Assembly: GCA_964344145.1 (NCBI GenBank)
Contig: CAYFME010000005.1
Location: 1-60,620, forward strand
Reading direction: 5' to 3'
Length of the DNA stretch: 60,620 nucleotides
Origin: an uncultured Gammaproteobacteria bacterium
Lineage (GTDB): Bacteria; Patescibacteriota; Patescibacteriia; UBA9934
The translations under genes and the position numbers were made by a program. Of the stretch, positions 1 to 60,620 are shown in pieces; the first letter of the stretch is position 1, and the number at the start of each line of letters is the position of its first letter. The notes under the pieces are model-generated. The model was given only the letters and a program-made list of their open reading frames with translations, was not told the origin of the DNA and made no database searches.

Positions 1-6692: not shown

Positions 6693-7892
6693 TCAACTGA
6701 ATCTTTTTACGATTTGTTTACTGACAAGCGTTGGGAGCTGCGCGTCCTTCGAGGCAACCTTCTTCAGAGACTTCAGTTGTTCCAATCCGATGTTTCCAAC
6801 AAAAAGCTGTTTCAAGATCTTCTCGCCATGAGCGTCAACCGCCTCTTTCACGTCAAGCAATCCTGATCGGTATAAATGATCACGCAAGAAACCAACGCCA
6901 TAGGTGTTTGCGTTGGTGATGCCGCGATACGCGCGGGCACAAAGTCGCCACGCCGCATCGTTTCCGACGTTTTGCGCATCCTCCGCTCCTGTGGCTGCAG
7001 CGAGTTGCGCGCGAGCCTGCGCAATGGTTGCGAACGTATCTTCAAAGGTTCCTTCCTGCGTGAGCGCGCACGTCCACGCGTCCCAGAATCCCGGTGCATG
7101 CCGCGGCTCTTCTTTACTTAATTGCTGCTGATAATAGATGGCGAGCCCTTCGTCGGTACGCACGTAACCGTTTAAGCCAACGTGCAAGATTTCCAGCGAC
7201 GATCGTCGACCGTTTTCTGTACGCAGCGCATGCACCTCTACCTCGTGCGTAAGAAGACGTGCCGCGCGAGCTTTTGAGATTTGTAGATTTGAAGGGATGG
7301 CAATGACGGGTCGGCGTGCACGTCGGCCACGTGTGATTTTAATAGATGGGCGAGAGGAGAACGTTACTTTCCAGCCATCGATATGATAATGATCGAGTAT
7401 TGCTTGTACCATTTTTTCAAACGCTCTGGCATCGATCGGTTCTTTGTGATTATGAAACGTATGCGCATGCTCGAGCATGCAGCTAAACTCGCGCTCAAGT
7501 TCCTGAACGTCTTGCCGCGGATGACCAAAGAGCTTTTGTGAAAGGTGCGTGACGGTTTGATCGTCACCGTGCGAGATAGCCAGAACAAGTGCCGCACGCA
7601 TGCGCAATTCATCTAACTTTTGATTGTACAGTGCACGGATCCACGTCGGTTTTGCCGGAAGGCGCGATTTGCACGCCTCGACCTCCTCAAGATAGCCCAT
7701 CACGTCAAACGACTGCGCTTCCAGATACGAAAACACCGGAGGCGTTCCCTTGTGGAACCACGCTCGGCGTTGTTCTTTTGCACGCTGCGCATCTTGTCGA
7801 ATAAGTCGGTAAAAGGGAAACGAGGGGAGCTTAAGAAGCTCGGCAAAGAATGCTGCGTCTGTTTTTTCCTTATTCCTCAACCACGCCCCCAT
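6693..7892 (-). CDS. DUF1704 / QEGLA-motif metallopeptidase-like protein
   Basis: The THEVEVHALRTENG motif and TDEGLAIYYQ (QEGLA-like) are characteristic of the DUF1704 family. Confidence 0.7.
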   Translation of the reverse strand: MGAWLRNKEKTDAAFFAELLKLPSFPFYRLIRQDAQRAKEQRRAWFHKGTPPVFSYLEAQSFDVMGYLEEVEACKSRLPAKPTWIRALYNQKLDELRMRAALVLAISHGDDQTVTHLSQKLFGHPRQDVQELEREFSCMLEHAHTFHNHKEPIDARAFEKMVQAILDHYHIDGWKVTFSSRPSIKITRGRRARRPVIAIPSNLQISKARAARLLTHEVEVHALRTENGRRSSLEILHVGLNGYVRTDEGLAIYYQQQLSKEEPRHAPGFWDAWTCALTQEGTFEDTFATIAQARAQLAAATGAEDAQNVGNDAAWRLCARAYRGITNANTYGVGFLRDHLYRSGLLDVKEAVDAHGEKILKQLFVGNIGLEQLKSLKKVASKDAQLPTLVSKQIVKRFS

Positions 7893-9684
7893 ACGCTGCG
7901 GCTTTGCTGTCAGCGGTTAGATTGGTTGTCACCCCACTCGAACCACTTTGGATCGTCGCTCCGGTCCATGTGTCGGAGGCGCTCACGTACGCGCGTTCAA
8001 GAAGCGTTGCGATTGACCCCACTTGATCGGCGCTAGGTGTAATCGCTACCTCAAACGCGGCAGCCACGACCGTGCTTCCTGGCGGCATGGTTGGGTCCAC
8101 GCTGCTGACGGACCACCGCACAGCGCCGTTTACTGATTCAATTGATGTTCCAACCGAGACGCTCTGGCGACCAGTCAACTCCACGCCCGGTCCAAGATCA
8201 GCTTCAATGAAGAGTCCTTCAAGTCCGTTGGTCGTTCCAGAGATATTCCAGAAGATCCAATACTTGGTTGTTTCGTCGACGATCGGTGGGATAGGCCCCC
8301 GACCAAGTTGATCACCGCTTGCGGTCCAGTAGCGTCCGAACGACTCAAGTACGAGCGGCGAGGTGAGGGGTGTGTCAAAGCTTATTCCTGTTGTGTTCAC
8401 CTCAATCGCTTCGCCGTCAGGACTGAACGTGAAGGTGGCGATTGGCCGCGTGGTGACGGTGATGTTTTCGTAGGTAGACAATGACGATCGTGATAGTGAT
8501 GATCGAACAGGGACGGTGAGGGTTAGCGTTCCAGACCCGCTCGGCTCAATGGTCGACGGCGTGTCAAAGACAAGATCGCCTGAGAACACACTGACGTTCG
8601 ACGTAAGTTCGAGCTCAACGTCTGTGAGTGTGTGCTCACTGTCGTTTTCATACGTCAGCGTAACGGTTGCATTCTCACCTGGTTGTAGCGATGACTGCTC
8701 GACAGCATGCGTAAGCGTCAACGGCGGCGGTAGGATGTCAATCGTGTCGATGAGTTGCTCTTGCGTGTATCGGGCGTCGTCAAATACGAACGATGGCGCA
8801 AACGTGAACGTGGAGTCATCCTGTGTTCCAAGACGACCCACGAACTCAATCACTCCCTCTTCTTCTGGATCAATACCGCTGACATGGAACGCCCCGTCGC
8901 TTTGCGGCCCAGGACTCGCTGAAATGAGCGTAAAGCTCTCCGGCCACTGCGGTTCAATAGTCATGTCTGGGAATGAGACATCTCCTGTGTTTTGATACGT
9001 AATCGTTCCTTCTACAAGCTGGTAAGCGACAAGATGTTCTGGCAGTGTTAACTCCAGTGCGAGCGTGGACGTTGTAGGGGAGAAGACATGCTCGATGACT
9101 TTTGTGTCTGTCATCTCATCCTCGCCGTACGTATAGTCGAGCGTTGTTGTGAAGATTTGTTCACCGCCAACGTCGCCAAACATGGTTCCACGCACGTGGA
9201 TGAATCCGTATTGATCTGGAACAACATCGCCAAGCTCGAACGTTTGATAGCCGATTTCCTGTGCGTCTTCCGACTCGATAGCATCGAGCTCGAAGTGAGC
9301 GGGGAAGTCGAAGCGGACTTGCGCGTCGTTGATGGTCTCGTTGCTTTGATTCTCAAAACGGAACGTTAACGTTGAGGCACCACCGGTAATCACTTCAACC
9401 GGTGCGACGTCAGCGTTGACGACAATGAGGTCTGGTGTTGAGCGAGGTACGAGCATCCAAATCAAGCCAAAGAGCGTGAGGATAATCACTCCCAGTCCAA
9501 TGGCATCGAGCCATTTGTGCAAACCCTCTCGTTCGTGACGATAGGTTCCCTTCATGAGCATCTCCACGGGTTCAGAGATATGTTTGCTGGCTTGGGTGCC
9601 GATATTTAATGTGCAGACAAGAAGATTGCGCTTCTTGCCTTCGCCAAAAGGCTCACAGACGAGTTTTGGTTTTTTATCAGCCAT
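7870..9684 (-). CDS. Membrane-anchored protein with repeated Ig-like (DUF11/CARDB-type) modules
   Basis: 604 aa with one TM (LGVIILTLFGLIWMLV) followed by repeated beta-rich segments (TLTFRFENQS, TVTLTYENDS). It overlaps the downstream gene by 23 nt. Confidence 0.65.
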   Translation of the reverse strand: MADKKPKLVCEPFGEGKKRNLLVCTLNIGTQASKHISEPVEMLMKGTYRHEREGLHKWLDAIGLGVIILTLFGLIWMLVPRSTPDLIVVNADVAPVEVITGGASTLTFRFENQSNETINDAQVRFDFPAHFELDAIESEDAQEIGYQTFELGDVVPDQYGFIHVRGTMFGDVGGEQIFTTTLDYTYGEDEMTDTKVIEHVFSPTTSTLALELTLPEHLVAYQLVEGTITYQNTGDVSFPDMTIEPQWPESFTLISASPGPQSDGAFHVSGIDPEEEGVIEFVGRLGTQDDSTFTFAPSFVFDDARYTQEQLIDTIDILPPPLTLTHAVEQSSLQPGENATVTLTYENDSEHTLTDVELELTSNVSVFSGDLVFDTPSTIEPSGSGTLTLTVPVRSSLSRSSLSTYENITVTTRPIATFTFSPDGEAIEVNTTGISFDTPLTSPLVLESFGRYWTASGDQLGRGPIPPIVDETTKYWIFWNISGTTNGLEGLFIEADLGPGVELTGRQSVSVGTSIESVNGAVRWSVSSVDPTMPPGSTVVAAAFEVAITPSADQVGSIATLLERAYVSASDTWTGATIQSGSSGVTTNLTADSKAAAYGGVVEE

Positions 9685-9692
9685 ACAGTGTT

Positions 9693-11669
9693 TTAAAAGC
9701 CAAGGCTTGAAAGGGTAAAGACGTCTTGCGTGAAGGCGATGATCTCATCAATACCGTCACCATCAAGGTCAGCGGACGACACTTCAATGCCGACGCCCTC
9801 ATTTGTATCCAATGCCCAAAACGGCTCTTCAAGAAGGTTGCCATCTTTATCATACACCCGAATCTCTGGCGCGCCACCTAATCCTGGCCCGGTGACGATT
9901 TCATCAATGTCATCGCCATTGATATCGGCGGCTGAAACGTTCACGCCACCGCGGAAATCCTCATCGTAGGCAAAGAAGCCGGGGTTGATGAGTGTGCCGT
10001 GTTTATTAAACACACGTACATGCGGTCCGCCTCCAACACCAGCGCCACAGATGATTTCGAACGTGTTGTCGCCATTGAGATCGCCAATGGTGACGTTCAC
10101 GCCGCCTCGGTAGACTTCATCGTAGGCGAAGAAGCCGGGGTTGATTAGCACGCCGTCGGCGTTGAAGACGCGCACATGCGCACCACCACCGTCTTCGGTT
10201 CCGGTTACGATCTCAACGGACCCGTCAGCTTCAAGATCGCCAACTGAAATGTTGATGCCGTTGCCGTACGCCTCTGTATACGGATAAAAGCTGGCGTGTA
10301 ATGAACCGTCGCTGTTGTAGATAAAGACCTGTGAATCATCGGCGGTGACGGTTTCTGGATCACCATCGTCATCAAGGTCATATGTGACAACTTGCATGCC
10401 ACCGAGGTAGTCGCCGTCGTAGGAGAAGAATCCTGTTCGCTTCACATCACCGTCGCCGGCAAACACACGAGCGAACGCTCCGTTTAAGAACACGGCGTCA
10501 ACGATTTCCTCCAACGGTCGCAACAGCAAAATGCCGTCTTTTGCCCCAAGGGTGAGGCGCGAAATGATAGATCCGTCGTTTATATCGGGATCTTGCTCGC
10601 CGTGCAGCTTTTCAAACTCACCACCCAGACGAATGGTTACCTCTTCGTCTGTTGGGTTGGTAACGACTTTTCCATTGGTAAACTCGCGCGACCATACGCC
10701 GTCTTCTTCCACGGCCTCATCCTTTGGCGTTCCCAAAAAGGCCTCATACTCATCGTAGCGCCACAGCTGTGCATGTTCTTGCGTTCCAAAGTCGAAGCCG
10801 AAGAATCCGCTGGCGAGCAACGCGCTGGAGAGACCAAAGCGCACGCGTTGATAGTTTGACTTGTTGCCAGTATTGTCTGTGTCGCTGTTGATCAAGATAA
10901 CCGGATCGTACGCAACGTTTTCTTCCAGCGCGAGATAGTTTGTGATATTCGTCTGCCAGCTTCCATCACCTTCCCATGGAGTGGGGAAGGACTCAAACAT
11001 ACGACCGTTCACGTACGGTGCATGCTGAAGATCAGAACTTCCGTTTGAAATGATGATTTTGTCTGAGCCAACACGCGAGCGCGTGTCAGCAAATAGCTGC
11101 GTGTAGGCATCAACCCAGGCATCGTCAATGTCGTTCGCACCGCTGGCGAGTTGTAGATCGCCGACCCAGCTGATCGAATCGTTTACTTCATCGTAAAAGA
11201 CGCCATCCCAGTAATCGTCGTGCAAGATTTCTTCTGCCACAAACTCGGCAAGGTAGCCGTTCCACCCCGACGTCAAATCGAGCGCCTGCGTTCCCGGCCA
11301 AATCGATACATCATCACCGTCATCCGTTTGCAACCAATATGATGATTGGATGCCGTCGTAGAGATCTTCATGAAGCGCATCGCTCCAAATCGTGTTCCAG
11401 CTCACGCTTGGAACATAAGCGAGCAGAATGATATCCGGATTTATCTCGCGAATCGTGTCGGAAAAATCATCGTTCCACACCTGCGCTTCGGCAGGAATGA
11501 CAAGCAGATCGTAAAGGGCGAGCGTCTCGAGGGTATCTTGGTCCTCCAAATGCGTTCCTGAAAGCAGAAAATAGTTCGCCGTCTTCACCGCGTTTTCCTG
11601 CGCCGTTGTTGCAACTGCCCCTGTCAGCAGCACCAATGCACAAAGACTATAGGCGAGCCATCTCTTCAC
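9693..11669 (-). CDS. Secreted glycoside-hydrolase-like (GH114/GHL15-type TIM barrel) protein with C-terminal FG-GAP/VCBS repeats
   Basis: Signal peptide is MKRWLAYSLCALVLLTGAVATTAQ. The C-terminus has five or more repeats of the form GDLNGDxxxEIVTGxGxGGGPHVRVFNxDG. Confidence 0.7.
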   Translation of the reverse strand: MKRWLAYSLCALVLLTGAVATTAQENAVKTANYFLLSGTHLEDQDTLETLALYDLLVIPAEAQVWNDDFSDTIREINPDIILLAYVPSVSWNTIWSDALHEDLYDGIQSSYWLQTDDGDDVSIWPGTQALDLTSGWNGYLAEFVAEEILHDDYWDGVFYDEVNDSISWVGDLQLASGANDIDDAWVDAYTQLFADTRSRVGSDKIIISNGSSDLQHAPYVNGRMFESFPTPWEGDGSWQTNITNYLALEENVAYDPVILINSDTDNTGNKSNYQRVRFGLSSALLASGFFGFDFGTQEHAQLWRYDEYEAFLGTPKDEAVEEDGVWSREFTNGKVVTNPTDEEVTIRLGGEFEKLHGEQDPDINDGSIISRLTLGAKDGILLLRPLEEIVDAVFLNGAFARVFAGDGDVKRTGFFSYDGDYLGGMQVVTYDLDDDGDPETVTADDSQVFIYNSDGSLHASFYPYTEAYGNGINISVGDLEADGSVEIVTGTEDGGGAHVRVFNADGVLINPGFFAYDEVYRGGVNVTIGDLNGDNTFEIICGAGVGGGPHVRVFNKHGTLINPGFFAYDEDFRGGVNVSAADINGDDIDEIVTGPGLGGAPEIRVYDKDGNLLEEPFWALDTNEGVGIEVSSADLDGDGIDEIIAFTQDVFTLSSLGF

Positions 11670-11674
11670 AGGCG

Positions 11675-11971
11675 TTATTGCTTGCGTTCATCCTCGCTAG
11701 CGAGGCGTCCTGGGTTAGGGGAGTAGAGCGTGTTTTTAATGCGCCACCGCTCAACAAACTGGCCAATGCCAGCGCGGTCGCGCTTGTTGCGCACCGTGGT
11801 ACTCGACTGAGACCATTTAAGAAGTGATTCAAAGTCGATTTTGTAGCGACCTTGGACCACAATGTAGCTAATGTCGCCCTTGGCAATGGCCCGACGAATC
11901 GTTCGGGTCGATACGCCAAAGAGGCGGGCGGCTTCCGATACGGATAGCCTAACTGGGGGTGTAATGCTCAT
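11675..11971 (-). CDS. Excisionase/MerR-type helix-turn-helix DNA-binding protein
   Basis: LSVSEAARLFGVSTRTIRRAIAKGDI is a classic HTH_17-type motif. It is the first gene of the minus-strand operon. Confidence 0.75.
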   Translation of the reverse strand: MSITPPVRLSVSEAARLFGVSTRTIRRAIAKGDISYIVVQGRYKIDFESLLKWSQSSTTVRNKRDRAGIGQFVERWRIKNTLYSPNPGRLASEDERKQ

Positions 11972-11987
11972 AAAAGAGTAACTAAAT

Positions 11988-12005
11988 GTCTACTCTAGAG
12001 TAGAC
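11988..12005. promoter_or_regulatory. 18-nt perfect palindrome GTCTACTCTAGAGTAGAC overlapping the -10 of the HTH operon promoter (operator candidate)
   Basis: The perfect dyad lies 17 nt upstream of the HTH start codon (11971). Confidence 0.5.
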
Positions 12006-12025
12006 AAACAGGAGTTGATTGTCAA
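11997..12025 (-). promoter_or_regulatory. Sigma70-type promoter for HTH operon
   Basis: Minus strand reads TTGACA (12025-12020), a 17-nt spacer, then TACTCT (12002-11997). Confidence 0.55.
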
Positions 12026-12030
12026 GTTTT

Positions 12031-12190
12031 GAGACCACCGCGGCGTAGATCTTTGAGATTATTTTGCTAGAATTTTGGCGAGCCTAAGCGAAAAAATTGA
12101 GCAATAGCAAAAGCTATTTCGAAATTTTTTCGCAACGGCGCAGACGAATTCTAGCAAAATAGGCCAAAGTAGATACGCCGCGGTGGTCTC
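12031..12190. repeat. 160-nt long imperfect palindrome with 17-bp perfect termini
   Basis: GAGACCACCGCGGCGTA (12031-12047) pairs with TACGCCGCGGTGGTCTC (12174-12190). Inner helices are ATTTTGCTAGAATT/AATTCTAGCAAAAT, CGAAAAAATT/AATTTTTTCG and an apical AATAGC-AAAA-GCTATT. Confidence 0.85.
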
Positions 12191-12193
12191 CAC

Positions 12194-12222
12194 TTGCCAA
12201 AATGGCCAATCTTTGCTATGTT
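12194..12222 (+). promoter_or_regulatory. Sigma70-type promoter for ECF sigma gene
   Basis: TTGCCA at 12194-12199, a 17-nt spacer ending TTTGC, and TATGTT at 12217-12222. Confidence 0.5.
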
Positions 12223-12265
12223 TTGCCTTCACTGTAATGATTTAGTGATTTTCCCGACATATTAA

Positions 12266-12811
12266 ATGAGCATGCGACACCGTCATAAATTCCTGCTTTT
12301 TCGCGTCTATCGGTTTCGCGACACACAAGCGTACGGAGAGTTGTACGACGTGTATGTTGCACGCATTCGACGATTCGTTTCCTTTCGTGTGGGGAGTCCG
12401 CATGACGCTGAAGAGCTGACCGCGGAAGTGTTCCTACGAGGATGGGAATACGCAACGTCGAGCATGATCGAAAAGCCCAGCGCGCTGTTCTACCGTATCG
12501 CTCGAAATGTGGTCGCCGATCATTATCGAGAGCGAGAGAAGATGGGGGAGACCGCGAGCATGCAAGAAGCGCATGAAGTGCCAGATTCCACACCCATTGC
12601 CTCCGAACAAATGGAAATGGCGGAGGATCAAGCGCAGCTACTGCGAGCGCTCAAGTCCCTTAAAGAGGAATATCGCGATGCGCTCATGATGCGCTACATG
12701 GATGAGATGAGTGTAAAGGAGATCGCACAAGCTTTAGAGAAAACCCCAAACAACGTTCGTGTGCTCTTGCACCGCGCTAAAAAGGCCCTCGAGAGCGTTG
12801 TCCAAAAATAG
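12266..12811 (+). CDS. ECF (sigma-70 family, group 4) RNA polymerase sigma factor
   Basis: Region 2 (AEELTAEVFLRGWE, FYRIARNVVADHYRE) and region 4 (YRDALMMRYMDEMSVKEIAQALEKTPNNVRVLLHRAKKAL) are both recognisable. Confidence 0.85.
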   Translation: MSMRHRHKFLLFRVYRFRDTQAYGELYDVYVARIRRFVSFRVGSPHDAEELTAEVFLRGWEYATSSMIEKPSALFYRIARNVVADHYREREKMGETASMQEAHEVPDSTPIASEQMEMAEDQAQLLRALKSLKEEYRDALMMRYMDEMSVKEIAQALEKTPNNVRVLLHRAKKALESVVQK

Positions 12812-12824
12812 ATCCAATAGAAGA

Positions 12825-13961
12825 ATGTCCAACCTAACAAAACAACTCAAGGCTCTGAAAGACCACCCACAAGCGGGGTGGGCGAGCACGTCTGCGAACG
12901 ATCGCGGGCGCGAGGTGTTGATGCAGGCGATTGGAAACCACGGCGCGACCGATGTGGTCGCTCAGGATGGGGTTGCTTCCTACTTTAGTTGGAATGCGAT
13001 TCAAGTTATGACGCGCCCAGTGACAGCTGGGGCGCTTGTTTTTGTCCTGCTGTTTGGTGGATGGATGACAACGGTTCAGGCCGCATCTTCAAGTTTGCCT
13101 GGTGACACATTGTACGGACTGAAGTTGGTAACGGAGCGTGCACAGTTGGCTATTTCTTCTGCTGAGCGTCGCGCCGTCTTGCATACCGAGTTTGCACAAC
13201 GTCGCTTGAATGAGGCGACCGTGCTGCAGTCTCTTGGTGAGAGCGAGCTCGTGCCGGAGGCCATGGAAGCATTCCGCGAGCAGTTGCATGAAGCGCAGGA
13301 AGGTCTGCAACAGCTCAAGGACGAAGGGAATACCGACACCATTGCGATCGCTAGTGCCATTGATCAGAAGGTTGATGATCTTAGTGATAGTCTGACGACG
13401 TTTGAGAATGCTCAGGAAACGGTTGGTGAGGTTGACGAGTCCAAGCAAGTTGCTCGTGAGGTGTCGGATTCTGCGGTTGAGACGATTGTTGATGCACACG
13501 AGACCGAGGAGACCGAAGAGTCTAAGTGGGCATTGGAGCAGTCATTCCGCAGTGAGTATGCGGCATTGGTTTCACGCCAGAGCTTTGACGCCGGACGTAT
13601 TGCCGTGATTGAGCAGGTGCTGGCGAATGTGGATGATCCAGCAGTACTGTTGCAGGGCATTGATTTGAGCAGCCTGCACTATGAAGTGGAAGCGTCGACC
13701 GACTCTGTTGCGCGTGCGATGGACTTGGCGGCGGCAGGTGGCTATCGCGGAGCGTTCGAGATTCTAGGTGAAGCGGACGAGATTCTGTTGGCACTTGAGG
13801 CACAGTTGGCGCAGATTGAGTTCGCCATCATGAATGGTATAGATGCCAGCGGATCGCAAGCGGATACTAGCGGAGATGAGCCCGAAGCTCAGCAGGTCGA
13901 GGTCGAGGTGGGTACGGACGGAGACTCTGTTATAAAGCTGAAAGAAGATTCGATCGAGTGA
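12825..13961 (+). CDS. Putative anti-sigma factor (DUF5667-like, single TM, acidic coiled-coil ectodomain)
   Basis: The ATG at 12825 is 14 nt after the sigma stop. Supporting features are the TM GALVFVLLFGGWMTTV, the LPGDTLYGLKLVTERAQL motif, and position next to the ECF sigma gene. Confidence 0.6.
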   Translation: MSNLTKQLKALKDHPQAGWASTSANDRGREVLMQAIGNHGATDVVAQDGVASYFSWNAIQVMTRPVTAGALVFVLLFGGWMTTVQAASSSLPGDTLYGLKLVTERAQLAISSAERRAVLHTEFAQRRLNEATVLQSLGESELVPEAMEAFREQLHEAQEGLQQLKDEGNTDTIAIASAIDQKVDDLSDSLTTFENAQETVGEVDESKQVAREVSDSAVETIVDAHETEETEESKWALEQSFRSEYAALVSRQSFDAGRIAVIEQVLANVDDPAVLLQGIDLSSLHYEVEASTDSVARAMDLAAAGGYRGAFEILGEADEILLALEAQLAQIEFAIMNGIDASGSQADTSGDEPEAQQVEVEVGTDGDSVIKLKEDSIE

Positions 13962-14012
13962 AACTTCCCCTAAGATGCGTCTTTGCCTGGACTGATCAAT
14001 TTGGTCGGTCAG

Positions 14013-14036
14013 GGCAGAAACGTATCAACGTTTCTG
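14013..14036 (+). terminator. Hairpin terminator
   Basis: GCAGAAACGT-ATCA-ACGTTTCTGC forms a perfect 10-bp stem. Confidence 0.5.
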
Positions 14037-14199
14037 CATTCAAAATTCGTGCGTGATTGGCGTAAACGTCCTGGTTAATTCAACCAATGATTAATTCATG
14101 ACGTTTTGATCAGTCACACACCGTGGAACAGAGTTTAAAGGTCGAGACCGCATGGTCACTCTGCCCACCTACTCATATTAGAGAAAGGATCAGATAGTT

Positions 14200-17100
14200 A
14201 TGGACAATACGTTCGTAGTTCGCCGACGTGTCTTTGCCATCGTTACGACGGTTGCAATGATCTTGGGAACTTTGAGTGCTGCTATCGTCCCTGCTACGGC
14301 TTCCGCCGCTTCCGGTGGAGACCTGATCATGGGTGAGTCGCTCTCAACGTTGTACTACTATGGTTACGACGGTTCCCGATACACGTTCCCGAACGAAAAA
14401 ACATTCATGACGTGGCGTGCAGACTTCGATGATGTTGAAACGATCTCTGACTCAGAGCTCGCTGACATCTCGCTTGCAGGTAACGTTGTGTACCGTCCTG
14501 GATCTTACTGGATTAAGATCACCAGTGACGCAAAAACATACGCTGTTTCAACCGACGGCATGATCCACTGGATCGAGTCCGAGGATGTAGCAGTTGACTA
14601 TGCTGGAGACGACTGGAACGAAGGAATTCACGACGTTCCTGATGTCTTCTTCGTTGACTACTCCGCTGGAGCTTCTCTTGAGTCCGCAACCGCGTACGAC
14701 GGATTGGCTTACATGGATGGCAGCGACTACTACCTCTCATGGGGTGGTGAAAAGCGCATGATGAATGAAATGGACGACAACTACTACTGGGACTGGATGT
14801 TCCTCGACGGTGAGGGCATCGATGACAGCAGCTTGTCCGACGGATCAGACATCGACGCAGCAGAGTGTGCTCTTTACGACATCGCACAGACAGGCGACTG
14901 TTCTGACGATAGCGATGACGACTCAGACAGCTCCGGAGACCTCGAGGTTTCTGTTGCATCTGATACACCAGCAGCAATGTCGATTCCTAACTCGGCAGCT
15001 CGTGTAGCGGTTGCATCCTTCGACTTCGAAGCAGGTTCTGAGGACGCAGAGCTCAACTCACTTACCGTTACGCTCGGTGGTCTTGCTACCACGGGTGCGA
15101 TCAACACGGACGGTGTTTACCTTTACGAAGGTGAGAGCCGTTTGACCGAGGGTCGCACGGTTAACTCTTCCACACGTCAGGCTACGTTCTCCGCTTTGAA
15201 CATTGCTGTTGAAGCTGGGGAAACCGTAACCCTTTCCGTGGTTGTTGACATGAGCACAACGGTTAACGACGGAAGCTTCTACTTCTACCTCTCTGAGGAA
15301 GGAGACGTTGATGCCGACGGTGACGTTGATGGTGACTTCCCACTTGATGGTGAGACCCACAGCATCACGGACATCGATGTTGGATCCGTTACATTGACGA
15401 AGACCGGTTCGATTGCAAACCCTACCTTGGGTGAGGACGACGCCATTGTTGGTAAGTTCCAAGTCCAGGTTGGTTCAGGTGAGGACATCTCTATTGAGAC
15501 CATCACCCTGAAGGTCGACCAGGCTTCTGATCACGACGACTTCAAGCTCTGGCAGGGATCTGACCAGATTGGAACCGGTGAGTACATCGGTAACAAGCTC
15601 GTTCTCTTCACGCTTGATGAAGCTTACGAGATTGAAAAGTCAAAGAACGTGAACTTCTCCGTCTCAATGGACGTTGGAGGTCAGGCAAACGACGCAGTCG
15701 ACGTCTACCTCAACTCCGATGCAGACTTCAACGCTACTGGTGACGACTACGGATTCAACGTAACCGTTACCCGTTCAGCCTACGATGGTGGTAGCGCAAG
15801 TGGTACGGAAGCTTCCGGATCATGTAGCGCAACCACGGATGACTGTTCCTACTCGACCATTCAGGGTGGTGACATCACGTTCTCATTCGGCGGTCCATCC
15901 GCTTCTGACGTGAAGGACGGTGCGGAGGATTACTCCTTCCTCGACTTCTCAGTCACATCTGCTGACTGGGCAGAAGTTGATTCCATGGCGATTATCGTTG
16001 ACGGAACTGACGCTGACTCAGGTGGAGACTCAGGTCTTGATGACTTGATCCTCACCGACATCAAGCTCGTCATGTCTGACGACGCATCCCTCGTTGCAGG
16101 ACCACAGGAGCTCAGCTCTTCAGGATCTGCAACACAGCAGACCATCACCTTCTCAGACAACTGGGTTCTTGAGGCAGGTGAGACGTATGACATGTCTGTG
16201 ACGGCTGACGTTGACAGCACGGTTGCTGAAAACAACGACACCATCACCATGACACTCGACGTCAGTGGTTTGACCATTGAGGATGCAAACAACGATGCAA
16301 TCGCTTCTGCGGACATCGTTCCATCAGCTGACATGGCTGGTTACGCTCACACGGTCGCATCGGCATCTCTTACCGTTACATTGGCATCTACCCCAACGGG
16401 TGATACTACTGTTGTTCGCGGTATGGATGATATCGACGTTGTTGGCTTCAACTTCGAGGCTGGTGACGGTAGCGACATCGAGATTACCGACCTGACAGTT
16501 GAGGTATGGGTTGACGAAGATTCCGGTGGAACCTTCGCAATCGGAACTGAGGGTTCAACGAACTCCACAGACCGAATCAGCTCATGTTCTCTCTACGACA
16601 CCGACGACACATTGATCGCTGGACCAGAATCTGTTTCAAGTGCTGCCGCAGGTACGCTCTTGTTCCAGAACTTCTCCTGGTGGATCGACGCTGGAGCAAT
16701 CGAGAAGGTATTCGTTCGCTGTAACCTAGCCAACGTGGCTCCAGGAACAGACGACGAGTTCGCCTTCGAGATTGACGGTGCCGGTGCTGCTGACAGCGCT
16801 GACATCACAGCTCTGGATGATGAAGGAACAAGCTTGGCTTCTGGTGACATCACGGCTGCGTCTATCAACGCATCTGAGGGCACCAAGATCTCTGTCACGG
16901 CTAACGGATCACTGACCGTTGCTGTTGACTCAGGTACGCCAAGTGCTGACTTCGTCATGACCGGTAGCTCCGACAACCACGTCACCACGCTTGAGTGGAC
17001 CGCTACAAACGAAGACTTCGAAATCACCACGTTGACCGTTGCTGAGCAACAGGCGAAGCAGGACGACGCTGATGATGACGACAGTGCAACTGATGAGGAT

Positions 17101-18351
17101 TCCTCGTACGCAAACAACATCTCCCTGGTTACTATCGAGTTCCCAATGGAAGATGGTACGACCGGAACCGCAACGACTTCAATGTCTTCAAACGAAGCGA
17201 AGTTCAGCTTGAGTAGTGGAAGCGGAATCTACGTTGAATCCGGTGAGAGCGCAGACGTTCTGGTGTACGTTGACGTCCCAGAGACCAGCCGAAACACTGG
17301 TGGTTCTGCAACCTCCAACGAAAAGATCATGCTTGACACCTTCTCTGACACGACCAACGACGATAACTTCAAGGCGATCGGTCAGGGATCTGGTACGACA
17401 TTGGATGATGACGACCTCACGTTGACATCAACCGATCCAGCTACCTTCGTCGTGCGTGAGACTCAGCCAACGGTAACCTTGGACGACGATTCCCCAAGTG
17501 GAACCGGTAAGGTCCCTGGTGACCAGGAAGTATTCCGCTTCACGGTGGCGGCATCCTCTAACGAGGACGTTGTCATCAACGAGCTGGTCTGGAAGATCGC
17601 AAGCACTGATAACGGTTCATCGAACTGGAACCAGTGTGACACCGATAACTCTGGAGCAAACGCTCGAACAACCAGCTCTACAGACGTTGATACAACTGAC
17701 TTTGACTTCTACAACTTGTCAAAGGACGGAACATCAACAGCCCTTGATGTCAACACAGACTGGTTGATCTTGAAGGCAACAGGTGCCGTTTGTGACGCAA
17801 CAGCGGCAGACGTAGGATTCGTCGCGCTTGCATTGGCAACGGCAGAAGTCGTGCCTGCAGGATCGAGTTACACGTACGCTCTGTACATGGACACGACTCC
17901 AGCATCTGCAACGAACGATGACAGCCTTCAGCTCACATTGACGAACGATCCGTTGGATGGTGCTACATGGCAGTCCTCAAGTGACTCTAACGAGAATGAC
18001 TTGACGTCAATCGACACAACTCTGTCCGTTTCATCCGGAACCGGATACACGGCTGGAGACATCATCTGTCTCGACCTCACAGACGATGGATGTGACAACG
18101 CATCCGTCGGAGAGGATGAGAAGGCTCTTGTTACAGGTGTCAGCACCAACGATCTGACGATCGTTCGTGGATACCTCGGAACCGAGCCAGACGAAGGTAA
18201 CGCCTTCGACTCAGGTGACGACGTCGACCGTCTCCCAGGTGCATTCGTCTGGGAAGATGACGGAAACAGCTCATCTGCAACAGCAGGTGAAGACTGGAGC
18301 GCATACTTGGTTGATGACCTACCATTGACCGGTGGCTCACTGCAGTTCTAG
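14200..18351 (+). CDS. Giant (1383 aa) acidic, Ser/Thr/Asp-rich cell-surface protein with repeated beta-sandwich-like modules
   Basis: There is an N-terminal signal/TM (VFAIVTTVAMILGTLSAAIVPATASA) and at least six modules with the pattern F-F-A-E-I--LTV. Codon usage is genome-typical, and an AAAGGA RBS precedes the ATG. Confidence 0.8.
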   Translation: MDNTFVVRRRVFAIVTTVAMILGTLSAAIVPATASAASGGDLIMGESLSTLYYYGYDGSRYTFPNEKTFMTWRADFDDVETISDSELADISLAGNVVYRPGSYWIKITSDAKTYAVSTDGMIHWIESEDVAVDYAGDDWNEGIHDVPDVFFVDYSAGASLESATAYDGLAYMDGSDYYLSWGGEKRMMNEMDDNYYWDWMFLDGEGIDDSSLSDGSDIDAAECALYDIAQTGDCSDDSDDDSDSSGDLEVSVASDTPAAMSIPNSAARVAVASFDFEAGSEDAELNSLTVTLGGLATTGAINTDGVYLYEGESRLTEGRTVNSSTRQATFSALNIAVEAGETVTLSVVVDMSTTVNDGSFYFYLSEEGDVDADGDVDGDFPLDGETHSITDIDVGSVTLTKTGSIANPTLGEDDAIVGKFQVQVGSGEDISIETITLKVDQASDHDDFKLWQGSDQIGTGEYIGNKLVLFTLDEAYEIEKSKNVNFSVSMDVGGQANDAVDVYLNSDADFNATGDDYGFNVTVTRSAYDGGSASGTEASGSCSATTDDCSYSTIQGGDITFSFGGPSASDVKDGAEDYSFLDFSVTSADWAEVDSMAIIVDGTDADSGGDSGLDDLILTDIKLVMSDDASLVAGPQELSSSGSATQQTITFSDNWVLEAGETYDMSVTADVDSTVAENNDTITMTLDVSGLTIEDANNDAIASADIVPSADMAGYAHTVASASLTVTLASTPTGDTTVVRGMDDIDVVGFNFEAGDGSDIEITDLTVEVWVDEDSGGTFAIGTEGSTNSTDRISSCSLYDTDDTLIAGPESVSSAAAGTLLFQNFSWWIDAGAIEKVFVRCNLANVAPGTDDEFAFEIDGAGAADSADITALDDEGTSLASGDITAASINASEGTKISVTANGSLTVAVDSGTPSADFVMTGSSDNHVTTLEWTATNEDFEITTLTVAEQQAKQDDADDDDSATDEDSSYANNISLVTIEFPMEDGTTGTATTSMSSNEAKFSLSSGSGIYVESGESADVLVYVDVPETSRNTGGSATSNEKIMLDTFSDTTNDDNFKAIGQGSGTTLDDDDLTLTSTDPATFVVRETQPTVTLDDDSPSGTGKVPGDQEVFRFTVAASSNEDVVINELVWKIASTDNGSSNWNQCDTDNSGANARTTSSTDVDTTDFDFYNLSKDGTSTALDVNTDWLILKATGAVCDATAADVGFVALALATAEVVPAGSSYTYALYMDTTPASATNDDSLQLTLTNDPLDGATWQSSSDSNENDLTSIDTTLSVSSGTGYTAGDIICLDLTDDGCDNASVGEDEKALVTGVSTNDLTIVRGYLGTEPDEGNAFDSGDDVDRLPGAFVWEDDGNSSSATAGEDWSAYLVDDLPLTGGSLQF

Positions 18352-18374
18352 TTCTAGAATCGCAGTTTTCCAAG

Positions 18375-18403
18375 AAACACCGACCCCTTGCGGGTCGGTG
18401 TTT
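18375..18403 (+). terminator. Hairpin terminator after giant gene
   Basis: AAACACCGACCC-CTTGC-GGGTCGGTGTTT forms a 12-bp perfect stem. Confidence 0.6.
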
Positions 18404-18425
18404 CGTCTGCTAAACTTCTCCCACT

Positions 18426-19100
18426 ATGAAACGCAAAAATATCCTCTTTATTCTCGCTATCATTGTTCTGGCAGTCGTGTTCGGATCGCAATGGCAGAAC
18501 AACAATTCCTCTCAGGAACTGGTCATGCAGATGGAGGTCGACATTGATGATCAGCTGCGTGATTTTTTGGAGCGCCAGCTTAGTGTTTATCAAGCAGCAT
18601 TGGCTGCATATGAGTCTGTTGGGGGGCAGCCAGACCTCAGTCTGTATACACTGACGGCGTTTAACGCAAAGCACCTGGGTGATCTTGCACTGGCAAAGGA
18701 AATTTACGAGCAATATTTCGAAGTACACACAACAAACTACGCCGCTTATGACAGTTATGGAAGCGTCCTGCGACGTATGGGTGACCTGGAAGGTGCGGAA
18801 GACGCTTATCGAAAAGCGATCTCGCTAAATAACGACACCGAGGACTATTACATGGACCTTGTTCGTGTTTTGGAGGAAATGGGACGTGATGCTGAGGTTG
18901 AGGATGTCTACAAGGATGCTATTAAGGAAGTCGGCCAAACGCGCTCACTGCTCGTGGGGCTGGCAGAGTGGTATGCCGACCACGGGTATTGCGAGGATGC
19001 CATTAGCCATTACGAAGTTGCGCTACAGCTAGCAGAGGACGAGGGTATCGCCGAGGCGATTGAGGAAGATATTGCAGAGGTGGAAGAATCCTGCGAATAG
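18426..19100 (+). CDS. Membrane-anchored TPR-repeat protein
   Basis: There is an N-terminal TM (ILFILAIIVLAVVFG) and TPR-like repeats (GDLEGAEDAYRKAISLNNDTEDYY, GYCEDAISHYEVALQLA). Confidence 0.7.
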   Translation: MKRKNILFILAIIVLAVVFGSQWQNNNSSQELVMQMEVDIDDQLRDFLERQLSVYQAALAAYESVGGQPDLSLYTLTAFNAKHLGDLALAKEIYEQYFEVHTTNYAAYDSYGSVLRRMGDLEGAEDAYRKAISLNNDTEDYYMDLVRVLEEMGRDAEVEDVYKDAIKEVGQTRSLLVGLAEWYADHGYCEDAISHYEVALQLAEDEGIAEAIEEDIAEVEESCE

Positions 19101-19127
19101 AGTTGGATAGTGTGCTAAAATGGATCC

Positions 19128-20789
19128 GTGTATTCGACCGGAAGAACAAGGTTTGAACGCGCGGTGATGATCGGTCTCATCGCCCTTTTGTGGCTGAGTC
19201 CGATCTTTTTGTTTGCAAAAGAGCCAGATGATGAACATTACGACGAACAGTGGTATCTCGATCAAGTTGATGCGCCTATTGCTTGGGATCAAGAAACGGG
19301 TTCATCGAAGATTGTGATTGCGGTGCTGGATACGGGTGTTTCGCTCGAGCATCCAGATCTCGAGCCTAATCTTTGGGAGAACAATGACGAGATCGCCGAC
19401 AATGGGAAGGACGATGATGGGAACGGTTTTATTGATGACAAGTATGGATGGGATTTTGTTGATGACGACAACGACCCAAATCCCGATGCGAGCGCTGACG
19501 CAGATCCAGATGCGATTTCGCATGGTACCGTCATTGCTGGCATTATCGGCGCGCAGGCCGACAACGAGGAAGGGGTCGCTGGCGTTATGTGGAATGTGGA
19601 GATTATGGCTGTACGCATGCTCAACAAAAATGGCGCAGGGAATTCTACGGATGCCGCAGACGCGGTTGATTATGCGGTAGAAAACGGCGCTGATGTGATT
19701 AACCTTAGTTTTGCTGGAGATGCAAATGATCCAAAGCTACGTGATTCTATTGAGGACGCGTATAATGCTGGCGTGGTTGTCGTTGCGGCATTGGGGAATG
19801 ATGGGAAGAGCACCGACAGAAATCCTGTCTATCCAGCCTGTTACAAAAATGGATCCACGGACTGGGTGATCGGCGTGGCGGCGACAACAAAAACAGACAA
19901 GAAGTCGACATTCTCAAACTTTGGACAAGACTGTACGGATCTGAGCGCGCCAGGTGAGGACATGTTTAGTACAGATTACTACGATGAAGACGATTCGGAG
20001 GACGCCTACACAGGAGGTTGGGCTGGTACATCGGTGTCGTCTCCCGTGGTTGCGGGCGCCGTTGGTATTTTGCTGTCAGCCTATCCAAGCCTCACTCCGG
20101 AAGAGGTCCGCTTGTCACTTGAGTTATCCGTAGACCCCCTTCAGGCTCCTGAGTTTATCAACAAGCTGGGCGCCGGCCGATTGAATATTCAATCAGCATT
20201 AGAAATGGCAGCAAACTATGCGGATGAGGAGGATGAAGAAGATGAGGAAGAAGAGCCGTCCGGCGACGTTGTGGTCGAGGCCGGCGAGGGCGTGTCCCCT
20301 GTGACCGGCGAGGCCGAGGCGATTTCAAGTGTGAACGCGGGTGACTACATCACCAGTCCATCGTACTCGACCGTGTACTATGTGACAGAGGATGGCGAAC
20401 GTCGGCCGTTTATGGATACAAACACCTTCTTTACCTACGAAGATTCGTTTGATCTTGTAAAGGAAGTGACGGACGCTACCTTACCGGAGTTGACGTTTGG
20501 ACAGCTGATGCTGCCAAAGGAGGGGGTGGTGCTTGTGAAGATTCAAAGTACTCCGACGGTCTATGCGCTTGGCGAGAACGATGGTGATGCGTTTGCACCG
20601 GCTCTGCGCGAGATCGAAACCGAGGAGTTGGCGATTGAGTTGTACGGGAGTGACTGGGCTGACTATGTGATTGATGTGCAATCGACCTTCTTTTCAAAGT
20701 TCGGTTCCGATGATCCAATGGAAGAAGGGGAGACTGTCGACAAAACCATTATGAAAACGCGAGCGGAATTAAGTGCGCTTGCTCAATAA
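19128..20789 (+). CDS. Subtilisin-like S8 serine protease with acidic linker and C-terminal surface-module
   Basis: The D-H-S triad contexts are VIAVLDTGV, SHGTVIAGIIG and GTSVSSPVVAG. The start is either GTG 19128 or ATG 19167. The C-terminal 120 aa are homologous to the N-terminus of the giant protein. Confidence 0.85.
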   Translation: MYSTGRTRFERAVMIGLIALLWLSPIFLFAKEPDDEHYDEQWYLDQVDAPIAWDQETGSSKIVIAVLDTGVSLEHPDLEPNLWENNDEIADNGKDDDGNGFIDDKYGWDFVDDDNDPNPDASADADPDAISHGTVIAGIIGAQADNEEGVAGVMWNVEIMAVRMLNKNGAGNSTDAADAVDYAVENGADVINLSFAGDANDPKLRDSIEDAYNAGVVVVAALGNDGKSTDRNPVYPACYKNGSTDWVIGVAATTKTDKKSTFSNFGQDCTDLSAPGEDMFSTDYYDEDDSEDAYTGGWAGTSVSSPVVAGAVGILLSAYPSLTPEEVRLSLELSVDPLQAPEFINKLGAGRLNIQSALEMAANYADEEDEEDEEEEPSGDVVVEAGEGVSPVTGEAEAISSVNAGDYITSPSYSTVYYVTEDGERRPFMDTNTFFTYEDSFDLVKEVTDATLPELTFGQLMLPKEGVVLVKIQSTPTVYALGENDGDAFAPALREIETEELAIELYGSDWADYVIDVQSTFFSKFGSDDPMEEGETVDKTIMKTRAELSALAQ

Positions 20790-20796
20790 CATTTCT

Positions 20797-21804
20797 ATGG
20801 CTGACAAACCTATTGCTGTCGTAACAGGAGGGGCCGGTTTTATCGGTTCGTTTCTGTGCGAAGCGCTTTTGAAGGAGGGAAAGCGAGTGATCTGTATTGA
20901 TAACTTTAGTACAGGTCATGTTCGAAATATTGATCCGTATCTGCGCCACGCGGACTTTCAGTTTCTGCGACTAGACATTAACGAGCCAATCGATTTGGAA
21001 TCGTTTGCAGAGCTTGAGCCGTTTAAGGTGAAGTTCACGGGTGTGCAGGAGATTTATCATTTGGCCGTTCCAACATCGATTAAGCATTTTGATGATCATC
21101 GCATTCAGACACTCCTCTCGAGCTCTGTTGGGACGCGCAACGTGTTGGACCTTGCTGTGAAGTACAAGGCAAATGTGTTGTTCGCTTCGAGTTCTGTTGT
21201 GTACGGTGGTCGAACAAAGGATGTGACCGTGTTTGAGGAGGATTACAAGGGGATCGTCGATCATCTCACACCACGCGCATGTTATGACGAAGGGAAGCGA
21301 TTTTCCGAGACGATGTTCTTGACGTACGCACAAGCACAGGGTGTGCAGACACGCATCGCGCGTATCTTCCGTACCTTCGGACCGCGCATGCCGCTGTTTG
21401 ATGGCCATCAGGTTCCGGACTTCGTGATGGCCGCGTTGAATAATGAAGATGTGGTCATTAACGGGACAAAGGAGTTCAAGACATCAATGGTGTATGTCAC
21501 CGATGTTGTCGACGGACTGATGCGCTTGATGAGTGCGAAAGCTGATCCAGGTCCGGTGAACATTGGAAGTGACGTTGATTTGGCGCTCGCGGAGGTCGCG
21601 CAGAAGATTATTGATATGGCAGGATCGACGTCTAAGATCACGTATGCTGATCAGCTGATGTTTCTCACGGAGCTCGGACTGCCATCGATTGTCAAAGCAA
21701 AAGAGAAGCTATCGTGGTTCCCAGTGGTTCGCCTTGAGGACGGCCTGCAAAAGACGATTGACTACATTCGGGCCAACAAAATCTTGCTCACCGACGGGTC
21801 ATGA
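20797..21804 (+). CDS. UDP-glucuronate decarboxylase-like NAD-dependent epimerase/dehydratase (SDR)
   Basis: Start is ATG 20797. Supporting motifs are VVTGGAGFIGSFLCEALL and CYDEGKRFSE (YxxxK). Confidence 0.8.
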   Translation: MADKPIAVVTGGAGFIGSFLCEALLKEGKRVICIDNFSTGHVRNIDPYLRHADFQFLRLDINEPIDLESFAELEPFKVKFTGVQEIYHLAVPTSIKHFDDHRIQTLLSSSVGTRNVLDLAVKYKANVLFASSSVVYGGRTKDVTVFEEDYKGIVDHLTPRACYDEGKRFSETMFLTYAQAQGVQTRIARIFRTFGPRMPLFDGHQVPDFVMAALNNEDVVINGTKEFKTSMVYVTDVVDGLMRLMSAKADPGPVNIGSDVDLALAEVAQKIIDMAGSTSKITYADQLMFLTELGLPSIVKAKEKLSWFPVVRLEDGLQKTIDYIRANKILLTDGS

Positions 21805-21818
21805 GGTAACCTCGGGTC

Positions 21819-22496
21819 ATGAAAACAGTGGCCGTTATCCCAGCTTATAACGAACAGGGTCGCATTGGTGCCTCCGTGCGCGATGTGGCCTTGTTTTGCG
21901 ATGCGGCCGTCGTTGTGGATGACTGTTCACAGGACCGAACGGGGATCGAGGCACGTCAGGCCGGTGCGTCTGTTCTGCGTCACGTCATCAATCGCGGTCA
22001 GGGTGCTGCTCTGCAAACCGGCACAGACTATGCTGTCGATCACCTCGATGCGGACATTGTGGTCCATTTTGATGCTGATGGGCAGATGATGGGCGAGGAG
22101 ATTCCAAAGATGGTACAACCGATCATCGACGGCAAAGCGGATATTGTTCTTGGCTCGCGGTTTTTAACGGGCTACGTTCAGATGCCGCCGTCGCGTCGTC
22201 TTCTTCTCAAGCTTGCTATCCTTTTTACCATGAGCACCTCGGGGATTCGCATCACCGATACGCACAACGGGTTTCGCGCCTTGTCTCGTCACGCGGCAAG
22301 GCAGGTGCGCATCACCCTCGATCGCATGGCGCATGCATCCCAAATGCATGATTTGATAAAGATGCACGATCTTCGCTATGTTGAAAGGCCGGTGACCATT
22401 CGCTATACAAAAGAGACTCTTGCAAAAGGTCAATCATCGCTTGGGGCCATTCGTATCGTAAAGGACTTTGTGTTCGACAAACTATTTCATCTATGA
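21819..22496 (+). CDS. GT2-family glycosyltransferase (polyprenol-phosphate sugar transferase-like)
   Basis: Supporting motifs are VAVIPAYNEQGRIG, VVVDDCSQDRT and HFDADGQ. Confidence 0.85.
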   Translation: MKTVAVIPAYNEQGRIGASVRDVALFCDAAVVVDDCSQDRTGIEARQAGASVLRHVINRGQGAALQTGTDYAVDHLDADIVVHFDADGQMMGEEIPKMVQPIIDGKADIVLGSRFLTGYVQMPPSRRLLLKLAILFTMSTSGIRITDTHNGFRALSRHAARQVRITLDRMAHASQMHDLIKMHDLRYVERPVTIRYTKETLAKGQSSLGAIRIVKDFVFDKLFHL

Positions 22497-22837
22497 TTTT
22501 TCAGATTCTCCTCGTTGCTTTTGCGCTTTTTGCGATCATCCATGCATCGCGTCAATACGCTAGACAAAAGATCAGCCGTTATTGGTTTGGGTTATGGACC
22601 ATCCTTTGGTTGGTGGTGATCCTTGTTGCTCTCGCTCCACAAACCACCGACTTGGTGGCTCAGACCGTCGGCGTGCAGAGGGGCGCAGACTTGCTCGTCT
22701 ACACAGCGGTCGTCATTTTGGTCTACGGGCTGTATCGAATGTCCGTTCGCGTCATGCGCGTGGAGCGCGAGATTACTGAGTTGGTGCGCAAGGTGGCGAT
22801 AGATCGAGCGGAGCAACCTGAGCAAAAGAACTTGTGA
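22493..22837 (+). CDS. DUF2304-like small membrane protein (GT2 partner)
   Basis: 114 aa with three TM segments. An ATGA overlap links it to the upstream GT2, and it overlaps the next gene by 4 nt. Confidence 0.65.
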   Translation: MIFQILLVAFALFAIIHASRQYARQKISRYWFGLWTILWLVVILVALAPQTTDLVAQTVGVQRGADLLVYTAVVILVYGLYRMSVRVMRVEREITELVRKVAIDRAEQPEQKNL

Positions 22838-23913
22838 AGCCGCGCGTCGCTGTTATCTATTTGTGTCACGGAAATCTCCGACACCTGTCAGAGGTTGTTT
22901 CGTCTTGGGCGGCGCAGGACTATCCGCATGATCGCCTCGCGGTTGTGATGGTGCCAAATGGATCGCCCGATGGGATCGCGGACGTCATTCGTCAAGACGT
23001 CCTGCCGCGTGCGGGGAAGGATTTACCATCGACCTTGCATTTGATCGACGATGGCGAGAATAAAGGGTTTGCTGGAGGAAACAATCAGGGTATCCGTTGG
23101 GCGCAAGAGAACGGATACGACTACGTCTATCTGAACAATGGTGATCTGAAATTGGATCCGTCGACGATCAGCAGGGCGGTTGAGATGGCGGAATCGGACG
23201 AGAAGATCGGCGCTGTTCAGTCGCTCGTGTTGTACTGGCATGATCATGAAAAGGTGAATACAACGGGTGGGGTGATCCATGTTGGCGGCTACGGGTTTGC
23301 ACGCGATAACGGGAAGCGGTTGAGTGAGATCGATCGCAAAGACGGAGAGGAGATCATGTACCCATCAGGAGCGGCAACGCTGTATCGCGTATCGGCCTTG
23401 AATAACGTTGGCCTGCTTGAAGAAGGGTTCTTCATGTATCACGAAGATCTCGAGCTGGGACTGCGGTTGCGCATTGCAGGATACAAAAACGTTCTGTCGA
23501 TGCAGTCGCGGACGTTCCATGATTATCACTTTTCTCGAAATCCAAAGAAGTTTCAATGGATGGAGACGTACCGCTGGGTGGTGATGTTTGCCTATCTCAA
23601 ACCGTTGTCTTTTGTTGTCTGGATGCCGTTTGCGTGTGTTATTGAAGTCGGTTCTATCCTGATGTCTTTGAAGGGTGGATGGTTTAAATCAAAGCTGCGC
23701 TCTATTTTTGTCTCGGGCTTACCTTCGACGATCATGCTGACTCAGAAGATTCGCAAGCGGCAAAAACAACTCCGCGTTATGAAGGATCAAGACTGGCTCA
23801 AGGATGTAACGGGTCGCATTGAGTATCAGGAGCAAGGATCCGCAGTGATGGACATGGCCAATGCTATTATTGACCCGTTGTGGAGGGCGGCGCGTAAGCT
23901 TATCGTTTGGTGA
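22834..23913 (+). CDS. GT2-family glycosyltransferase
   Basis: The GTG start overlaps the upstream stop. Supporting motifs are VAVIYLCHGN, NKGFAGGNNQG and YHEDLELGLR. Confidence 0.8.
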   Translation: MKPRVAVIYLCHGNLRHLSEVVSSWAAQDYPHDRLAVVMVPNGSPDGIADVIRQDVLPRAGKDLPSTLHLIDDGENKGFAGGNNQGIRWAQENGYDYVYLNNGDLKLDPSTISRAVEMAESDEKIGAVQSLVLYWHDHEKVNTTGGVIHVGGYGFARDNGKRLSEIDRKDGEEIMYPSGAATLYRVSALNNVGLLEEGFFMYHEDLELGLRLRIAGYKNVLSMQSRTFHDYHFSRNPKKFQWMETYRWVVMFAYLKPLSFVVWMPFACVIEVGSILMSLKGGWFKSKLRSIFVSGLPSTIMLTQKIRKRQKQLRVMKDQDWLKDVTGRIEYQEQGSAVMDMANAIIDPLWRAARKLIVW

Positions 23914-23914
23914 T

Positions 23915-25003
23915 ATGAAAATAGGATCCGTTATCACGGTATATCCGCCGTATCGTGGAGGGATGGGCGCTGTAGCGCAGCGCGAGATGCGCGCCATGCG
24001 CGCACGAGGTTTGGAAGTGGAAGTATTCACGGCGGATCCTCTGCACGATCAACCGTTTGAGGATAAAGGGGTGACGCCACTACGTCCGTTGTTTCGCACC
24101 GGAAACGCGTCGGTTTTGCCGCAACTGCTTTGGAAGTTGCGCACGGCCGACATTATTCATTTACACTATCCGTTTTACGGGGGTGCGTTGGCGGCGGCTC
24201 TTGCGGCGGTGTTGTGGCGCAAACCACTGGCGATCACCTATCACATGAAGGCGCAGTCTGGCGATTGGCGGAACATTATTTTTCAACTCCATCGTTGGAC
24301 CATTGAGCCTATTTTGATGCGTCTGGCAAAGATGATTTTGGTGAGTTCATTGGACTACGCGCGATCTGTTGGCCTGCGGTACAAAACGTTGCGTGAGTCT
24401 CCGTTTGGTGTAGACACAGACCTCTTTCACCCTGATGATCGCCAGCGAGATCAAGAACAGGTATCGTTTCTCTTTGTCGGTGGCATGGACAGGGCGCATG
24501 ACTTTAAGGGGATTCCTGAGCTGCTTAAAGCGATGGCGACGCTACCAAATGATGGCTGGCAACTGACATTGGTCGGTGACGGTGATCTGCGATCGTCGTA
24601 TGAGTCGCTTGCGCAGACGTACGGCATCAACCAGCGGGTACGATTCACGGGCAGCCTATCGCCGGAGGATCTCATTTATGAGTATCAGAAAGCTGATGTC
24701 CACCTGTTGCCGTCCACAAATCAATCTGAGGCGTTTGGATTAGTCACGCTTGAAGCTGGGGCCTGTGGCTGTGCATCAATCGTTTCTGATCTTCCTGGTG
24801 TGAGAACGCTTGTGCAGGATGGCAAGACCGGCTACATTGTAAAACCAGGGCATGTTGGTAGCCTAAGTTCGGCATTGATGCGTTGTTTGGACGATCCACA
24901 GCGCGTTTACGAGATGGGCGAGGCTGCGCGGCGACGTATCGAGCAAGAGTACTCCCAGAAGCATGTCATGGACCATTTGTATGAAAATTGGCATCGTCTC
25001 TAA
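23915..25003 (+). CDS. GT4-family glycosyltransferase
   Basis: ATG 23915 (MKIGSVITVYPPYRGGMG) is 1 nt after the upstream stop. The C-terminal motif is PSTNQSEAFGLVTLEAGACGCASIVSD. Confidence 0.85.
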   Translation: MKIGSVITVYPPYRGGMGAVAQREMRAMRARGLEVEVFTADPLHDQPFEDKGVTPLRPLFRTGNASVLPQLLWKLRTADIIHLHYPFYGGALAAALAAVLWRKPLAITYHMKAQSGDWRNIIFQLHRWTIEPILMRLAKMILVSSLDYARSVGLRYKTLRESPFGVDTDLFHPDDRQRDQEQVSFLFVGGMDRAHDFKGIPELLKAMATLPNDGWQLTLVGDGDLRSSYESLAQTYGINQRVRFTGSLSPEDLIYEYQKADVHLLPSTNQSEAFGLVTLEAGACGCASIVSDLPGVRTLVQDGKTGYIVKPGHVGSLSSALMRCLDDPQRVYEMGEAARRRIEQEYSQKHVMDHLYENWHRL

Positions 25004-26183
25004 TCTATATCCACCATATCAGCGCGGTGGCGCAGAATATGTGGTGGTGCGTACGGTCGAGGCCCTCATTGACATGGGGCACGACGTTTTTGTGATTTCT
25101 GGACGCCCCCGAAAAAGTCAGAATCAAGTTGAGTTCGATCACAATACAACGGAACGTATTTATCGGTTTTGGGCGATGAACATTTACTTTCTCCTTAACG
25201 ACAATAAGTATCCTTGGCTAGCACGTTTGGTGTGGCATATCATTGATACGTTTTGTTGGTGTGGCAAATGGAAGGTCGGCAAGATTTTGGATCAGGAAGA
25301 GCCAGACGCCGTCATTACGCACAACCTCAAGGGGATTGGCCTTCGTATTCCGCAGGCGATTCAGAAACGCAACATTCCGCACATACATGTGGCACACGAC
25401 TTGCAGCTCTTGGTCCCTTCCGGCCTCGTCATCGCTGGGCAAGAGGACATATCAAAGTGGACCCTTGTGTTTTATAAGATCTATCGTCGTGCGTGCCGTT
25501 GGGCATTTGGTTCTCCAGATTTGGTTCTTTTTCCATCACATTTTTTGCTTGAAGAATATCGCAAGGCCTACTTTTTTCCAGATGCACAGAACATGGTCAT
25601 GCAGAATCCTGCCCCGAACTTCAAGCCAGTGACCCGCACGACGCGCACACCGGGGCCGTTGCGTCTGTTGTTCGTGGGACAGCTGGAAGCCCACAAAGGG
25701 ATTTGTTTTCTGATGGATGTCTTTGGTTTGCTCTCGTTCCCAGCACAACTGATTATTGCAGGTGAGGGGACGATGCGTGAAGAAGTGAAGCGTCGGGCCA
25801 AGCTTGATAAAAAGGTGAGCTACCTTGGCTACATCTCAACAACGCAATTGCTGCACTGTCTCGGCGTGGCTGATGCGCTTGTTGTGCCGTCGCTGTGTTA
25901 CGAAAATTCCCCGACGGTTATTTACGAGGCGCTCGAGGCTGGCATTCCTGTTCTTGCGTCTGACATTGGTGGTGTGGGTGAGTTGGTGCAAGATGGACGA
26001 AATGGATTTTTGTTTAAGCCCGGATCAAAGGCCGACGCGATTGAAAAGTTTGAAATGATGAATCGAAAGAAAGAGATCTTTTTTAGAGCGCAGGACGATA
26101 TCCAGCGCACGGTCGCACCGTACGCGCTCAAGATGTACACAAATACACTCGTGAAGAAACTCGAGGAGCTCATTCGCGCGTGA
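24981..26183 (+). CDS. GT4-family glycosyltransferase
   Basis: The likely start is ATG 24981 (MKIGIVSNLYPPYQRGGAE), with 24963 as an alternative. The C-terminal motif is ENSPTVIYEALEAGIPVLASDIGG. Confidence 0.8.
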   Translation: MKIGIVSNLYPPYQRGGAEYVVVRTVEALIDMGHDVFVISGRPRKSQNQVEFDHNTTERIYRFWAMNIYFLLNDNKYPWLARLVWHIIDTFCWCGKWKVGKILDQEEPDAVITHNLKGIGLRIPQAIQKRNIPHIHVAHDLQLLVPSGLVIAGQEDISKWTLVFYKIYRRACRWAFGSPDLVLFPSHFLLEEYRKAYFFPDAQNMVMQNPAPNFKPVTRTTRTPGPLRLLFVGQLEAHKGICFLMDVFGLLSFPAQLIIAGEGTMREEVKRRAKLDKKVSYLGYISTTQLLHCLGVADALVVPSLCYENSPTVIYEALEAGIPVLASDIGGVGELVQDGRNGFLFKPGSKADAIEKFEMMNRKKEIFFRAQDDIQRTVAPYALKMYTNTLVKKLEELIRA

Positions 26184-26234
26184 GGTTTGAGTTATGACAA
26201 CTAAATGTTCGATCGGACAAGTTATGGTCAGCTT

Positions 26235-26262
26235 CAAAACTCTGCCGATCGGCAGAGTTTTG
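26235..26262. terminator. CCGATCGG-centred perfect palindrome, sibling of 6558-6595
   Basis: CAAAACTCTGCCGATCGGCAGAGTTTTG differs from the 6561-6588 copy only by a compensatory G/C to C/G swap. Confidence 0.6.
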
Positions 26263-26287
26263 CACCCTCGTACGTGAACAGTAAACA

Positions 26288-26321
26288 AACAACAACTGAC
26301 GCGATCGTGTCAGTTGTTGTT
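26288..26321. terminator. 13-bp perfect hairpin with GCGATCGT loop
   Basis: AACAACAACTGAC-GCGATCGT-GTCAGTTGTTGTT lies between convergent genes. Confidence 0.6.
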
Positions 26322-26339
26322 AGCCCTACAAGCAGCGAT

Positions 26340-26369
26340 CCCCGCTCCGACGAGTGGTGTCGGGCGGGG
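26340..26369 (-). terminator. GC-rich hairpin after high-GC ORF
   Basis: Minus strand reads CCCCGCCCGAC-ACCACTC-GTCGGAGCGGGG, starting 16 nt after the stop. Confidence 0.4.
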
Positions 26370-26384
26370 TCGTGTGTGCGGATC

Positions 26385-26783
26385 TCAGGGGAGGAAGTAC
26401 TGGTAGGTGATCTCGCCGGCGCCTTCGCGGCCAGGCGTGAAGCCCGTGGAGACATCGAAGGGTTCGAGGGTCGAGACCTGCTCGAGAAGACATGCCTCCA
26501 GTGCCGGTTCTTCCTTCGCCCCGAACGGCCAGAAGATGGCCACGCGCTCTTCCTGGAGGCGTCCGTCAGCGCCCACCTTGGCTTCGAGGGAGAAGCCGGT
26601 GTGGTACTGGTGGCGTCGGAGCTCGCACTTCTGAGTCCACGGGACGTGCTCGAGATCATGCTCGATTGCGGACGTGTCGTTGAGCCAGCGGCTGTCGAAC
26701 ACGTGGCGGCCCGGGAAGGGATCGCTCGTCGGCTCGGCAGATGCACTGCTCACCAGGGCAAGGAACAAGATGGGCAACCGCAT
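26385..26783 (-). CDS. High-GC small secreted hypothetical protein (132 aa)
   Basis: It has a GAGAGG RBS and the signal peptide MRLPILFLALVSSASA-EP. Codons are GC-ending. The other long ORFs in this island are shadow frames. Confidence 0.6.
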   Translation of the reverse strand: MRLPILFLALVSSASAEPTSDPFPGRHVFDSRWLNDTSAIEHDLEHVPWTQKCELRRHQYHTGFSLEAKVGADGRLQEERVAIFWPFGAKEEPALEACLLEQVSTLEPFDVSTGFTPGREGAGEITYQYFLP

Positions 26784-26810
26784 GTTTACCTCTCAGATTG
26801 CGGGCTGATC

Positions 26811-26839
26811 ATCCTAGCAGGGTTGTTTCGATCCGTCAA
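26811..26839 (-). promoter_or_regulatory. Sigma70-type promoter for 26385-26783
   Basis: Minus strand reads TTGACG (26839-26834), a 17-nt spacer ending CTGC, then TAGGAT (26816-26811). Confidence 0.5.
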
Positions 26840-26841
26840 CC

Positions 26842-28992
26842 CTACAGGCCTTCGTCGGACGTTCGGGTAAAGATAAACACCGTTATTTCATTTTCGCCAT
26901 CACCGATTCCGAACCAGGAGTCGGCTTGCTGTTTGCCAGCCTCGCGAATGCGGTCGGCATCCCACCAGTAGTCGTTGAGCACGAAGAATCCGAGGTCAAC
27001 GCCAGCAAGGTCCATTGCTTCCTCCATTGCCGCGCGCGTTGGCTCCTCGTCGGCCATCTCCAGATAGTGCGAGTAAAGTTCGCCGCCGGTTGGAATTGGA
27101 TAGTAAAAGATGTCGTCGTGGTAGTAGCGCTTGAATCCGTAGAGCTCTAGCGCTGCCGCTGATACCGCTTGGTTGGCTAGAACGATATATTCTTGATCAT
27201 CGCCCAGATCGTTGATCGCTGCTGCGGCATCAAAGTCGGTTGTACTGACGTTGAAGCCGGCAGAACGGGCATAGTTATCATGCCGTGGAAAGGCTCCGTA
27301 CACGCCGGCACTGACCATCATCGCAAGCAGAATCGTCCAGCCAAGTCGCAATGCTCGAGCGCGTTGCGACAGGATGTCAAATACACCATCGATCGCGTAG
27401 CCCATGTGCGGGACGAGAAAGAGGAGACTGATGGTTATGAGCCGCTGGGCGTAGTTTGTGCGTTCGTACTCGATCAGGAAGTCGAACTGTAGCGTGAGCG
27501 TAAGAATGAGATAGTTGATCATCCACAGCGCAACCATGAGAAGGGGAAGGTGGATCCGAGCGCCAGCGCGGCGCTTGATCAAGAGCCACGCTCCGACGAT
27601 GGCGAGCAAGAGGCTGATCCAAAGTTGGTTGTCGATAAAGAGGTAGAGTCCGTCAAAGACGCTCGAGAACTGATTATGCCAGAAACCAGTGAGCGCAAGT
27701 TGATCCCAGGCGAGATCAGAAAGGGAGAATGAGATCGCGAGTCCCGAGAGGGACGCTTGCACGAGAAAAACCGCTGGGATAACGACGGCGCTGGCAAGGG
27801 CGATGATGATAAACGCGACACGTTTGATCCGGCGAAGAGATCCTTCGACTCGCCCTTCGGGCTCGCTCAGGATGACAGTAAGGAGTGCGTAAAGACATGC
27901 AGGGATGCCGGCAAGCGGGTGGGTGATAAGAGCGGCGAGTGCTAAGAGCCCGAGCAGGACTCGAGGAGGCTGTTTATCGGACCGTGCGAGGATCGGCAGA
28001 GAAAGAAAGATAAGGGCTCCTGTGAAAACGTAGGAAAGCGCTTGCGGTGTGGTTGAGATGAAAGCACCAAGCGGAAGGAGAAGAAGGGCCAACGATCCCC
28101 ATCCGCGACCGTGTGTCACTTGCCCAAATCCGAAGACGGCACAAGCGCTAAGCAGAAAGGCCGCAAGGACGGGGACGAGCAGAGTGTCGATAAGATAAAT
28201 AGGAAGTCCAAAGACCGTTGCGGCAATGAGCTCGAGAGCGTACTGGCCGATGTAGTAGAGCGGCTTTGGAGTAATAGTCCCAAACTCGGCAATGTGTGCA
28301 ATGGTTGTTCGATGAATGAACGGATCAAAGCCATAGCCGAGTGAATAGGTGAGTGCCGGCACGACGAACACGCTCAAGAGGATGATGCCAAGAAGGCTCA
28401 TGCGCAGCCGTGTGGATAGGAGCGGGGCGATTGCTATGCTTAGCAGTACAGCCAGTCCAAGACTGATGATCGCGCTCGGATCAACGACCAACCAGAGGGA
28501 GCGGACAGATTGCGTGATGTCAATGGGCGCAATGGCATTCCACCATGCGGCAATACAAATGGCGATTGCGGTTATGGCGGTCCAATTTCGATTCACTAAG
28601 TGAGTAGATGCAAGTGTGCTCGATCGCACTGATATTTGTTGTTTGTTGCATCTATTCACTAAGTGAGTAGATGCAAGAGCTCCGATGATTAGGGTGGCTA
28701 TACAGAGGAGGAAGAGCATCCACGGATAGACAGGGCCTGCGTAGTAAATCGCGCTTCCGCCAATAGCCAGGAGTGCCACGGCGGCACTCAGCCCAACACC
28801 GATTTGCACCACCAGATCTTCATCTCGCACTAACCGCGACCCAAACAGGGCACCGGTACAAACAAAAAAGACGATCAAACACACGCCGCCTACGACCGGA
28901 TCTTGCAGACTCATCTGGTTTAGACCGCCAATCAGCAGCGCGAGCCCACCTCCGGAGAACCATTTGCCTTTTTTCGCCAATAAGAGCACCAT
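26842..28992 (-). CDS. Large polytopic membrane protein with C-terminal soluble domain (function unknown)
   Basis: It has more than 12 predicted TM segments. The start is uncertain (29049, 28992 or 28914). It contains an in-frame 63-nt duplication. Confidence 0.65.
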   Translation of the reverse strand: MVLLLAKKGKWFSGGGLALLIGGLNQMSLQDPVVGGVCLIVFFVCTGALFGSRLVRDEDLVVQIGVGLSAAVALLAIGGSAIYYAGPVYPWMLFLLCIATLIIGALASTHLVNRCNKQQISVRSSTLASTHLVNRNWTAITAIAICIAAWWNAIAPIDITQSVRSLWLVVDPSAIISLGLAVLLSIAIAPLLSTRLRMSLLGIILLSVFVVPALTYSLGYGFDPFIHRTTIAHIAEFGTITPKPLYYIGQYALELIAATVFGLPIYLIDTLLVPVLAAFLLSACAVFGFGQVTHGRGWGSLALLLLPLGAFISTTPQALSYVFTGALIFLSLPILARSDKQPPRVLLGLLALAALITHPLAGIPACLYALLTVILSEPEGRVEGSLRRIKRVAFIIIALASAVVIPAVFLVQASLSGLAISFSLSDLAWDQLALTGFWHNQFSSVFDGLYLFIDNQLWISLLLAIVGAWLLIKRRAGARIHLPLLMVALWMINYLILTLTLQFDFLIEYERTNYAQRLITISLLFLVPHMGYAIDGVFDILSQRARALRLGWTILLAMMVSAGVYGAFPRHDNYARSAGFNVSTTDFDAAAAINDLGDDQEYIVLANQAVSAAALELYGFKRYYHDDIFYYPIPTGGELYSHYLEMADEEPTRAAMEEAMDLAGVDLGFFVLNDYWWDADRIREAGKQQADSWFGIGDGENEITVFIFTRTSDEGL
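28591..28677. repeat. Direct repeat: 24-nt unit ATTCACTAAGTGAGTAGATGCAAG at 28591-28614 and 28654-28677 (63-nt period)
   Basis: The two copies are exact and in frame, giving LASTHLVNR twice in the protein. Confidence 0.85.
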
Positions 28993-29008
28993 AAGTCTTA
29001 GATATTCT

Positions 29009-29584
29009 ATGCACAAACGTGATCCGGAGCAACTTTTTCCGCACGACAAACTGATTCGACCCTTTCTTGCTTTGATTCCGCGCTCGGTACATCCGAATCA
29101 CGTGACGATTTTGCGCATGATCCTCACGCCAATCGTGCTCTATGCGCTGTACATGCAGAATTACCGCGTTGGTGTTCCTTTGTTTATCTTCACGGCAGCA
29201 ACCGATGCGATTGACGGCTCACTCGCGCGCGTACGCAAGCAAATCACCGCGTGGGGCACGTTCTACGATCCGGTGGCAGATAAGATCCTGATTGGGTCGG
29301 TCATTGTGTTGATTCTGATTCAGCACGTGAATCCACTGATTGCGTTTGGTGTTATTGCCGTGGAGATCTTGATGCTTGCCGGTGGTTGGTACAAACGACA
29401 GCGTGGCGTTGATGTGACGGCAAACATTTGGGGCAAGATCAAGATGATCCTTGAGTTTTCAGGGGTGCTATTTTTGTTGATCGCCCTGTGGCTGGGCGTT
29501 GATTTGTTTATTGATTTGTCAGAAGGAACATTGATCTTAGCGATTGTCTTTGCTGTCGTAGCATTGTTGACCTACAGCCTATGA
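29009..29584 (+). CDS. CDP-alcohol phosphatidyltransferase family protein
   Basis: The motif DAIDGSLARVRKQITAWGTFYDPVADK fits D-x2-DG-x2-AR...G-x3-D-x3-D. The likely start is ATG 29009. Confidence 0.8.
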   Translation: MHKRDPEQLFPHDKLIRPFLALIPRSVHPNHVTILRMILTPIVLYALYMQNYRVGVPLFIFTAATDAIDGSLARVRKQITAWGTFYDPVADKILIGSVIVLILIQHVNPLIAFGVIAVEILMLAGGWYKRQRGVDVTANIWGKIKMILEFSGVLFLLIALWLGVDLFIDLSEGTLILAIVFAVVALLTYSL

Positions 29585-31224
29585 TCGTTGTGTGGCGATC
29601 TCTTCTACGCTTTTTGGTCCCCGTCATTTTTTTTGTTTCAACACTCGGACTTGCACTGGATGTGCCGTCGGATGTGTTTGTTTCACCGGATGAGAATGCG
29701 AGCAGCGTGTTCGCGACGTTGTTCGCCACCGAACAACAGCTGTGGTTAGAAGAACCGATCAATGAACAGCTGGGAGGCATTGTGCATCCGCGATCGGTGA
29801 TCGCGATCGGGGAACGGTTGATTCCCGTCAGTTTTCTTGGGCTGACCGTGCTGTATGGATCCATTGGCTCGCTTTTTGGTCCATGGATTCTTGGATTGCT
29901 CACACCGATTATCGCGATGTTCGCTGTGCTGGCCTGGCGGGCGCTTGTACGAGAACTGTGGAAGGACGATACGCTGGCGAACTTGTCAGCGATTGCCCTG
30001 ATGATTCACCCGGCGTTTTGGTACTACGCCGCGCGTGGCATGATGCACAATGTCTTGTTTGTCGCTCTGTTGATCTTCGCCGCTTGGTTTTGGATTGTAA
30101 AACCGTTGCATCAGTGCGATCGTCATGCGTTGTTTGATGTTTTTGCCAGCGGTGCGTGTATCGGACTCGCTCTTGCGACGCGCGGATCAGAGATCGTCTG
30201 GATCGCTATTGCGGTCGCGGCACTCATGTACGTCGCACGAAAGACGATCACGACAGTGAAGATAGCAACGTTTGTTATTGGTATCGCCATAGCATTGTTG
30301 CCGTTCGCTACATTGCAGACTTCGCTTTACGGCGCACCATGGAATACTGGATACACGGTGGAGAGCGAGGAGTCCGCGGAGTCTGTTGAAGAAGTCTCGA
30401 CGGATCTGTCAGCGTTTGATCAATGGCTCGAGAACTCGACGATCGGGTCAGTCTTACTGCCGTTTGGCATTCACGAGATGAACATCGTCCGCAACACGCT
30501 CAACTACGGTTTGTGGCTGTATCCATGGGTGACCGTTCTTGGCCTCATCGGGATCTTGCTCCTTGCTCGCGACCGCAAGTATCGAACGTGGCTCTGGCTC
30601 ACAATCAGCGTCGGTATTTGGCTGTTGATCGTCTACGGTTCGTGGTCCTTCAACGACAATCCTGACCCTACGGCCGTGACCATCGGCGATTCGCATGTGC
30701 GTTACTGGCTGCCATTATTTGTGCTTATGACGCCGTTTATTGCTCACACGATAATAGATTTCTCCTCCCGTTGGTCGTCGAAATGGAGATTTCCATCTCG
30801 AGCCGTAGGCGAGAGATCTATTGCGACCCTTATCGTTATCGTGTGTACCCTGTTGTCCATCAACGTCGTCTTCTTTGCGCCCGACGGCGTGCTTGCTGCG
30901 CGTGCAAACTTGTATGAGGCCGCAGAGAAGCGCGATACGATTCTTGAGCATACGGATGCAGATGACATCATCATCGTTGACTACGCTGACAAGTATCTGT
31001 TCCCAGACCGCCGCGTCATTGTTCCGCTGCGTGATGATCGAACGTACGGCGCAATGAATGACATTGTCGAGCTGACAGACTTGTATTACTTCGGGATCAC
31101 GCTGCCGCAGGAAGACATCGACTACCTGAATAACGAAAAGCTGGCTGAGATGGAGTTGGGTATCGAATCTGTTGTGGAGATCGGAGAGGAAACATTGTAT
31201 TTTATTGAAGAAGTCGATTTATGA
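29581..31224 (+). CDS. Polytopic membrane protein, GT-C (ArnT/PMT)-like glycosyltransferase candidate
   Basis: 547 aa and multi-TM, with a DE motif in the first external loop (VSPDENAS). An ATGA-type overlap links it to the upstream gene. Confidence 0.55.
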   Translation: MIVVWRSLLRFLVPVIFFVSTLGLALDVPSDVFVSPDENASSVFATLFATEQQLWLEEPINEQLGGIVHPRSVIAIGERLIPVSFLGLTVLYGSIGSLFGPWILGLLTPIIAMFAVLAWRALVRELWKDDTLANLSAIALMIHPAFWYYAARGMMHNVLFVALLIFAAWFWIVKPLHQCDRHALFDVFASGACIGLALATRGSEIVWIAIAVAALMYVARKTITTVKIATFVIGIAIALLPFATLQTSLYGAPWNTGYTVESEESAESVEEVSTDLSAFDQWLENSTIGSVLLPFGIHEMNIVRNTLNYGLWLYPWVTVLGLIGILLLARDRKYRTWLWLTISVGIWLLIVYGSWSFNDNPDPTAVTIGDSHVRYWLPLFVLMTPFIAHTIIDFSSRWSSKWRFPSRAVGERSIATLIVIVCTLLSINVVFFAPDGVLAARANLYEAAEKRDTILEHTDADDIIIVDYADKYLFPDRRVIVPLRDDRTYGAMNDIVELTDLYYFGITLPQEDIDYLNNEKLAEMELGIESVVEIGEETLYFIEEVDL

Positions 31225-31808
31225 AAATGATTGAATTTTTTGGGATGCCAAGGTCTGGGAAGACGACGCAGATCGATATGTTGCGCACTTTTTTGCAGGA
31301 GGCGGGCTATACTGTGTGTGTCGTATCCGATAGAGATCGGGCGGACTCTATTGGCACTCCTCCGAGTGAGATCGTAGGGTACAAGCTTGTCTTCTTCTCA
31401 CAGGTTATTGAAGCGTTTTTCGCTAATCAACCCAGTTGCGATTTCCTCATCGTCGATAGGGGCTTCCATGATTCTATTGCGTGGTTCGAGGCGGAGAGGC
31501 TTCTTCGTCACATTTCTTCAGAGCGAGCAGATCAGTTGTCAGACACATTTTCCGAATACCAACAGTACGTAGATCAAGGATTTTGTCTCATGGTTGACTT
31601 AGATACTGCTTTTCAACGACACGACAGTAAAGAGCAGATGGCGGTGGACGATCACGCGATGACAAAGAATTATCTTCAAGCGTTAGAGCGGTCGTACCAG
31701 ACGAAGAAGGGTAATTTTGGCAACACGGTATTTATTGATGGACTGCAGTCGGTTGAATCTGTTCATAAGAAGATAGTGCAACACCTTCAACACAACTTAC
31801 AGATTTGA
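31221..31808 (+). CDS. P-loop kinase (thymidylate/deoxynucleoside kinase-like)
   Basis: Walker A is GMPRSGKTT and LIVDRGFHDS is Walker B-like. Confidence 0.6.
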   Translation: MKMIEFFGMPRSGKTTQIDMLRTFLQEAGYTVCVVSDRDRADSIGTPPSEIVGYKLVFFSQVIEAFFANQPSCDFLIVDRGFHDSIAWFEAERLLRHISSERADQLSDTFSEYQQYVDQGFCLMVDLDTAFQRHDSKEQMAVDDHAMTKNYLQALERSYQTKKGNFGNTVFIDGLQSVESVHKKIVQHLQHNLQI

Positions 31809-31810
31809 GA

Positions 31811-33271
31811 ATGCTTCGACGCCTCTTACAACTCATCATCATCACCATTCCAGTCGGACTGTTTGTCTGGCTCCTTGCGATTGACATTGCGCCGTCTGGA
31901 GAGCGTACGGTTGTTTGGGGTGTGGACGAACCGTCACCGTTTATCGATCGACCGCTACCCGATGACCGGATCTTGGACCAGCAAACAAACGGGCGAGGAG
32001 AGCAGTACGTTTCGATCGTTGAAGAGCCGGTGTACTTTGGGATGCACCTACCGCACACGGTGTTTGATCAAATGGAGGTGACGTTAACGTTTCAAAATGA
32101 TGACCAGCCGATTGTGGAGCTCGGGTCGCTGATTGATATCCAGTCGCAGGCTTACGAGTTGCAACCACTGCACAATCGAATCATCGATGAGCTTGATTGG
32201 GAGGTTATTGAGCAGGACGGGATATCGTTGTATCAGCGGGAACTAACGTATGGGACACTCGACAGTTTCTACGACGATCCTCCAGAGCGATCGAGCGTTG
32301 CGGTCTATCATGCCGACGTTGAAACACCGTACCGATTGTCGAGCTATCAACCGCTCGGTTCCTCGCAGACGTTTGACGTCTCGCTACGCGGGTATCACAA
32401 GTTTGTGACGTACATCAAAAACGAAACCTTTGACCTTGCCGTTGCTTGGATGGATATGAATCGTACGACCGGAGCAGACGAGGGGGTGATTCGCGTGCGT
32501 GATGAGAACGATGAGGTCGTATACGAACATTTTTTCGAAGACGATGATAACGTGACAGAGAACCAAATCAGTGACGATGGGTATGCACGTATCGAGCTCA
32601 AGGATTTGTCAGAGGGCGTGTACAGCGTTGAGCTTTCGGGAACAAGTGATATTTTCTGGCGCGCCATCACAACCACGCAGCGCTACGTGACGTTTGTGAA
32701 TAAGCTGTACATTGGTGATGATGTTGGGCATTTGCCAGAACCGCGTGCGACGACGTTTTACACAAATGCAAAGCATCTCACGGTTCAAACCCTGCACGCC
32801 GATGCTACGCAACGATTGACCATCGGCTCGGAGGATATCTCGGTTGATGCCACGCACGAGAAGTTGTTCCACACGGTCGACGACGCGGGCGTTGTGCTTG
32901 GGCATAGTCCTGTCGGCGACATTGAGATCATCGGCGACGGCAAGTTTGCGTTTTCGCGAGGATCGTTCTTTGATCCTGATCCTGTGAGCATGAATGCGTA
33001 TACGGACGTTGATGTTCAGAGGATCGATTACATCCTGACGACGTACGTCTCACCAGAGCAGAGAGGGGACTGGCTCATCGCAAGTGGAACATTTGATCTA
33101 GATGCGCTGTACGGACAGGAAGAAGTGAAGATGACTGTATCGGTTCCAGGCATCGAAGCGTTCCAGGGTATCGTCGACGTCAAAGCGATCGACGTGACGT
33201 TTGTAAAAGATCCGCTCGACTGGAAAGGATTCTTGTCAGCCGCTCGAGATAGATTGCCGTTTGGACTATGA
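31811..33271 (+). CDS. Membrane-anchored hypothetical protein
   Basis: ATG 31811, with the N-terminal TM LLQLIIITIPVGLFVWLLAI. I recognise no family. Confidence 0.6.
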   Translation: MLRRLLQLIIITIPVGLFVWLLAIDIAPSGERTVVWGVDEPSPFIDRPLPDDRILDQQTNGRGEQYVSIVEEPVYFGMHLPHTVFDQMEVTLTFQNDDQPIVELGSLIDIQSQAYELQPLHNRIIDELDWEVIEQDGISLYQRELTYGTLDSFYDDPPERSSVAVYHADVETPYRLSSYQPLGSSQTFDVSLRGYHKFVTYIKNETFDLAVAWMDMNRTTGADEGVIRVRDENDEVVYEHFFEDDDNVTENQISDDGYARIELKDLSEGVYSVELSGTSDIFWRAITTTQRYVTFVNKLYIGDDVGHLPEPRATTFYTNAKHLTVQTLHADATQRLTIGSEDISVDATHEKLFHTVDDAGVVLGHSPVGDIEIIGDGKFAFSRGSFFDPDPVSMNAYTDVDVQRIDYILTTYVSPEQRGDWLIASGTFDLDALYGQEEVKMTVSVPGIEAFQGIVDVKAIDVTFVKDPLDWKGFLSAARDRLPFGL

Positions 33272-33618
33272 ATCATGTTTTAAAAGCAGCGTTTCATACC
33301 TCGATGATGTCGTACGCGGTTTTTCTGCTCGCCGACTACGTACGGCCTGGCTTTGTGAGCGCAACGTTCTCGGTACATTGGTTTTTGTTGGTTGCGATTA
33401 TTGCGGGCGTGCTTTGGTCGATGGCGCATGATCGGGAACCTCTCGAAAGGTTTATTGGACGCCTGTGGCGTTGGCTGTGGCAGTTTGTCTTTGGGTTGCT
33501 GTTGGCGGTGGTCATTTGGGAGAATACATCAAACGTGGGCGACTTGCGGATTTTTGTCACCTTGGTAGGCTTTTTTGTACCTTGGCTAATCATTCATCTT
33601 TTGACCTATGAGCGCTGA
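33268..33618 (+). CDS. Small hypothetical membrane protein
   Basis: 116 aa with 3-4 TM segments and an ATGA overlap with the upstream gene. Confidence 0.55.
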   Translation: MNHVLKAAFHTSMMSYAVFLLADYVRPGFVSATFSVHWFLLVAIIAGVLWSMAHDREPLERFIGRLWRWLWQFVFGLLLAVVIWENTSNVGDLRIFVTLVGFFVPWLIIHLLTYER

Positions 33619-34030
33619 TTGTCTTTTTTGCAAGATTATCACCGGCGACGTTCCGTCGCATAAGATCTACGAGAATGATCATGTGTATGCGTTTTTGGAT
33701 ATTGGACCGGTGAGCAAGGGACATACGTTGTTTATTCCAAAGGAGCACGCGGTTGATTTGGGCGATGGTTCCAAAGAGGCGGCTGTGCATCTGATTGAAG
33801 CTGTGCATGACGTTGCGCCAGAGATTATGGAGGCGCTCGGGGCGTCGAGCTACAATCTTGGTATGAATCACGGTGCTGATGCCGGTCAGCTGGTCTTCCA
33901 TACGCATTTGCACTTCATGCCACGCTACGCTGGTGTTCCTCGTACGTTTGACAAGAAGACTCCGTCGCAAGAGGAGCTGGCGGAGGTAGCTGAGCTCATC
34001 CGCACAAAGACCATGCCGGTTGACGCCTAG
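33608..34030 (+). CDS. HIT-family (histidine triad) nucleotide hydrolase
   Basis: Supporting motifs are CLFCKIITGDVPSHKIYEND and the histidine triad HTHLHFMPR. Confidence 0.85.
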   Translation: MSADCLFCKIITGDVPSHKIYENDHVYAFLDIGPVSKGHTLFIPKEHAVDLGDGSKEAAVHLIEAVHDVAPEIMEALGASSYNLGMNHGADAGQLVFHTHLHFMPRYAGVPRTFDKKTPSQEELAEVAELIRTKTMPVDA

Positions 34031-34056
34031 CATTGAAATGGTAAAGTTGCCCCTGT

Positions 34057-35067
34057 ATGAAAGTTCTTGTCACAGGCGGATGCGGCTTTATTGGCTCTCA
34101 TTTTATCCGCGTCGTCTTCAATCAGCGGCCAGATTGGGAGGTCATCAACCTCGATGCCCTCACGTACGCTGGAAATTTGGCTAATACTATTGATATTCAA
34201 ACCCATCCACGGTATCGCTTTGTCTACGGCTCCATTGCAGACAAGAAGCTCGTGGATACGTTGGTTCAAGAGGCAGATACGGTCGTAAACTTCGCGGCCG
34301 AGACCCACGTTGACCGATCGCTCATGGACAATGAGCCGTTTATCATGACGAACGTTTTGGGCGTACAGCGGTTGATTGATGCGTGTGTGAAGCACGGCAA
34401 GCGATTCCACCATGTGAGTACCGACGAGGTATTCGGCAGCCTTGGACCGGACGATGAGCGATTCCACGAAGAAACGCCGTACGATCCAAAGAATCCGTAC
34501 AGTGCGACAAAGGCGGCGTCGGATCATCTCGTGCGTGCGGCGATTCACTCGCATGCGCTGCGCGGAACCATTTCCAACTGCACAAATAACTACGGGCCAT
34601 TTTTGTATCCCGAAAAGTTCCTCGCCATCGCCATTACGAATATTTTAGAAGGGAAGCCGGTGAGCGTGCAGGGTGATGGTCGGCAGATTCGCGATTGGAT
34701 TCATGCGGAGGATCATGGCACGGGCATTCTCGCCATCCTCGAGAAAGGTCAGATTGGTCACACGTACATGATGGGCGGCGACTGTGAAATGAATATTGCC
34801 GACACCGCTCGGCTCGTCTTGAAGGTTATGGGGGCAAAAGATGATATGCTGCAGTTTGTCAAAGATCGTCCCGGACAAGATCGACGATACGCGATTCATT
34901 TCGGGAAGATTGAGGAAGAGCTCGGATGGAAGCCATCGCGGACCTTTGAAGAAGGATTAACAGAAATGGTGCACTGGTACCGTGAGAATGAGTACTGGTG
35001 GAAGCCTATTAAACAAAGTTCTGGCTATCGTAAGTGGTACGAAGCACAGATTGGAGGATTAGTATGA
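34057..35067 (+). CDS. rfbB: dTDP-glucose 4,6-dehydratase
   Basis: Supporting motifs are MKVLVTGGCGFIGSHF, the YSATKAASDHLVRA catalytic YxxxK, and the WWKPI tail. Confidence 0.9.
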   Translation: MKVLVTGGCGFIGSHFIRVVFNQRPDWEVINLDALTYAGNLANTIDIQTHPRYRFVYGSIADKKLVDTLVQEADTVVNFAAETHVDRSLMDNEPFIMTNVLGVQRLIDACVKHGKRFHHVSTDEVFGSLGPDDERFHEETPYDPKNPYSATKAASDHLVRAAIHSHALRGTISNCTNNYGPFLYPEKFLAIAITNILEGKPVSVQGDGRQIRDWIHAEDHGTGILAILEKGQIGHTYMMGGDCEMNIADTARLVLKVMGAKDDMLQFVKDRPGQDRRYAIHFGKIEEELGWKPSRTFEEGLTEMVHWYRENEYWWKPIKQSSGYRKWYEAQIGGLV

Positions 35068-35606
35068 AGAAAGTCGAGACGCCCATTGAAGGCCTGTACG
35101 TGATCGAGCCGGAAGTATACGGCGATGAACGTGGGTATCTTTTTGAGGCGTTTAATGCGGATAAGTTTGAAGGGCTTGGGTTGCATACGAATTTTCGTCA
35201 AGCAAATCAGTCGTTTTCTACAAAAGGGATTCTTCGAGGCATTCATTTTCAGCGTCATCCAAAGCCCATGGCGAAGTTGGTCCGTTGCCCGCACGGCCGT
35301 TTGTGGGATGTTGCCGTTGATCTACGACCAGACTCACCAACGTACCGTCAGTGGTTTGGGCTCGAGTTGTCTCACGACAACAAAAAAATGTTGCTTATTC
35401 CGGAAGGATTCGGTCACGGTTTTTATGCGATCACGGATTGCATGCTGAGCTATCTGATTTCAGAGACATTTGATCCAGAACTCGATGCCGGCATTGCTTG
35501 GGACGATCCGTCCATCGACATTCAGTGGCCGCTGACGGCAAGCCCATCGTTGTCGCAGAAAGATCAGACATTACCATTGCTAAGGGAGATTGAGTTGACG
35601 TGGTGA
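35064..35606 (+). CDS. rfbC: dTDP-4-dehydrorhamnose 3,5-epimerase
   Basis: An ATGA overlap links it to rfbB. Supporting motifs are GLYVIEPEVYGDERGYLFE, LRGIHFQ and GFGHGF. Confidence 0.9.
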   Translation: MKKVETPIEGLYVIEPEVYGDERGYLFEAFNADKFEGLGLHTNFRQANQSFSTKGILRGIHFQRHPKPMAKLVRCPHGRLWDVAVDLRPDSPTYRQWFGLELSHDNKKMLLIPEGFGHGFYAITDCMLSYLISETFDPELDAGIAWDDPSIDIQWPLTASPSLSQKDQTLPLLREIELTW

Positions 35607-35607
35607 T

Positions 35608-36459
35608 ATGAAGATCCTCGTTACAGGCGCTCGGGGCATGCTCGGGCGCGATATTGTTGAGACAGCAAAGGTCTCGGAGTATAGCGTGATCGAGACCGAT
35701 CGCGATACGCTCGATATCACGGACGAGTCTGCAGTCCGTTCTTTTGTTGAGCGTGAACAGCCAAAATTGATCATCAACACAGCGGCGTACAATCTTGTCG
35801 ATAAGGTTGAGGATCCGGCTGTGTACCCGCTGGCGTTGGCTGTGAATGCAACCGGTCCGGGGAATCTTGCGAAAGCGGCAAAGGATAACGGTGCAGCGTT
35901 CGTGCACTACAGTACGGACTATGTGTTTGCCGGAGATAAGCCCGATGGGTACGTCGAGACCGATGCAACGAATCCGATTTCCAAGTATGGAGAAACAAAA
36001 GCAGCCGGCGAAGAGGCTGTGTTGAGCTCAGGCGCGTACGCGTACGTGTGTCGATTGAGCAAGATTTTTGGACGTCCAGGTCTGACGGGGGAGTCAAAAG
36101 AGAGTTTTGTGGCGCTCATGCTGCGCTTAGCAAAAGAAAAGCCAGAGCTTCAGATCGTTGATGAAGAAGTTGGCTGTCCGACGTACACGAAAGACGTTGC
36201 GTTGGCAACGAAGTCGATGCTCGAGAGCATGCGTCCCGCTGGCGTGTATCACATGGTTAACAGCGGAGAGGGGGTGACGTGGTATGGGTTTGCAAAAGAG
36301 ATTTTTGAGATCGCTGGCGTCACGACACCGTACAAAGCCGTTTCAGCTGACGCATTCCCACCGCGACCGGCTCCTCGCCCAAAGTTCGCGCCACTTTTGA
36401 ATACAAAGCTCCCTCCGCTACGGCATCGAGTTGAGGCACTCAAGGAGTTTTTAACTTAG
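35608..36459 (+). CDS. rfbD: dTDP-4-dehydrorhamnose reductase
   Basis: Supporting motifs are MKILVTGARGMLGRD, YGETKAAGE and position directly after rfbBC. Confidence 0.9.
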   Translation: MKILVTGARGMLGRDIVETAKVSEYSVIETDRDTLDITDESAVRSFVEREQPKLIINTAAYNLVDKVEDPAVYPLALAVNATGPGNLAKAAKDNGAAFVHYSTDYVFAGDKPDGYVETDATNPISKYGETKAAGEEAVLSSGAYAYVCRLSKIFGRPGLTGESKESFVALMLRLAKEKPELQIVDEEVGCPTYTKDVALATKSMLESMRPAGVYHMVNSGEGVTWYGFAKEIFEIAGVTTPYKAVSADAFPPRPAPRPKFAPLLNTKLPPLRHRVEALKEFLT

Positions 36460-36465
36460 TGCTTC

Positions 36466-36563
36466 TGTCATTCCTATTTTATTATGGTTTACCAATTCAG
36501 TCGCGATCGGGACTAAATTGGTTAATGCCCCCCGACTAACGTCGGGGTTCGGTCGGAATGACA
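36466..36563. other. Nested structure: 9-bp outer stem enclosing two hairpins (candidate structured RNA or composite REP element)
   Basis: The outer stem is TGTCATTCC (36466-74) / GGAATGACA (36555-63). Inside are ACCAATTCAGTC..GACTAAATTGGT (36491-36522) and CCCCGAC-TAAC-GTCGGGG (36530-36547). Confidence 0.35.
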
Positions 36564-36575
36564 CGTGTTAGTAAA

Positions 36576-36610
36576 AACAAAAACTCCCTTTTGTGGAGAG
36601 AGTTTTTGTT
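36576..36610. terminator. Bidirectional intrinsic terminator
   Basis: AACAAAAACTC / GAGTTTTTGTT forms an 11-bp stem flanked by A and T runs, between convergent genes. Confidence 0.6.
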
Positions 36611-36692
36611 TCGTCAACCTGTTGGGGCCTGGGAAGTTGGCCTCACCGGGATTACTTACATTGCATCACGGTTTTTGGGTGGTGTCAAGGGT

Positions 36693-38042
36693 CTACAGTT
36701 CAAAGCTAATTGTATCCTCCATCAACGGCCGTTGGTAAAAACCGTAGGCGCCGTCTCTGAGTCCGTACAGGTACAACGTTTCACCGGCGTCGTCGAGCCA
36801 CCACGCCACGATCTCGATATCGTCCAGAAGCGTTGTCACAAAACGATCGTTTGCAAATGCGAGATACTCGTACGCTTGGATATCTGCCGTGTCCTGCACG
36901 ATGACATGCTGACCAATCGGATGCCACAGTACAGATTCGATCGAAAGCGATTGGCGCGTGAGGAAGGTTGTTTCGTGGCCGTCGACACCATAGACATTCA
37001 CCTCAGAGCCGTCACTAAAGACGAGCAAACGTTGATCGGCGTGCCAATCAAACGACGTTGCTTCACGCTGCAGCAAGATCGGTTCATCGGCATCGATGTT
37101 TAACAGGAAAATTTCGTCACGATCGTTTTTCAAGAGCAAGAAGGATCCATCGCGTAACATCAGCTCGTACTCGTCACTCGGCAACAACGCGAGAACACGC
37201 TTATCTTTGCCGACGATTTGCTGCACTTCCGTTTGCTCGCCGTTGTCAGAGAAGGTCAGGATGCTCGCGTCAAGCTGAATAGACGCGGCGTCGGTCTGCT
37301 CCAGAAGGGTCGATGACCCTGCGACCAGATCGTACTGCACCAAGCCGCGCGAGGTACTCAGGTAGAGTAGGTGATCCGTGCTCGGATGCCATGATGTACG
37401 CGTTATGCGTTGCCGAGGTAGGTCGAGTTGCAACGGATCGCCGGCGGCCGAGTACAAACTTGGGTCGATACCAACTTCAAACAGAGCAAGATATCCACCC
37501 GAGGACGACCACAGAAGCTCAAGCTCGTCGGCATCACGAACTGTCACCGATTGACTGATCAATTGATGTTCTTGTGAGGCAAGATCATAGAGCCACAGTT
37601 CATTCCATCCCGCTTGTTGCGTGAGGTAGGCAAGGAGACCGCCACTTGGATGTACGCTCAACGCCTGGATGTCATTGGCAAACAGACTTTCCGAGGGGGC
37701 ATCCAAAAACAACAGGATGTTTTGCAAGCTAACCGTCTCGCCACTTTGTACATCAACAACACCCTGCCACGACAGATAGTCGTCCTTCTCAAGTCGCACC
37801 GTGTATTCGTCTGGCAGCAACTGTTTGAACACATGCGGCGTCTTCTCGCGCGTATCTTCGTCATCAAGCCAAACCAGCGCATTGCGCGGAGCGGTGGAGA
37901 TTGAAATCACACCTGTACGAATCACGTGTCCGTTTTGCCAATTCAAACGATAGCCGGCTGTGTAGAGGACCAGCAACGGCCCGGCGATGGCAAAGGTGGC
38001 TACAAATAGCCAAAAAACAATTCTCCTCAGGTAGACGGGCAT
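36693..38042 (-). CDS. Membrane-anchored PEGA-domain plus beta-propeller (TolB/WD40-like) protein
   Basis: The likely start is 38042 (MPVYLRRIVFWLFVATFAIAG). The PEGA-like segment is ISISTAPRNALVWLDDEDTREKTPHVFKQLLPDEYTVRLEKDDY. Confidence 0.65.
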   Translation of the reverse strand: MPVYLRRIVFWLFVATFAIAGPLLVLYTAGYRLNWQNGHVIRTGVISISTAPRNALVWLDDEDTREKTPHVFKQLLPDEYTVRLEKDDYLSWQGVVDVQSGETVSLQNILLFLDAPSESLFANDIQALSVHPSGGLLAYLTQQAGWNELWLYDLASQEHQLISQSVTVRDADELELLWSSSGGYLALFEVGIDPSLYSAAGDPLQLDLPRQRITRTSWHPSTDHLLYLSTSRGLVQYDLVAGSSTLLEQTDAASIQLDASILTFSDNGEQTEVQQIVGKDKRVLALLPSDEYELMLRDGSFLLLKNDRDEIFLLNIDADEPILLQREATSFDWHADQRLLVFSDGSEVNVYGVDGHETTFLTRQSLSIESVLWHPIGQHVIVQDTADIQAYEYLAFANDRFVTTLLDDIEIVAWWLDDAGETLYLYGLRDGAYGFYQRPLMEDTISFEL

Positions 38043-38067
38043 ATGTGGTAGAATAGTCCCATTGATT

Positions 38068-39300
38068 ATGAAAAAATTCAACCGTAAGCACATTTGGATT
38101 TCCAGCGTTATACTAGGCGTGGTTTTGCTCGTTGCTACGTTTTATCTTGGCTTGTTTGTGGGCGCGTGGCAGGCCACGTCGGTCGCGACCGACGTGGCAG
38201 GCGAGTCAGACGTCGTCAATCAAAACCGTTTCTTCAATCGCGCTGACGACGTTGACTTCGGTAACTTCTGGGAAGTGTGGGACTTGGTGCAGGAGGTGTA
38301 CTATCAGCCAGTGTCTGAGGCAGATCTTTTCTATGGCGCCATGGAGGGAATGGTTTGGGGTCTTGGAGATCCGTACTCGGTGTTCTTCGACCCAGGGGCG
38401 GCGGAAGAGTTCGATAACGAGCTTGATGGCGTGTTCTACGGCATTGGAGCCGAGATAGGCAAGAAAGATGACGTCATTGTTGTGATCGCACCTCTTTCTG
38501 GATCGCCTGCAGAAGGAGCTGGATTGATGGCAGGGGACGAGATTTGGTATGTGGACGACATGGATATCTTTGGCTACAGCGTGCACGAAGCGGTTCAGAT
38601 CATCCGCGGTGAGATTGGTACGGAGGTTGTGCTGACGGTGGCACGCGAGGGTGTGGATGAATTTATTGAGATTCCGATCATTCGTGACGAGATCCAGATC
38701 AGCAGCGTGGAGTGGGAGATTCGTGATGACGGTATTGCCATCATTGAGATCTCCATGTTCAATGATGATACGACGGACTTGTTTACTCAAGCGGTGCGCG
38801 AAGCCTTGGCGGCTGGCGTGGACGGGCTCGTTGTCGATCTGCGAAACAATCCAGGCGGTTTGCTGACCGAAGCGATGAATTTGGCTGGATTTTGGATTGA
38901 CGACATGACGGTTGTGCAGCAACGTGTGGGCGACGACGTACAGTCATACGATGCAGCCGGTAACGCCTGGCTCTCAACTATCGAAACCGTCGTCCTGGTC
39001 AATGGTGGCTCAGCCTCTGCATCAGAGATTCTTGCCGGCGCGTTGCAGGATTATGACTACGCTACGGTTATTGGTGAGCAGACGTTTGGAAAGGGATCGG
39101 TGCAGGAGTATTACGAGCTGCCAGACGGATCAGCGCTTAAGATCACGGTCTCAGAGTGGTTGACAGCGTTGGGAAGATCTATTAATGAAGTGGGCATTAC
39201 GCCAGACATTGAAGTTGAATACACCATTGAACACTATGAGGCGGATCAGACGCCACAAATCGACGCGGCGATCGATTTCCTCACGGCAACCGGGTCGTAA
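38068..39300 (+). CDS. S41 C-terminal processing (tail-specific) peptidase with PDZ domain
   Basis: The PDZ segment is GSPAEGAGLMAGDEIWYVDD. The catalytic region is VVLVNGGSASASEILAGAL...TFGKGSVQ. Confidence 0.85.
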   Translation: MKKFNRKHIWISSVILGVVLLVATFYLGLFVGAWQATSVATDVAGESDVVNQNRFFNRADDVDFGNFWEVWDLVQEVYYQPVSEADLFYGAMEGMVWGLGDPYSVFFDPGAAEEFDNELDGVFYGIGAEIGKKDDVIVVIAPLSGSPAEGAGLMAGDEIWYVDDMDIFGYSVHEAVQIIRGEIGTEVVLTVAREGVDEFIEIPIIRDEIQISSVEWEIRDDGIAIIEISMFNDDTTDLFTQAVREALAAGVDGLVVDLRNNPGGLLTEAMNLAGFWIDDMTVVQQRVGDDVQSYDAAGNAWLSTIETVVLVNGGSASASEILAGALQDYDYATVIGEQTFGKGSVQEYYELPDGSALKITVSEWLTALGRSINEVGITPDIEVEYTIEHYEADQTPQIDAAIDFLTATGS

Positions 39301-39337
39301 GGAGCAGCATCGTACCGAGGTTTCCGCGGGAGGGATC

Positions 39338-39766
39338 GTGTTTAAGCGCACCAAAAAAGGTGTTTCCATTGCGATGTTGAAAGACTCGTATGGGAAATGG
39401 ACGTTTCCCAAGGGGCATCTGGAGCAGGGAGAGACGACGCGACAGGCGGCCATGCGCGAGATCGGAGAGGAGCTCGGGCTCAAGAAGCTGAAGCCAATTG
39501 CAAAGCTCGGAACCATTGATATCTGGTTCCGTGATCGTTTTGTGTTTAAAGGAAAGCTGATCCACAAGTACATCCATTATTTTTTGTTTGAGTCGGTCGG
39601 GGATCAGAGGCTTCGTAAGCCTGAGCCTAAATCAAAAGACGGCGAAAAGATCCGCGCCGTCGGCTGGGTGCCGGTGAATCAGCTGCGCAAAAAATCAAAC
39701 TATCAAGATTTGATTCCTATTGTTGACCGTGCGTTGATGGTGATGGAAGGAAAGGGATGGGTGTAA
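39338..39766 (+). CDS. NUDIX hydrolase
   Basis: The Nudix box is GHLEQGETTRQAAMREIGEELGL. The start is uncertain: GTG 39338 follows a GGAGG, and the upstream ATGs at 39185 and 39236 overlap the peptidase gene by 116 and 65 nt. Confidence 0.7.
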   Translation: MFKRTKKGVSIAMLKDSYGKWTFPKGHLEQGETTRQAAMREIGEELGLKKLKPIAKLGTIDIWFRDRFVFKGKLIHKYIHYFLFESVGDQRLRKPEPKSKDGEKIRAVGWVPVNQLRKKSNYQDLIPIVDRALMVMEGKGWV

Positions 39767-39774
39767 GCAGGAAG

Positions 39775-39803
39775 CCCCCGAGACTCGGTGTGAGTGTCGG
39801 GGG
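39775..39803. terminator. Hairpin between convergent genes
   Basis: CCCCCGA (39775-81) pairs with TCGGGGG (39797-803). Confidence 0.45.
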
Positions 39804-39837
39804 ACGTTTCGTCGACCGACGTGAAGCAAGAGTTCCG

Positions 39838-39978
39838 TCAGTTGAAGAACTTGACGAGGAAGAAGATACCCCAGCCGATCACAGCGAGGACGATGAGCAC
39901 GATGATGACGTAAGGTATCTTGGCCTGTTCCTCGGGCGGCAGGCGTTGCGTGAAGCGCGATAACGCATCCCATTCCAT
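39838..39978 (-). CDS. 46-aa single-TM small protein (below ORF-track cutoff)
   Basis: Hand translation gives MEWDALSRFTQRLPPEEQAKIPYVIIVLIVLAVIGWGIFFLVKFFN. A TGGAGA sits 4 nt upstream of the ATG, and a hairpin lies downstream. Confidence 0.5.
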   Translation of the reverse strand: MEWDALSRFTQRLPPEEQAKIPYVIIVLIVLAVIGWGIFFLVKFFN

Positions 39979-40060
39979 AGTGTCTCCAGTGGAGGTGTTA
40001 ATCTAGTTTATATGATTGTTTTTTATTGAACAAATGTTGGAATAAAGTGTTGACGAAAAT

Positions 40061-40089
40061 TTGACTGATCAGTCCATTTTTGGTTCAAT
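40061..40089 (+). promoter_or_regulatory. Promoter with -35 embedded in palindrome GACTGATCAGTC (operator candidate)
   Basis: TTGACT at 40061-66, a 17-nt spacer with a TTTTT run, and TTCAAT at 40084-89. The dyad lies at 40063-40074. Confidence 0.5.
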
Positions 40090-40112
40090 AACATCAATAG
40101 GACGAATTGAAT

Positions 40113-40133
40113 CTCCCCATTGGGGAGCTTTTT
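40113..40133 (+). promoter_or_regulatory. Leader hairpin plus T-run (attenuator-like)
   Basis: CTCCCC-ATT-GGGGAG is followed by CTTTTT, 30 nt upstream of ATG 40163. Confidence 0.4.
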
Positions 40134-40162
40134 GTCTCCCAAATATTTTCAGCATATTTTGT

Positions 40163-40678
40163 ATGTACAAAGGATCATCCGTTTGGGAGACGTTTATGAG
40201 TATTTGTGACGGTGTACTGGACGTCGGTGAAGAAGTGATGTTTTGTGTTGGTCGGCCTCGTGCCGCTATGAGCATGGATCGATATGAATACATGCAAATG
40301 AAGAGAGGTATTGCCGATGCTCAGCGAAAACGTGCGGAGAAAACGCTACGTGCTAAAAAAATTGCGAAAATTGAGAAAAAAGCAGGCGAAGTGGCGGTGT
40401 TGTTTTCTGAGAAAGGAAAAACAGAATTGTTAAAGTATGCGATTACTCAGCGCATCAAACGTTTGCCCGACGGATATCATTGTTTGGTTTCGTTTGATAT
40501 TCCAGAAGCGGCGGCTGGTACACGAAAACTTTTTAGAGATTTTTTAAAGACAGTCGGTTTCCGACAACTTCACAGGAGTGTGTGGGTTAGTGAGATGGAT
40601 ATCGTGGAATTGATGCGTGTGCTGGTGAAGAGGTTAGAGATTGATTCTTGGGTGTCTATTTTTGAGGCACGAGATTGA
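40163..40678 (+). CDS. Winged-helix plus Cas2/VapD-fold domain protein, paralog of 6040-6558
   Basis: MYKGSSVWETFMSICDGVLDVGEEVMFCVGRP aligns with the paralog N-terminus. The C-terminus is LVSFDIPEAAAGTRKLFRDFLKTVGFRQLHRSVWV. Confidence 0.7.
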   Translation: MYKGSSVWETFMSICDGVLDVGEEVMFCVGRPRAAMSMDRYEYMQMKRGIADAQRKRAEKTLRAKKIAKIEKKAGEVAVLFSEKGKTELLKYAITQRIKRLPDGYHCLVSFDIPEAAAGTRKLFRDFLKTVGFRQLHRSVWVSEMDIVELMRVLVKRLEIDSWVSIFEARD

Positions 40679-40679
40679 T

Positions 40680-40713
40680 AACCGATTCAGTACCGATCGG
40701 GATCAAACTGGTT
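40680..40713. repeat. CCGATCGG-centred imperfect palindrome, sibling of 36491-36522
   Basis: AACCGATTCAGTACCGATCGGGATCAAACTGGTT is about 80% identical to the 36490 element. An A..T to G..C change is compensatory. Confidence 0.5.
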
Positions 40714-40753
40714 AGAAGTAGAGATCACCTCGACCCGCTATCTGTGGTCATCA

Positions 40754-41086
40754 TTACACGCCAAACATTGGCAGGAAGAACATGAGAGGGATGGTAATCA
40801 GACAGAGGATGCCGATCACCATAAAAAAGACTCCACTGAATCGATACCAGAGGGTGATCAGTTTGTCGCCAAAGGCATCGAGCGACCATTGTGTCATTGT
40901 GACATTCCAGAATTTGAATCCGAGAAAGTAATGTTCAAACCATCCGAATTTTTTCGGATCCTTTTTGTATCCGTTGACGAGCGCTTGTAGTGATTGAATG
41001 GCAAAAAACTTTCTTCCAATAGTAATCAGGAAGGCGCCAAACGGAAGAGCGACAAGGGTGTACAAGAGGCCAGGGAGAATAGTCAT
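40754..41086 (-). CDS. Hypothetical membrane protein
   Basis: 110 aa with hydrophobic N- and C-terminal segments. I recognise no family. Confidence 0.55.
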   Translation of the reverse strand: MTILPGLLYTLVALPFGAFLITIGRKFFAIQSLQALVNGYKKDPKKFGWFEHYFLGFKFWNVTMTQWSLDAFGDKLITLWYRFSGVFFMVIGILCLITIPLMFFLPMFGV

Positions 41087-41112
41087 ATGCTTCTAGTTTA
41101 CCATATGGGTAT

Positions 41113-41141
41113 TTGATCCAAATCTATGCTTCGGGTAAAAT
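41113..41141 (+). promoter_or_regulatory. Promoter for rplI (near-leaderless)
   Basis: TTGATC at 41113-18, a 17-nt spacer, and TAAAAT at 41136-41. The ATG is 8 nt downstream and has no SD. Confidence 0.55.
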
Positions 41142-41149
41142 AGCGCCGT

Positions 41150-41587
41150 ATGAAAGTGATTCTTTTGGAAGACGTAAAGTCTTTGGGATTTGAGGGGGAT
41201 GTGGTTGAGGTCAGCGAGGGGTACGCCCGCAACTTTTTGTACCCGCAGCACTTGGCCGTGGAGGCAACGCCGCAGATGATGGCCGAGCGCGAGGCAAAGG
41301 CAAAAGCAGCGTCGAATAAGGCCCGCAAGGAAGACAAGGCCGCGCGCAAGCTCGCCGCAGCTGTCGACGGCGCTGAAGTCATCATCAAGGCTAAGGCCGA
41401 TGGCGGCAACCTCTACGCGGCGGTCACTGCTAAAGACGTTGCAAAAGAACTAAAAGCACAAGGGCATAAAGTGAAACCGGAGTTCATCAAATTCGCAGGC
41501 ACCAAGGAGGTCGGCACCTCCGAAGTTACGGTCTCCTTCCCGAACGCCTACGACGCAACAATCACCCTAATCATTGAAGCCAAATAG
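41150..41587 (+). CDS. rplI: 50S ribosomal protein L9
   Basis: [36 protein letters not shown] is the canonical L9 N-terminus. Confidence 0.9.
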
Positions 41588-41636
41588 TCGACTCCGGAAG
41601 GGGTCGGCTCTTTCTATTTGGAAGTGTTTGAAAATT

Positions 41637-43256
41637 ATGAAACACAAGTACCTGTTCATCGTTGGTGGAGTTATGAGTGGTGTTGGAAAAGGAACATCCA
41701 GCGCAGCGCTCGGCCTCACACTTAAGTCCAAGGGTTACAACGTCACGGCAATCAAGATCGATCCGTACGTGAACGTCGATGCTGGAACCATGAATCCCGT
41801 GGAGCACGGCGAGGTGTTTGTGACCGTGGACGGCGATGAGACCGATCAGGACATCGGAACGTATGAGCGGTACTTGGATACGAATATCACCAAAGTGAAC
41901 TACATGACGACCGGTCGTGTGTACAAGTCGGTGATTGAGCGTGAGCGAAATTTGGAGTATGGCGGGAAATGCGTGGAGGTTGTGCCAGATGTACCCGAGG
42001 AGGTCATTCGTCGCATCAAACGTGCATCCAAAGAAGCCAAGGCTGATGTCACGTTGATCGAGGTTGGAGGAACGGTTGGTGAGTATCAGAACATCCTTTT
42101 TTTGGAAGCCGCGCGCATCATGCACACCGAAGATCCGTCGGCTGTACAGTTTTGCTTGGTGAGTTATCTGCCAGTACCGCCATCGATCGGGGAGATGAAA
42201 ACAAAGCCAACGCAGTACGCCGTGCGAACGCTCAACTCTGCTGGTATTCAGCCTGACTTTGTGATTTGTCGGTCCAGTCAGCCGATGGATGAACCTCGCA
42301 AAAAGAAGATTGCGCGTTTTTGTAGCATTCCAGAGAGCAACATCATTGCTGCGGCAGATGCGAAGTCCATCTACGACATTCCAGACATTTTTGAAAAGCA
42401 GAAGTTCGCTGAGTCGGTGCTGAAGGGGTTTGGTATGAAACCAAAGCAGAGCGATCTAAAGCAGTGGCGGGCGTTTACGCGCAAGGTGGAGGAGGCCAAA
42501 AAGACCGTGAAGATCGGTGTGGCGGGGAAGTACTTCTCCACTGGTGATTTCACCTTGTCCGACGCGTACATCTCGGTACTTGAAGCCATTAAGCATGCAG
42601 CAGCCGATCAGGGGGTGAGGGCGGAGATTGCGTGGTTGAACTCTGAGGAATACGAGAAGGACCCGAAGAAGATCAAAGAACTTGAATCGTTTGATGGACT
42701 TCTGATTCCTGGTGGGTTTGGATCGCGAGGTATTGAAGGAAAGATTGAGATTATTCGTTTGTGCCGTGAGAAAAAGATTCCGTACCTCGGCATTTGCTAC
42801 GGTATGCAATGTGCGGTCATTGAGTATGCGCGTAACATGCTTGGTCATAAAGACGCGCACACGACGGAGATTCGTCCAAAGACGGAGCATCCAGTGGTTG
42901 ATGTAATGGAAGAGCAGAAAGAAAAGTTGGCAAAGGATGAATACGGCGGAACGATGCGTTTGGGATCGTATGACTGCAAGCTTTCAAAGGACACGCAGTC
43001 TCGCAAGTGGTACAAGGATGAAATGATCTCCGAGCGCCATCGTCATCGTTATGAGTTTAACAATGCGTATCGACAGGAGTTACAGGATGAAGGGTTGGTG
43101 ATCGCTGGCGTGAACCCGAAGCAGGACTTGGTGGAGATTGTTGAGTTGAAAGATCATCCGTTCTTCGTTGGTGTGCAATTTCATCCAGAGTTCCAAAGCC
43201 GACCACTGTCACCGCATCCTTTGTTCCGCGGATTCATTAATGCCGCAAAGGGCTAG
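41637..43256 (+). CDS. pyrG: CTP synthase
   Basis: Start is ATG 41637. Supporting motifs are KYLFIVGGVMSGVGKGTSSAALG and the GATase motif LGICYGMQ. Confidence 0.95.
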   Translation: MKHKYLFIVGGVMSGVGKGTSSAALGLTLKSKGYNVTAIKIDPYVNVDAGTMNPVEHGEVFVTVDGDETDQDIGTYERYLDTNITKVNYMTTGRVYKSVIERERNLEYGGKCVEVVPDVPEEVIRRIKRASKEAKADVTLIEVGGTVGEYQNILFLEAARIMHTEDPSAVQFCLVSYLPVPPSIGEMKTKPTQYAVRTLNSAGIQPDFVICRSSQPMDEPRKKKIARFCSIPESNIIAAADAKSIYDIPDIFEKQKFAESVLKGFGMKPKQSDLKQWRAFTRKVEEAKKTVKIGVAGKYFSTGDFTLSDAYISVLEAIKHAAADQGVRAEIAWLNSEEYEKDPKKIKELESFDGLLIPGGFGSRGIEGKIEIIRLCREKKIPYLGICYGMQCAVIEYARNMLGHKDAHTTEIRPKTEHPVVDVMEEQKEKLAKDEYGGTMRLGSYDCKLSKDTQSRKWYKDEMISERHRHRYEFNNAYRQELQDEGLVIAGVNPKQDLVEIVELKDHPFFVGVQFHPEFQSRPLSPHPLFRGFINAAKG

Positions 43257-43290
43257 AATCAAAAAAGAACCTCGTGGCTCTTTTTTGATT
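43257..43290. terminator. Bidirectional intrinsic terminator (pyrG / rpmA)
   Basis: AATCAAAAAAGAACC pairs with GGCTCTTTTTTGATT with one mismatch. Confidence 0.65.
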
Positions 43291-43561
43291 AGACAACGTT
43301 GACGAATGTCTTTCGATTCAACTTGCCGGTGAAGCTTGGCATCATCTTTTTGGAAAACTTCACGGTTCCTCCTGTCGCTGCGTAGAGGGTGTCGTCCTTT
43401 CCAACGCGTACGTTTGTTCCTGGACGATACTTGGTACCGCGCTGGCGAACCAAAATTTGACCTGCCTTCACGGCCTGTCCGTCGGACTTCTTGAGTCCAA
43501 GTCGCTTTGCTTTCGAGTCACGACCGTTACTAGTCGAACCCTGCGCTTTTTTGTGTGCCAT
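43289..43561 (-). CDS. rpmA: 50S ribosomal protein L27
   Basis: The sequence from ATG 43561 is [24 protein letters not shown]...[20 protein letters not shown]. Confidence 0.9.
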
Positions 43562-43625
43562 AGTGGCTCGCAAGCTTAGGTGAGGCTCTTACGGCTGGTA
43601 CAAGAGGAACCTCAAAACTGGCGAA

Positions 43626-43654
43626 ATATTAGCGTATTGGCCAAAAAACGTCAA
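43626..43654 (-). promoter_or_regulatory. Promoter for rpmA
   Basis: Minus strand reads TTGACG (43654-49), a 17-nt spacer, then TAATAT (43631-26). Confidence 0.55.
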
Positions 43655-43670
43655 GTCCGAAGCTGTACAA

Positions 43671-43973
43671 ATGGGGAAAACCGGGATATTATTCGCAGGT
43701 ATGCAGCCTATTGCGGAGCAGATTGAACAGATTTTAGAGGAAATTCGGCCAAAACTTGCTCGCCACGGCGGGGATGTGGAGCTGGTCCATTTTGACGCCT
43801 ACGAGCGCGTTGCGTCTCTTCGTATGAAAGGGGCGTGCGTTGGTTGTGCCTTAAGCTCTGCAACGATGAAGGCTGGGATCGAAGGGCTGATTCGAGAACA
43901 GGTTCCCGACGTTACTGTGCTCGATGTGTCCGATCATGAATCAGGCGAGAATCCGTACTATGAAGCGAAGTAA
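43671..43973 (+). CDS. NifU-like (Nfu C-terminal domain) Fe-S cluster protein
   Basis: The motif is RPKLARHGGDVELV...MKGACVGCALSSATMKAGIE, containing CxxC. ATG 43701 is an alternative start. Confidence 0.8.
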   Translation: MGKTGILFAGMQPIAEQIEQILEEIRPKLARHGGDVELVHFDAYERVASLRMKGACVGCALSSATMKAGIEGLIREQVPDVTVLDVSDHESGENPYYEAK

Positions 43974-44370
43974 GGGGGCAAAGAAAGCGTGGAAGGAGTT
44001 TAGAGGGACGCTGGGTGTGATCGCCTCAAAGCGGCTCTTTCGTGTTCTTGTCCCAGTCTCCATTCTGTTCTTGATCTTAAGTGCAGCCGTGCCGTATTTC
44101 TATTTGTACCCAGAGGCTGGTGAGCAGATCGCCATTCCACTTCACTATAATATCCACTTTGGCGTCGACCTGTTCGGCCCACCGGAGCGAATGTTCATGG
44201 CAAGCACCGTCGGGCTCATCGTTTTCGTCGTCAATATGATTTTGGCAATCGCCCTCTGGCGCAAGCAGACGATCCTGAGCTACGGCCTCTTGTGCGCAAC
44301 CGCGGTGATTGAAGTGGTATTATTTGTAGCAAGTGTGTTCGTTACTCTTCTTGTGCTCAGTTATCTATGA
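43960..44370 (+). CDS. Hypothetical membrane protein
   Basis: It has three TM segments. The start is uncertain (43924, 43936 or 43960). It overlaps mraY by 4 nt. Confidence 0.5.
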   Translation: MKRSKGAKKAWKEFRGTLGVIASKRLFRVLVPVSILFLILSAAVPYFYLYPEAGEQIAIPLHYNIHFGVDLFGPPERMFMASTVGLIVFVVNMILAIALWRKQTILSYGLLCATAVIEVVLFVASVFVTLLVLSYL

Positions 44371-45419
44371 TCGAACCGTTCATCATCGGAAAGATTCTTG
44401 CGCTGACGACGATTTCGTTTGTGTTGGCTGTGCTGCTTACGCCGGCGTGGACGCATGTGCTGTACAAGTACAAGATGGGAAAGTCGTTGCGTGACAAGAA
44501 GAAGGCGCCGATTTTTCACAAGATGCATGCGAGCAAAGAGGGTACGCCTACGATGGGCGGTGTGCTCATTTGGGGGACGGTACTTGCGACGGTTGCGATT
44601 TTTTACCTCCTGTCTTACGTCGACCCAACAGGTATCTTCGGTCAGATGAACTTTCTTTCGCGTGGAGAGACGCTGTTGCCACTGGGGGCGCTCGTGGCGG
44701 CGGGTTTGATTGGTTTGGCTGACGACTTTTTCAATGTGAAACGCATTGGAACCAATGGTGGCGGCATCGATATCCGTCATCGACTCCTGTTGTTTCTCAT
44801 CATTGCGGCAATCGGTGCGTGGTGGTTTTACTTTAAGTTGGACTGGGACTTGCTGCACATTCCGTTTCTCGGATCGTATAACATCGGCTGGTGGTACATT
44901 CCGTTGTTTATCTTAGTGATCGTTGCGACGTCGTTTTCTGTAAACCAAACGGACGGGTTGGACGGGTTAGCCGGCGGATCACTTGTGTCGTCGTTTGGAG
45001 CGTTGACATTTGTCGCTATTTTCCAAGAGCGCTACGAACTTGCGGCTTTCTGTGGCGTGATCATGGGAGCGTTAATCGCGTTTCTGTGGTTCAACATTTA
45101 TCCCGCTCGTTTCTTTATGGGTGACACAGGATCGATGTCCCTGGGTGTAACCCTTGGAATCGTCGCGATGCTCACAAACACGGCGTTGTTTTTGCCGGTG
45201 ATTGGTCTTGTGTTTGTGATTGAGGCCGTTTCTACCATCATTCAACTTGTTTCGAAAAAGCTTTGGAAGAAAAAGATTTTTAAAGTCGCCCCCATTCATC
45301 ACCATTACGAAGCCCTCGGCTGGCCTGAGCCGAAGGTGGTGATGAGATTCTGGCTGGTCTCGTGGATCGCGGCGGCACTGGGAATCATTTTGTTCCTGCT
45401 CGATCTAGCCCTCTCGTAG
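44367..45419 (+). CDS. mraY: Phospho-N-acetylmuramoyl-pentapeptide transferase
   Basis: Supporting motifs are KEGTPTMGGVLIW, NQTDGLDGLAGG, MGDTGSMSLG and APIHHHYE. Confidence 0.9.
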   Translation: MIEPFIIGKILALTTISFVLAVLLTPAWTHVLYKYKMGKSLRDKKKAPIFHKMHASKEGTPTMGGVLIWGTVLATVAIFYLLSYVDPTGIFGQMNFLSRGETLLPLGALVAAGLIGLADDFFNVKRIGTNGGGIDIRHRLLLFLIIAAIGAWWFYFKLDWDLLHIPFLGSYNIGWWYIPLFILVIVATSFSVNQTDGLDGLAGGSLVSSFGALTFVAIFQERYELAAFCGVIMGALIAFLWFNIYPARFFMGDTGSMSLGVTLGIVAMLTNTALFLPVIGLVFVIEAVSTIIQLVSKKLWKKKIFKVAPIHHHYEALGWPEPKVVMRFWLVSWIAAALGIILFLLDLALS

Positions 45420-45422
45420 CAC

Positions 45423-46523
45423 ATGGCATCAAAAGGACAGGTTGATCGCGTCTTCTTGGCCTACATTCTGGGCCTTCTTGTTTTTGGGCTGATCATGTTA
45501 ACCAGCGCCTCTGGTCCGCTTGGCTACGATCGGTTTGGCGACAGCTATTATTTTCTCAAACATCAGTTGATACAGGGGGCGTTGCCAGGGATCGCTGTCC
45601 TCGTGATCGCATCTAAGATCAAGTATCAAGCGTACAAGAAGCATGCGTTTTTGCTGCTTGTTGTTTCGATTGTCCTGCTTGTATTGGTTTTCATTCCCGG
45701 CATTGGTACGGATTTTGGGACGTTTGCAAACTCTTGGGTGCAAATCGGATCATTCTCGTTTCAGCCGTCGGAGATTGTGAAGCTGACGTTCTTTTTGTAC
45801 TTGGCCGCGTGGATGGTTGAGCGGAGTCATGGCGAGATCCACGACGTGCGCGCTGGGCTAATGCCGTTTTTGATTATCTTGGGCATCATTACCATATTAA
45901 TGATGTTGCAACCCGACCTCGGAACGCTGTCCATTATCGCCTCCGTGTCGTTTATCATGTATTTTGTAGCAGGGGGGCCGCTGCGTCATTTGCTTGGGCT
46001 TGGTGCGCTTTGTCTTGGTGCGTTTGCGATTGCGATCAAGGCATCGCCGTATCGCGCGGCGCGTTTGATGACGTTCCTGCATCCAGAGCTCGATCCGCAG
46101 GGCATTGGGTACCAGATTAACCAGGCGTTGTTAGCGATTGGCTCAGGCGGCATCTTCGGCCGCGGTTACGGTCATTCGCTGCAGAAGTTTCAATACTTGC
46201 CAGAGGTCGTAGGGGACTCGATCTTTGCGGTGATGGCCGAGGAGCTGGGATTTGTCTTTACCCTTCTGTTCATCGCAGCGTTTCTGGGGATGCTGCTGCG
46301 CGGGCTGGATATTGCCAAGGGCGCGAAAGATCGATTTGGAAAATACCTCGTGGTCGGTATCATCTCGTGGTTCGGCGTACAGGCGTTTGTGAATATCGGC
46401 GCGATCGTTGGTGTGATGCCACTGACGGGTGTGCCATTGCCGTTTATGAGTTACGGAGGAACGGCATTGGTGGTATCGCTCGCCGCCGCAGGAGTCGTCT
46501 TAAATGTTTCAAAACAATCATGA
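45423..46523 (+). CDS. ftsW: SEDS-family peptidoglycan polymerase (FtsW/RodA)
   Basis: It has about 10 TM segments. Supporting motifs are FQPSEIVKL and LPEVVGDSIFAVMAEELG, plus the dcw context. Confidence 0.85.
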   Translation: MASKGQVDRVFLAYILGLLVFGLIMLTSASGPLGYDRFGDSYYFLKHQLIQGALPGIAVLVIASKIKYQAYKKHAFLLLVVSIVLLVLVFIPGIGTDFGTFANSWVQIGSFSFQPSEIVKLTFFLYLAAWMVERSHGEIHDVRAGLMPFLIILGIITILMMLQPDLGTLSIIASVSFIMYFVAGGPLRHLLGLGALCLGAFAIAIKASPYRAARLMTFLHPELDPQGIGYQINQALLAIGSGGIFGRGYGHSLQKFQYLPEVVGDSIFAVMAEELGFVFTLLFIAAFLGMLLRGLDIAKGAKDRFGKYLVVGIISWFGVQAFVNIGAIVGVMPLTGVPLPFMSYGGTALVVSLAAAGVVLNVSKQS

Positions 46524-47596
46524 GTGAAGCTCCAAAGATTCTCTTGTCCGGCGGAGGGACGCTGGGACCGGTGACACCACTACTCGCTGTGGTGGAGGTT
46601 TGGCGTGAGAGTGGTGTGGCAGCAGAATTTGCGTGGGTAGGAACCAAGCGTGGTCCGGAACGCGCGCTTGTGGAAGCATCGCGCATTCCGTTTCACACGC
46701 TGAGGGCTCCCAAGCTGGATCGACATCGATGGTGGAAGTGGCCAGCTATTCCGTTTACGATGGCATGGAGTTTATATCGTGCGTGGAAACTGCTGCGTGA
46801 AATCGAGCCGGATGTGGTGATGAGCGCGGGTGGATATGTGAGCGTACCGCTTGTGATGATGGCACGATTGATGGGCATGAACGTATGGATTCATCAGCTG
46901 GACCGTGTGCCGGGACTGGCGAATCGTCTGATGGCACCGTTTGCGCATCGCGTGAGCGTAACGCTCGACGAAAGTCTCGAATCATTTTCAGAAAAAAAAC
47001 GCCTCGACGTTGGCGGGGTCGTTCGACCGCAGATGTGGCAAGGCGATGTGGAGAAAGCGCGTGAGCGGTTTGGTCTCAAAAAAATCGACGATCGACCAAC
47101 GCTGTTGGTATTTGGTGGAGGGACAGGCGCTGAGTCATTGAACGAGATGATCGCGGCTATTGGCCCCGACCTTGTTCAGATCGCTGATGTTGTGCACCTA
47201 TCCGGGAAAGGTAAGTTGCGTTCAGCGTATGAACAGATTAGCGATCGCTACGTTGCTCTCGAGTTTCTGGGCGCGGGCATGGCAGACGCACTGGCACTTG
47301 CGGACATTGTTGTGGGTCGAGCTGGGATGGGGACGATTATGGAGCTCGCGGCACTCAAAAAGCCAAGCGTCATTATTCCGCTGCACAACACCGATCAGCT
47401 TGGCAATGCACAGCTTCTTGAAGATCGTCAAGCCGCAAAGATTCTGCGCACGATCAATCCACAGATACTCAAACAAGAAATCGAACATCTCATTGACGAT
47501 CCGTCCGAACGCCGCGCCTTCAGTCGTCGGATCGGTATGTTGTTCTCACCGCGAGGCGCTGAGAGGATCGTCCAGGAGGTGATGAAGATGTTGTAG
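46520..47596 (+). CDS. murG: UDP-N-acetylglucosamine--lipid I transferase
   Basis: An ATGA overlap links it to ftsW. Supporting motifs are ILLSGGGTLGPVTP and VVGRAGMGTIMELAALKKPSVIIP. Confidence 0.9.
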   Translation: MSEAPKILLSGGGTLGPVTPLLAVVEVWRESGVAAEFAWVGTKRGPERALVEASRIPFHTLRAPKLDRHRWWKWPAIPFTMAWSLYRAWKLLREIEPDVVMSAGGYVSVPLVMMARLMGMNVWIHQLDRVPGLANRLMAPFAHRVSVTLDESLESFSEKKRLDVGGVVRPQMWQGDVEKARERFGLKKIDDRPTLLVFGGGTGAESLNEMIAAIGPDLVQIADVVHLSGKGKLRSAYEQISDRYVALEFLGAGMADALALADIVVGRAGMGTIMELAALKKPSVIIPLHNTDQLGNAQLLEDRQAAKILRTINPQILKQEIEHLIDDPSERRAFSRRIGMLFSPRGAERIVQEVMKML

Positions 47597-47620
47597 GGAC
47601 AAGGCGCGCCTTGTCCCTAC
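47593..47620. terminator. 28-nt perfect palindrome at murG stop
   Basis: The sequence is GTAGGGACAAGGCGCGCCTTGTCCCTAC. Confidence 0.55.
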
Positions 47621-47626
47621 GGCAAA

Positions 47627-47658
47627 CAAAAAAGAGATCGTTTCCGATCCCTTTTTTG
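47627..47658. terminator. Bidirectional intrinsic terminator
   Basis: CAAAAAAGAGATCG-TTTC-CGATCCCTTTTTTG has A and T runs on both sides. Confidence 0.6.
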
Positions 47659-47666
47659 ATATCAGT

Positions 47667-47846
47667 TTACGCAGCTGGTGCGTCTCCGCCACCTTCGGCT
47701 GGTGCCTCTGGTGCAGCCTCTGGTGCTGCTGCTTCGCCACCCTCTGCAGGTGCCTCAGCTGGTGCTTCTGCTGCTGGTGCTGGAGCACAGTTAGGGCAAA
47801 GACCCTCACCGTCGAACTCAGCACTACATCCTGTACAAACTCCCAT
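47667..47846 (-). CDS. 59-aa zinc-ribbon (CxxC...CxxC) protein with Ala/Pro/Glu low-complexity tail (below ORF-track cutoff)
   Basis: Hand translation gives MGVCTGCSAEFDGEGLCPNCAPAPAAEAPAEAPAEGGEAAAPEAAPEAPAEGGGDAPAA. It has its own house-style promoter and terminator, but no clear SD. Confidence 0.5.
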   Translation of the reverse strand: MGVCTGCSAEFDGEGLCPNCAPAPAAEAPAEAPAEGGEAAAPEAAPEAPAEGGGDAPAA

Positions 47847-47877
47847 AGTTGATAGAAGTTACTTGAATTACAGATAC

Positions 47878-47906
47878 AGTTTAGAAACGTTGGTGATTTT
47901 TGTCAA
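47878..47906 (-). promoter_or_regulatory. Promoter for the zinc-ribbon gene
   Basis: Minus strand reads TTGACA (47906-01), a 17-nt spacer, then TAAACT (47883-78). Confidence 0.55.
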
Positions 47907-47913
47907 AGAAACA

Positions 47914-47944
47914 AATAAACAGCCGTGCAAGACAGCTGTTTATT
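47914..47944 (-). terminator. Terminator after tRNA-Lys
   Basis: AATAAACAGC / GCTGTTTATT forms a 10-bp stem, followed on the minus strand by TGTTTCTTTG. Confidence 0.5.
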
Positions 47945-48019
47945 GGTCCGCCGAGGAGGACTCGAACCTCCGACCCCGGGCTTAAAAGGCCCTTGCTCTA
48001 CCAACTGAGCTATCGGCGG
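47944..48019 (-). tRNA. tRNA-Lys (anticodon UUU), CCA encoded
   Basis: I folded the cloverleaf by hand: acceptor CCGCCGA/TCGGCGG, D arm GCTC-AGTTGGTA-GAGC, anticodon loop CTTTTAA, T arm GGAGG-TTCGAGT-CCTCC, then ACCA. Confidence 0.9.
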
Positions 48020-48061
48020 GCGCCGAATTTATAGCATGATCGAGAAGGAAAATCAACCCTC

Positions 48062-48070
48062 TGCTATACT
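48062..48070 (+). promoter_or_regulatory. Extended -10 element TGcTATACT
   Basis: It lies 6 nt upstream of GTG 48077. There is no good -35 and no SD. Confidence 0.4.
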
Positions 48071-48076
48071 ACAGAC

Positions 48077-49189
48077 GTGCGTATTGCCATGATCGGACAA
48101 AAAGGCGTTGTGGTTGGCGAACGCGGCGGGGGCATTGAGCGACATGTCGCAGAGCTCTCGCGGCGTTTGGTTAGCGCTGGACATGATGTCACCGTTTACG
48201 CTCGCGCAAAGTATGACCCCGATATGCCTGAGAACTTCGAGGGTGTGAAGCTTGTGTATCTACCGACCATCTACTCCAAAAATCTCGAAGCGATTTTGCA
48301 TACATTCTTTTCAACCATCCACGCGCTTCGGCAAGGGTATGACGTTATTCACTATCACGGCGTTGGTCCGTCGACCCTTGCATGGATCCCGCGGCTCTTT
48401 GCACGTGAGTCTACCATCGTCACCACGTTTCACTCGCAAGACCGTTTTCACAAGAAGTGGGGATTCTTCGCGCGGATGTATCTCACCTTTGGAGAATGGG
48501 CGGCGGTGCGCTTTCCACATTTTTGCATTACGGTCTCTCATGTCCTGCAAGTCTACTGTCGCGAACGCTTAGGTCGTGAGACAGTATATATTCCAAATGG
48601 AGCAGAGATGAAAAACGTTCAGAGCTCAGATCAACTGGAACGTTTCGGCCTTTCACCTCAGTCGTACATTCTTAATGTGGGGCGATTGGTCCCTCAAAAA
48701 GGTATCCACCTTTTAATTGAGGCCTTTAGAACACTCGACACCGACAAACAACTTGTGATCGTTGGTGCCCCAAGTTTCTCCAAAGGATACTACCAGCAAC
48801 TCCGAGATCTAGCGGAAGGGGACGATCGCATTCATTTTCTTGGGTATCAGGAAGGTGACACCCTTGACCAGCTGTATGCATACGCTGCCTTCTACGTCCA
48901 TCCTTCAGAGTCTGAAGGGTTGCCGCTTACAGTGCTCGAGGCGATGAGCTATGGACTCGCACCGCTCGTTTCAGATATTCCTGCCAACATGGAGGCGTTG
49001 CATCATACGGGCTTTACATTTCCGTCCGGCAACGTTGATGCATTGCGTGAGGCCCTTGTTCGGCTTTTGCAGCATCCGCAGATCGTTCAAGAGCAATCAG
49101 AGGAGGTGCGCGCCGTGATTGAAGTGGAGTTTAATTGGGAAATGATTGCACAGCATACGGAATCCGTTTATGTCACAGCTCGACATTAA
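48077..49189 (+). CDS. GT4-family glycosyltransferase (paralog of 3574-4734)
   Basis: (M)RIAMIGQKGVVVGERGGGIERHV parallels the paralog N-terminus, and HPSESEGLPLTVLEAMSYGLAPLVSD is the C-terminal motif. The start is GTG 48077, with ATG 48089 as an alternative. Confidence 0.85.
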   Translation: MRIAMIGQKGVVVGERGGGIERHVAELSRRLVSAGHDVTVYARAKYDPDMPENFEGVKLVYLPTIYSKNLEAILHTFFSTIHALRQGYDVIHYHGVGPSTLAWIPRLFARESTIVTTFHSQDRFHKKWGFFARMYLTFGEWAAVRFPHFCITVSHVLQVYCRERLGRETVYIPNGAEMKNVQSSDQLERFGLSPQSYILNVGRLVPQKGIHLLIEAFRTLDTDKQLVIVGAPSFSKGYYQQLRDLAEGDDRIHFLGYQEGDTLDQLYAYAAFYVHPSESEGLPLTVLEAMSYGLAPLVSDIPANMEALHHTGFTFPSGNVDALREALVRLLQHPQIVQEQSEEVRAVIEVEFNWEMIAQHTESVYVTARH

Positions 49190-51737
49190 TCTTAAGACGA
49201 ATCAAGACGTCTTTTCTTGGTCCACGCACTCAGTCGCCGACGTCTTTGCTGAGCTGGACACGAGCTCGCAGGGCCTTGCGCCCGAGCAGGCGAGGGAACG
49301 ATTGAAAGAAGGGCGCAACGAATTACCAAAAAAGCCACCGGCCTCGGCGGTTCGGTTGTTTTTTGATCAACTCGCAAGTCCGTTGATGGCGATTTTGGTC
49401 GTGGCTGGGCTCATGAGTGCGTTTTTGGGCGAGTGGTTAGATGCCAGTGTGATTATCATCGCCGTACTGCTTAATGCGGTTCTAGGGTTTTTTGAAGAGT
49501 ACAAGGCAGATCGATCGCTCGAAGAGCTGAGTGCCTTTTTGCCAGAGCAAGCGCGCGTGCGTCGTGGTGGAGCGGTGATGTTGATTGATGCGCGCGAGAT
49601 TGTTCCTGGAGACATCATGGTGTTGCAAACGGGTGACAAGATTACAGCCGACGGCCGTTTGACAGTTGCGCGATCGATCGAGGTGAATGAGGCGCCACTA
49701 ACGGGTGAGTCCAATCCGGTGAAGAAGGACACGAGTACGATGACGCAAGTACTGCCTGTCACGGATCAATCGAACATGGTGTTTGCAGGAACGGTATTGG
49801 TAGCCGGTCGTGGTGAGTATGTTGTGACCTCCACGGGTCAGCACACGCAGATTGGTCAGATTTCCGATCTTGTTGCTGGCGTCAAAGAGGACCCAACGCC
49901 GTTACAACAACAGTTGACGCATTTTGCACGTTTTCTTGGCGTGGCTGTGCTTATTCTTGCGGCAATCGTGTTTGGCGTTGGGATGTGGCGTGGGTTTGAA
50001 GCGGCGGAGATGTTCCAGGTATCCGTTGCGTTGGCCGTCTCTGCGGTACCTGAAGGACTAATCGTTGCCATGACCGTCATCTTAGCCATCGGTATGCAGC
50101 GCATCTTGAAACGCAAGGCGCTTGTACGTCGGCTTGTTGGTGCCGAAACGTTGGGAAGCGTGTCTGTCATCTGCATGGACAAAACGGGAACGCTCACAAC
50201 GGGTGAGATGGAAGTTGTATTGTTTGAAGGTGATGAAGAACGTTTGAGGCAAATCATGGCGATCACAAGTACGGCAACACAAGAGAACGAACGGTTTTCT
50301 GGATCGCCGACGGAAATTGCCATGGCTCGCGCGGTAGAACAGGTGGCCGCTGGTGGTGCGCGTACGCTGCACGAGTTGCCGTTTGATTCGGCACGTAAGT
50401 TTAAGGCCGCGCGCGTGGAGGAGGATGGAGAGAAGAAGCTTTTGGTGGTCGGTGCTCCGGAGATGTTGTTTGAGCGGTTGGATGTGAGTGATCCGGTCCG
50501 CGCGCAGTGGTCCGCGCGTTCAGAAGAATTGGCCGCCCAGGGTCTACGCGTTTTATTGATATGTGAGCGCGCTGACACCGGAAGCGATCAGAGTTTGTTG
50601 CCAGAGATGATTATCGATTTGTCGGTCGTTGGTCTGATTGGTTTGGAAGATCCGTTGCGCGCATCATCTCGCGAGACGGTTCACAAGGCGCAACTTGCTG
50701 GGCTACGACCAGTAATGATCACCGGTGATCATCCGGAAACCGCGCTCGTGATTGCAAGGCGTGTCGGATTAGCTCAAGAGATGGAAGAAGTGATCACTGG
50801 CACGGCCTTGGATGACATGCACGATGAAGAGCTGGCTACACGCATTAATGATCTTTTTGTTTTCGCACGCGTACTGCCGCGTCACAAGCTCCGCCTTGTG
50901 CGCGCGTGGCAAGATGCGGGCGCATCGGTCGCCATGATCGGTGATGGAGTAAACGATGCCCCTGCAATGAAAGCGGCGGACATTGGCGTCGCCCTTGGAT
51001 CCGGCACAGCTGTCACCAAAGAGACAGCAGACATGGTGTTGCTTGATAATCACTTCAAGACAATCGTTGCCGCCATTCGCGAGGGCCGCATCATGTTCGA
51101 CAACATCCGCAAGATGATCGTGTACCTTCTCTCTGACAGCTTCAGCGAGATTATTCTGATTCTGGCCGCTCTTATCATGAGTATCCCGTTACCAATTTTG
51201 CCAGCACAAATTCTTTGGATCAACTTGGTGACCGACGGCTTCTCTAGTATTGCCCTCACGTTCGAGCCGGGTGAGGACGGGGTGATGCGCGAACCGCCGC
51301 GCAAGAAGCGTGAGCCGTTGCTAAACTTGGAAATGAAAGTGATCATTTTTGTGATCGGTATCGTAACGGATTTGCTCCTATTGGGAGTCTACTTGTACAT
51401 GATGCATCTCGATGTCGCATCACTCGAACACATCAGGACCTTTATCTTTGCGGCACTTGGTATGGATTCGTTGCTGTATGTTTTTGCTGTGCGCAAGTTC
51501 CGCACGAGCATCATCCACTCGAACCCATTTGAGAACAGATGGTTGCTGGTTGGAACGGGTGTGGGCTTCCTCTTCCTGCTGATGCCGATGTTCATCCCAC
51601 CACTCAAAGCGGCCTTTGGCTTCACGTCACTCACGGGCTTTGAATGGCTTGCGATTGTTAGCCTAGGACTGGTGAACCTTCTATTGATTGAGCTGGTGAA
51701 GGGAGTCTTTATCCGTTTACATCGACCAGCGACATAG
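49170..51737 (+). CDS. P-type cation-transporting ATPase (type II, Ca2+/Mg2+-like)
   Basis: Supporting motifs are TGES, VPEGL, ICMDKTGTLT, MITGDHPETA and GDGVNDAPAMKAADIGVA. The start is either 49146 or 49170. Confidence 0.9.
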   Translation: MSQLDINLKTNQDVFSWSTHSVADVFAELDTSSQGLAPEQARERLKEGRNELPKKPPASAVRLFFDQLASPLMAILVVAGLMSAFLGEWLDASVIIIAVLLNAVLGFFEEYKADRSLEELSAFLPEQARVRRGGAVMLIDAREIVPGDIMVLQTGDKITADGRLTVARSIEVNEAPLTGESNPVKKDTSTMTQVLPVTDQSNMVFAGTVLVAGRGEYVVTSTGQHTQIGQISDLVAGVKEDPTPLQQQLTHFARFLGVAVLILAAIVFGVGMWRGFEAAEMFQVSVALAVSAVPEGLIVAMTVILAIGMQRILKRKALVRRLVGAETLGSVSVICMDKTGTLTTGEMEVVLFEGDEERLRQIMAITSTATQENERFSGSPTEIAMARAVEQVAAGGARTLHELPFDSARKFKAARVEEDGEKKLLVVGAPEMLFERLDVSDPVRAQWSARSEELAAQGLRVLLICERADTGSDQSLLPEMIIDLSVVGLIGLEDPLRASSRETVHKAQLAGLRPVMITGDHPETALVIARRVGLAQEMEEVITGTALDDMHDEELATRINDLFVFARVLPRHKLRLVRAWQDAGASVAMIGDGVNDAPAMKAADIGVALGSGTAVTKETADMVLLDNHFKTIVAAIREGRIMFDNIRKMIVYLLSDSFSEIILILAALIMSIPLPILPAQILWINLVTDGFSSIALTFEPGEDGVMREPPRKKREPLLNLEMKVIIFVIGIVTDLLLLGVYLYMMHLDVASLEHIRTFIFAALGMDSLLYVFAVRKFRTSIIHSNPFENRWLLVGTGVGFLFLLMPMFIPPLKAAFGFTSLTGFEWLAIVSLGLVNLLLIELVKGVFIRLHRPAT

Positions 51738-51753
51738 CTATACTAGGAGCACT

Positions 51754-53211
51754 ATGGATCTATCGAATATTAAGAATTTTCAAGATGCTGTCGTTACGGT
51801 GATGGGTCTTGGGCGCTATGAGCAAGGGAGTGGAATGGGCGCTGCAAAGTGGCTGATGCGTCATGGTGCGCAGACGTTGGTGACCGACTTGAAAGATGAA
51901 ACGGAGCTGGAAGAATCGATGAATCTCATTATGGGGTTCTACGAAGAGTATCGAGAGAAATATCCGGATCGAACGATTTATCAACCCGTGTTTATTCTTG
52001 GAGAGCATCGTCGAGATGATTTCCTTGAGGCAGACTGCATCGTAATGAATCCGGGCGTGCCATCGGACTCGGAGTTTATTGTCGCGGCAAAAGAGGCGGG
52101 CGTATCGATTGAGTCGGATGTCAGTTTGTTCTTCCGCTATTGTCCGTTTCCGATTTTGGCCGTGACCGGTACAAAGGGCAAGACAACAACCACGAAGATG
52201 CTCGGCGAGATGATGAAGAAGACGGATGAGAATACGATCGTCGCTGGAAACGTCGGCGTCTCACCGCTGGAGTTTCTTGATGATCTTCTGGAAGGTGGCA
52301 AGGAGCGCAAGATTGTGATCGAGCTGTCATCGTGGTTGCTTGAGAGTCTGCCACCAGCATTTCGTGAGATGGGAAAGGGGCCGGATATTGCCGTGCTTAC
52401 GAACGTGTTTCCAGATCACCTCAACCGGTATCATTCGTTTGGCGACTATGTTCATTCCAAAGAGATTATCTTTGAATGGCAATCGCCCGAGCAGCACACG
52501 GTCCTCAACTGGGATCAGGAGACCGTTCGGTTTATGGAAGAGAAGGTCAAGGCAAAGTTGTCGTGGTGTTCGCAATCGTATCAAGATCATGATGGCTGCT
52601 TTGTGAAGGATGGACAGATCGTCTGGCGTCATGACGGAAATGAAGAGGTTGTGGTGCCGGTTGCCGAGGTAGCGCTTAAGGGCGATCACAACATGGAGAA
52701 TGTGTTGACGTCTGTATGTGCCGCGGCATTGCGTGGTGTTGATCTGGAGTCGATCGCGGCTGTCGTCCGAACATTCGAAGGTGTTTCAGATAGACAAGAG
52801 TTAGTTCGCGAGGTGGATGAGATCTCGTACGTCAACGACACAACGGCAACAAACCCAGATGCGGTCATTGCCGCACTCAAACGTTTTGGGGCTGACGGCG
52901 ATATCATCTTGATTGCCGGTGGACAAAACAAAGAACTCGAGTATCAAACAATGGCTGACGAGGTCGCGAAGACGTGTAAGCACGTGGTTTTGTTTGACGG
53001 TGATGCGTCCGATTTGTTTGAGAAAGCGCTTGGTGATCGTGTGCCAATTAGTAAAGACATTGCGAGCATGGAAGCGGCTGTTCAAACGGCAAAGTCGTTG
53101 GCGGCAAAGGGAGATATTGTGTTGCTCTCGCCAGGCGCGGCAAGCTTCAACATGTTTAAGAATGAGTTTGATCGCGGTGAGCAGTTCCGCGAGGAAGTCA
53201 GAAAGTTGTAA
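51754..53211 (+). CDS. murD: UDP-N-acetylmuramoylalanine--D-glutamate ligase
   Basis: Supporting motifs are VTVMGLGRYEQGSG, AVTGTKGKTTTT and the C-terminal SPGAASFNMFKNEFDRGEQF. Confidence 0.9.
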   Translation: MDLSNIKNFQDAVVTVMGLGRYEQGSGMGAAKWLMRHGAQTLVTDLKDETELEESMNLIMGFYEEYREKYPDRTIYQPVFILGEHRRDDFLEADCIVMNPGVPSDSEFIVAAKEAGVSIESDVSLFFRYCPFPILAVTGTKGKTTTTKMLGEMMKKTDENTIVAGNVGVSPLEFLDDLLEGGKERKIVIELSSWLLESLPPAFREMGKGPDIAVLTNVFPDHLNRYHSFGDYVHSKEIIFEWQSPEQHTVLNWDQETVRFMEEKVKAKLSWCSQSYQDHDGCFVKDGQIVWRHDGNEEVVVPVAEVALKGDHNMENVLTSVCAAALRGVDLESIAAVVRTFEGVSDRQELVREVDEISYVNDTTATNPDAVIAALKRFGADGDIILIAGGQNKELEYQTMADEVAKTCKHVVLFDGDASDLFEKALGDRVPISKDIASMEAAVQTAKSLAAKGDIVLLSPGAASFNMFKNEFDRGEQFREEVRKL

Positions 53212-54536
53212 TGCTCCATTATATAAAACAACTTGTGCCCACGTGGATGACAGCGCCTTATCATTGGGCGCTGGCCTGGGTTTCGGCGTTGGTCTACGGC
53301 TTTCCATCGAATGATTTGATCGTGATCGGTGTGACAGGGACAAACGGCAAATCCTCAACCATACAGTTCATCGCTCAGATGCTTGAGCAAATGGGTGAGA
53401 AGGTTGGGTACACCGGAACGGCTGGCTTTTACATTGCAGGAAGAGAAATCGAGAACAAGATGAAGATGACTATGCCGGGCCGCTTTGTGCTACAGCGTCT
53501 GATGCGTGACATGGTGAAAGCGGGATGCCGTTACGCGCTTATTGAGACAACCTCGCAAGGCATTGTGCAGTTTCGTCATCTGGGTATTAACTACGATGTC
53601 GCTCTCTTTACTAATCTCACTCCGGAGCATATTGAGTCGCATGGTGGGTTTGAAAACTATAAAGCAGCGAAAGGTCGGCTTTTTCAGCATCTCACACGCC
53701 GTAAGCACAAGACGTTCGGGAATGAGCAGATGGAAAAGACGTCGGTGATTAACGTTGATGACCCGCACGCTCCTTTCTATTTAGCGTTTGATGCCGATCG
53801 TCATGTGCGATTCTCTTGGAACGATGGAGAAGCTGGAGAAGATTGGCTCGTGGTTGATCCGAAATCGCGGGGAGATGACGGTCGACGTGTGGAGGTAAAC
53901 GGCGTTGATGGCCTTATTCCGTTGCACGCATCGTTTGAACAAAAGAATGCTATTGCGGCGTTGTCGGTTGTGTACGCTCTTGGATTCAGTTTGCGTGAGA
54001 GCATGAAGGCCATGGCGCATTTGCAACCGCTGCCAGGACGATTTGAGATGATCGACGAAGGGCAAGATTTTAAGGTCATCGTCGATTACGCATACGAACC
54101 TTACGCGCTTGAAGCGTTGCTCAATGCCATTGACAAGCTTGAGCCGAAGCGGATTATCGGCGTACATGGATCGTGTGGAGGTGGTCGCGATGTTGCTCGG
54201 CGCGAGGTGATCGGTCGATTGGCCGGGCAGCGGGACGACATTGTTATCGTGACCAACGAAGACCCTTATGATGAAGATCCACGCGCGATTATCGAAGCTG
54301 TGGCAGAGGGCGCGCGCGCTGTTGGTAAGAAGGAAGGAGACGATCTGATCTTGATCGACGATCGCATGGAGGCGGTGCAGTACGCGATTGATATTGCACA
54401 GAAAGACGATGTCGTTGTGCTGACAGGGAAGGGTTCGGAAACGGTTATGGCAGTGGCAGGTGGGCGCAAAGCGTCTTGGAGTGATCGTGAGGCGGCGGTG
54501 CGTGCACTCCGAAGACGTCAAGCACAAGAGGTATGA
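53211..54536 (+). CDS. murE: Mur ligase, MurE-like (UDP-MurNAc-tripeptide synthetase), short N-terminus
   Basis: Supporting motifs are GVTGTNGKSST, TNLTPEHIESHG and VIVTNEDPYDEDP, which resembles the MurE DNPR region. Confidence 0.7.
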   Translation: MLHYIKQLVPTWMTAPYHWALAWVSALVYGFPSNDLIVIGVTGTNGKSSTIQFIAQMLEQMGEKVGYTGTAGFYIAGREIENKMKMTMPGRFVLQRLMRDMVKAGCRYALIETTSQGIVQFRHLGINYDVALFTNLTPEHIESHGGFENYKAAKGRLFQHLTRRKHKTFGNEQMEKTSVINVDDPHAPFYLAFDADRHVRFSWNDGEAGEDWLVVDPKSRGDDGRRVEVNGVDGLIPLHASFEQKNAIAALSVVYALGFSLRESMKAMAHLQPLPGRFEMIDEGQDFKVIVDYAYEPYALEALLNAIDKLEPKRIIGVHGSCGGGRDVARREVIGRLAGQRDDIVIVTNEDPYDEDPRAIIEAVAEGARAVGKKEGDDLILIDDRMEAVQYAIDIAQKDDVVVLTGKGSETVMAVAGGRKASWSDREAAVRALRRRQAQEV

Positions 54537-55036
54537 GATCAAAAGCTCCAGCACTCGAGCTCGCAGCGGACGAGGAGGTCGTCGCCATCGTGCGACGGAG
54601 TTGGCTCTCGCAAGCGCCGCGACTTATTCTCATCGGCGCGTGGATTCTCATTCCATTTTTCTTTTTCTTCCCGCTACTTGCCTTCGGGCCAATCGGCCTT
54701 TTGGTCTTTGTTGGATGTTGCGCAAGTGGTATCCTCTATGCATTGCGAGAGTGGCACATGTGGTATCACACGATGTGGGTGGTGACGGACCGACGCATCA
54801 TCGACGTTGATCAACTGAGCTGGACCGCACACGAGGTCCACGAGATCACGCACAGAAAGATCAGAAAGATTCATCTGCGTCGGGATACGATTGGCGCGAA
54901 AGTACTGCGCTTTGCCACGGTATGGATTGAGACAAAATCATCGCATACGTACGACGTTGAGTTAGAAGGGGTTCGACGACCAAAGCAGCTAAAGAAGCTT
55001 CTCATTGAATTGCGCAAACTAAGTAAAACGACATGA
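54533..55036 (+). CDS. Membrane protein with bacterial PH (YdbT/DUF304-like) domain
   Basis: It has two TM segments followed by YHTMWVVTDRRIIDVDQ...IRKIHLRRDTIGAKVLRFATVWIET. Confidence 0.65.
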   Translation: MRSKAPALELAADEEVVAIVRRSWLSQAPRLILIGAWILIPFFFFFPLLAFGPIGLLVFVGCCASGILYALREWHMWYHTMWVVTDRRIIDVDQLSWTAHEVHEITHRKIRKIHLRRDTIGAKVLRFATVWIETKSSHTYDVELEGVRRPKQLKKLLIELRKLSKTT

Positions 55037-55455
55037 GCGCAGCGCGTACAACGCAAAAGGCAAAGAAGGCGAGATTGTTTGTTGTTGTGAATGTTTTGAT
55101 TCTATTTTTCTTGCTCATTGCGTTTGGCCGTGAATATGTTGGCAACATCCAGATCGAGCATGAGATCGCTCTTCTGCAAGATGAGAAAGAACAGCTGGAG
55201 CAAGATCAACTTGATACGCTGGCGCTGATTGAACAGTTGTCCAGTGAATATTATTTGGAGTCAGAGGCCCGTACAAAGCAGGGGCTTGGACGTGAAGGGG
55301 AGACGGTATATGTGATTCAGGATGGAGATGATCACAGCGGATCAGAAAGCGGATCGCAGCAGAGCGAAGAAATTTCATTCTCGAATCCGGCACGGTGGTT
55401 CCTGTATTTCTTTGATCCGGTGACATTTGATGGTTTGGAAAAAGAGGGAGAGTAA
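55033..55455 (+). CDS. FtsB/DivIC-like septum formation initiator
   Basis: It has one TM plus a coiled coil (IEHEIALLQDEKEQLEQDQLDTLALIEQL..YLESEARTKQGL), in the dcw context. Confidence 0.7.
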   Translation: MSAARTTQKAKKARLFVVVNVLILFFLLIAFGREYVGNIQIEHEIALLQDEKEQLEQDQLDTLALIEQLSSEYYLESEARTKQGLGREGETVYVIQDGDDHSGSESGSQQSEEISFSNPARWFLYFFDPVTFDGLEKEGE

Positions 55456-55457
55456 GT

Positions 55458-56324
55458 ATGCGTGTTGAAAAAAGTCAGCCAAGGGAGGAGCGTGCAACGA
55501 TGCGCGTTCGATCTATGGCCGCACTCGGTGGTCTTGTTTTGGTTGCGGCACTAGCTGTCTGGTTGTGGTATAGCGCATACATCTTGCATGCGTATGGATC
55601 CCTGATGCGCACGGCGCTGCGGGTCGTGCCACTGCCGGGGGCGTTTGTGATGGATGAGGTGGTGTGGATGCGAGACCTTGCCGAGTTGTCGTGGTTTGCA
55701 GAGGTATCTGGTTTGGATGATCCGTATGATCGTGCCCTTGAGACGTCGGTGCGACGTGCCTACATTCGTGGTCTTGCCGCAGAGGTTGGCGTGACGGTTG
55801 ATGATCAGGAGTTGGCTGCAATGGTTGAGAAGATCGATGCACAGATGCTTGATGCTCTTGGTTGGTCGCACCGTGAGTATGAACGATACCTTGCCGAGCC
55901 ACTGCTGCTGGAGCAGACATTGGAGGCAGAACTCTACGCTTCGTCAGAGTATCAGTCTGGTGCGTACGATGAGATTCTGGCATTGCAATCGCAACACGAA
56001 GATATTGGCATTGCCTTCGCAGACCTCGCTTTGCAATATTCACAGGGAGCGACAGCGGAGCTCAGTGGTTGGTTGGGGTACTTGGAGCGTGAGGAGCTGC
56101 CGAAGGGCTATGAAGCGGTTTGGGAGTTGGAGATAGAGGAAACGGCGATTATTGAGCTTGATCAAGCGTTTGTCTTGTTGCGTGTGTATGACGTGACGTT
56201 TTTGGAGGAAGACGAGCGGCTAAGTGTTGCATTGCAGGAGATACTGGTAAAAAAGGAACCATTAAGTGAGATTTTGGACGATTATATTGCCGAGCATCCG
56301 TTGTTTGTTCAGCTGGTTCGTTAA
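55458..56324 (+). CDS. Membrane-anchored SurA-N/parvulin (PpiC)-like chaperone candidate
   Basis: It has an N-terminal TM. The C-terminal segment FADLALQYSQGATAELSGWLGYLEREELPKGYE resembles a PpiC domain. Confidence 0.55.
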   Translation: MRVEKSQPREERATMRVRSMAALGGLVLVAALAVWLWYSAYILHAYGSLMRTALRVVPLPGAFVMDEVVWMRDLAELSWFAEVSGLDDPYDRALETSVRRAYIRGLAAEVGVTVDDQELAAMVEKIDAQMLDALGWSHREYERYLAEPLLLEQTLEAELYASSEYQSGAYDEILALQSQHEDIGIAFADLALQYSQGATAELSGWLGYLEREELPKGYEAVWELEIEETAIIELDQAFVLLRVYDVTFLEEDERLSVALQEILVKKEPLSEILDDYIAEHPLFVQLVR

Positions 56325-56330
56325 ATACAT

Positions 56331-56409
56331 AGCCCCCTCCGGCTCCCCCATGGCTGGGGGAGAGACTTCACGTGTCACCCCTCCAGTTATGGAGGGGCAG
56401 GGGGAGGCT
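56331..56409. other. GC-rich three-helix structure (outer stem plus two CCCC/GGGG hairpins)
   Basis: The hairpins are CTCCCCCA-TGGC-TGGGGGAG (56343-62) and CCCCTCC-AGTTAT-GGAGGGG (56378-97). They are enclosed by AGCCCCCTCC (56331-40) / GGGGGAGGCT (56400-09), which has one mismatch. Confidence 0.4.
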
Positions 56410-56454
56410 GAGCATTGCGTGCAGCAAGATAGCGTGATATAAAAGGCCCGAAAT

Positions 56455-56530
56455 GCCGCTGTAGCTCAGTTGGTAGAGCAATACTTTCGTAAAGTAGAGG
56501 TCGGCGGTTCAAGTCCGCCCAGCGGCTCCA
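56455..56530 (+). tRNA. tRNA-Thr (anticodon CGU), CCA encoded
   Basis: Hand-folded cloverleaf: acceptor GCCGCTG/CAGCGGC, D arm GCTC-AGTTGGTA-GAGC, anticodon stem ATACT/AGTAG with loop TTCGTAA, T arm GGCGG-TTCAAGT-CCGCC, then TCCA. Confidence 0.9.
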
Positions 56531-56558
56531 AAAAGGACCCAATTTTTGGGTCTTTTTT
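56531..56558 (+). terminator. Intrinsic terminator after tRNA-Thr
   Basis: AAAAGGACCCA-ATTT-TTGGGTCTTTTTT. Confidence 0.6.
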
Positions 56559-56577
56559 GTTTATTATGTTGATATAC

Positions 56578-56606
56578 TTGACAAAATCCCGTTTTTTTGA
56601 TACTGT
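56578..56606 (+). promoter_or_regulatory. House-style promoter of high-GC cassette
   Basis: TTGACA at 56578-83, a 17-nt spacer with a TTTTTTT run and TGa, and TACTGT at 56601-06. Confidence 0.55.
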
Positions 56607-56710
56607 GCGGCGTCAGGAAGTGGCTGAAAAAGTGCCCACCGACGCATCCCCTCGGCCCACCGAGGGCCATCCTACTCGGGAGGCATCCCGATTCCCCCTC
56701 TGGAGGACCC

Positions 56711-57613
56711 ATGCGTACCCTGCTCCTGGCGGCCCTGACCGCCTTCGCCGTGGCCTGCGGGCCGCACCCGACCGAGGCGGTCGTCGGTGACGACACCGCT
56801 GCGGCCAGCTCCGACGACGGCTCCGAGTTCGCCGACGCGGGCACCCCCGCCGACGGCGAGGACACCGACGACACCGGCGAGCCGGCCGAGGTCGACGCGG
56901 ACAGCGACGGCTTCAGCGCCGACGACGACTGCGACGACAACGACGCCTCCGTCTACCCCGGCGCGCCCGAGCTGTGCGACGGCCTCGACAACGACTGCGA
57001 CAGCAGCATCGACGAGGACGCCGTGGACCAGACCATCTGGTACCGCGACGGCGACGGCGACGGCTACGGCGACGCGAGCATCTCCACCAGCGACTGCGAC
57101 GTGCCCACGGGCTTCGTCGGCAACAGCGACGACTGCGACGACTCCGATCCGGCCCTGACCACCGACTGCTCCGGCAGCGGCGACGAGGACACCGGCGGCG
57201 GCTCGAGCAGTGACTGCGCCTCGGACGAGGTGGAGGTTAGCTACGAGAGCTCGGCGGGCGTCGTGGAGCTGTGGGGCATCACCCCGCAGAGCTCCAAGTG
57301 GGGCAGCGGCAACCCGCTGGCGACCGACGATGACGGAGACGGCGTGGCCACCGGCTGCATCGAGTGGACCAGTGGCTCCCTGAAGGTCAACGTGGAGCTC
57401 GACTCCTCCCCGTGGTACGCCGCCTACAACGCCGGCAGCTGCGAGGACTCCGACGGCAGCGGTACGCTGTACGACGGGGACGACCTCTGCCAGTGCGACT
57501 GGACCGGTACCCTCTACGTCGACGGCGTGGAGAAGAGCGTCAGCTCCACCGGCTGGTCGACCGGCGACGGCACGTCCTACTGGGACGAGGGCTGCGACGG
57601 CTACGTCAACTAG
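56711..57613 (+). CDS. High-GC lipoprotein with MopE-like Asp/Cys-rich (putative metal-binding) repeats
   Basis: GGAGG sits 4 nt before ATG 56711, and MRTLLLAALTAFAVAC is lipobox-like. The repeats read DCDDNDASVYPGAPELCDGLDNDCDSSIDED and DGDGDGYGD. Confidence 0.7.
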   Translation: MRTLLLAALTAFAVACGPHPTEAVVGDDTAAASSDDGSEFADAGTPADGEDTDDTGEPAEVDADSDGFSADDDCDDNDASVYPGAPELCDGLDNDCDSSIDEDAVDQTIWYRDGDGDGYGDASISTSDCDVPTGFVGNSDDCDDSDPALTTDCSGSGDEDTGGGSSSDCASDEVEVSYESSAGVVELWGITPQSSKWGSGNPLATDDDGDGVATGCIEWTSGSLKVNVELDSSPWYAAYNAGSCEDSDGSGTLYDGDDLCQCDWTGTLYVDGVEKSVSSTGWSTGDGTSYWDEGCDGYVN

Positions 57614-57633
57614 TCGTCCACCTCGGACCTCTT

Positions 57634-57693
57634 CCGCTCCCTGACGGGGGCCCGACTGAGCAATCTGCTCGACTGGGTCCCCGTTCCTGCATC
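57634..57693 (+). other. Conserved 3' structured element (copy A)
   Basis: CCGCTCCCTGACGGGGGCCCG-loop-CTGGGTCCCCGTTCCTGCATC is homologous to 59129-59179. The stem is GGGGGCCCG/CTGGGTCCCC, with G-U pairs. Confidence 0.5.
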
Positions 57694-57778
57694 TACGCGC
57701 TTTTTAGCGCTTGTTTTGTTACTTTTTTGCTAATTATGCGTATTAATAAGCTTTTGATGCTTTTTTCCTCCTAAATGC

Positions 57779-57807
57779 TTGACAGAATAGGCCTTTTTTG
57801 CTACTCT
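57779..57807 (+). promoter_or_regulatory. House-style promoter of second high-GC cassette
   Basis: TTGACA at 57779-84, a 17-nt spacer ending TTTTTTGC, and TACTCT at 57802-07. Confidence 0.55.
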
Positions 57808-57939
57808 ACGACGTTCGTTCAAAGGCCGGGATACCCCAGCTGACTAGACGAAACCATCCTTTTCACTGGGCACCTGCCCACGGTCCGGCTTGCCGGGCCA
57901 CCGGGCGTCCTGCCCATCACTCGCACTTCGGGAGAACCC

Positions 57940-59115
57940 ATGAAGCGCACCCTGATGGCCCTGCTGGGCCTGTCCGTTCCCACCGCCATGCTCGCCACCG
58001 GCTGCTTCGAGGATGACAACCCCAGCCTCTGCGGCGACGCCGCGACCTGGGAGTCCTCCTCCGGCATCGACCTGAGCGGCTACGGCGTCGACGACGGCAC
58101 CTACATCTGCGTGACCGACTACGGCGACGGCGCCTGCTACAAGGTCGAGGTCGACGGCGTCGACGGCTACTTCTGGGCCACGGACGACGGCACCACCGCG
58201 GCCGCCCTGGCCTGCGAGGAGCTCTACGGCGGCGACGAGGACGACGGCAGCGACGACACCGCCAGCCCCTCGGACGACTCCGGCGTCTTCGACACCGGTG
58301 AGTTCTCGGACACCGCGGACACCGGCGACGGCAGCGACGACACCGCCAGCCCCTCGGACGACACCGCCACGCCCGAGCCCGTCGACAACGACGGCGACGG
58401 CAGCGACGACACCGAGGACTGCGACGACAACGACGCCAGCGCCTACCCCGGTGCCACCGAGACCTGCGACGACGTCGACAACGACTGCGACGGCACCGTG
58501 GACGAGGACGACGCCACCGACGCGTCGACCTGGTACGCGGACGCGGACGGTGACGGCTCCGGCGACCCCGCCGACAGCACGACCGCCTGCGACCAGCCCA
58601 GCGGCTACGTCGACAACGCCGACGACTGCGACGACACCGACGCCACCCTCGACGAGTCCTGCGAGAGCACCGACTCCGACGGCGACGGCTACTACGCGGG
58701 CATCGACGACTGCAACGACGAGGACGCCACGGTCAACCCGGACTACGACTACCACAACTACTGCGGGACCCCCGTGTCCAACAGCGGCACCTGGTACCTC
58801 TACGCCTGGGACGACTACAACTACGACTTCAGCACCTGGATCAACCAGAGTGACAGTCACGTGGCCAGCGCCGAGGACACGGACGAGGCCTGCGGGTGCT
58901 ACCACGCCCCCACCGGCGCCGTCGTGGAGTTCAACGCCGACAACGGCAGCTCCAACGACAGCGACGACATGGTCTACTCCTGCTCGAGCCAGGGCTCCGC
59001 GGTCTACTTCGACGGCACGAACACCTGCTCCGACGTCTCCTTCACCTGGGACGGCGTCGAGGTCACGGAGTTCGACTACGAGGACGGCCACAACATGACC
59101 ATCACGGTGCCCTAG
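57940..59115 (+). CDS. High-GC lipoprotein with MopE-like Asp/Cys-rich repeats
   Basis: GGGAGA sits 4 nt before the ATG. MKRTLMALLGLSVPTAMLATGC carries the lipobox LATGC. The repeat reads DCDDNDASAYPGATETCDDVDNDCDGTVDED. Confidence 0.7.
   Translation: MKRTLMALLGLSVPTAMLATGCFEDDNPSLCGDAATWESSSGIDLSGYGVDDGTYICVTDYGDGACYKVEVDGVDGYFWATDDGTTAAALACEELYGGDEDDGSDDTASPSDDSGVFDTGEFSDTADTGDGSDDTASPSDDTATPEPVDNDGDGSDDTEDCDDNDASAYPGATETCDDVDNDCDGTVDEDDATDASTWYADADGDGSGDPADSTTACDQPSGYVDNADDCDDTDATLDESCESTDSDGDGYYAGIDDCNDEDATVNPDYDYHNYCGTPVSNSGTWYLYAWDDYNYDFSTWINQSDSHVASAEDTDEACGCYHAPTGAVVEFNADNGSSNDSDDMVYSCSSQGSAVYFDGTNTCSDVSFTWDGVEVTEFDYEDGHNMTITVP
58243..58362 (+). repeat. 36-nt perfect direct repeat (58243-58278 and 58327-58362), 84-nt period, in frame
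   Basis: GACGGCAGCGACGACACCGCCAGCCCCTCGGACGAC occurs twice and encodes DGSDDTASPSDD. Confidence 0.85.
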
Positions 59116-59128
59116 GCACCTGACCGCT

Positions 59129-59179
59129 CCGCTCCCCGACGGGGGCCCGGCATCTACGCTGGGTCCCCGTTCCTGCATC
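59129..59179 (+). other. Conserved 3' structured element (copy B)
   Basis: CCGCTCCCCGACGGGGGCCCG-GCATCTACG-CTGGGTCCCCGTTCCTGCATC ends 2 nt before the rpsB -35 box. Confidence 0.5.
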
Positions 59180-59181
59180 CA

Positions 59182-59210
59182 TTGACAGAAATGGCTGTTT
59201 TTTGTAGACT
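59182..59210 (+). promoter_or_regulatory. Promoter for rpsB-tsf
   Basis: TTGACA at 59182-87, a 17-nt spacer with a TTTTTT run, and TAGACT at 59205-10. The leader is about 110 nt long. Confidence 0.6.
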
Positions 59211-59326
59211 TTCGCCATCGCAAATCTACTTAATATCTCAGGTTTGAAGCGATGCAGATGGCTCCTCCCTCGTTTCGTTGAAGCGCGGGCCCATGTGTTC
59301 AAGCCGACGACTAAAAGGACTAATCT

Positions 59327-60022
59327 ATGGCAATGCCAACTTTGACCGACCTGTTGAAGGCCGGTGTCCACTTTGGTCATCGCACCTCGCGATGGCATCC
59401 TGCGATGCGCCAGTATATCTTCGGCGTTCGCAAAGGCGTTCATGTCATCGACATTGAACAAACGAAAGCTCAGCTTGAAAAAGCAATGGGCGAGATCGAA
59501 GAGATCGTCGCAAAGGGAGGGAAAATTATGTTCATTGGTACCAAGCCACAGGTGCAGGACATGGTTGAGAAGTATGCAACCGAATGTGGTATGCCATTTG
59601 TCAGCGGTCGCTGGCTCGGCGGAACGTTCACAAACTTCGAAGAGATTCGAAAGCTTGTGAAGGAATTTCTCGACTTGCAAGACAAGCGCGAGAAGGGTGA
59701 GTTGCGTAAGTACACCAAGCTTGAGCAGTTGCAGTTCGATCGCAAGATTGATGAGCTTGATGAAAAGATCGGTGGTTTGACTACGCTCACCAAGTTGCCA
59801 GAAGCTGTATTCGTCTTTGACATGCGTCACGACAAAACAGCTGTTGCCGAGGCAAGCAAGACCGGCGTGAAAGTGTTTGCCCTGTGTGACACAAACGTCA
59901 ATCCAAAGATGGCTGACGTTGTCATCCCTGCAAACGACGATGCAATGAGTTCACTCACGCTTATGGGCAAGCTCGTTATGGATGCCGTAAAGGTCGGCTC
60001 CGCTCGTGCCAAGAAAAACTAA
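59327..60022 (+). CDS. rpsB: 30S ribosomal protein S2
   Basis: LLKAGVHFGHRTSRWHPAMRQYIFGVRKGVHVIDIEQT is canonical S2. Confidence 0.95.
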   Translation: MAMPTLTDLLKAGVHFGHRTSRWHPAMRQYIFGVRKGVHVIDIEQTKAQLEKAMGEIEEIVAKGGKIMFIGTKPQVQDMVEKYATECGMPFVSGRWLGGTFTNFEEIRKLVKEFLDLQDKREKGELRKYTKLEQLQFDRKIDELDEKIGGLTTLTKLPEAVFVFDMRHDKTAVAEASKTGVKVFALCDTNVNPKMADVVIPANDDAMSSLTLMGKLVMDAVKVGSARAKKN

Positions 60023-60032
60023 TTGTACATGT

Positions 60033-60620
60033 ATGAGCATTAGTGCAGCAGACGTAAACAAACTTCGAAAAATGACTGGCGTCGGATTGATGCATGCAAA
60101 GAAAGCATTGACGGAAGCAGACGGTGATTTTGACAAGGCGGCAGAGATTCTGCGAAAGGCAGGGGGGGCACGTGCAGCAAAGAAAGCAGATCGTGAAACC
60201 ACCGAAGGTCGCGTTCACTGCTACAGCCACGGAAACGGAAAGATCGGAGCGATGGTAAAGATCGCCTGTGAAACGGACTTCGTTGCTCGCAATGAAGCCT
60301 TTATCGAGTTGGCAAATGACATCGCTATGCACGTTGCTGCAATGTCGCCGCTGTATCTCTCTCGCGAAGATGTTCCTGAGGATGTTCTTGCCAAGGAAGC
60401 AGAGATTGTAAAGGAGCAGAACACTGGAAAACCGGCTGACATTCTCGACAAGATTGTGGAAGGGAAGCTCGAGAAGTACTACGAGGAAATGTGTCTGCTT
60501 GATCAGAAGTTCATCAAAGATGAAGATATGACGATCCAGCAGCTTGTTGAGAGCAAGATCGCCTCACTTGGTGAAAACATGAAAGTAGTAGGATTCTCCC
60601 GATTGCAAATCGGTGGATAA
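60033..60620 (+). CDS. tsf: Elongation factor Ts (short form)
   Basis: Start is ATG 60033. ISAADVNKLRKMTGVGLMHAKKALTEADGDFDKAAEILRKAG is the UBA-like N-terminus. The TAA stop is at 60618-60620. Confidence 0.9.
   Translation: MSISAADVNKLRKMTGVGLMHAKKALTEADGDFDKAAEILRKAGGARAAKKADRETTEGRVHCYSHGNGKIGAMVKIACETDFVARNEAFIELANDIAMHVAAMSPLYLSREDVPEDVLAKEAEIVKEQNTGKPADILDKIVEGKLEKYYEEMCLLDQKFIKDEDMTIQQLVESKIASLGENMKVVGFSRLQIGG

Follow-up and report, generated by a model that had tools for sequence, protein, structure and literature searches.

GC-rich genes for candidate surface lipoproteins upstream of rpsB in a Candidatus Uhrbacteria clade

MopE-related proteins (Pfam family PF11617) are exported, are abundant in Myxococcota-type secretomes, and carry an Asp/Cys-rich motif of the form DCDDxDxxxYPGAxExCDxxDNDCD; typical family matches are multi-repeat proteins of 400–690 amino acids. 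Polymorphic GC-rich surface-protein genes are known from lower-GC genomes, with vlsE/vls of Borrelia and PE_PGRS of mycobacteria as examples, and the O-antigen and capsule loci of enteric bacteria and pneumococci are fixed-slot surface determinants of lastingly atypical composition. Atypical base composition is routinely taken as a sign of recent horizontal gene transfer.

We analysed a stretch of 60,620 nt (the window) belonging to a Candidatus Uhrbacteria clade (Patescibacteria/CPR). The comparison covers ~60 kb of this genome and 10–20 kb for each relative. As the initial annotation had described, two ORFs, A and B, lie in tandem between tRNA-Thr and rpsB. With MopE-related proteins their products share export and the motif, which scores above the Pfam threshold. 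However, the host is a small-genome CPR bacterium and not a high-GC predator, each protein has one scoring match plus looser DxDGDG and CDD repeats, and the C-terminal domains are clade-specific orphans. Like vls and PE_PGRS, A and B are variable genes for putative surface (lipo)proteins, with a GC content above the genome average across relatives and with signs of conversion. In contrast to those systems, we found here no silent cassette array, G-runs or Gly-Ala repeats, nor G-quadruplex motifs on either strand; the sole similar sequences in the window are the MopE regions of A and B and their 3′ hairpins, and the bias towards C-ending codons runs across whole non-repetitive domains. The likeness to O-antigen and capsule loci lies in a fixed slot for surface determinants, a lastingly atypical composition and an envelope-gene neighbourhood (Wzy_C, glycosyltransferase and Mur ligase genes abound around the locus), but those loci are low-GC multi-gene enzymatic clusters, whereas A and B are GC-rich single-gene protein determinants. 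Our literature search found no earlier description of GC-rich islands or of PF11617 proteins in Uhrbacteria or Patescibacteria.

Organization of units A and B

All features of the two units are on the forward strand. The tRNA-Thr gene (anticodon CGT; 56455..56530; found by ARAGORN, Rfam tRNA score 68.4 bits) is followed by its own hairpin and T-run terminator (56529-56559, terminator scan). Unit A begins with an exact promoter match, TTGACA-N17-TACTGT (56578..56606), followed by a C-rich leader (56607..56710; GC 0.67, C 0.38, T 0.13) and a GGAGG Shine–Dalgarno sequence (56702-56706). ORF A (56711..57613; 300 amino acids) starts with the lipobox signal MRTLLLAALTAFAVAC (…FAVAC), after which come an acidic linker, the PF11617 motif (residues 73–102, nt 56927-57016; 47.2 bits against a cut-off of 27) with an additional DGDGDGYG, and an orphan, Cys-containing C-terminal domain. 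The protein has 73 acidic residues, 5 basic residues and 13 cysteines. A GC-rich hairpin lies 3′ of the gene (57643..57685; fold z = -3.3), and is followed by a canonical hairpin and T-run terminator (57697-57720, terminator scan). A similar 3′ hairpin is retained by the A orthologue of a sister population, L085, whose rpsB is 88% identical to that of the window.

Unit B has the same layout. Its promoter, TTGACA-N17-TACTCT (57779..57807, pattern match), is conserved in L085, and its leader of ~132 nt (57808..57939) can be aligned with that of the L085 orthologue. A fold of this two-sequence alignment contains a long hairpin with four double-sided compensatory pairs; since the hairpin is kept through compensatory changes, the B leader is possibly a cis-regulatory RNA. 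Rfam searches matched no family in the leaders or flanks (56300-59400, E ≤ 1), and at the gathering threshold matched two tRNAs and nothing else in the whole window. The Shine–Dalgarno sequence of B is GGGAGA (57930-57935), and direct reading confirmed that in both units it is followed by the same ACCC spacer and ATG; the start motif of B is also present in another relative, L002. In ORF B (57940..59115; 391 amino acids), the lipobox signal ends in …MLATGC, and the N-terminal and linker region, which contains a DGSDDTASPSDD repeat, is acidic and variable. The PF11617 motif (residues 160–189, nt 58417-58506; 44.1 bits against the same cut-off) is accompanied by additional DxDGDG and CDD motifs, and the C-terminal domain is conserved. 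The protein counts 102 acidic residues, 3 basic residues and 17 cysteines. The GC-rich hairpin 3′ of B (59138..59171) is a near-copy of the arms of the A hairpin and abuts the rpsB promoter (TTGACA-N17-TAGACT, exact match, 59182-59210). The native neighbour rpsB (59327-60022; Pfam Ribosomal_S2) is preceded by a leader and followed by tsf.

We assessed signal peptides by pattern matching and visual inspection. The lipoprotein-type signals proposed for A and B both fit the PROSITE-style lipobox expression (PS51257-type), and lipoboxes are present in relatives as well (…LNTGC in the L085 orthologue of B and …FAAAC in L002). We also recovered the proposed house-style promoters: the window contains 7 matches to TTGACA-N17-TAnnnT where 0.37 would be expected, three of them in front of A, B and the GC-rich gene D (see below) and the remainder in front of native genes, including rpsB. 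The description of monocistronic genes for exported proteins behind native-style promoters is thus supported. A and B would be transcribed as separate units, each from a house sigma-70-type promoter, with a long leader ahead of the ORF and a GC-rich hairpin 3′ of it.

The initial annotation had further suggested that the whole unit was duplicated in tandem. This is borne out in part, because outside the promoter the leaders are weakly alike, and the protein likeness is confined to the MopE region (53% over 107 amino acids; 71% over 201 nt). The 3′ flanks do bear the claim out: they share one block matching at 21 of 22 nt (a single T/C mismatch) and one exact block of 21 nt, which together make up the A hairpin, and the chance expectations for the searched patterns are 0.00 and 0.03. 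Because the L085 orthologue of B has a different hairpin in this position, the B 3′ hairpin looks like a gene-conversion footprint in the lineage of the window.

Taken from their sequences, A and B may represent a family of surface lipoproteins that is specific to the clade, extremely acidic and disulfide-rich. Its plan comprises a lipid anchor, a low-complexity acidic stalk, a Cys/Asp module of the MopE type and a C-terminal domain that evolves fast. Ca2+ or some other metal is a probable ligand of the module with its DxDGDG motifs; sequence similarity to the N-terminal motif of MopE* (PDB 2VOV; E = 0.0076) and to a dockerin-like Ca2+-type motif is weak. An AlphaFold2 model of B alone was unusable (pLDDT 38.9). 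An adhesin-like role, or one in contact with a host or particle at the cell surface, would fit this plan. The bacterium is ultra-small and likely lives attached to a host; the GC-rich genes probably encode major proteins of its surface, which makes them candidates for the cell-contact interface.

Five GC-rich islands in one window

The GC content of the window is 0.526 (52.6%), or 0.513 with the islands taken out. A 200-nt scan found exactly five stretches of at least 63% GC (1-650, 4801-5950, 26301-26750, 56601-57700 and 57801-59200; 63–76% GC in the islands). They comprise A, B and the three further places for which the same signature had been claimed (1-591, 4828-5817 and 26385-26783; islands C, D and E). 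Recounting the two 60-nt lines quoted in the initial annotation for background and island DNA gave the same 29 and 43 G+C. The third-position GC content (GC3) is 0.96 for A, 0.98 for B, 0.88 for C, 0.92 for D and 0.81 for E, compared with a background mean of 0.570 (s.d. 0.031, n=31 genes; rpsB, 0.59), which places the island genes at z = 8–13 and upholds their compositional deviance.

Island C (1..591, forward strand) holds the 3′ part of a GC-rich gene truncated at the window start, with its first residues inside a DQDCDGD motif; it has a distinct C-terminal domain of its own, and is followed by a GC-rich hairpin region (595-672). Island D (4756..5920, forward strand) comprises a promoter (4756-4784), an AAGGAG Shine–Dalgarno sequence, an ORF of 329 amino acids with a GTG start and a signal peptide (4828-5817), and a 3′ hairpin (~5876-5910). 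Island E (26300..26839, reverse strand) has a promoter of the form TTGACG-N17-TAGGAT (26839-26811), an ORF of 132 amino acids (26385-26783) with the signal peptide MRLPILFLALVSSASA, and two 3′ hairpins. The N-termini of D and E resemble plain signal peptides and, unlike those of A and B, lack a lipobox. The only homologue of D in our searches is the syntenic gene of a relative, L082, and an AlphaFold2 model of D aligned with this one homologue was unusable (pLDDT 33.0).

The composition jump, and nothing further, speaks for a CPR contig having been joined to high-GC DNA by an assembly or binning artefact, which the initial annotation had asked to be checked at the island junctions. An ENA assembly that spans the region from tRNA-Thr through A and B to rpsB is 100% identical over 12.1 kb, island E and its two junctions are matched at 100% by a Logan assembly from another run (L083), and the same architecture recurs in independent MAGs and in metagenomes of other projects. 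A chimera is thus excluded for practical purposes, and we give it a negligible probability.

Conservation of the GC excess in relatives

In L085, orthologues of A and B stand in tandem before rpsB, are PF11617-positive, and have a conserved promoter and leader. A GC-rich gene occupies the same slot upstream of rpsB in six more lineages, whose rpsB is 65–85% identical to that of the window. All 9 loci with an rpsB at least 65% identical and enough flank show an upstream GC excess, of +0.11 to +0.20 over 1 kb; the exception in size is L006, where rplT intervenes and the excess is +0.06 over 1 kb, yet +0.29 in the best 300-nt window. At the ~125 loci with an rpsB at most 53% identical, the contrast stays within about ±0.09. 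The lineage with an rpsB 85% identical (L086), whose upstream sequence was too short for this comparison, matches the end of B (80% over 79 nt). The GC3 of the gene upstream of rpsB, set against that of rpsB itself, is 0.85–0.86 versus 0.46 in L085, 0.77 versus 0.36 in L002, 0.89 versus 0.43 in L005, 0.71 versus 0.42 in L087, 0.93 versus 0.48 in L088 and 0.97 versus 0.31 in L004. PF11617 scores of the orthologues are 40–54 bits, with L085 and L087 above the Pfam threshold.

Between the window and L085, identity at four-fold degenerate sites is close to that expected by chance: 0.48 observed and 0.46 expected for B, 0.63 and 0.63 for A, and 0.33 and 0.27 for rpsB. The GC content at these sites (GC4) is 0.96–0.98 for A and B in the window and 0.77–0.86 in L085, with 0.48 and 0.29, respectively, for rpsB. 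Because the four-fold sites are saturated and GC4 is nevertheless high in both lineages, this comparison indicates that the GC bias of A and B is maintained and not decaying. An old import is thus an unlikely source of the excess, since amelioration would have erased it.

These results bear directly on the idea, put forward in the initial annotation as speculative, that the five genes come from a high-GC host or neighbour and have been domesticated. In the form considered here, the capture was fairly recent, the donor was for example of the Myxococcota type, and the genes stand un-ameliorated under native promoters. Such an origin would account for codon usage like that of high-GC organisms, for the sharp GC switch at the unit borders in the window, for the tRNA gene adjoining the A–B pair, and for the strongest matches of the PF11617 motif being proteins of Myxococcota-type MAGs. 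However, the orthologues keep their position, promoter, leader and hairpin despite saturated synonymous sites. Matches outside the lineage cover 14–35% of B, that is, the MopE motif alone, and the clade itself is the only source of homologues over the full length or the C-terminal domain. For the C-terminal domain of A, no relative was found among 1.84 billion representatives; a word-index search with that of B gave no matches, but as B itself was not returned either, this absence is not reliable. The D orthologue in L082, with promoter and hairpin retained, has a GC3 of 0.58 against 0.41–0.49 in its flanks, close to genome-typical. The initial annotation had named genome-typical copies in close relatives and best homologues in the same lineage as findings that would speak against its proposal, and both were observed, the former for D. 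Because of synteny and saturation, the capture model appears largely refuted and we consider it very improbable. The MopE module itself is possibly an ancient import, as the best matches of its motif lie in high-GC Myxococcota-type organisms.

A tRNA-linked genomic island would likewise show atypical composition (here z = 8–13) beside a tRNA gene. Here, in agreement with the initial annotation, hallmarks of mobility were not found: Pfam scans of ~16 window proteins, a subset of the ORFs, detected no integrase or transposase, and neither a search for further copies of the tRNA-Thr 3′ end nor repeat scans detected an att-like repeat in the window. Also unlike such islands, the genes are syntenic across the clade and not patchy, they are un-ameliorated despite saturation, and no donor lineage appears among the closest homologues of A, B and D.

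Between the sister lineages, the MopE region of A is 74% identical, yet the C-terminal domain cannot be aligned. Gene bodies might be alleles of a diverse GC-rich pool, repeatedly swapped into one slot through conserved flanks, in a manner comparable to O-antigen or capsule loci. Consistent with this, the promoter, leader and flanks are conserved around fast-diverging bodies, the B 3′ hairpin appears overwritten by that of A in the lineage of the window, contigs of relatives frequently break within the GC-rich genes upstream of rpsB, and island GC3 follows host GC3 loosely. But B and its L085 orthologue align over their full length, which suggests divergence rather than replacement; we found no pool member from outside the clade in very large protein collections, and no GC-rich reservoir organism presents itself as a candidate. 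We regard exchange with such a pool as unlikely.

Nature of the codon bias and its possible causes

The bias is even from the first codon to the last. In L002, the coding sequence has a GC content of 0.61, compared with 0.41 in the leader, 0.47 in the 3′ flank and a locus average of 0.42; in L085, A and B are separated by an AT-rich spacer (345 nt, GC 0.39). In the window itself, untranslated leaders and 3′ flanks are also GC- and C-rich (0.60–0.74). The codon shift is a general one towards G/C-ending codons (GAG 0.91, AAG 1.0, CAG 1.0), with C far exceeding G at four-fold sites (C4 0.73–0.84, G4 0.14–0.23).

We considered three simple sources of such a pattern and rejected each as an explanation of the whole. 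Codon adaptation of highly expressed genes does not fit, as rpsB, tsf and the genes for L9 and L27 favour another codon set; ribosomal-protein genes and tsf prefer GCA, GGT/GGA, GTT and TTG, with GAA at 0.5. Amino-acid composition alone fails because the effect sits in GC3, and there is no depletion of Asn or Tyr. Slippage of GAC-rich triplet repeats accounts for the linkers only, as non-repetitive domains, D and E are equally biased.

We favour, with moderate confidence, the reading that A and B are native, vertically inherited, fast-diverging paralogues encoding surface lipoproteins, under a gene-specific pressure towards G/C-ending codons. Their vertical descent is an inference from the comparisons above. 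The high GC content would be a maintained, gene-wide bias to G/C-ending, chiefly C-ending, codons, anchored on the coding sequence and amounting in each lineage of the clade to approximately +0.3 to +0.65 GC3 over its own background despite saturating synonymous turnover. C, D and E would be additional exported, lineage-restricted genes in the same regime. The leading candidate for the force behind it may be selection on synonymous sites or mRNA, such as a codon-defined expression regime or mRNA stability. Several observations count against this reading: selection holding GC3 at ~0.98 would be unusual for a presumably slow-growing CPR organism, the translation-machinery genes lack the G/C-ending preference, the GC-rich untranslated leaders and flanks of the window are unexplained by pure codon selection, and the regime varies between genes, in that the D orthologue has either lost the bias or never acquired it.

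As a second-ranked force, GC-biased gene conversion could act at recombination-prone surface-antigen genes, where, under diversifying selection, biased mismatch repair would raise GC at recombination hotspots. The fast evolution of the proteins, the apparent conversion footprint at the B 3′ flank and the extension of the GC excess over non-coding leaders and hairpins in the window are consistent with this. Conversion bias is, however, expected to be symmetric, in contrast to the strand-asymmetric excess of C4 over G4, and the GC-rich stretches have sharp borders that follow the coding sequence, as the AT-rich spacer of L085 and the genome-typical leader of L002 show. In addition, the effect size is far above that of any report of bacterial GC-biased conversion known to us. 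We judge this explanation doubtful, to about the same degree as exchange with an allele pool.

More broadly, we put forward only tentatively, and with less confidence than native descent under codon pressure, that a second, inherited ‘codon dialect' operates across this CPR clade in one class of genes, for surface proteins that evolve fast, are exported and are mostly orphans. If true, it would hold GC3 at 0.7–0.98 in genomes of GC3 0.31–0.57 through complete synonymous turnover, and its cause would be an undescribed gene-targeted process, such as a translational regulon defined by codons, a repair or conversion system with a targeted bias, or continual exchange with an unseen, episymbiosis-linked partner pool. 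Either a gene-class codon regime or targeted biased conversion would be a new example of intragenomic compositional control.

At this locus, a very strong ‘foreign' signature appears to be a conserved and maintained property of native genes, and composition-based calls of horizontal transfer and binning filters would misjudge or drop such genes. Several public contigs already break inside them.

GC-rich islands and the A and B units

We analysed the composition of the window in a 200-nt scan. At a threshold of at least 63% G+C, the scan returned exactly five islands (1-650, 4801-5950, 26301-26750, 56601-57700 and 57801-59200), in agreement with the initial annotation; the window as a whole has 52.6% G+C, and 51.3% without the islands. 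At 100-nt resolution, GC at 56600 climbs from 0.42 and within roughly 100 nt reaches 0.64-0.78, drops to 0.31 between units A and B (the last two islands), and is back to about 0.45-0.53 at 59150. G+C at third codon positions (GC3) was 0.96 for gene A and 0.98 for gene B, and 0.88, 0.92 and 0.81 for the genes of islands C (1-591), D (4828-5817) and E (26385-26783), respectively, as compared with 0.570±0.031 for the 31 other genes of the window (z = 8-13). The compositional effect is located in codon choice. Codons that end in G or C are preferred across the board, including GAC (0.95), TTC (1.00), GAG (0.91), AAG (1.00) and CAG (1.00), and at four-fold sites C (0.73-0.84) greatly exceeds G (0.14-0.23). 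An exaggerated form of the preference of translation-machinery genes was rejected, as those genes favour GCA, GGT/GGA, GTT and TTG, and use GAA and GAG equally. Amino-acid usage is shifted as well (D 14%, G 11%, C 3.3%; K, I, L and M scarce). Asn and Tyr are undepleted, indicating that protein-level selection shapes codon positions 1 and 2 and that the anomaly is mainly synonymous.

The lowest GC of the window (0.335-0.385 in 200-nt windows) was found at 39951-40550, where an ORF (40061-40678) has a GC3 of 0.38; this segment could be foreign or non-coding. Two stretches of ordinary GC, 45420-46366 (947 nt) and 29050-29580 (531 nt), contain no ORF of at least 90 aa and gave no Rfam match.

Positions 47940-60045, which span every A/B junction, are matched at 100% identity by a contig of an ENA assembly (L081, run ERR2281801); island E and both its borders are likewise matched at 100% by a Logan contig from another run (L083, ERR2281800). 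A chimeric assembly, raised as a possibility by the initial annotation, is therefore excluded for practical purposes, and the chance that the islands are an artefact is negligible.

A (56711-57613, 300 aa) and B (57940-59115, 391 aa) are each the sole ORF of their island and lie between tRNA-Thr(CGT) (56455-56530) and rpsB (59327-60022). As had been proposed, both have a lipoprotein-type signal and a MopE-like motif. They are PF11617-motif lipoproteins by both defining features: each matches the lipobox pattern and passes the Pfam threshold for PF11617, the MopE-type putative metal-binding motif. Their SD sites and ACCC spacers are also as described, and the ‘house-style' promoter (TTGACA-N17-TAnnnT) occurs seven times in the window against 0.37 expected, upstream of D, A, B, rpsB and other ordinary genes. 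The switch in GC just past the -10 element holds in the window but is no rule across the clade. Tandem duplication of the whole unit is only partly supported. Two blocks recur in the 3' flanks of A and B, one over 21/22 nt with a single T/C mismatch and the other exact over 21 nt, and form the arms of a strong hairpin; the MopE regions are also alike (53% over 107 aa; 71% over 201 nt); however, the likeness of the proteins is confined to this region, and the leaders resemble each other weakly. Each unit is terminated by a GC-rich hairpin of 12-14 bp. The hairpin of A is kept in L085, a contig from a sister population, while that of B copies A's in the window and is a different one in L085. B's hairpin would thus record a local gene conversion in the lineage of the window.

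The rpsB leader (59211-59326) is conserved across the clade (2600-2720 in L085, about 1360-1534 in L002; …CGCCATCGCA…CAGGTTTGARGCGATSC…CCTCCC…). It resembles a structured leader with an autoregulatory role, but matched no Rfam family at E ≤ 1.

The gene upstream of rpsB in relatives

The nearest relatives by rpsB are MAGs labelled Candidatus Uhrbacteria (88% and 70% identity), followed by further MAGs, unnamed or mislabelled, at 65-69%; synteny downstream (rpsB, tsf, gap and so on) is common to them and the window. We compared the GC of the 1 kb upstream of rpsB with that of rpsB plus 3 kb downstream in all 160-odd fetched loci. All nine loci with at least 65% rpsB identity and enough flanking sequence had an upstream excess, which was +0.11 to +0.20 except in L006 (+0.06 over 1 kb, +0.29 in the best 300-nt window), where the 1-kb value is low because rplT intervenes. 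In the approximately 125 loci with rpsB identity of 53% or less, the contrast stayed within about ±0.09. A GC-rich gene thus precedes rpsB in the clade too, which argues against the foreign capture put forward initially. GC3 of the upstream gene and of rpsB, respectively, was 0.85-0.86 and 0.46 in L085, 0.77 and 0.36 in L002, 0.89 and 0.43 in L005, 0.71 and 0.42 in L087, 0.93 and 0.48 in L088, and 0.97 (38 codons only) and 0.31 in L004.

Judging from their sequences, these genes encode the same kind of protein as A and B. The product of the L002 gene has a lipobox, DT repeats and DGDGYG, the L087 gene passes the PF11617 threshold, the L005 fragment has the same Cys/Asp motif as judged by eye, and the final 33 residues of the L004 protein match the C-terminus of A (E = 5e-5). 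L085, a metagenome contig 99.97% identical to MAG contig L001, carries orthologues of both A and B in tandem ahead of rpsB. Across its linker and MopE region, A is 74% identical to its orthologue. The orthologue of B, full-length at 359 aa and with the lipobox …LNTGC, can be aligned with B over the entire protein at 48-59% identity. L085 also keeps the promoter, and the leader aligns over about 135 nt, with a long hairpin retained via compensatory changes. In a third species (L086, rpsB 85%), 79 nt match the end of B at 80%. These matches indicate that the A/B pair predates the split of the three lineages.

In L006, two other GC-rich genes lie near rpsB, between tRNA-Asp and rplT (7030-9019, minus strand). 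They encode proteins of 512 aa (GC3 0.67) and 197 aa (GC3 0.91), each with a transmembrane segment and neither with the MopE motif, so the GC-rich class is broader than MopE lipoproteins. Between the MopE gene and rpsB of L005 (600-790) there are two direct copies of a unit of about 66 nt, each with the palindrome GATTCCTGCYTTYGCAGGAATGAC, and in L085 the AT-rich stretch of 590 nt that separates the two orthologues contains the repeated motif TCTATCTAACGTAGGGTT and CCTATCTAACAGAGGGTT (880-1010). Seven independent contigs (L001, L084, L004, L005, L086, L087 and L088) stop within or right at the GC-rich gene that precedes rpsB; for L001 and L084 the break falls in the central, repeat-rich part of the B orthologue. 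Such ends point to strain heterogeneity, repeats or a loss of coverage with GC at these genes.

Probable maintenance of the codon bias

Identity at four-fold sites between the window and L085, observed versus expected from composition, was 0.48 versus 0.46 for B, 0.63 versus 0.63 for A and 0.33 versus 0.27 for rpsB. Identity is at chance level, and synonymous sites have therefore turned over completely. GC at four-fold sites of A and B nevertheless stays high, at 0.96-0.98 for the window and 0.77-0.86 for L085 (rpsB, 0.48 and 0.29, respectively). An import drifting to the mutational equilibrium of the genome would retain almost none of its excess after such turnover; the high GC thus appears to be held rather than decaying, each lineage probably being at an equilibrium of these genes' own.

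A full-length search with B returned PF11617 proteins by the thousand, the majority of them from MAGs of Myxococcota type; their match spans just 14-35% of B, that is, the motif region. For the C-terminal domain of A, an exhaustive HMMER search of 1.84 billion representatives found no relative but itself, and this domain is unalignable with that of A's own orthologue. Homologues of B's C-terminal domain were found in L001, L084 and L085 by genome and metagenome scans. Across the family, the C-terminal domains have little in common beyond loose motifs (…KVNG… and …DGVEVxV…, for example). Proteins of this type are very fast-evolving and clade-restricted. With syntenic relatives, saturated sites that kept their GC and outside matches limited to the motif, capture from a high-GC host or neighbour was not borne out, and a recent capture is improbable. 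A classical genomic island was also rejected: in line with the initial annotation, Pfam scans of about 16 proteins of the window found no integrase or transposase and the window showed no att-like repeat, and neither patchy distribution nor donor-lineage homologues were seen. A pool of cassettes, whose bodies are swapped via the conserved flanks, would account for the unalignable tip of A and for the contig breaks, but has no visible reservoir, and we consider it unlikely, if less so than recent capture.

We favour, as the probable reading, that A and B are native genes whose bias is maintained, by whichever force. The bias is even from signal peptide to stop codon in every lineage. In L002, GC is 0.41 in the leader, 0.61 in the coding sequence and 0.47 in the 3' flank, and the L085 orthologues are separated by a spacer of 345 nt with a GC of 0.39. 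The bias is anchored on the coding sequence. Together with the evenness and strand asymmetry of the bias, this anchoring speaks for a force that targets the coding sequence or mRNA, which would mean selection at the synonymous sites of this class of genes. The strength required would, however, be unusual, and untranslated regions of the window are biased too: the leaders and 3' hairpin regions are likewise GC- and C-rich (0.60-0.74). GC-biased conversion at recombining surface-antigen genes would account for this spill-over and for the conversion footprint, but leaves the sharp borders and the excess of C over G unexplained. If the genes are native and their bias maintained, we infer that coding-sequence selection stands somewhat ahead of conversion.

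Possible function of A and B, and the surroundings of island D

Mature A and B would be lipid-anchored. Acidic residues outnumber basic ones by 73 to 5 in A and 102 to 3 in B, and the number of Cys residues after the lipidated one is even (12 and 16), consistent with disulfides. For the motif region, weak matches were obtained to the N-terminus of MopE* (2VOV) and to a dockerin-type Ca2+ motif. The neighbourhood consists of envelope genes (Wzy_C, glycosyltransferases, MurG, Mur ligases, DivIC and a PpiC/SurA-like protein). We infer that A and B are putative Ca2+- or metal-stabilised stalk modules bearing a variable surface tip; an adhesin-like or contact protein is plausible for a CPR bacterium. 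Persistently atypical composition is known for surface-antigen loci such as vls in Borrelia, PE_PGRS in mycobacteria and O-antigen/capsule loci. These are the nearest analogues in that respect, although none of their defining architectures is present at A/B, and we found no description in the literature of such a gene class in CPR bacteria. In place of alien capture, the results point to a codon regime of orphan surface proteins that is maintained throughout the clade, which is unusual and testable on existing data.

In a large collection, D has a single homologue, P0122 on L082. It is flanked by the same two genes as D, a glycosyltransferase before it and a MATCAP-like gene after it, and its promoter and terminator hairpin are conserved. 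With a GC3 of only 0.58 (flanks, 0.41-0.49), it shows that one resident gene can be strongly biased or nearly ordinary depending on lineage.

Between island D and the MATCAP-like gene, the window contains a 182-aa gene (6010-6558) with a PaaX central/Cas2-like and a winged-helix domain (Pfam E = 2e-11). This gene, with a GC3 as low as 0.40, has no counterpart in L082, where synteny is otherwise shared, and may be a true insertion that leans towards AT. Three palindromic hairpins centred on CCGATCGG (5945-5975, 6563-6597 and 26235-26267), two of them with the common prefix GGGTGCAAA, stand downstream of islands D and E and the PaaX-like gene, and may represent a small dispersed terminator-like repeat.
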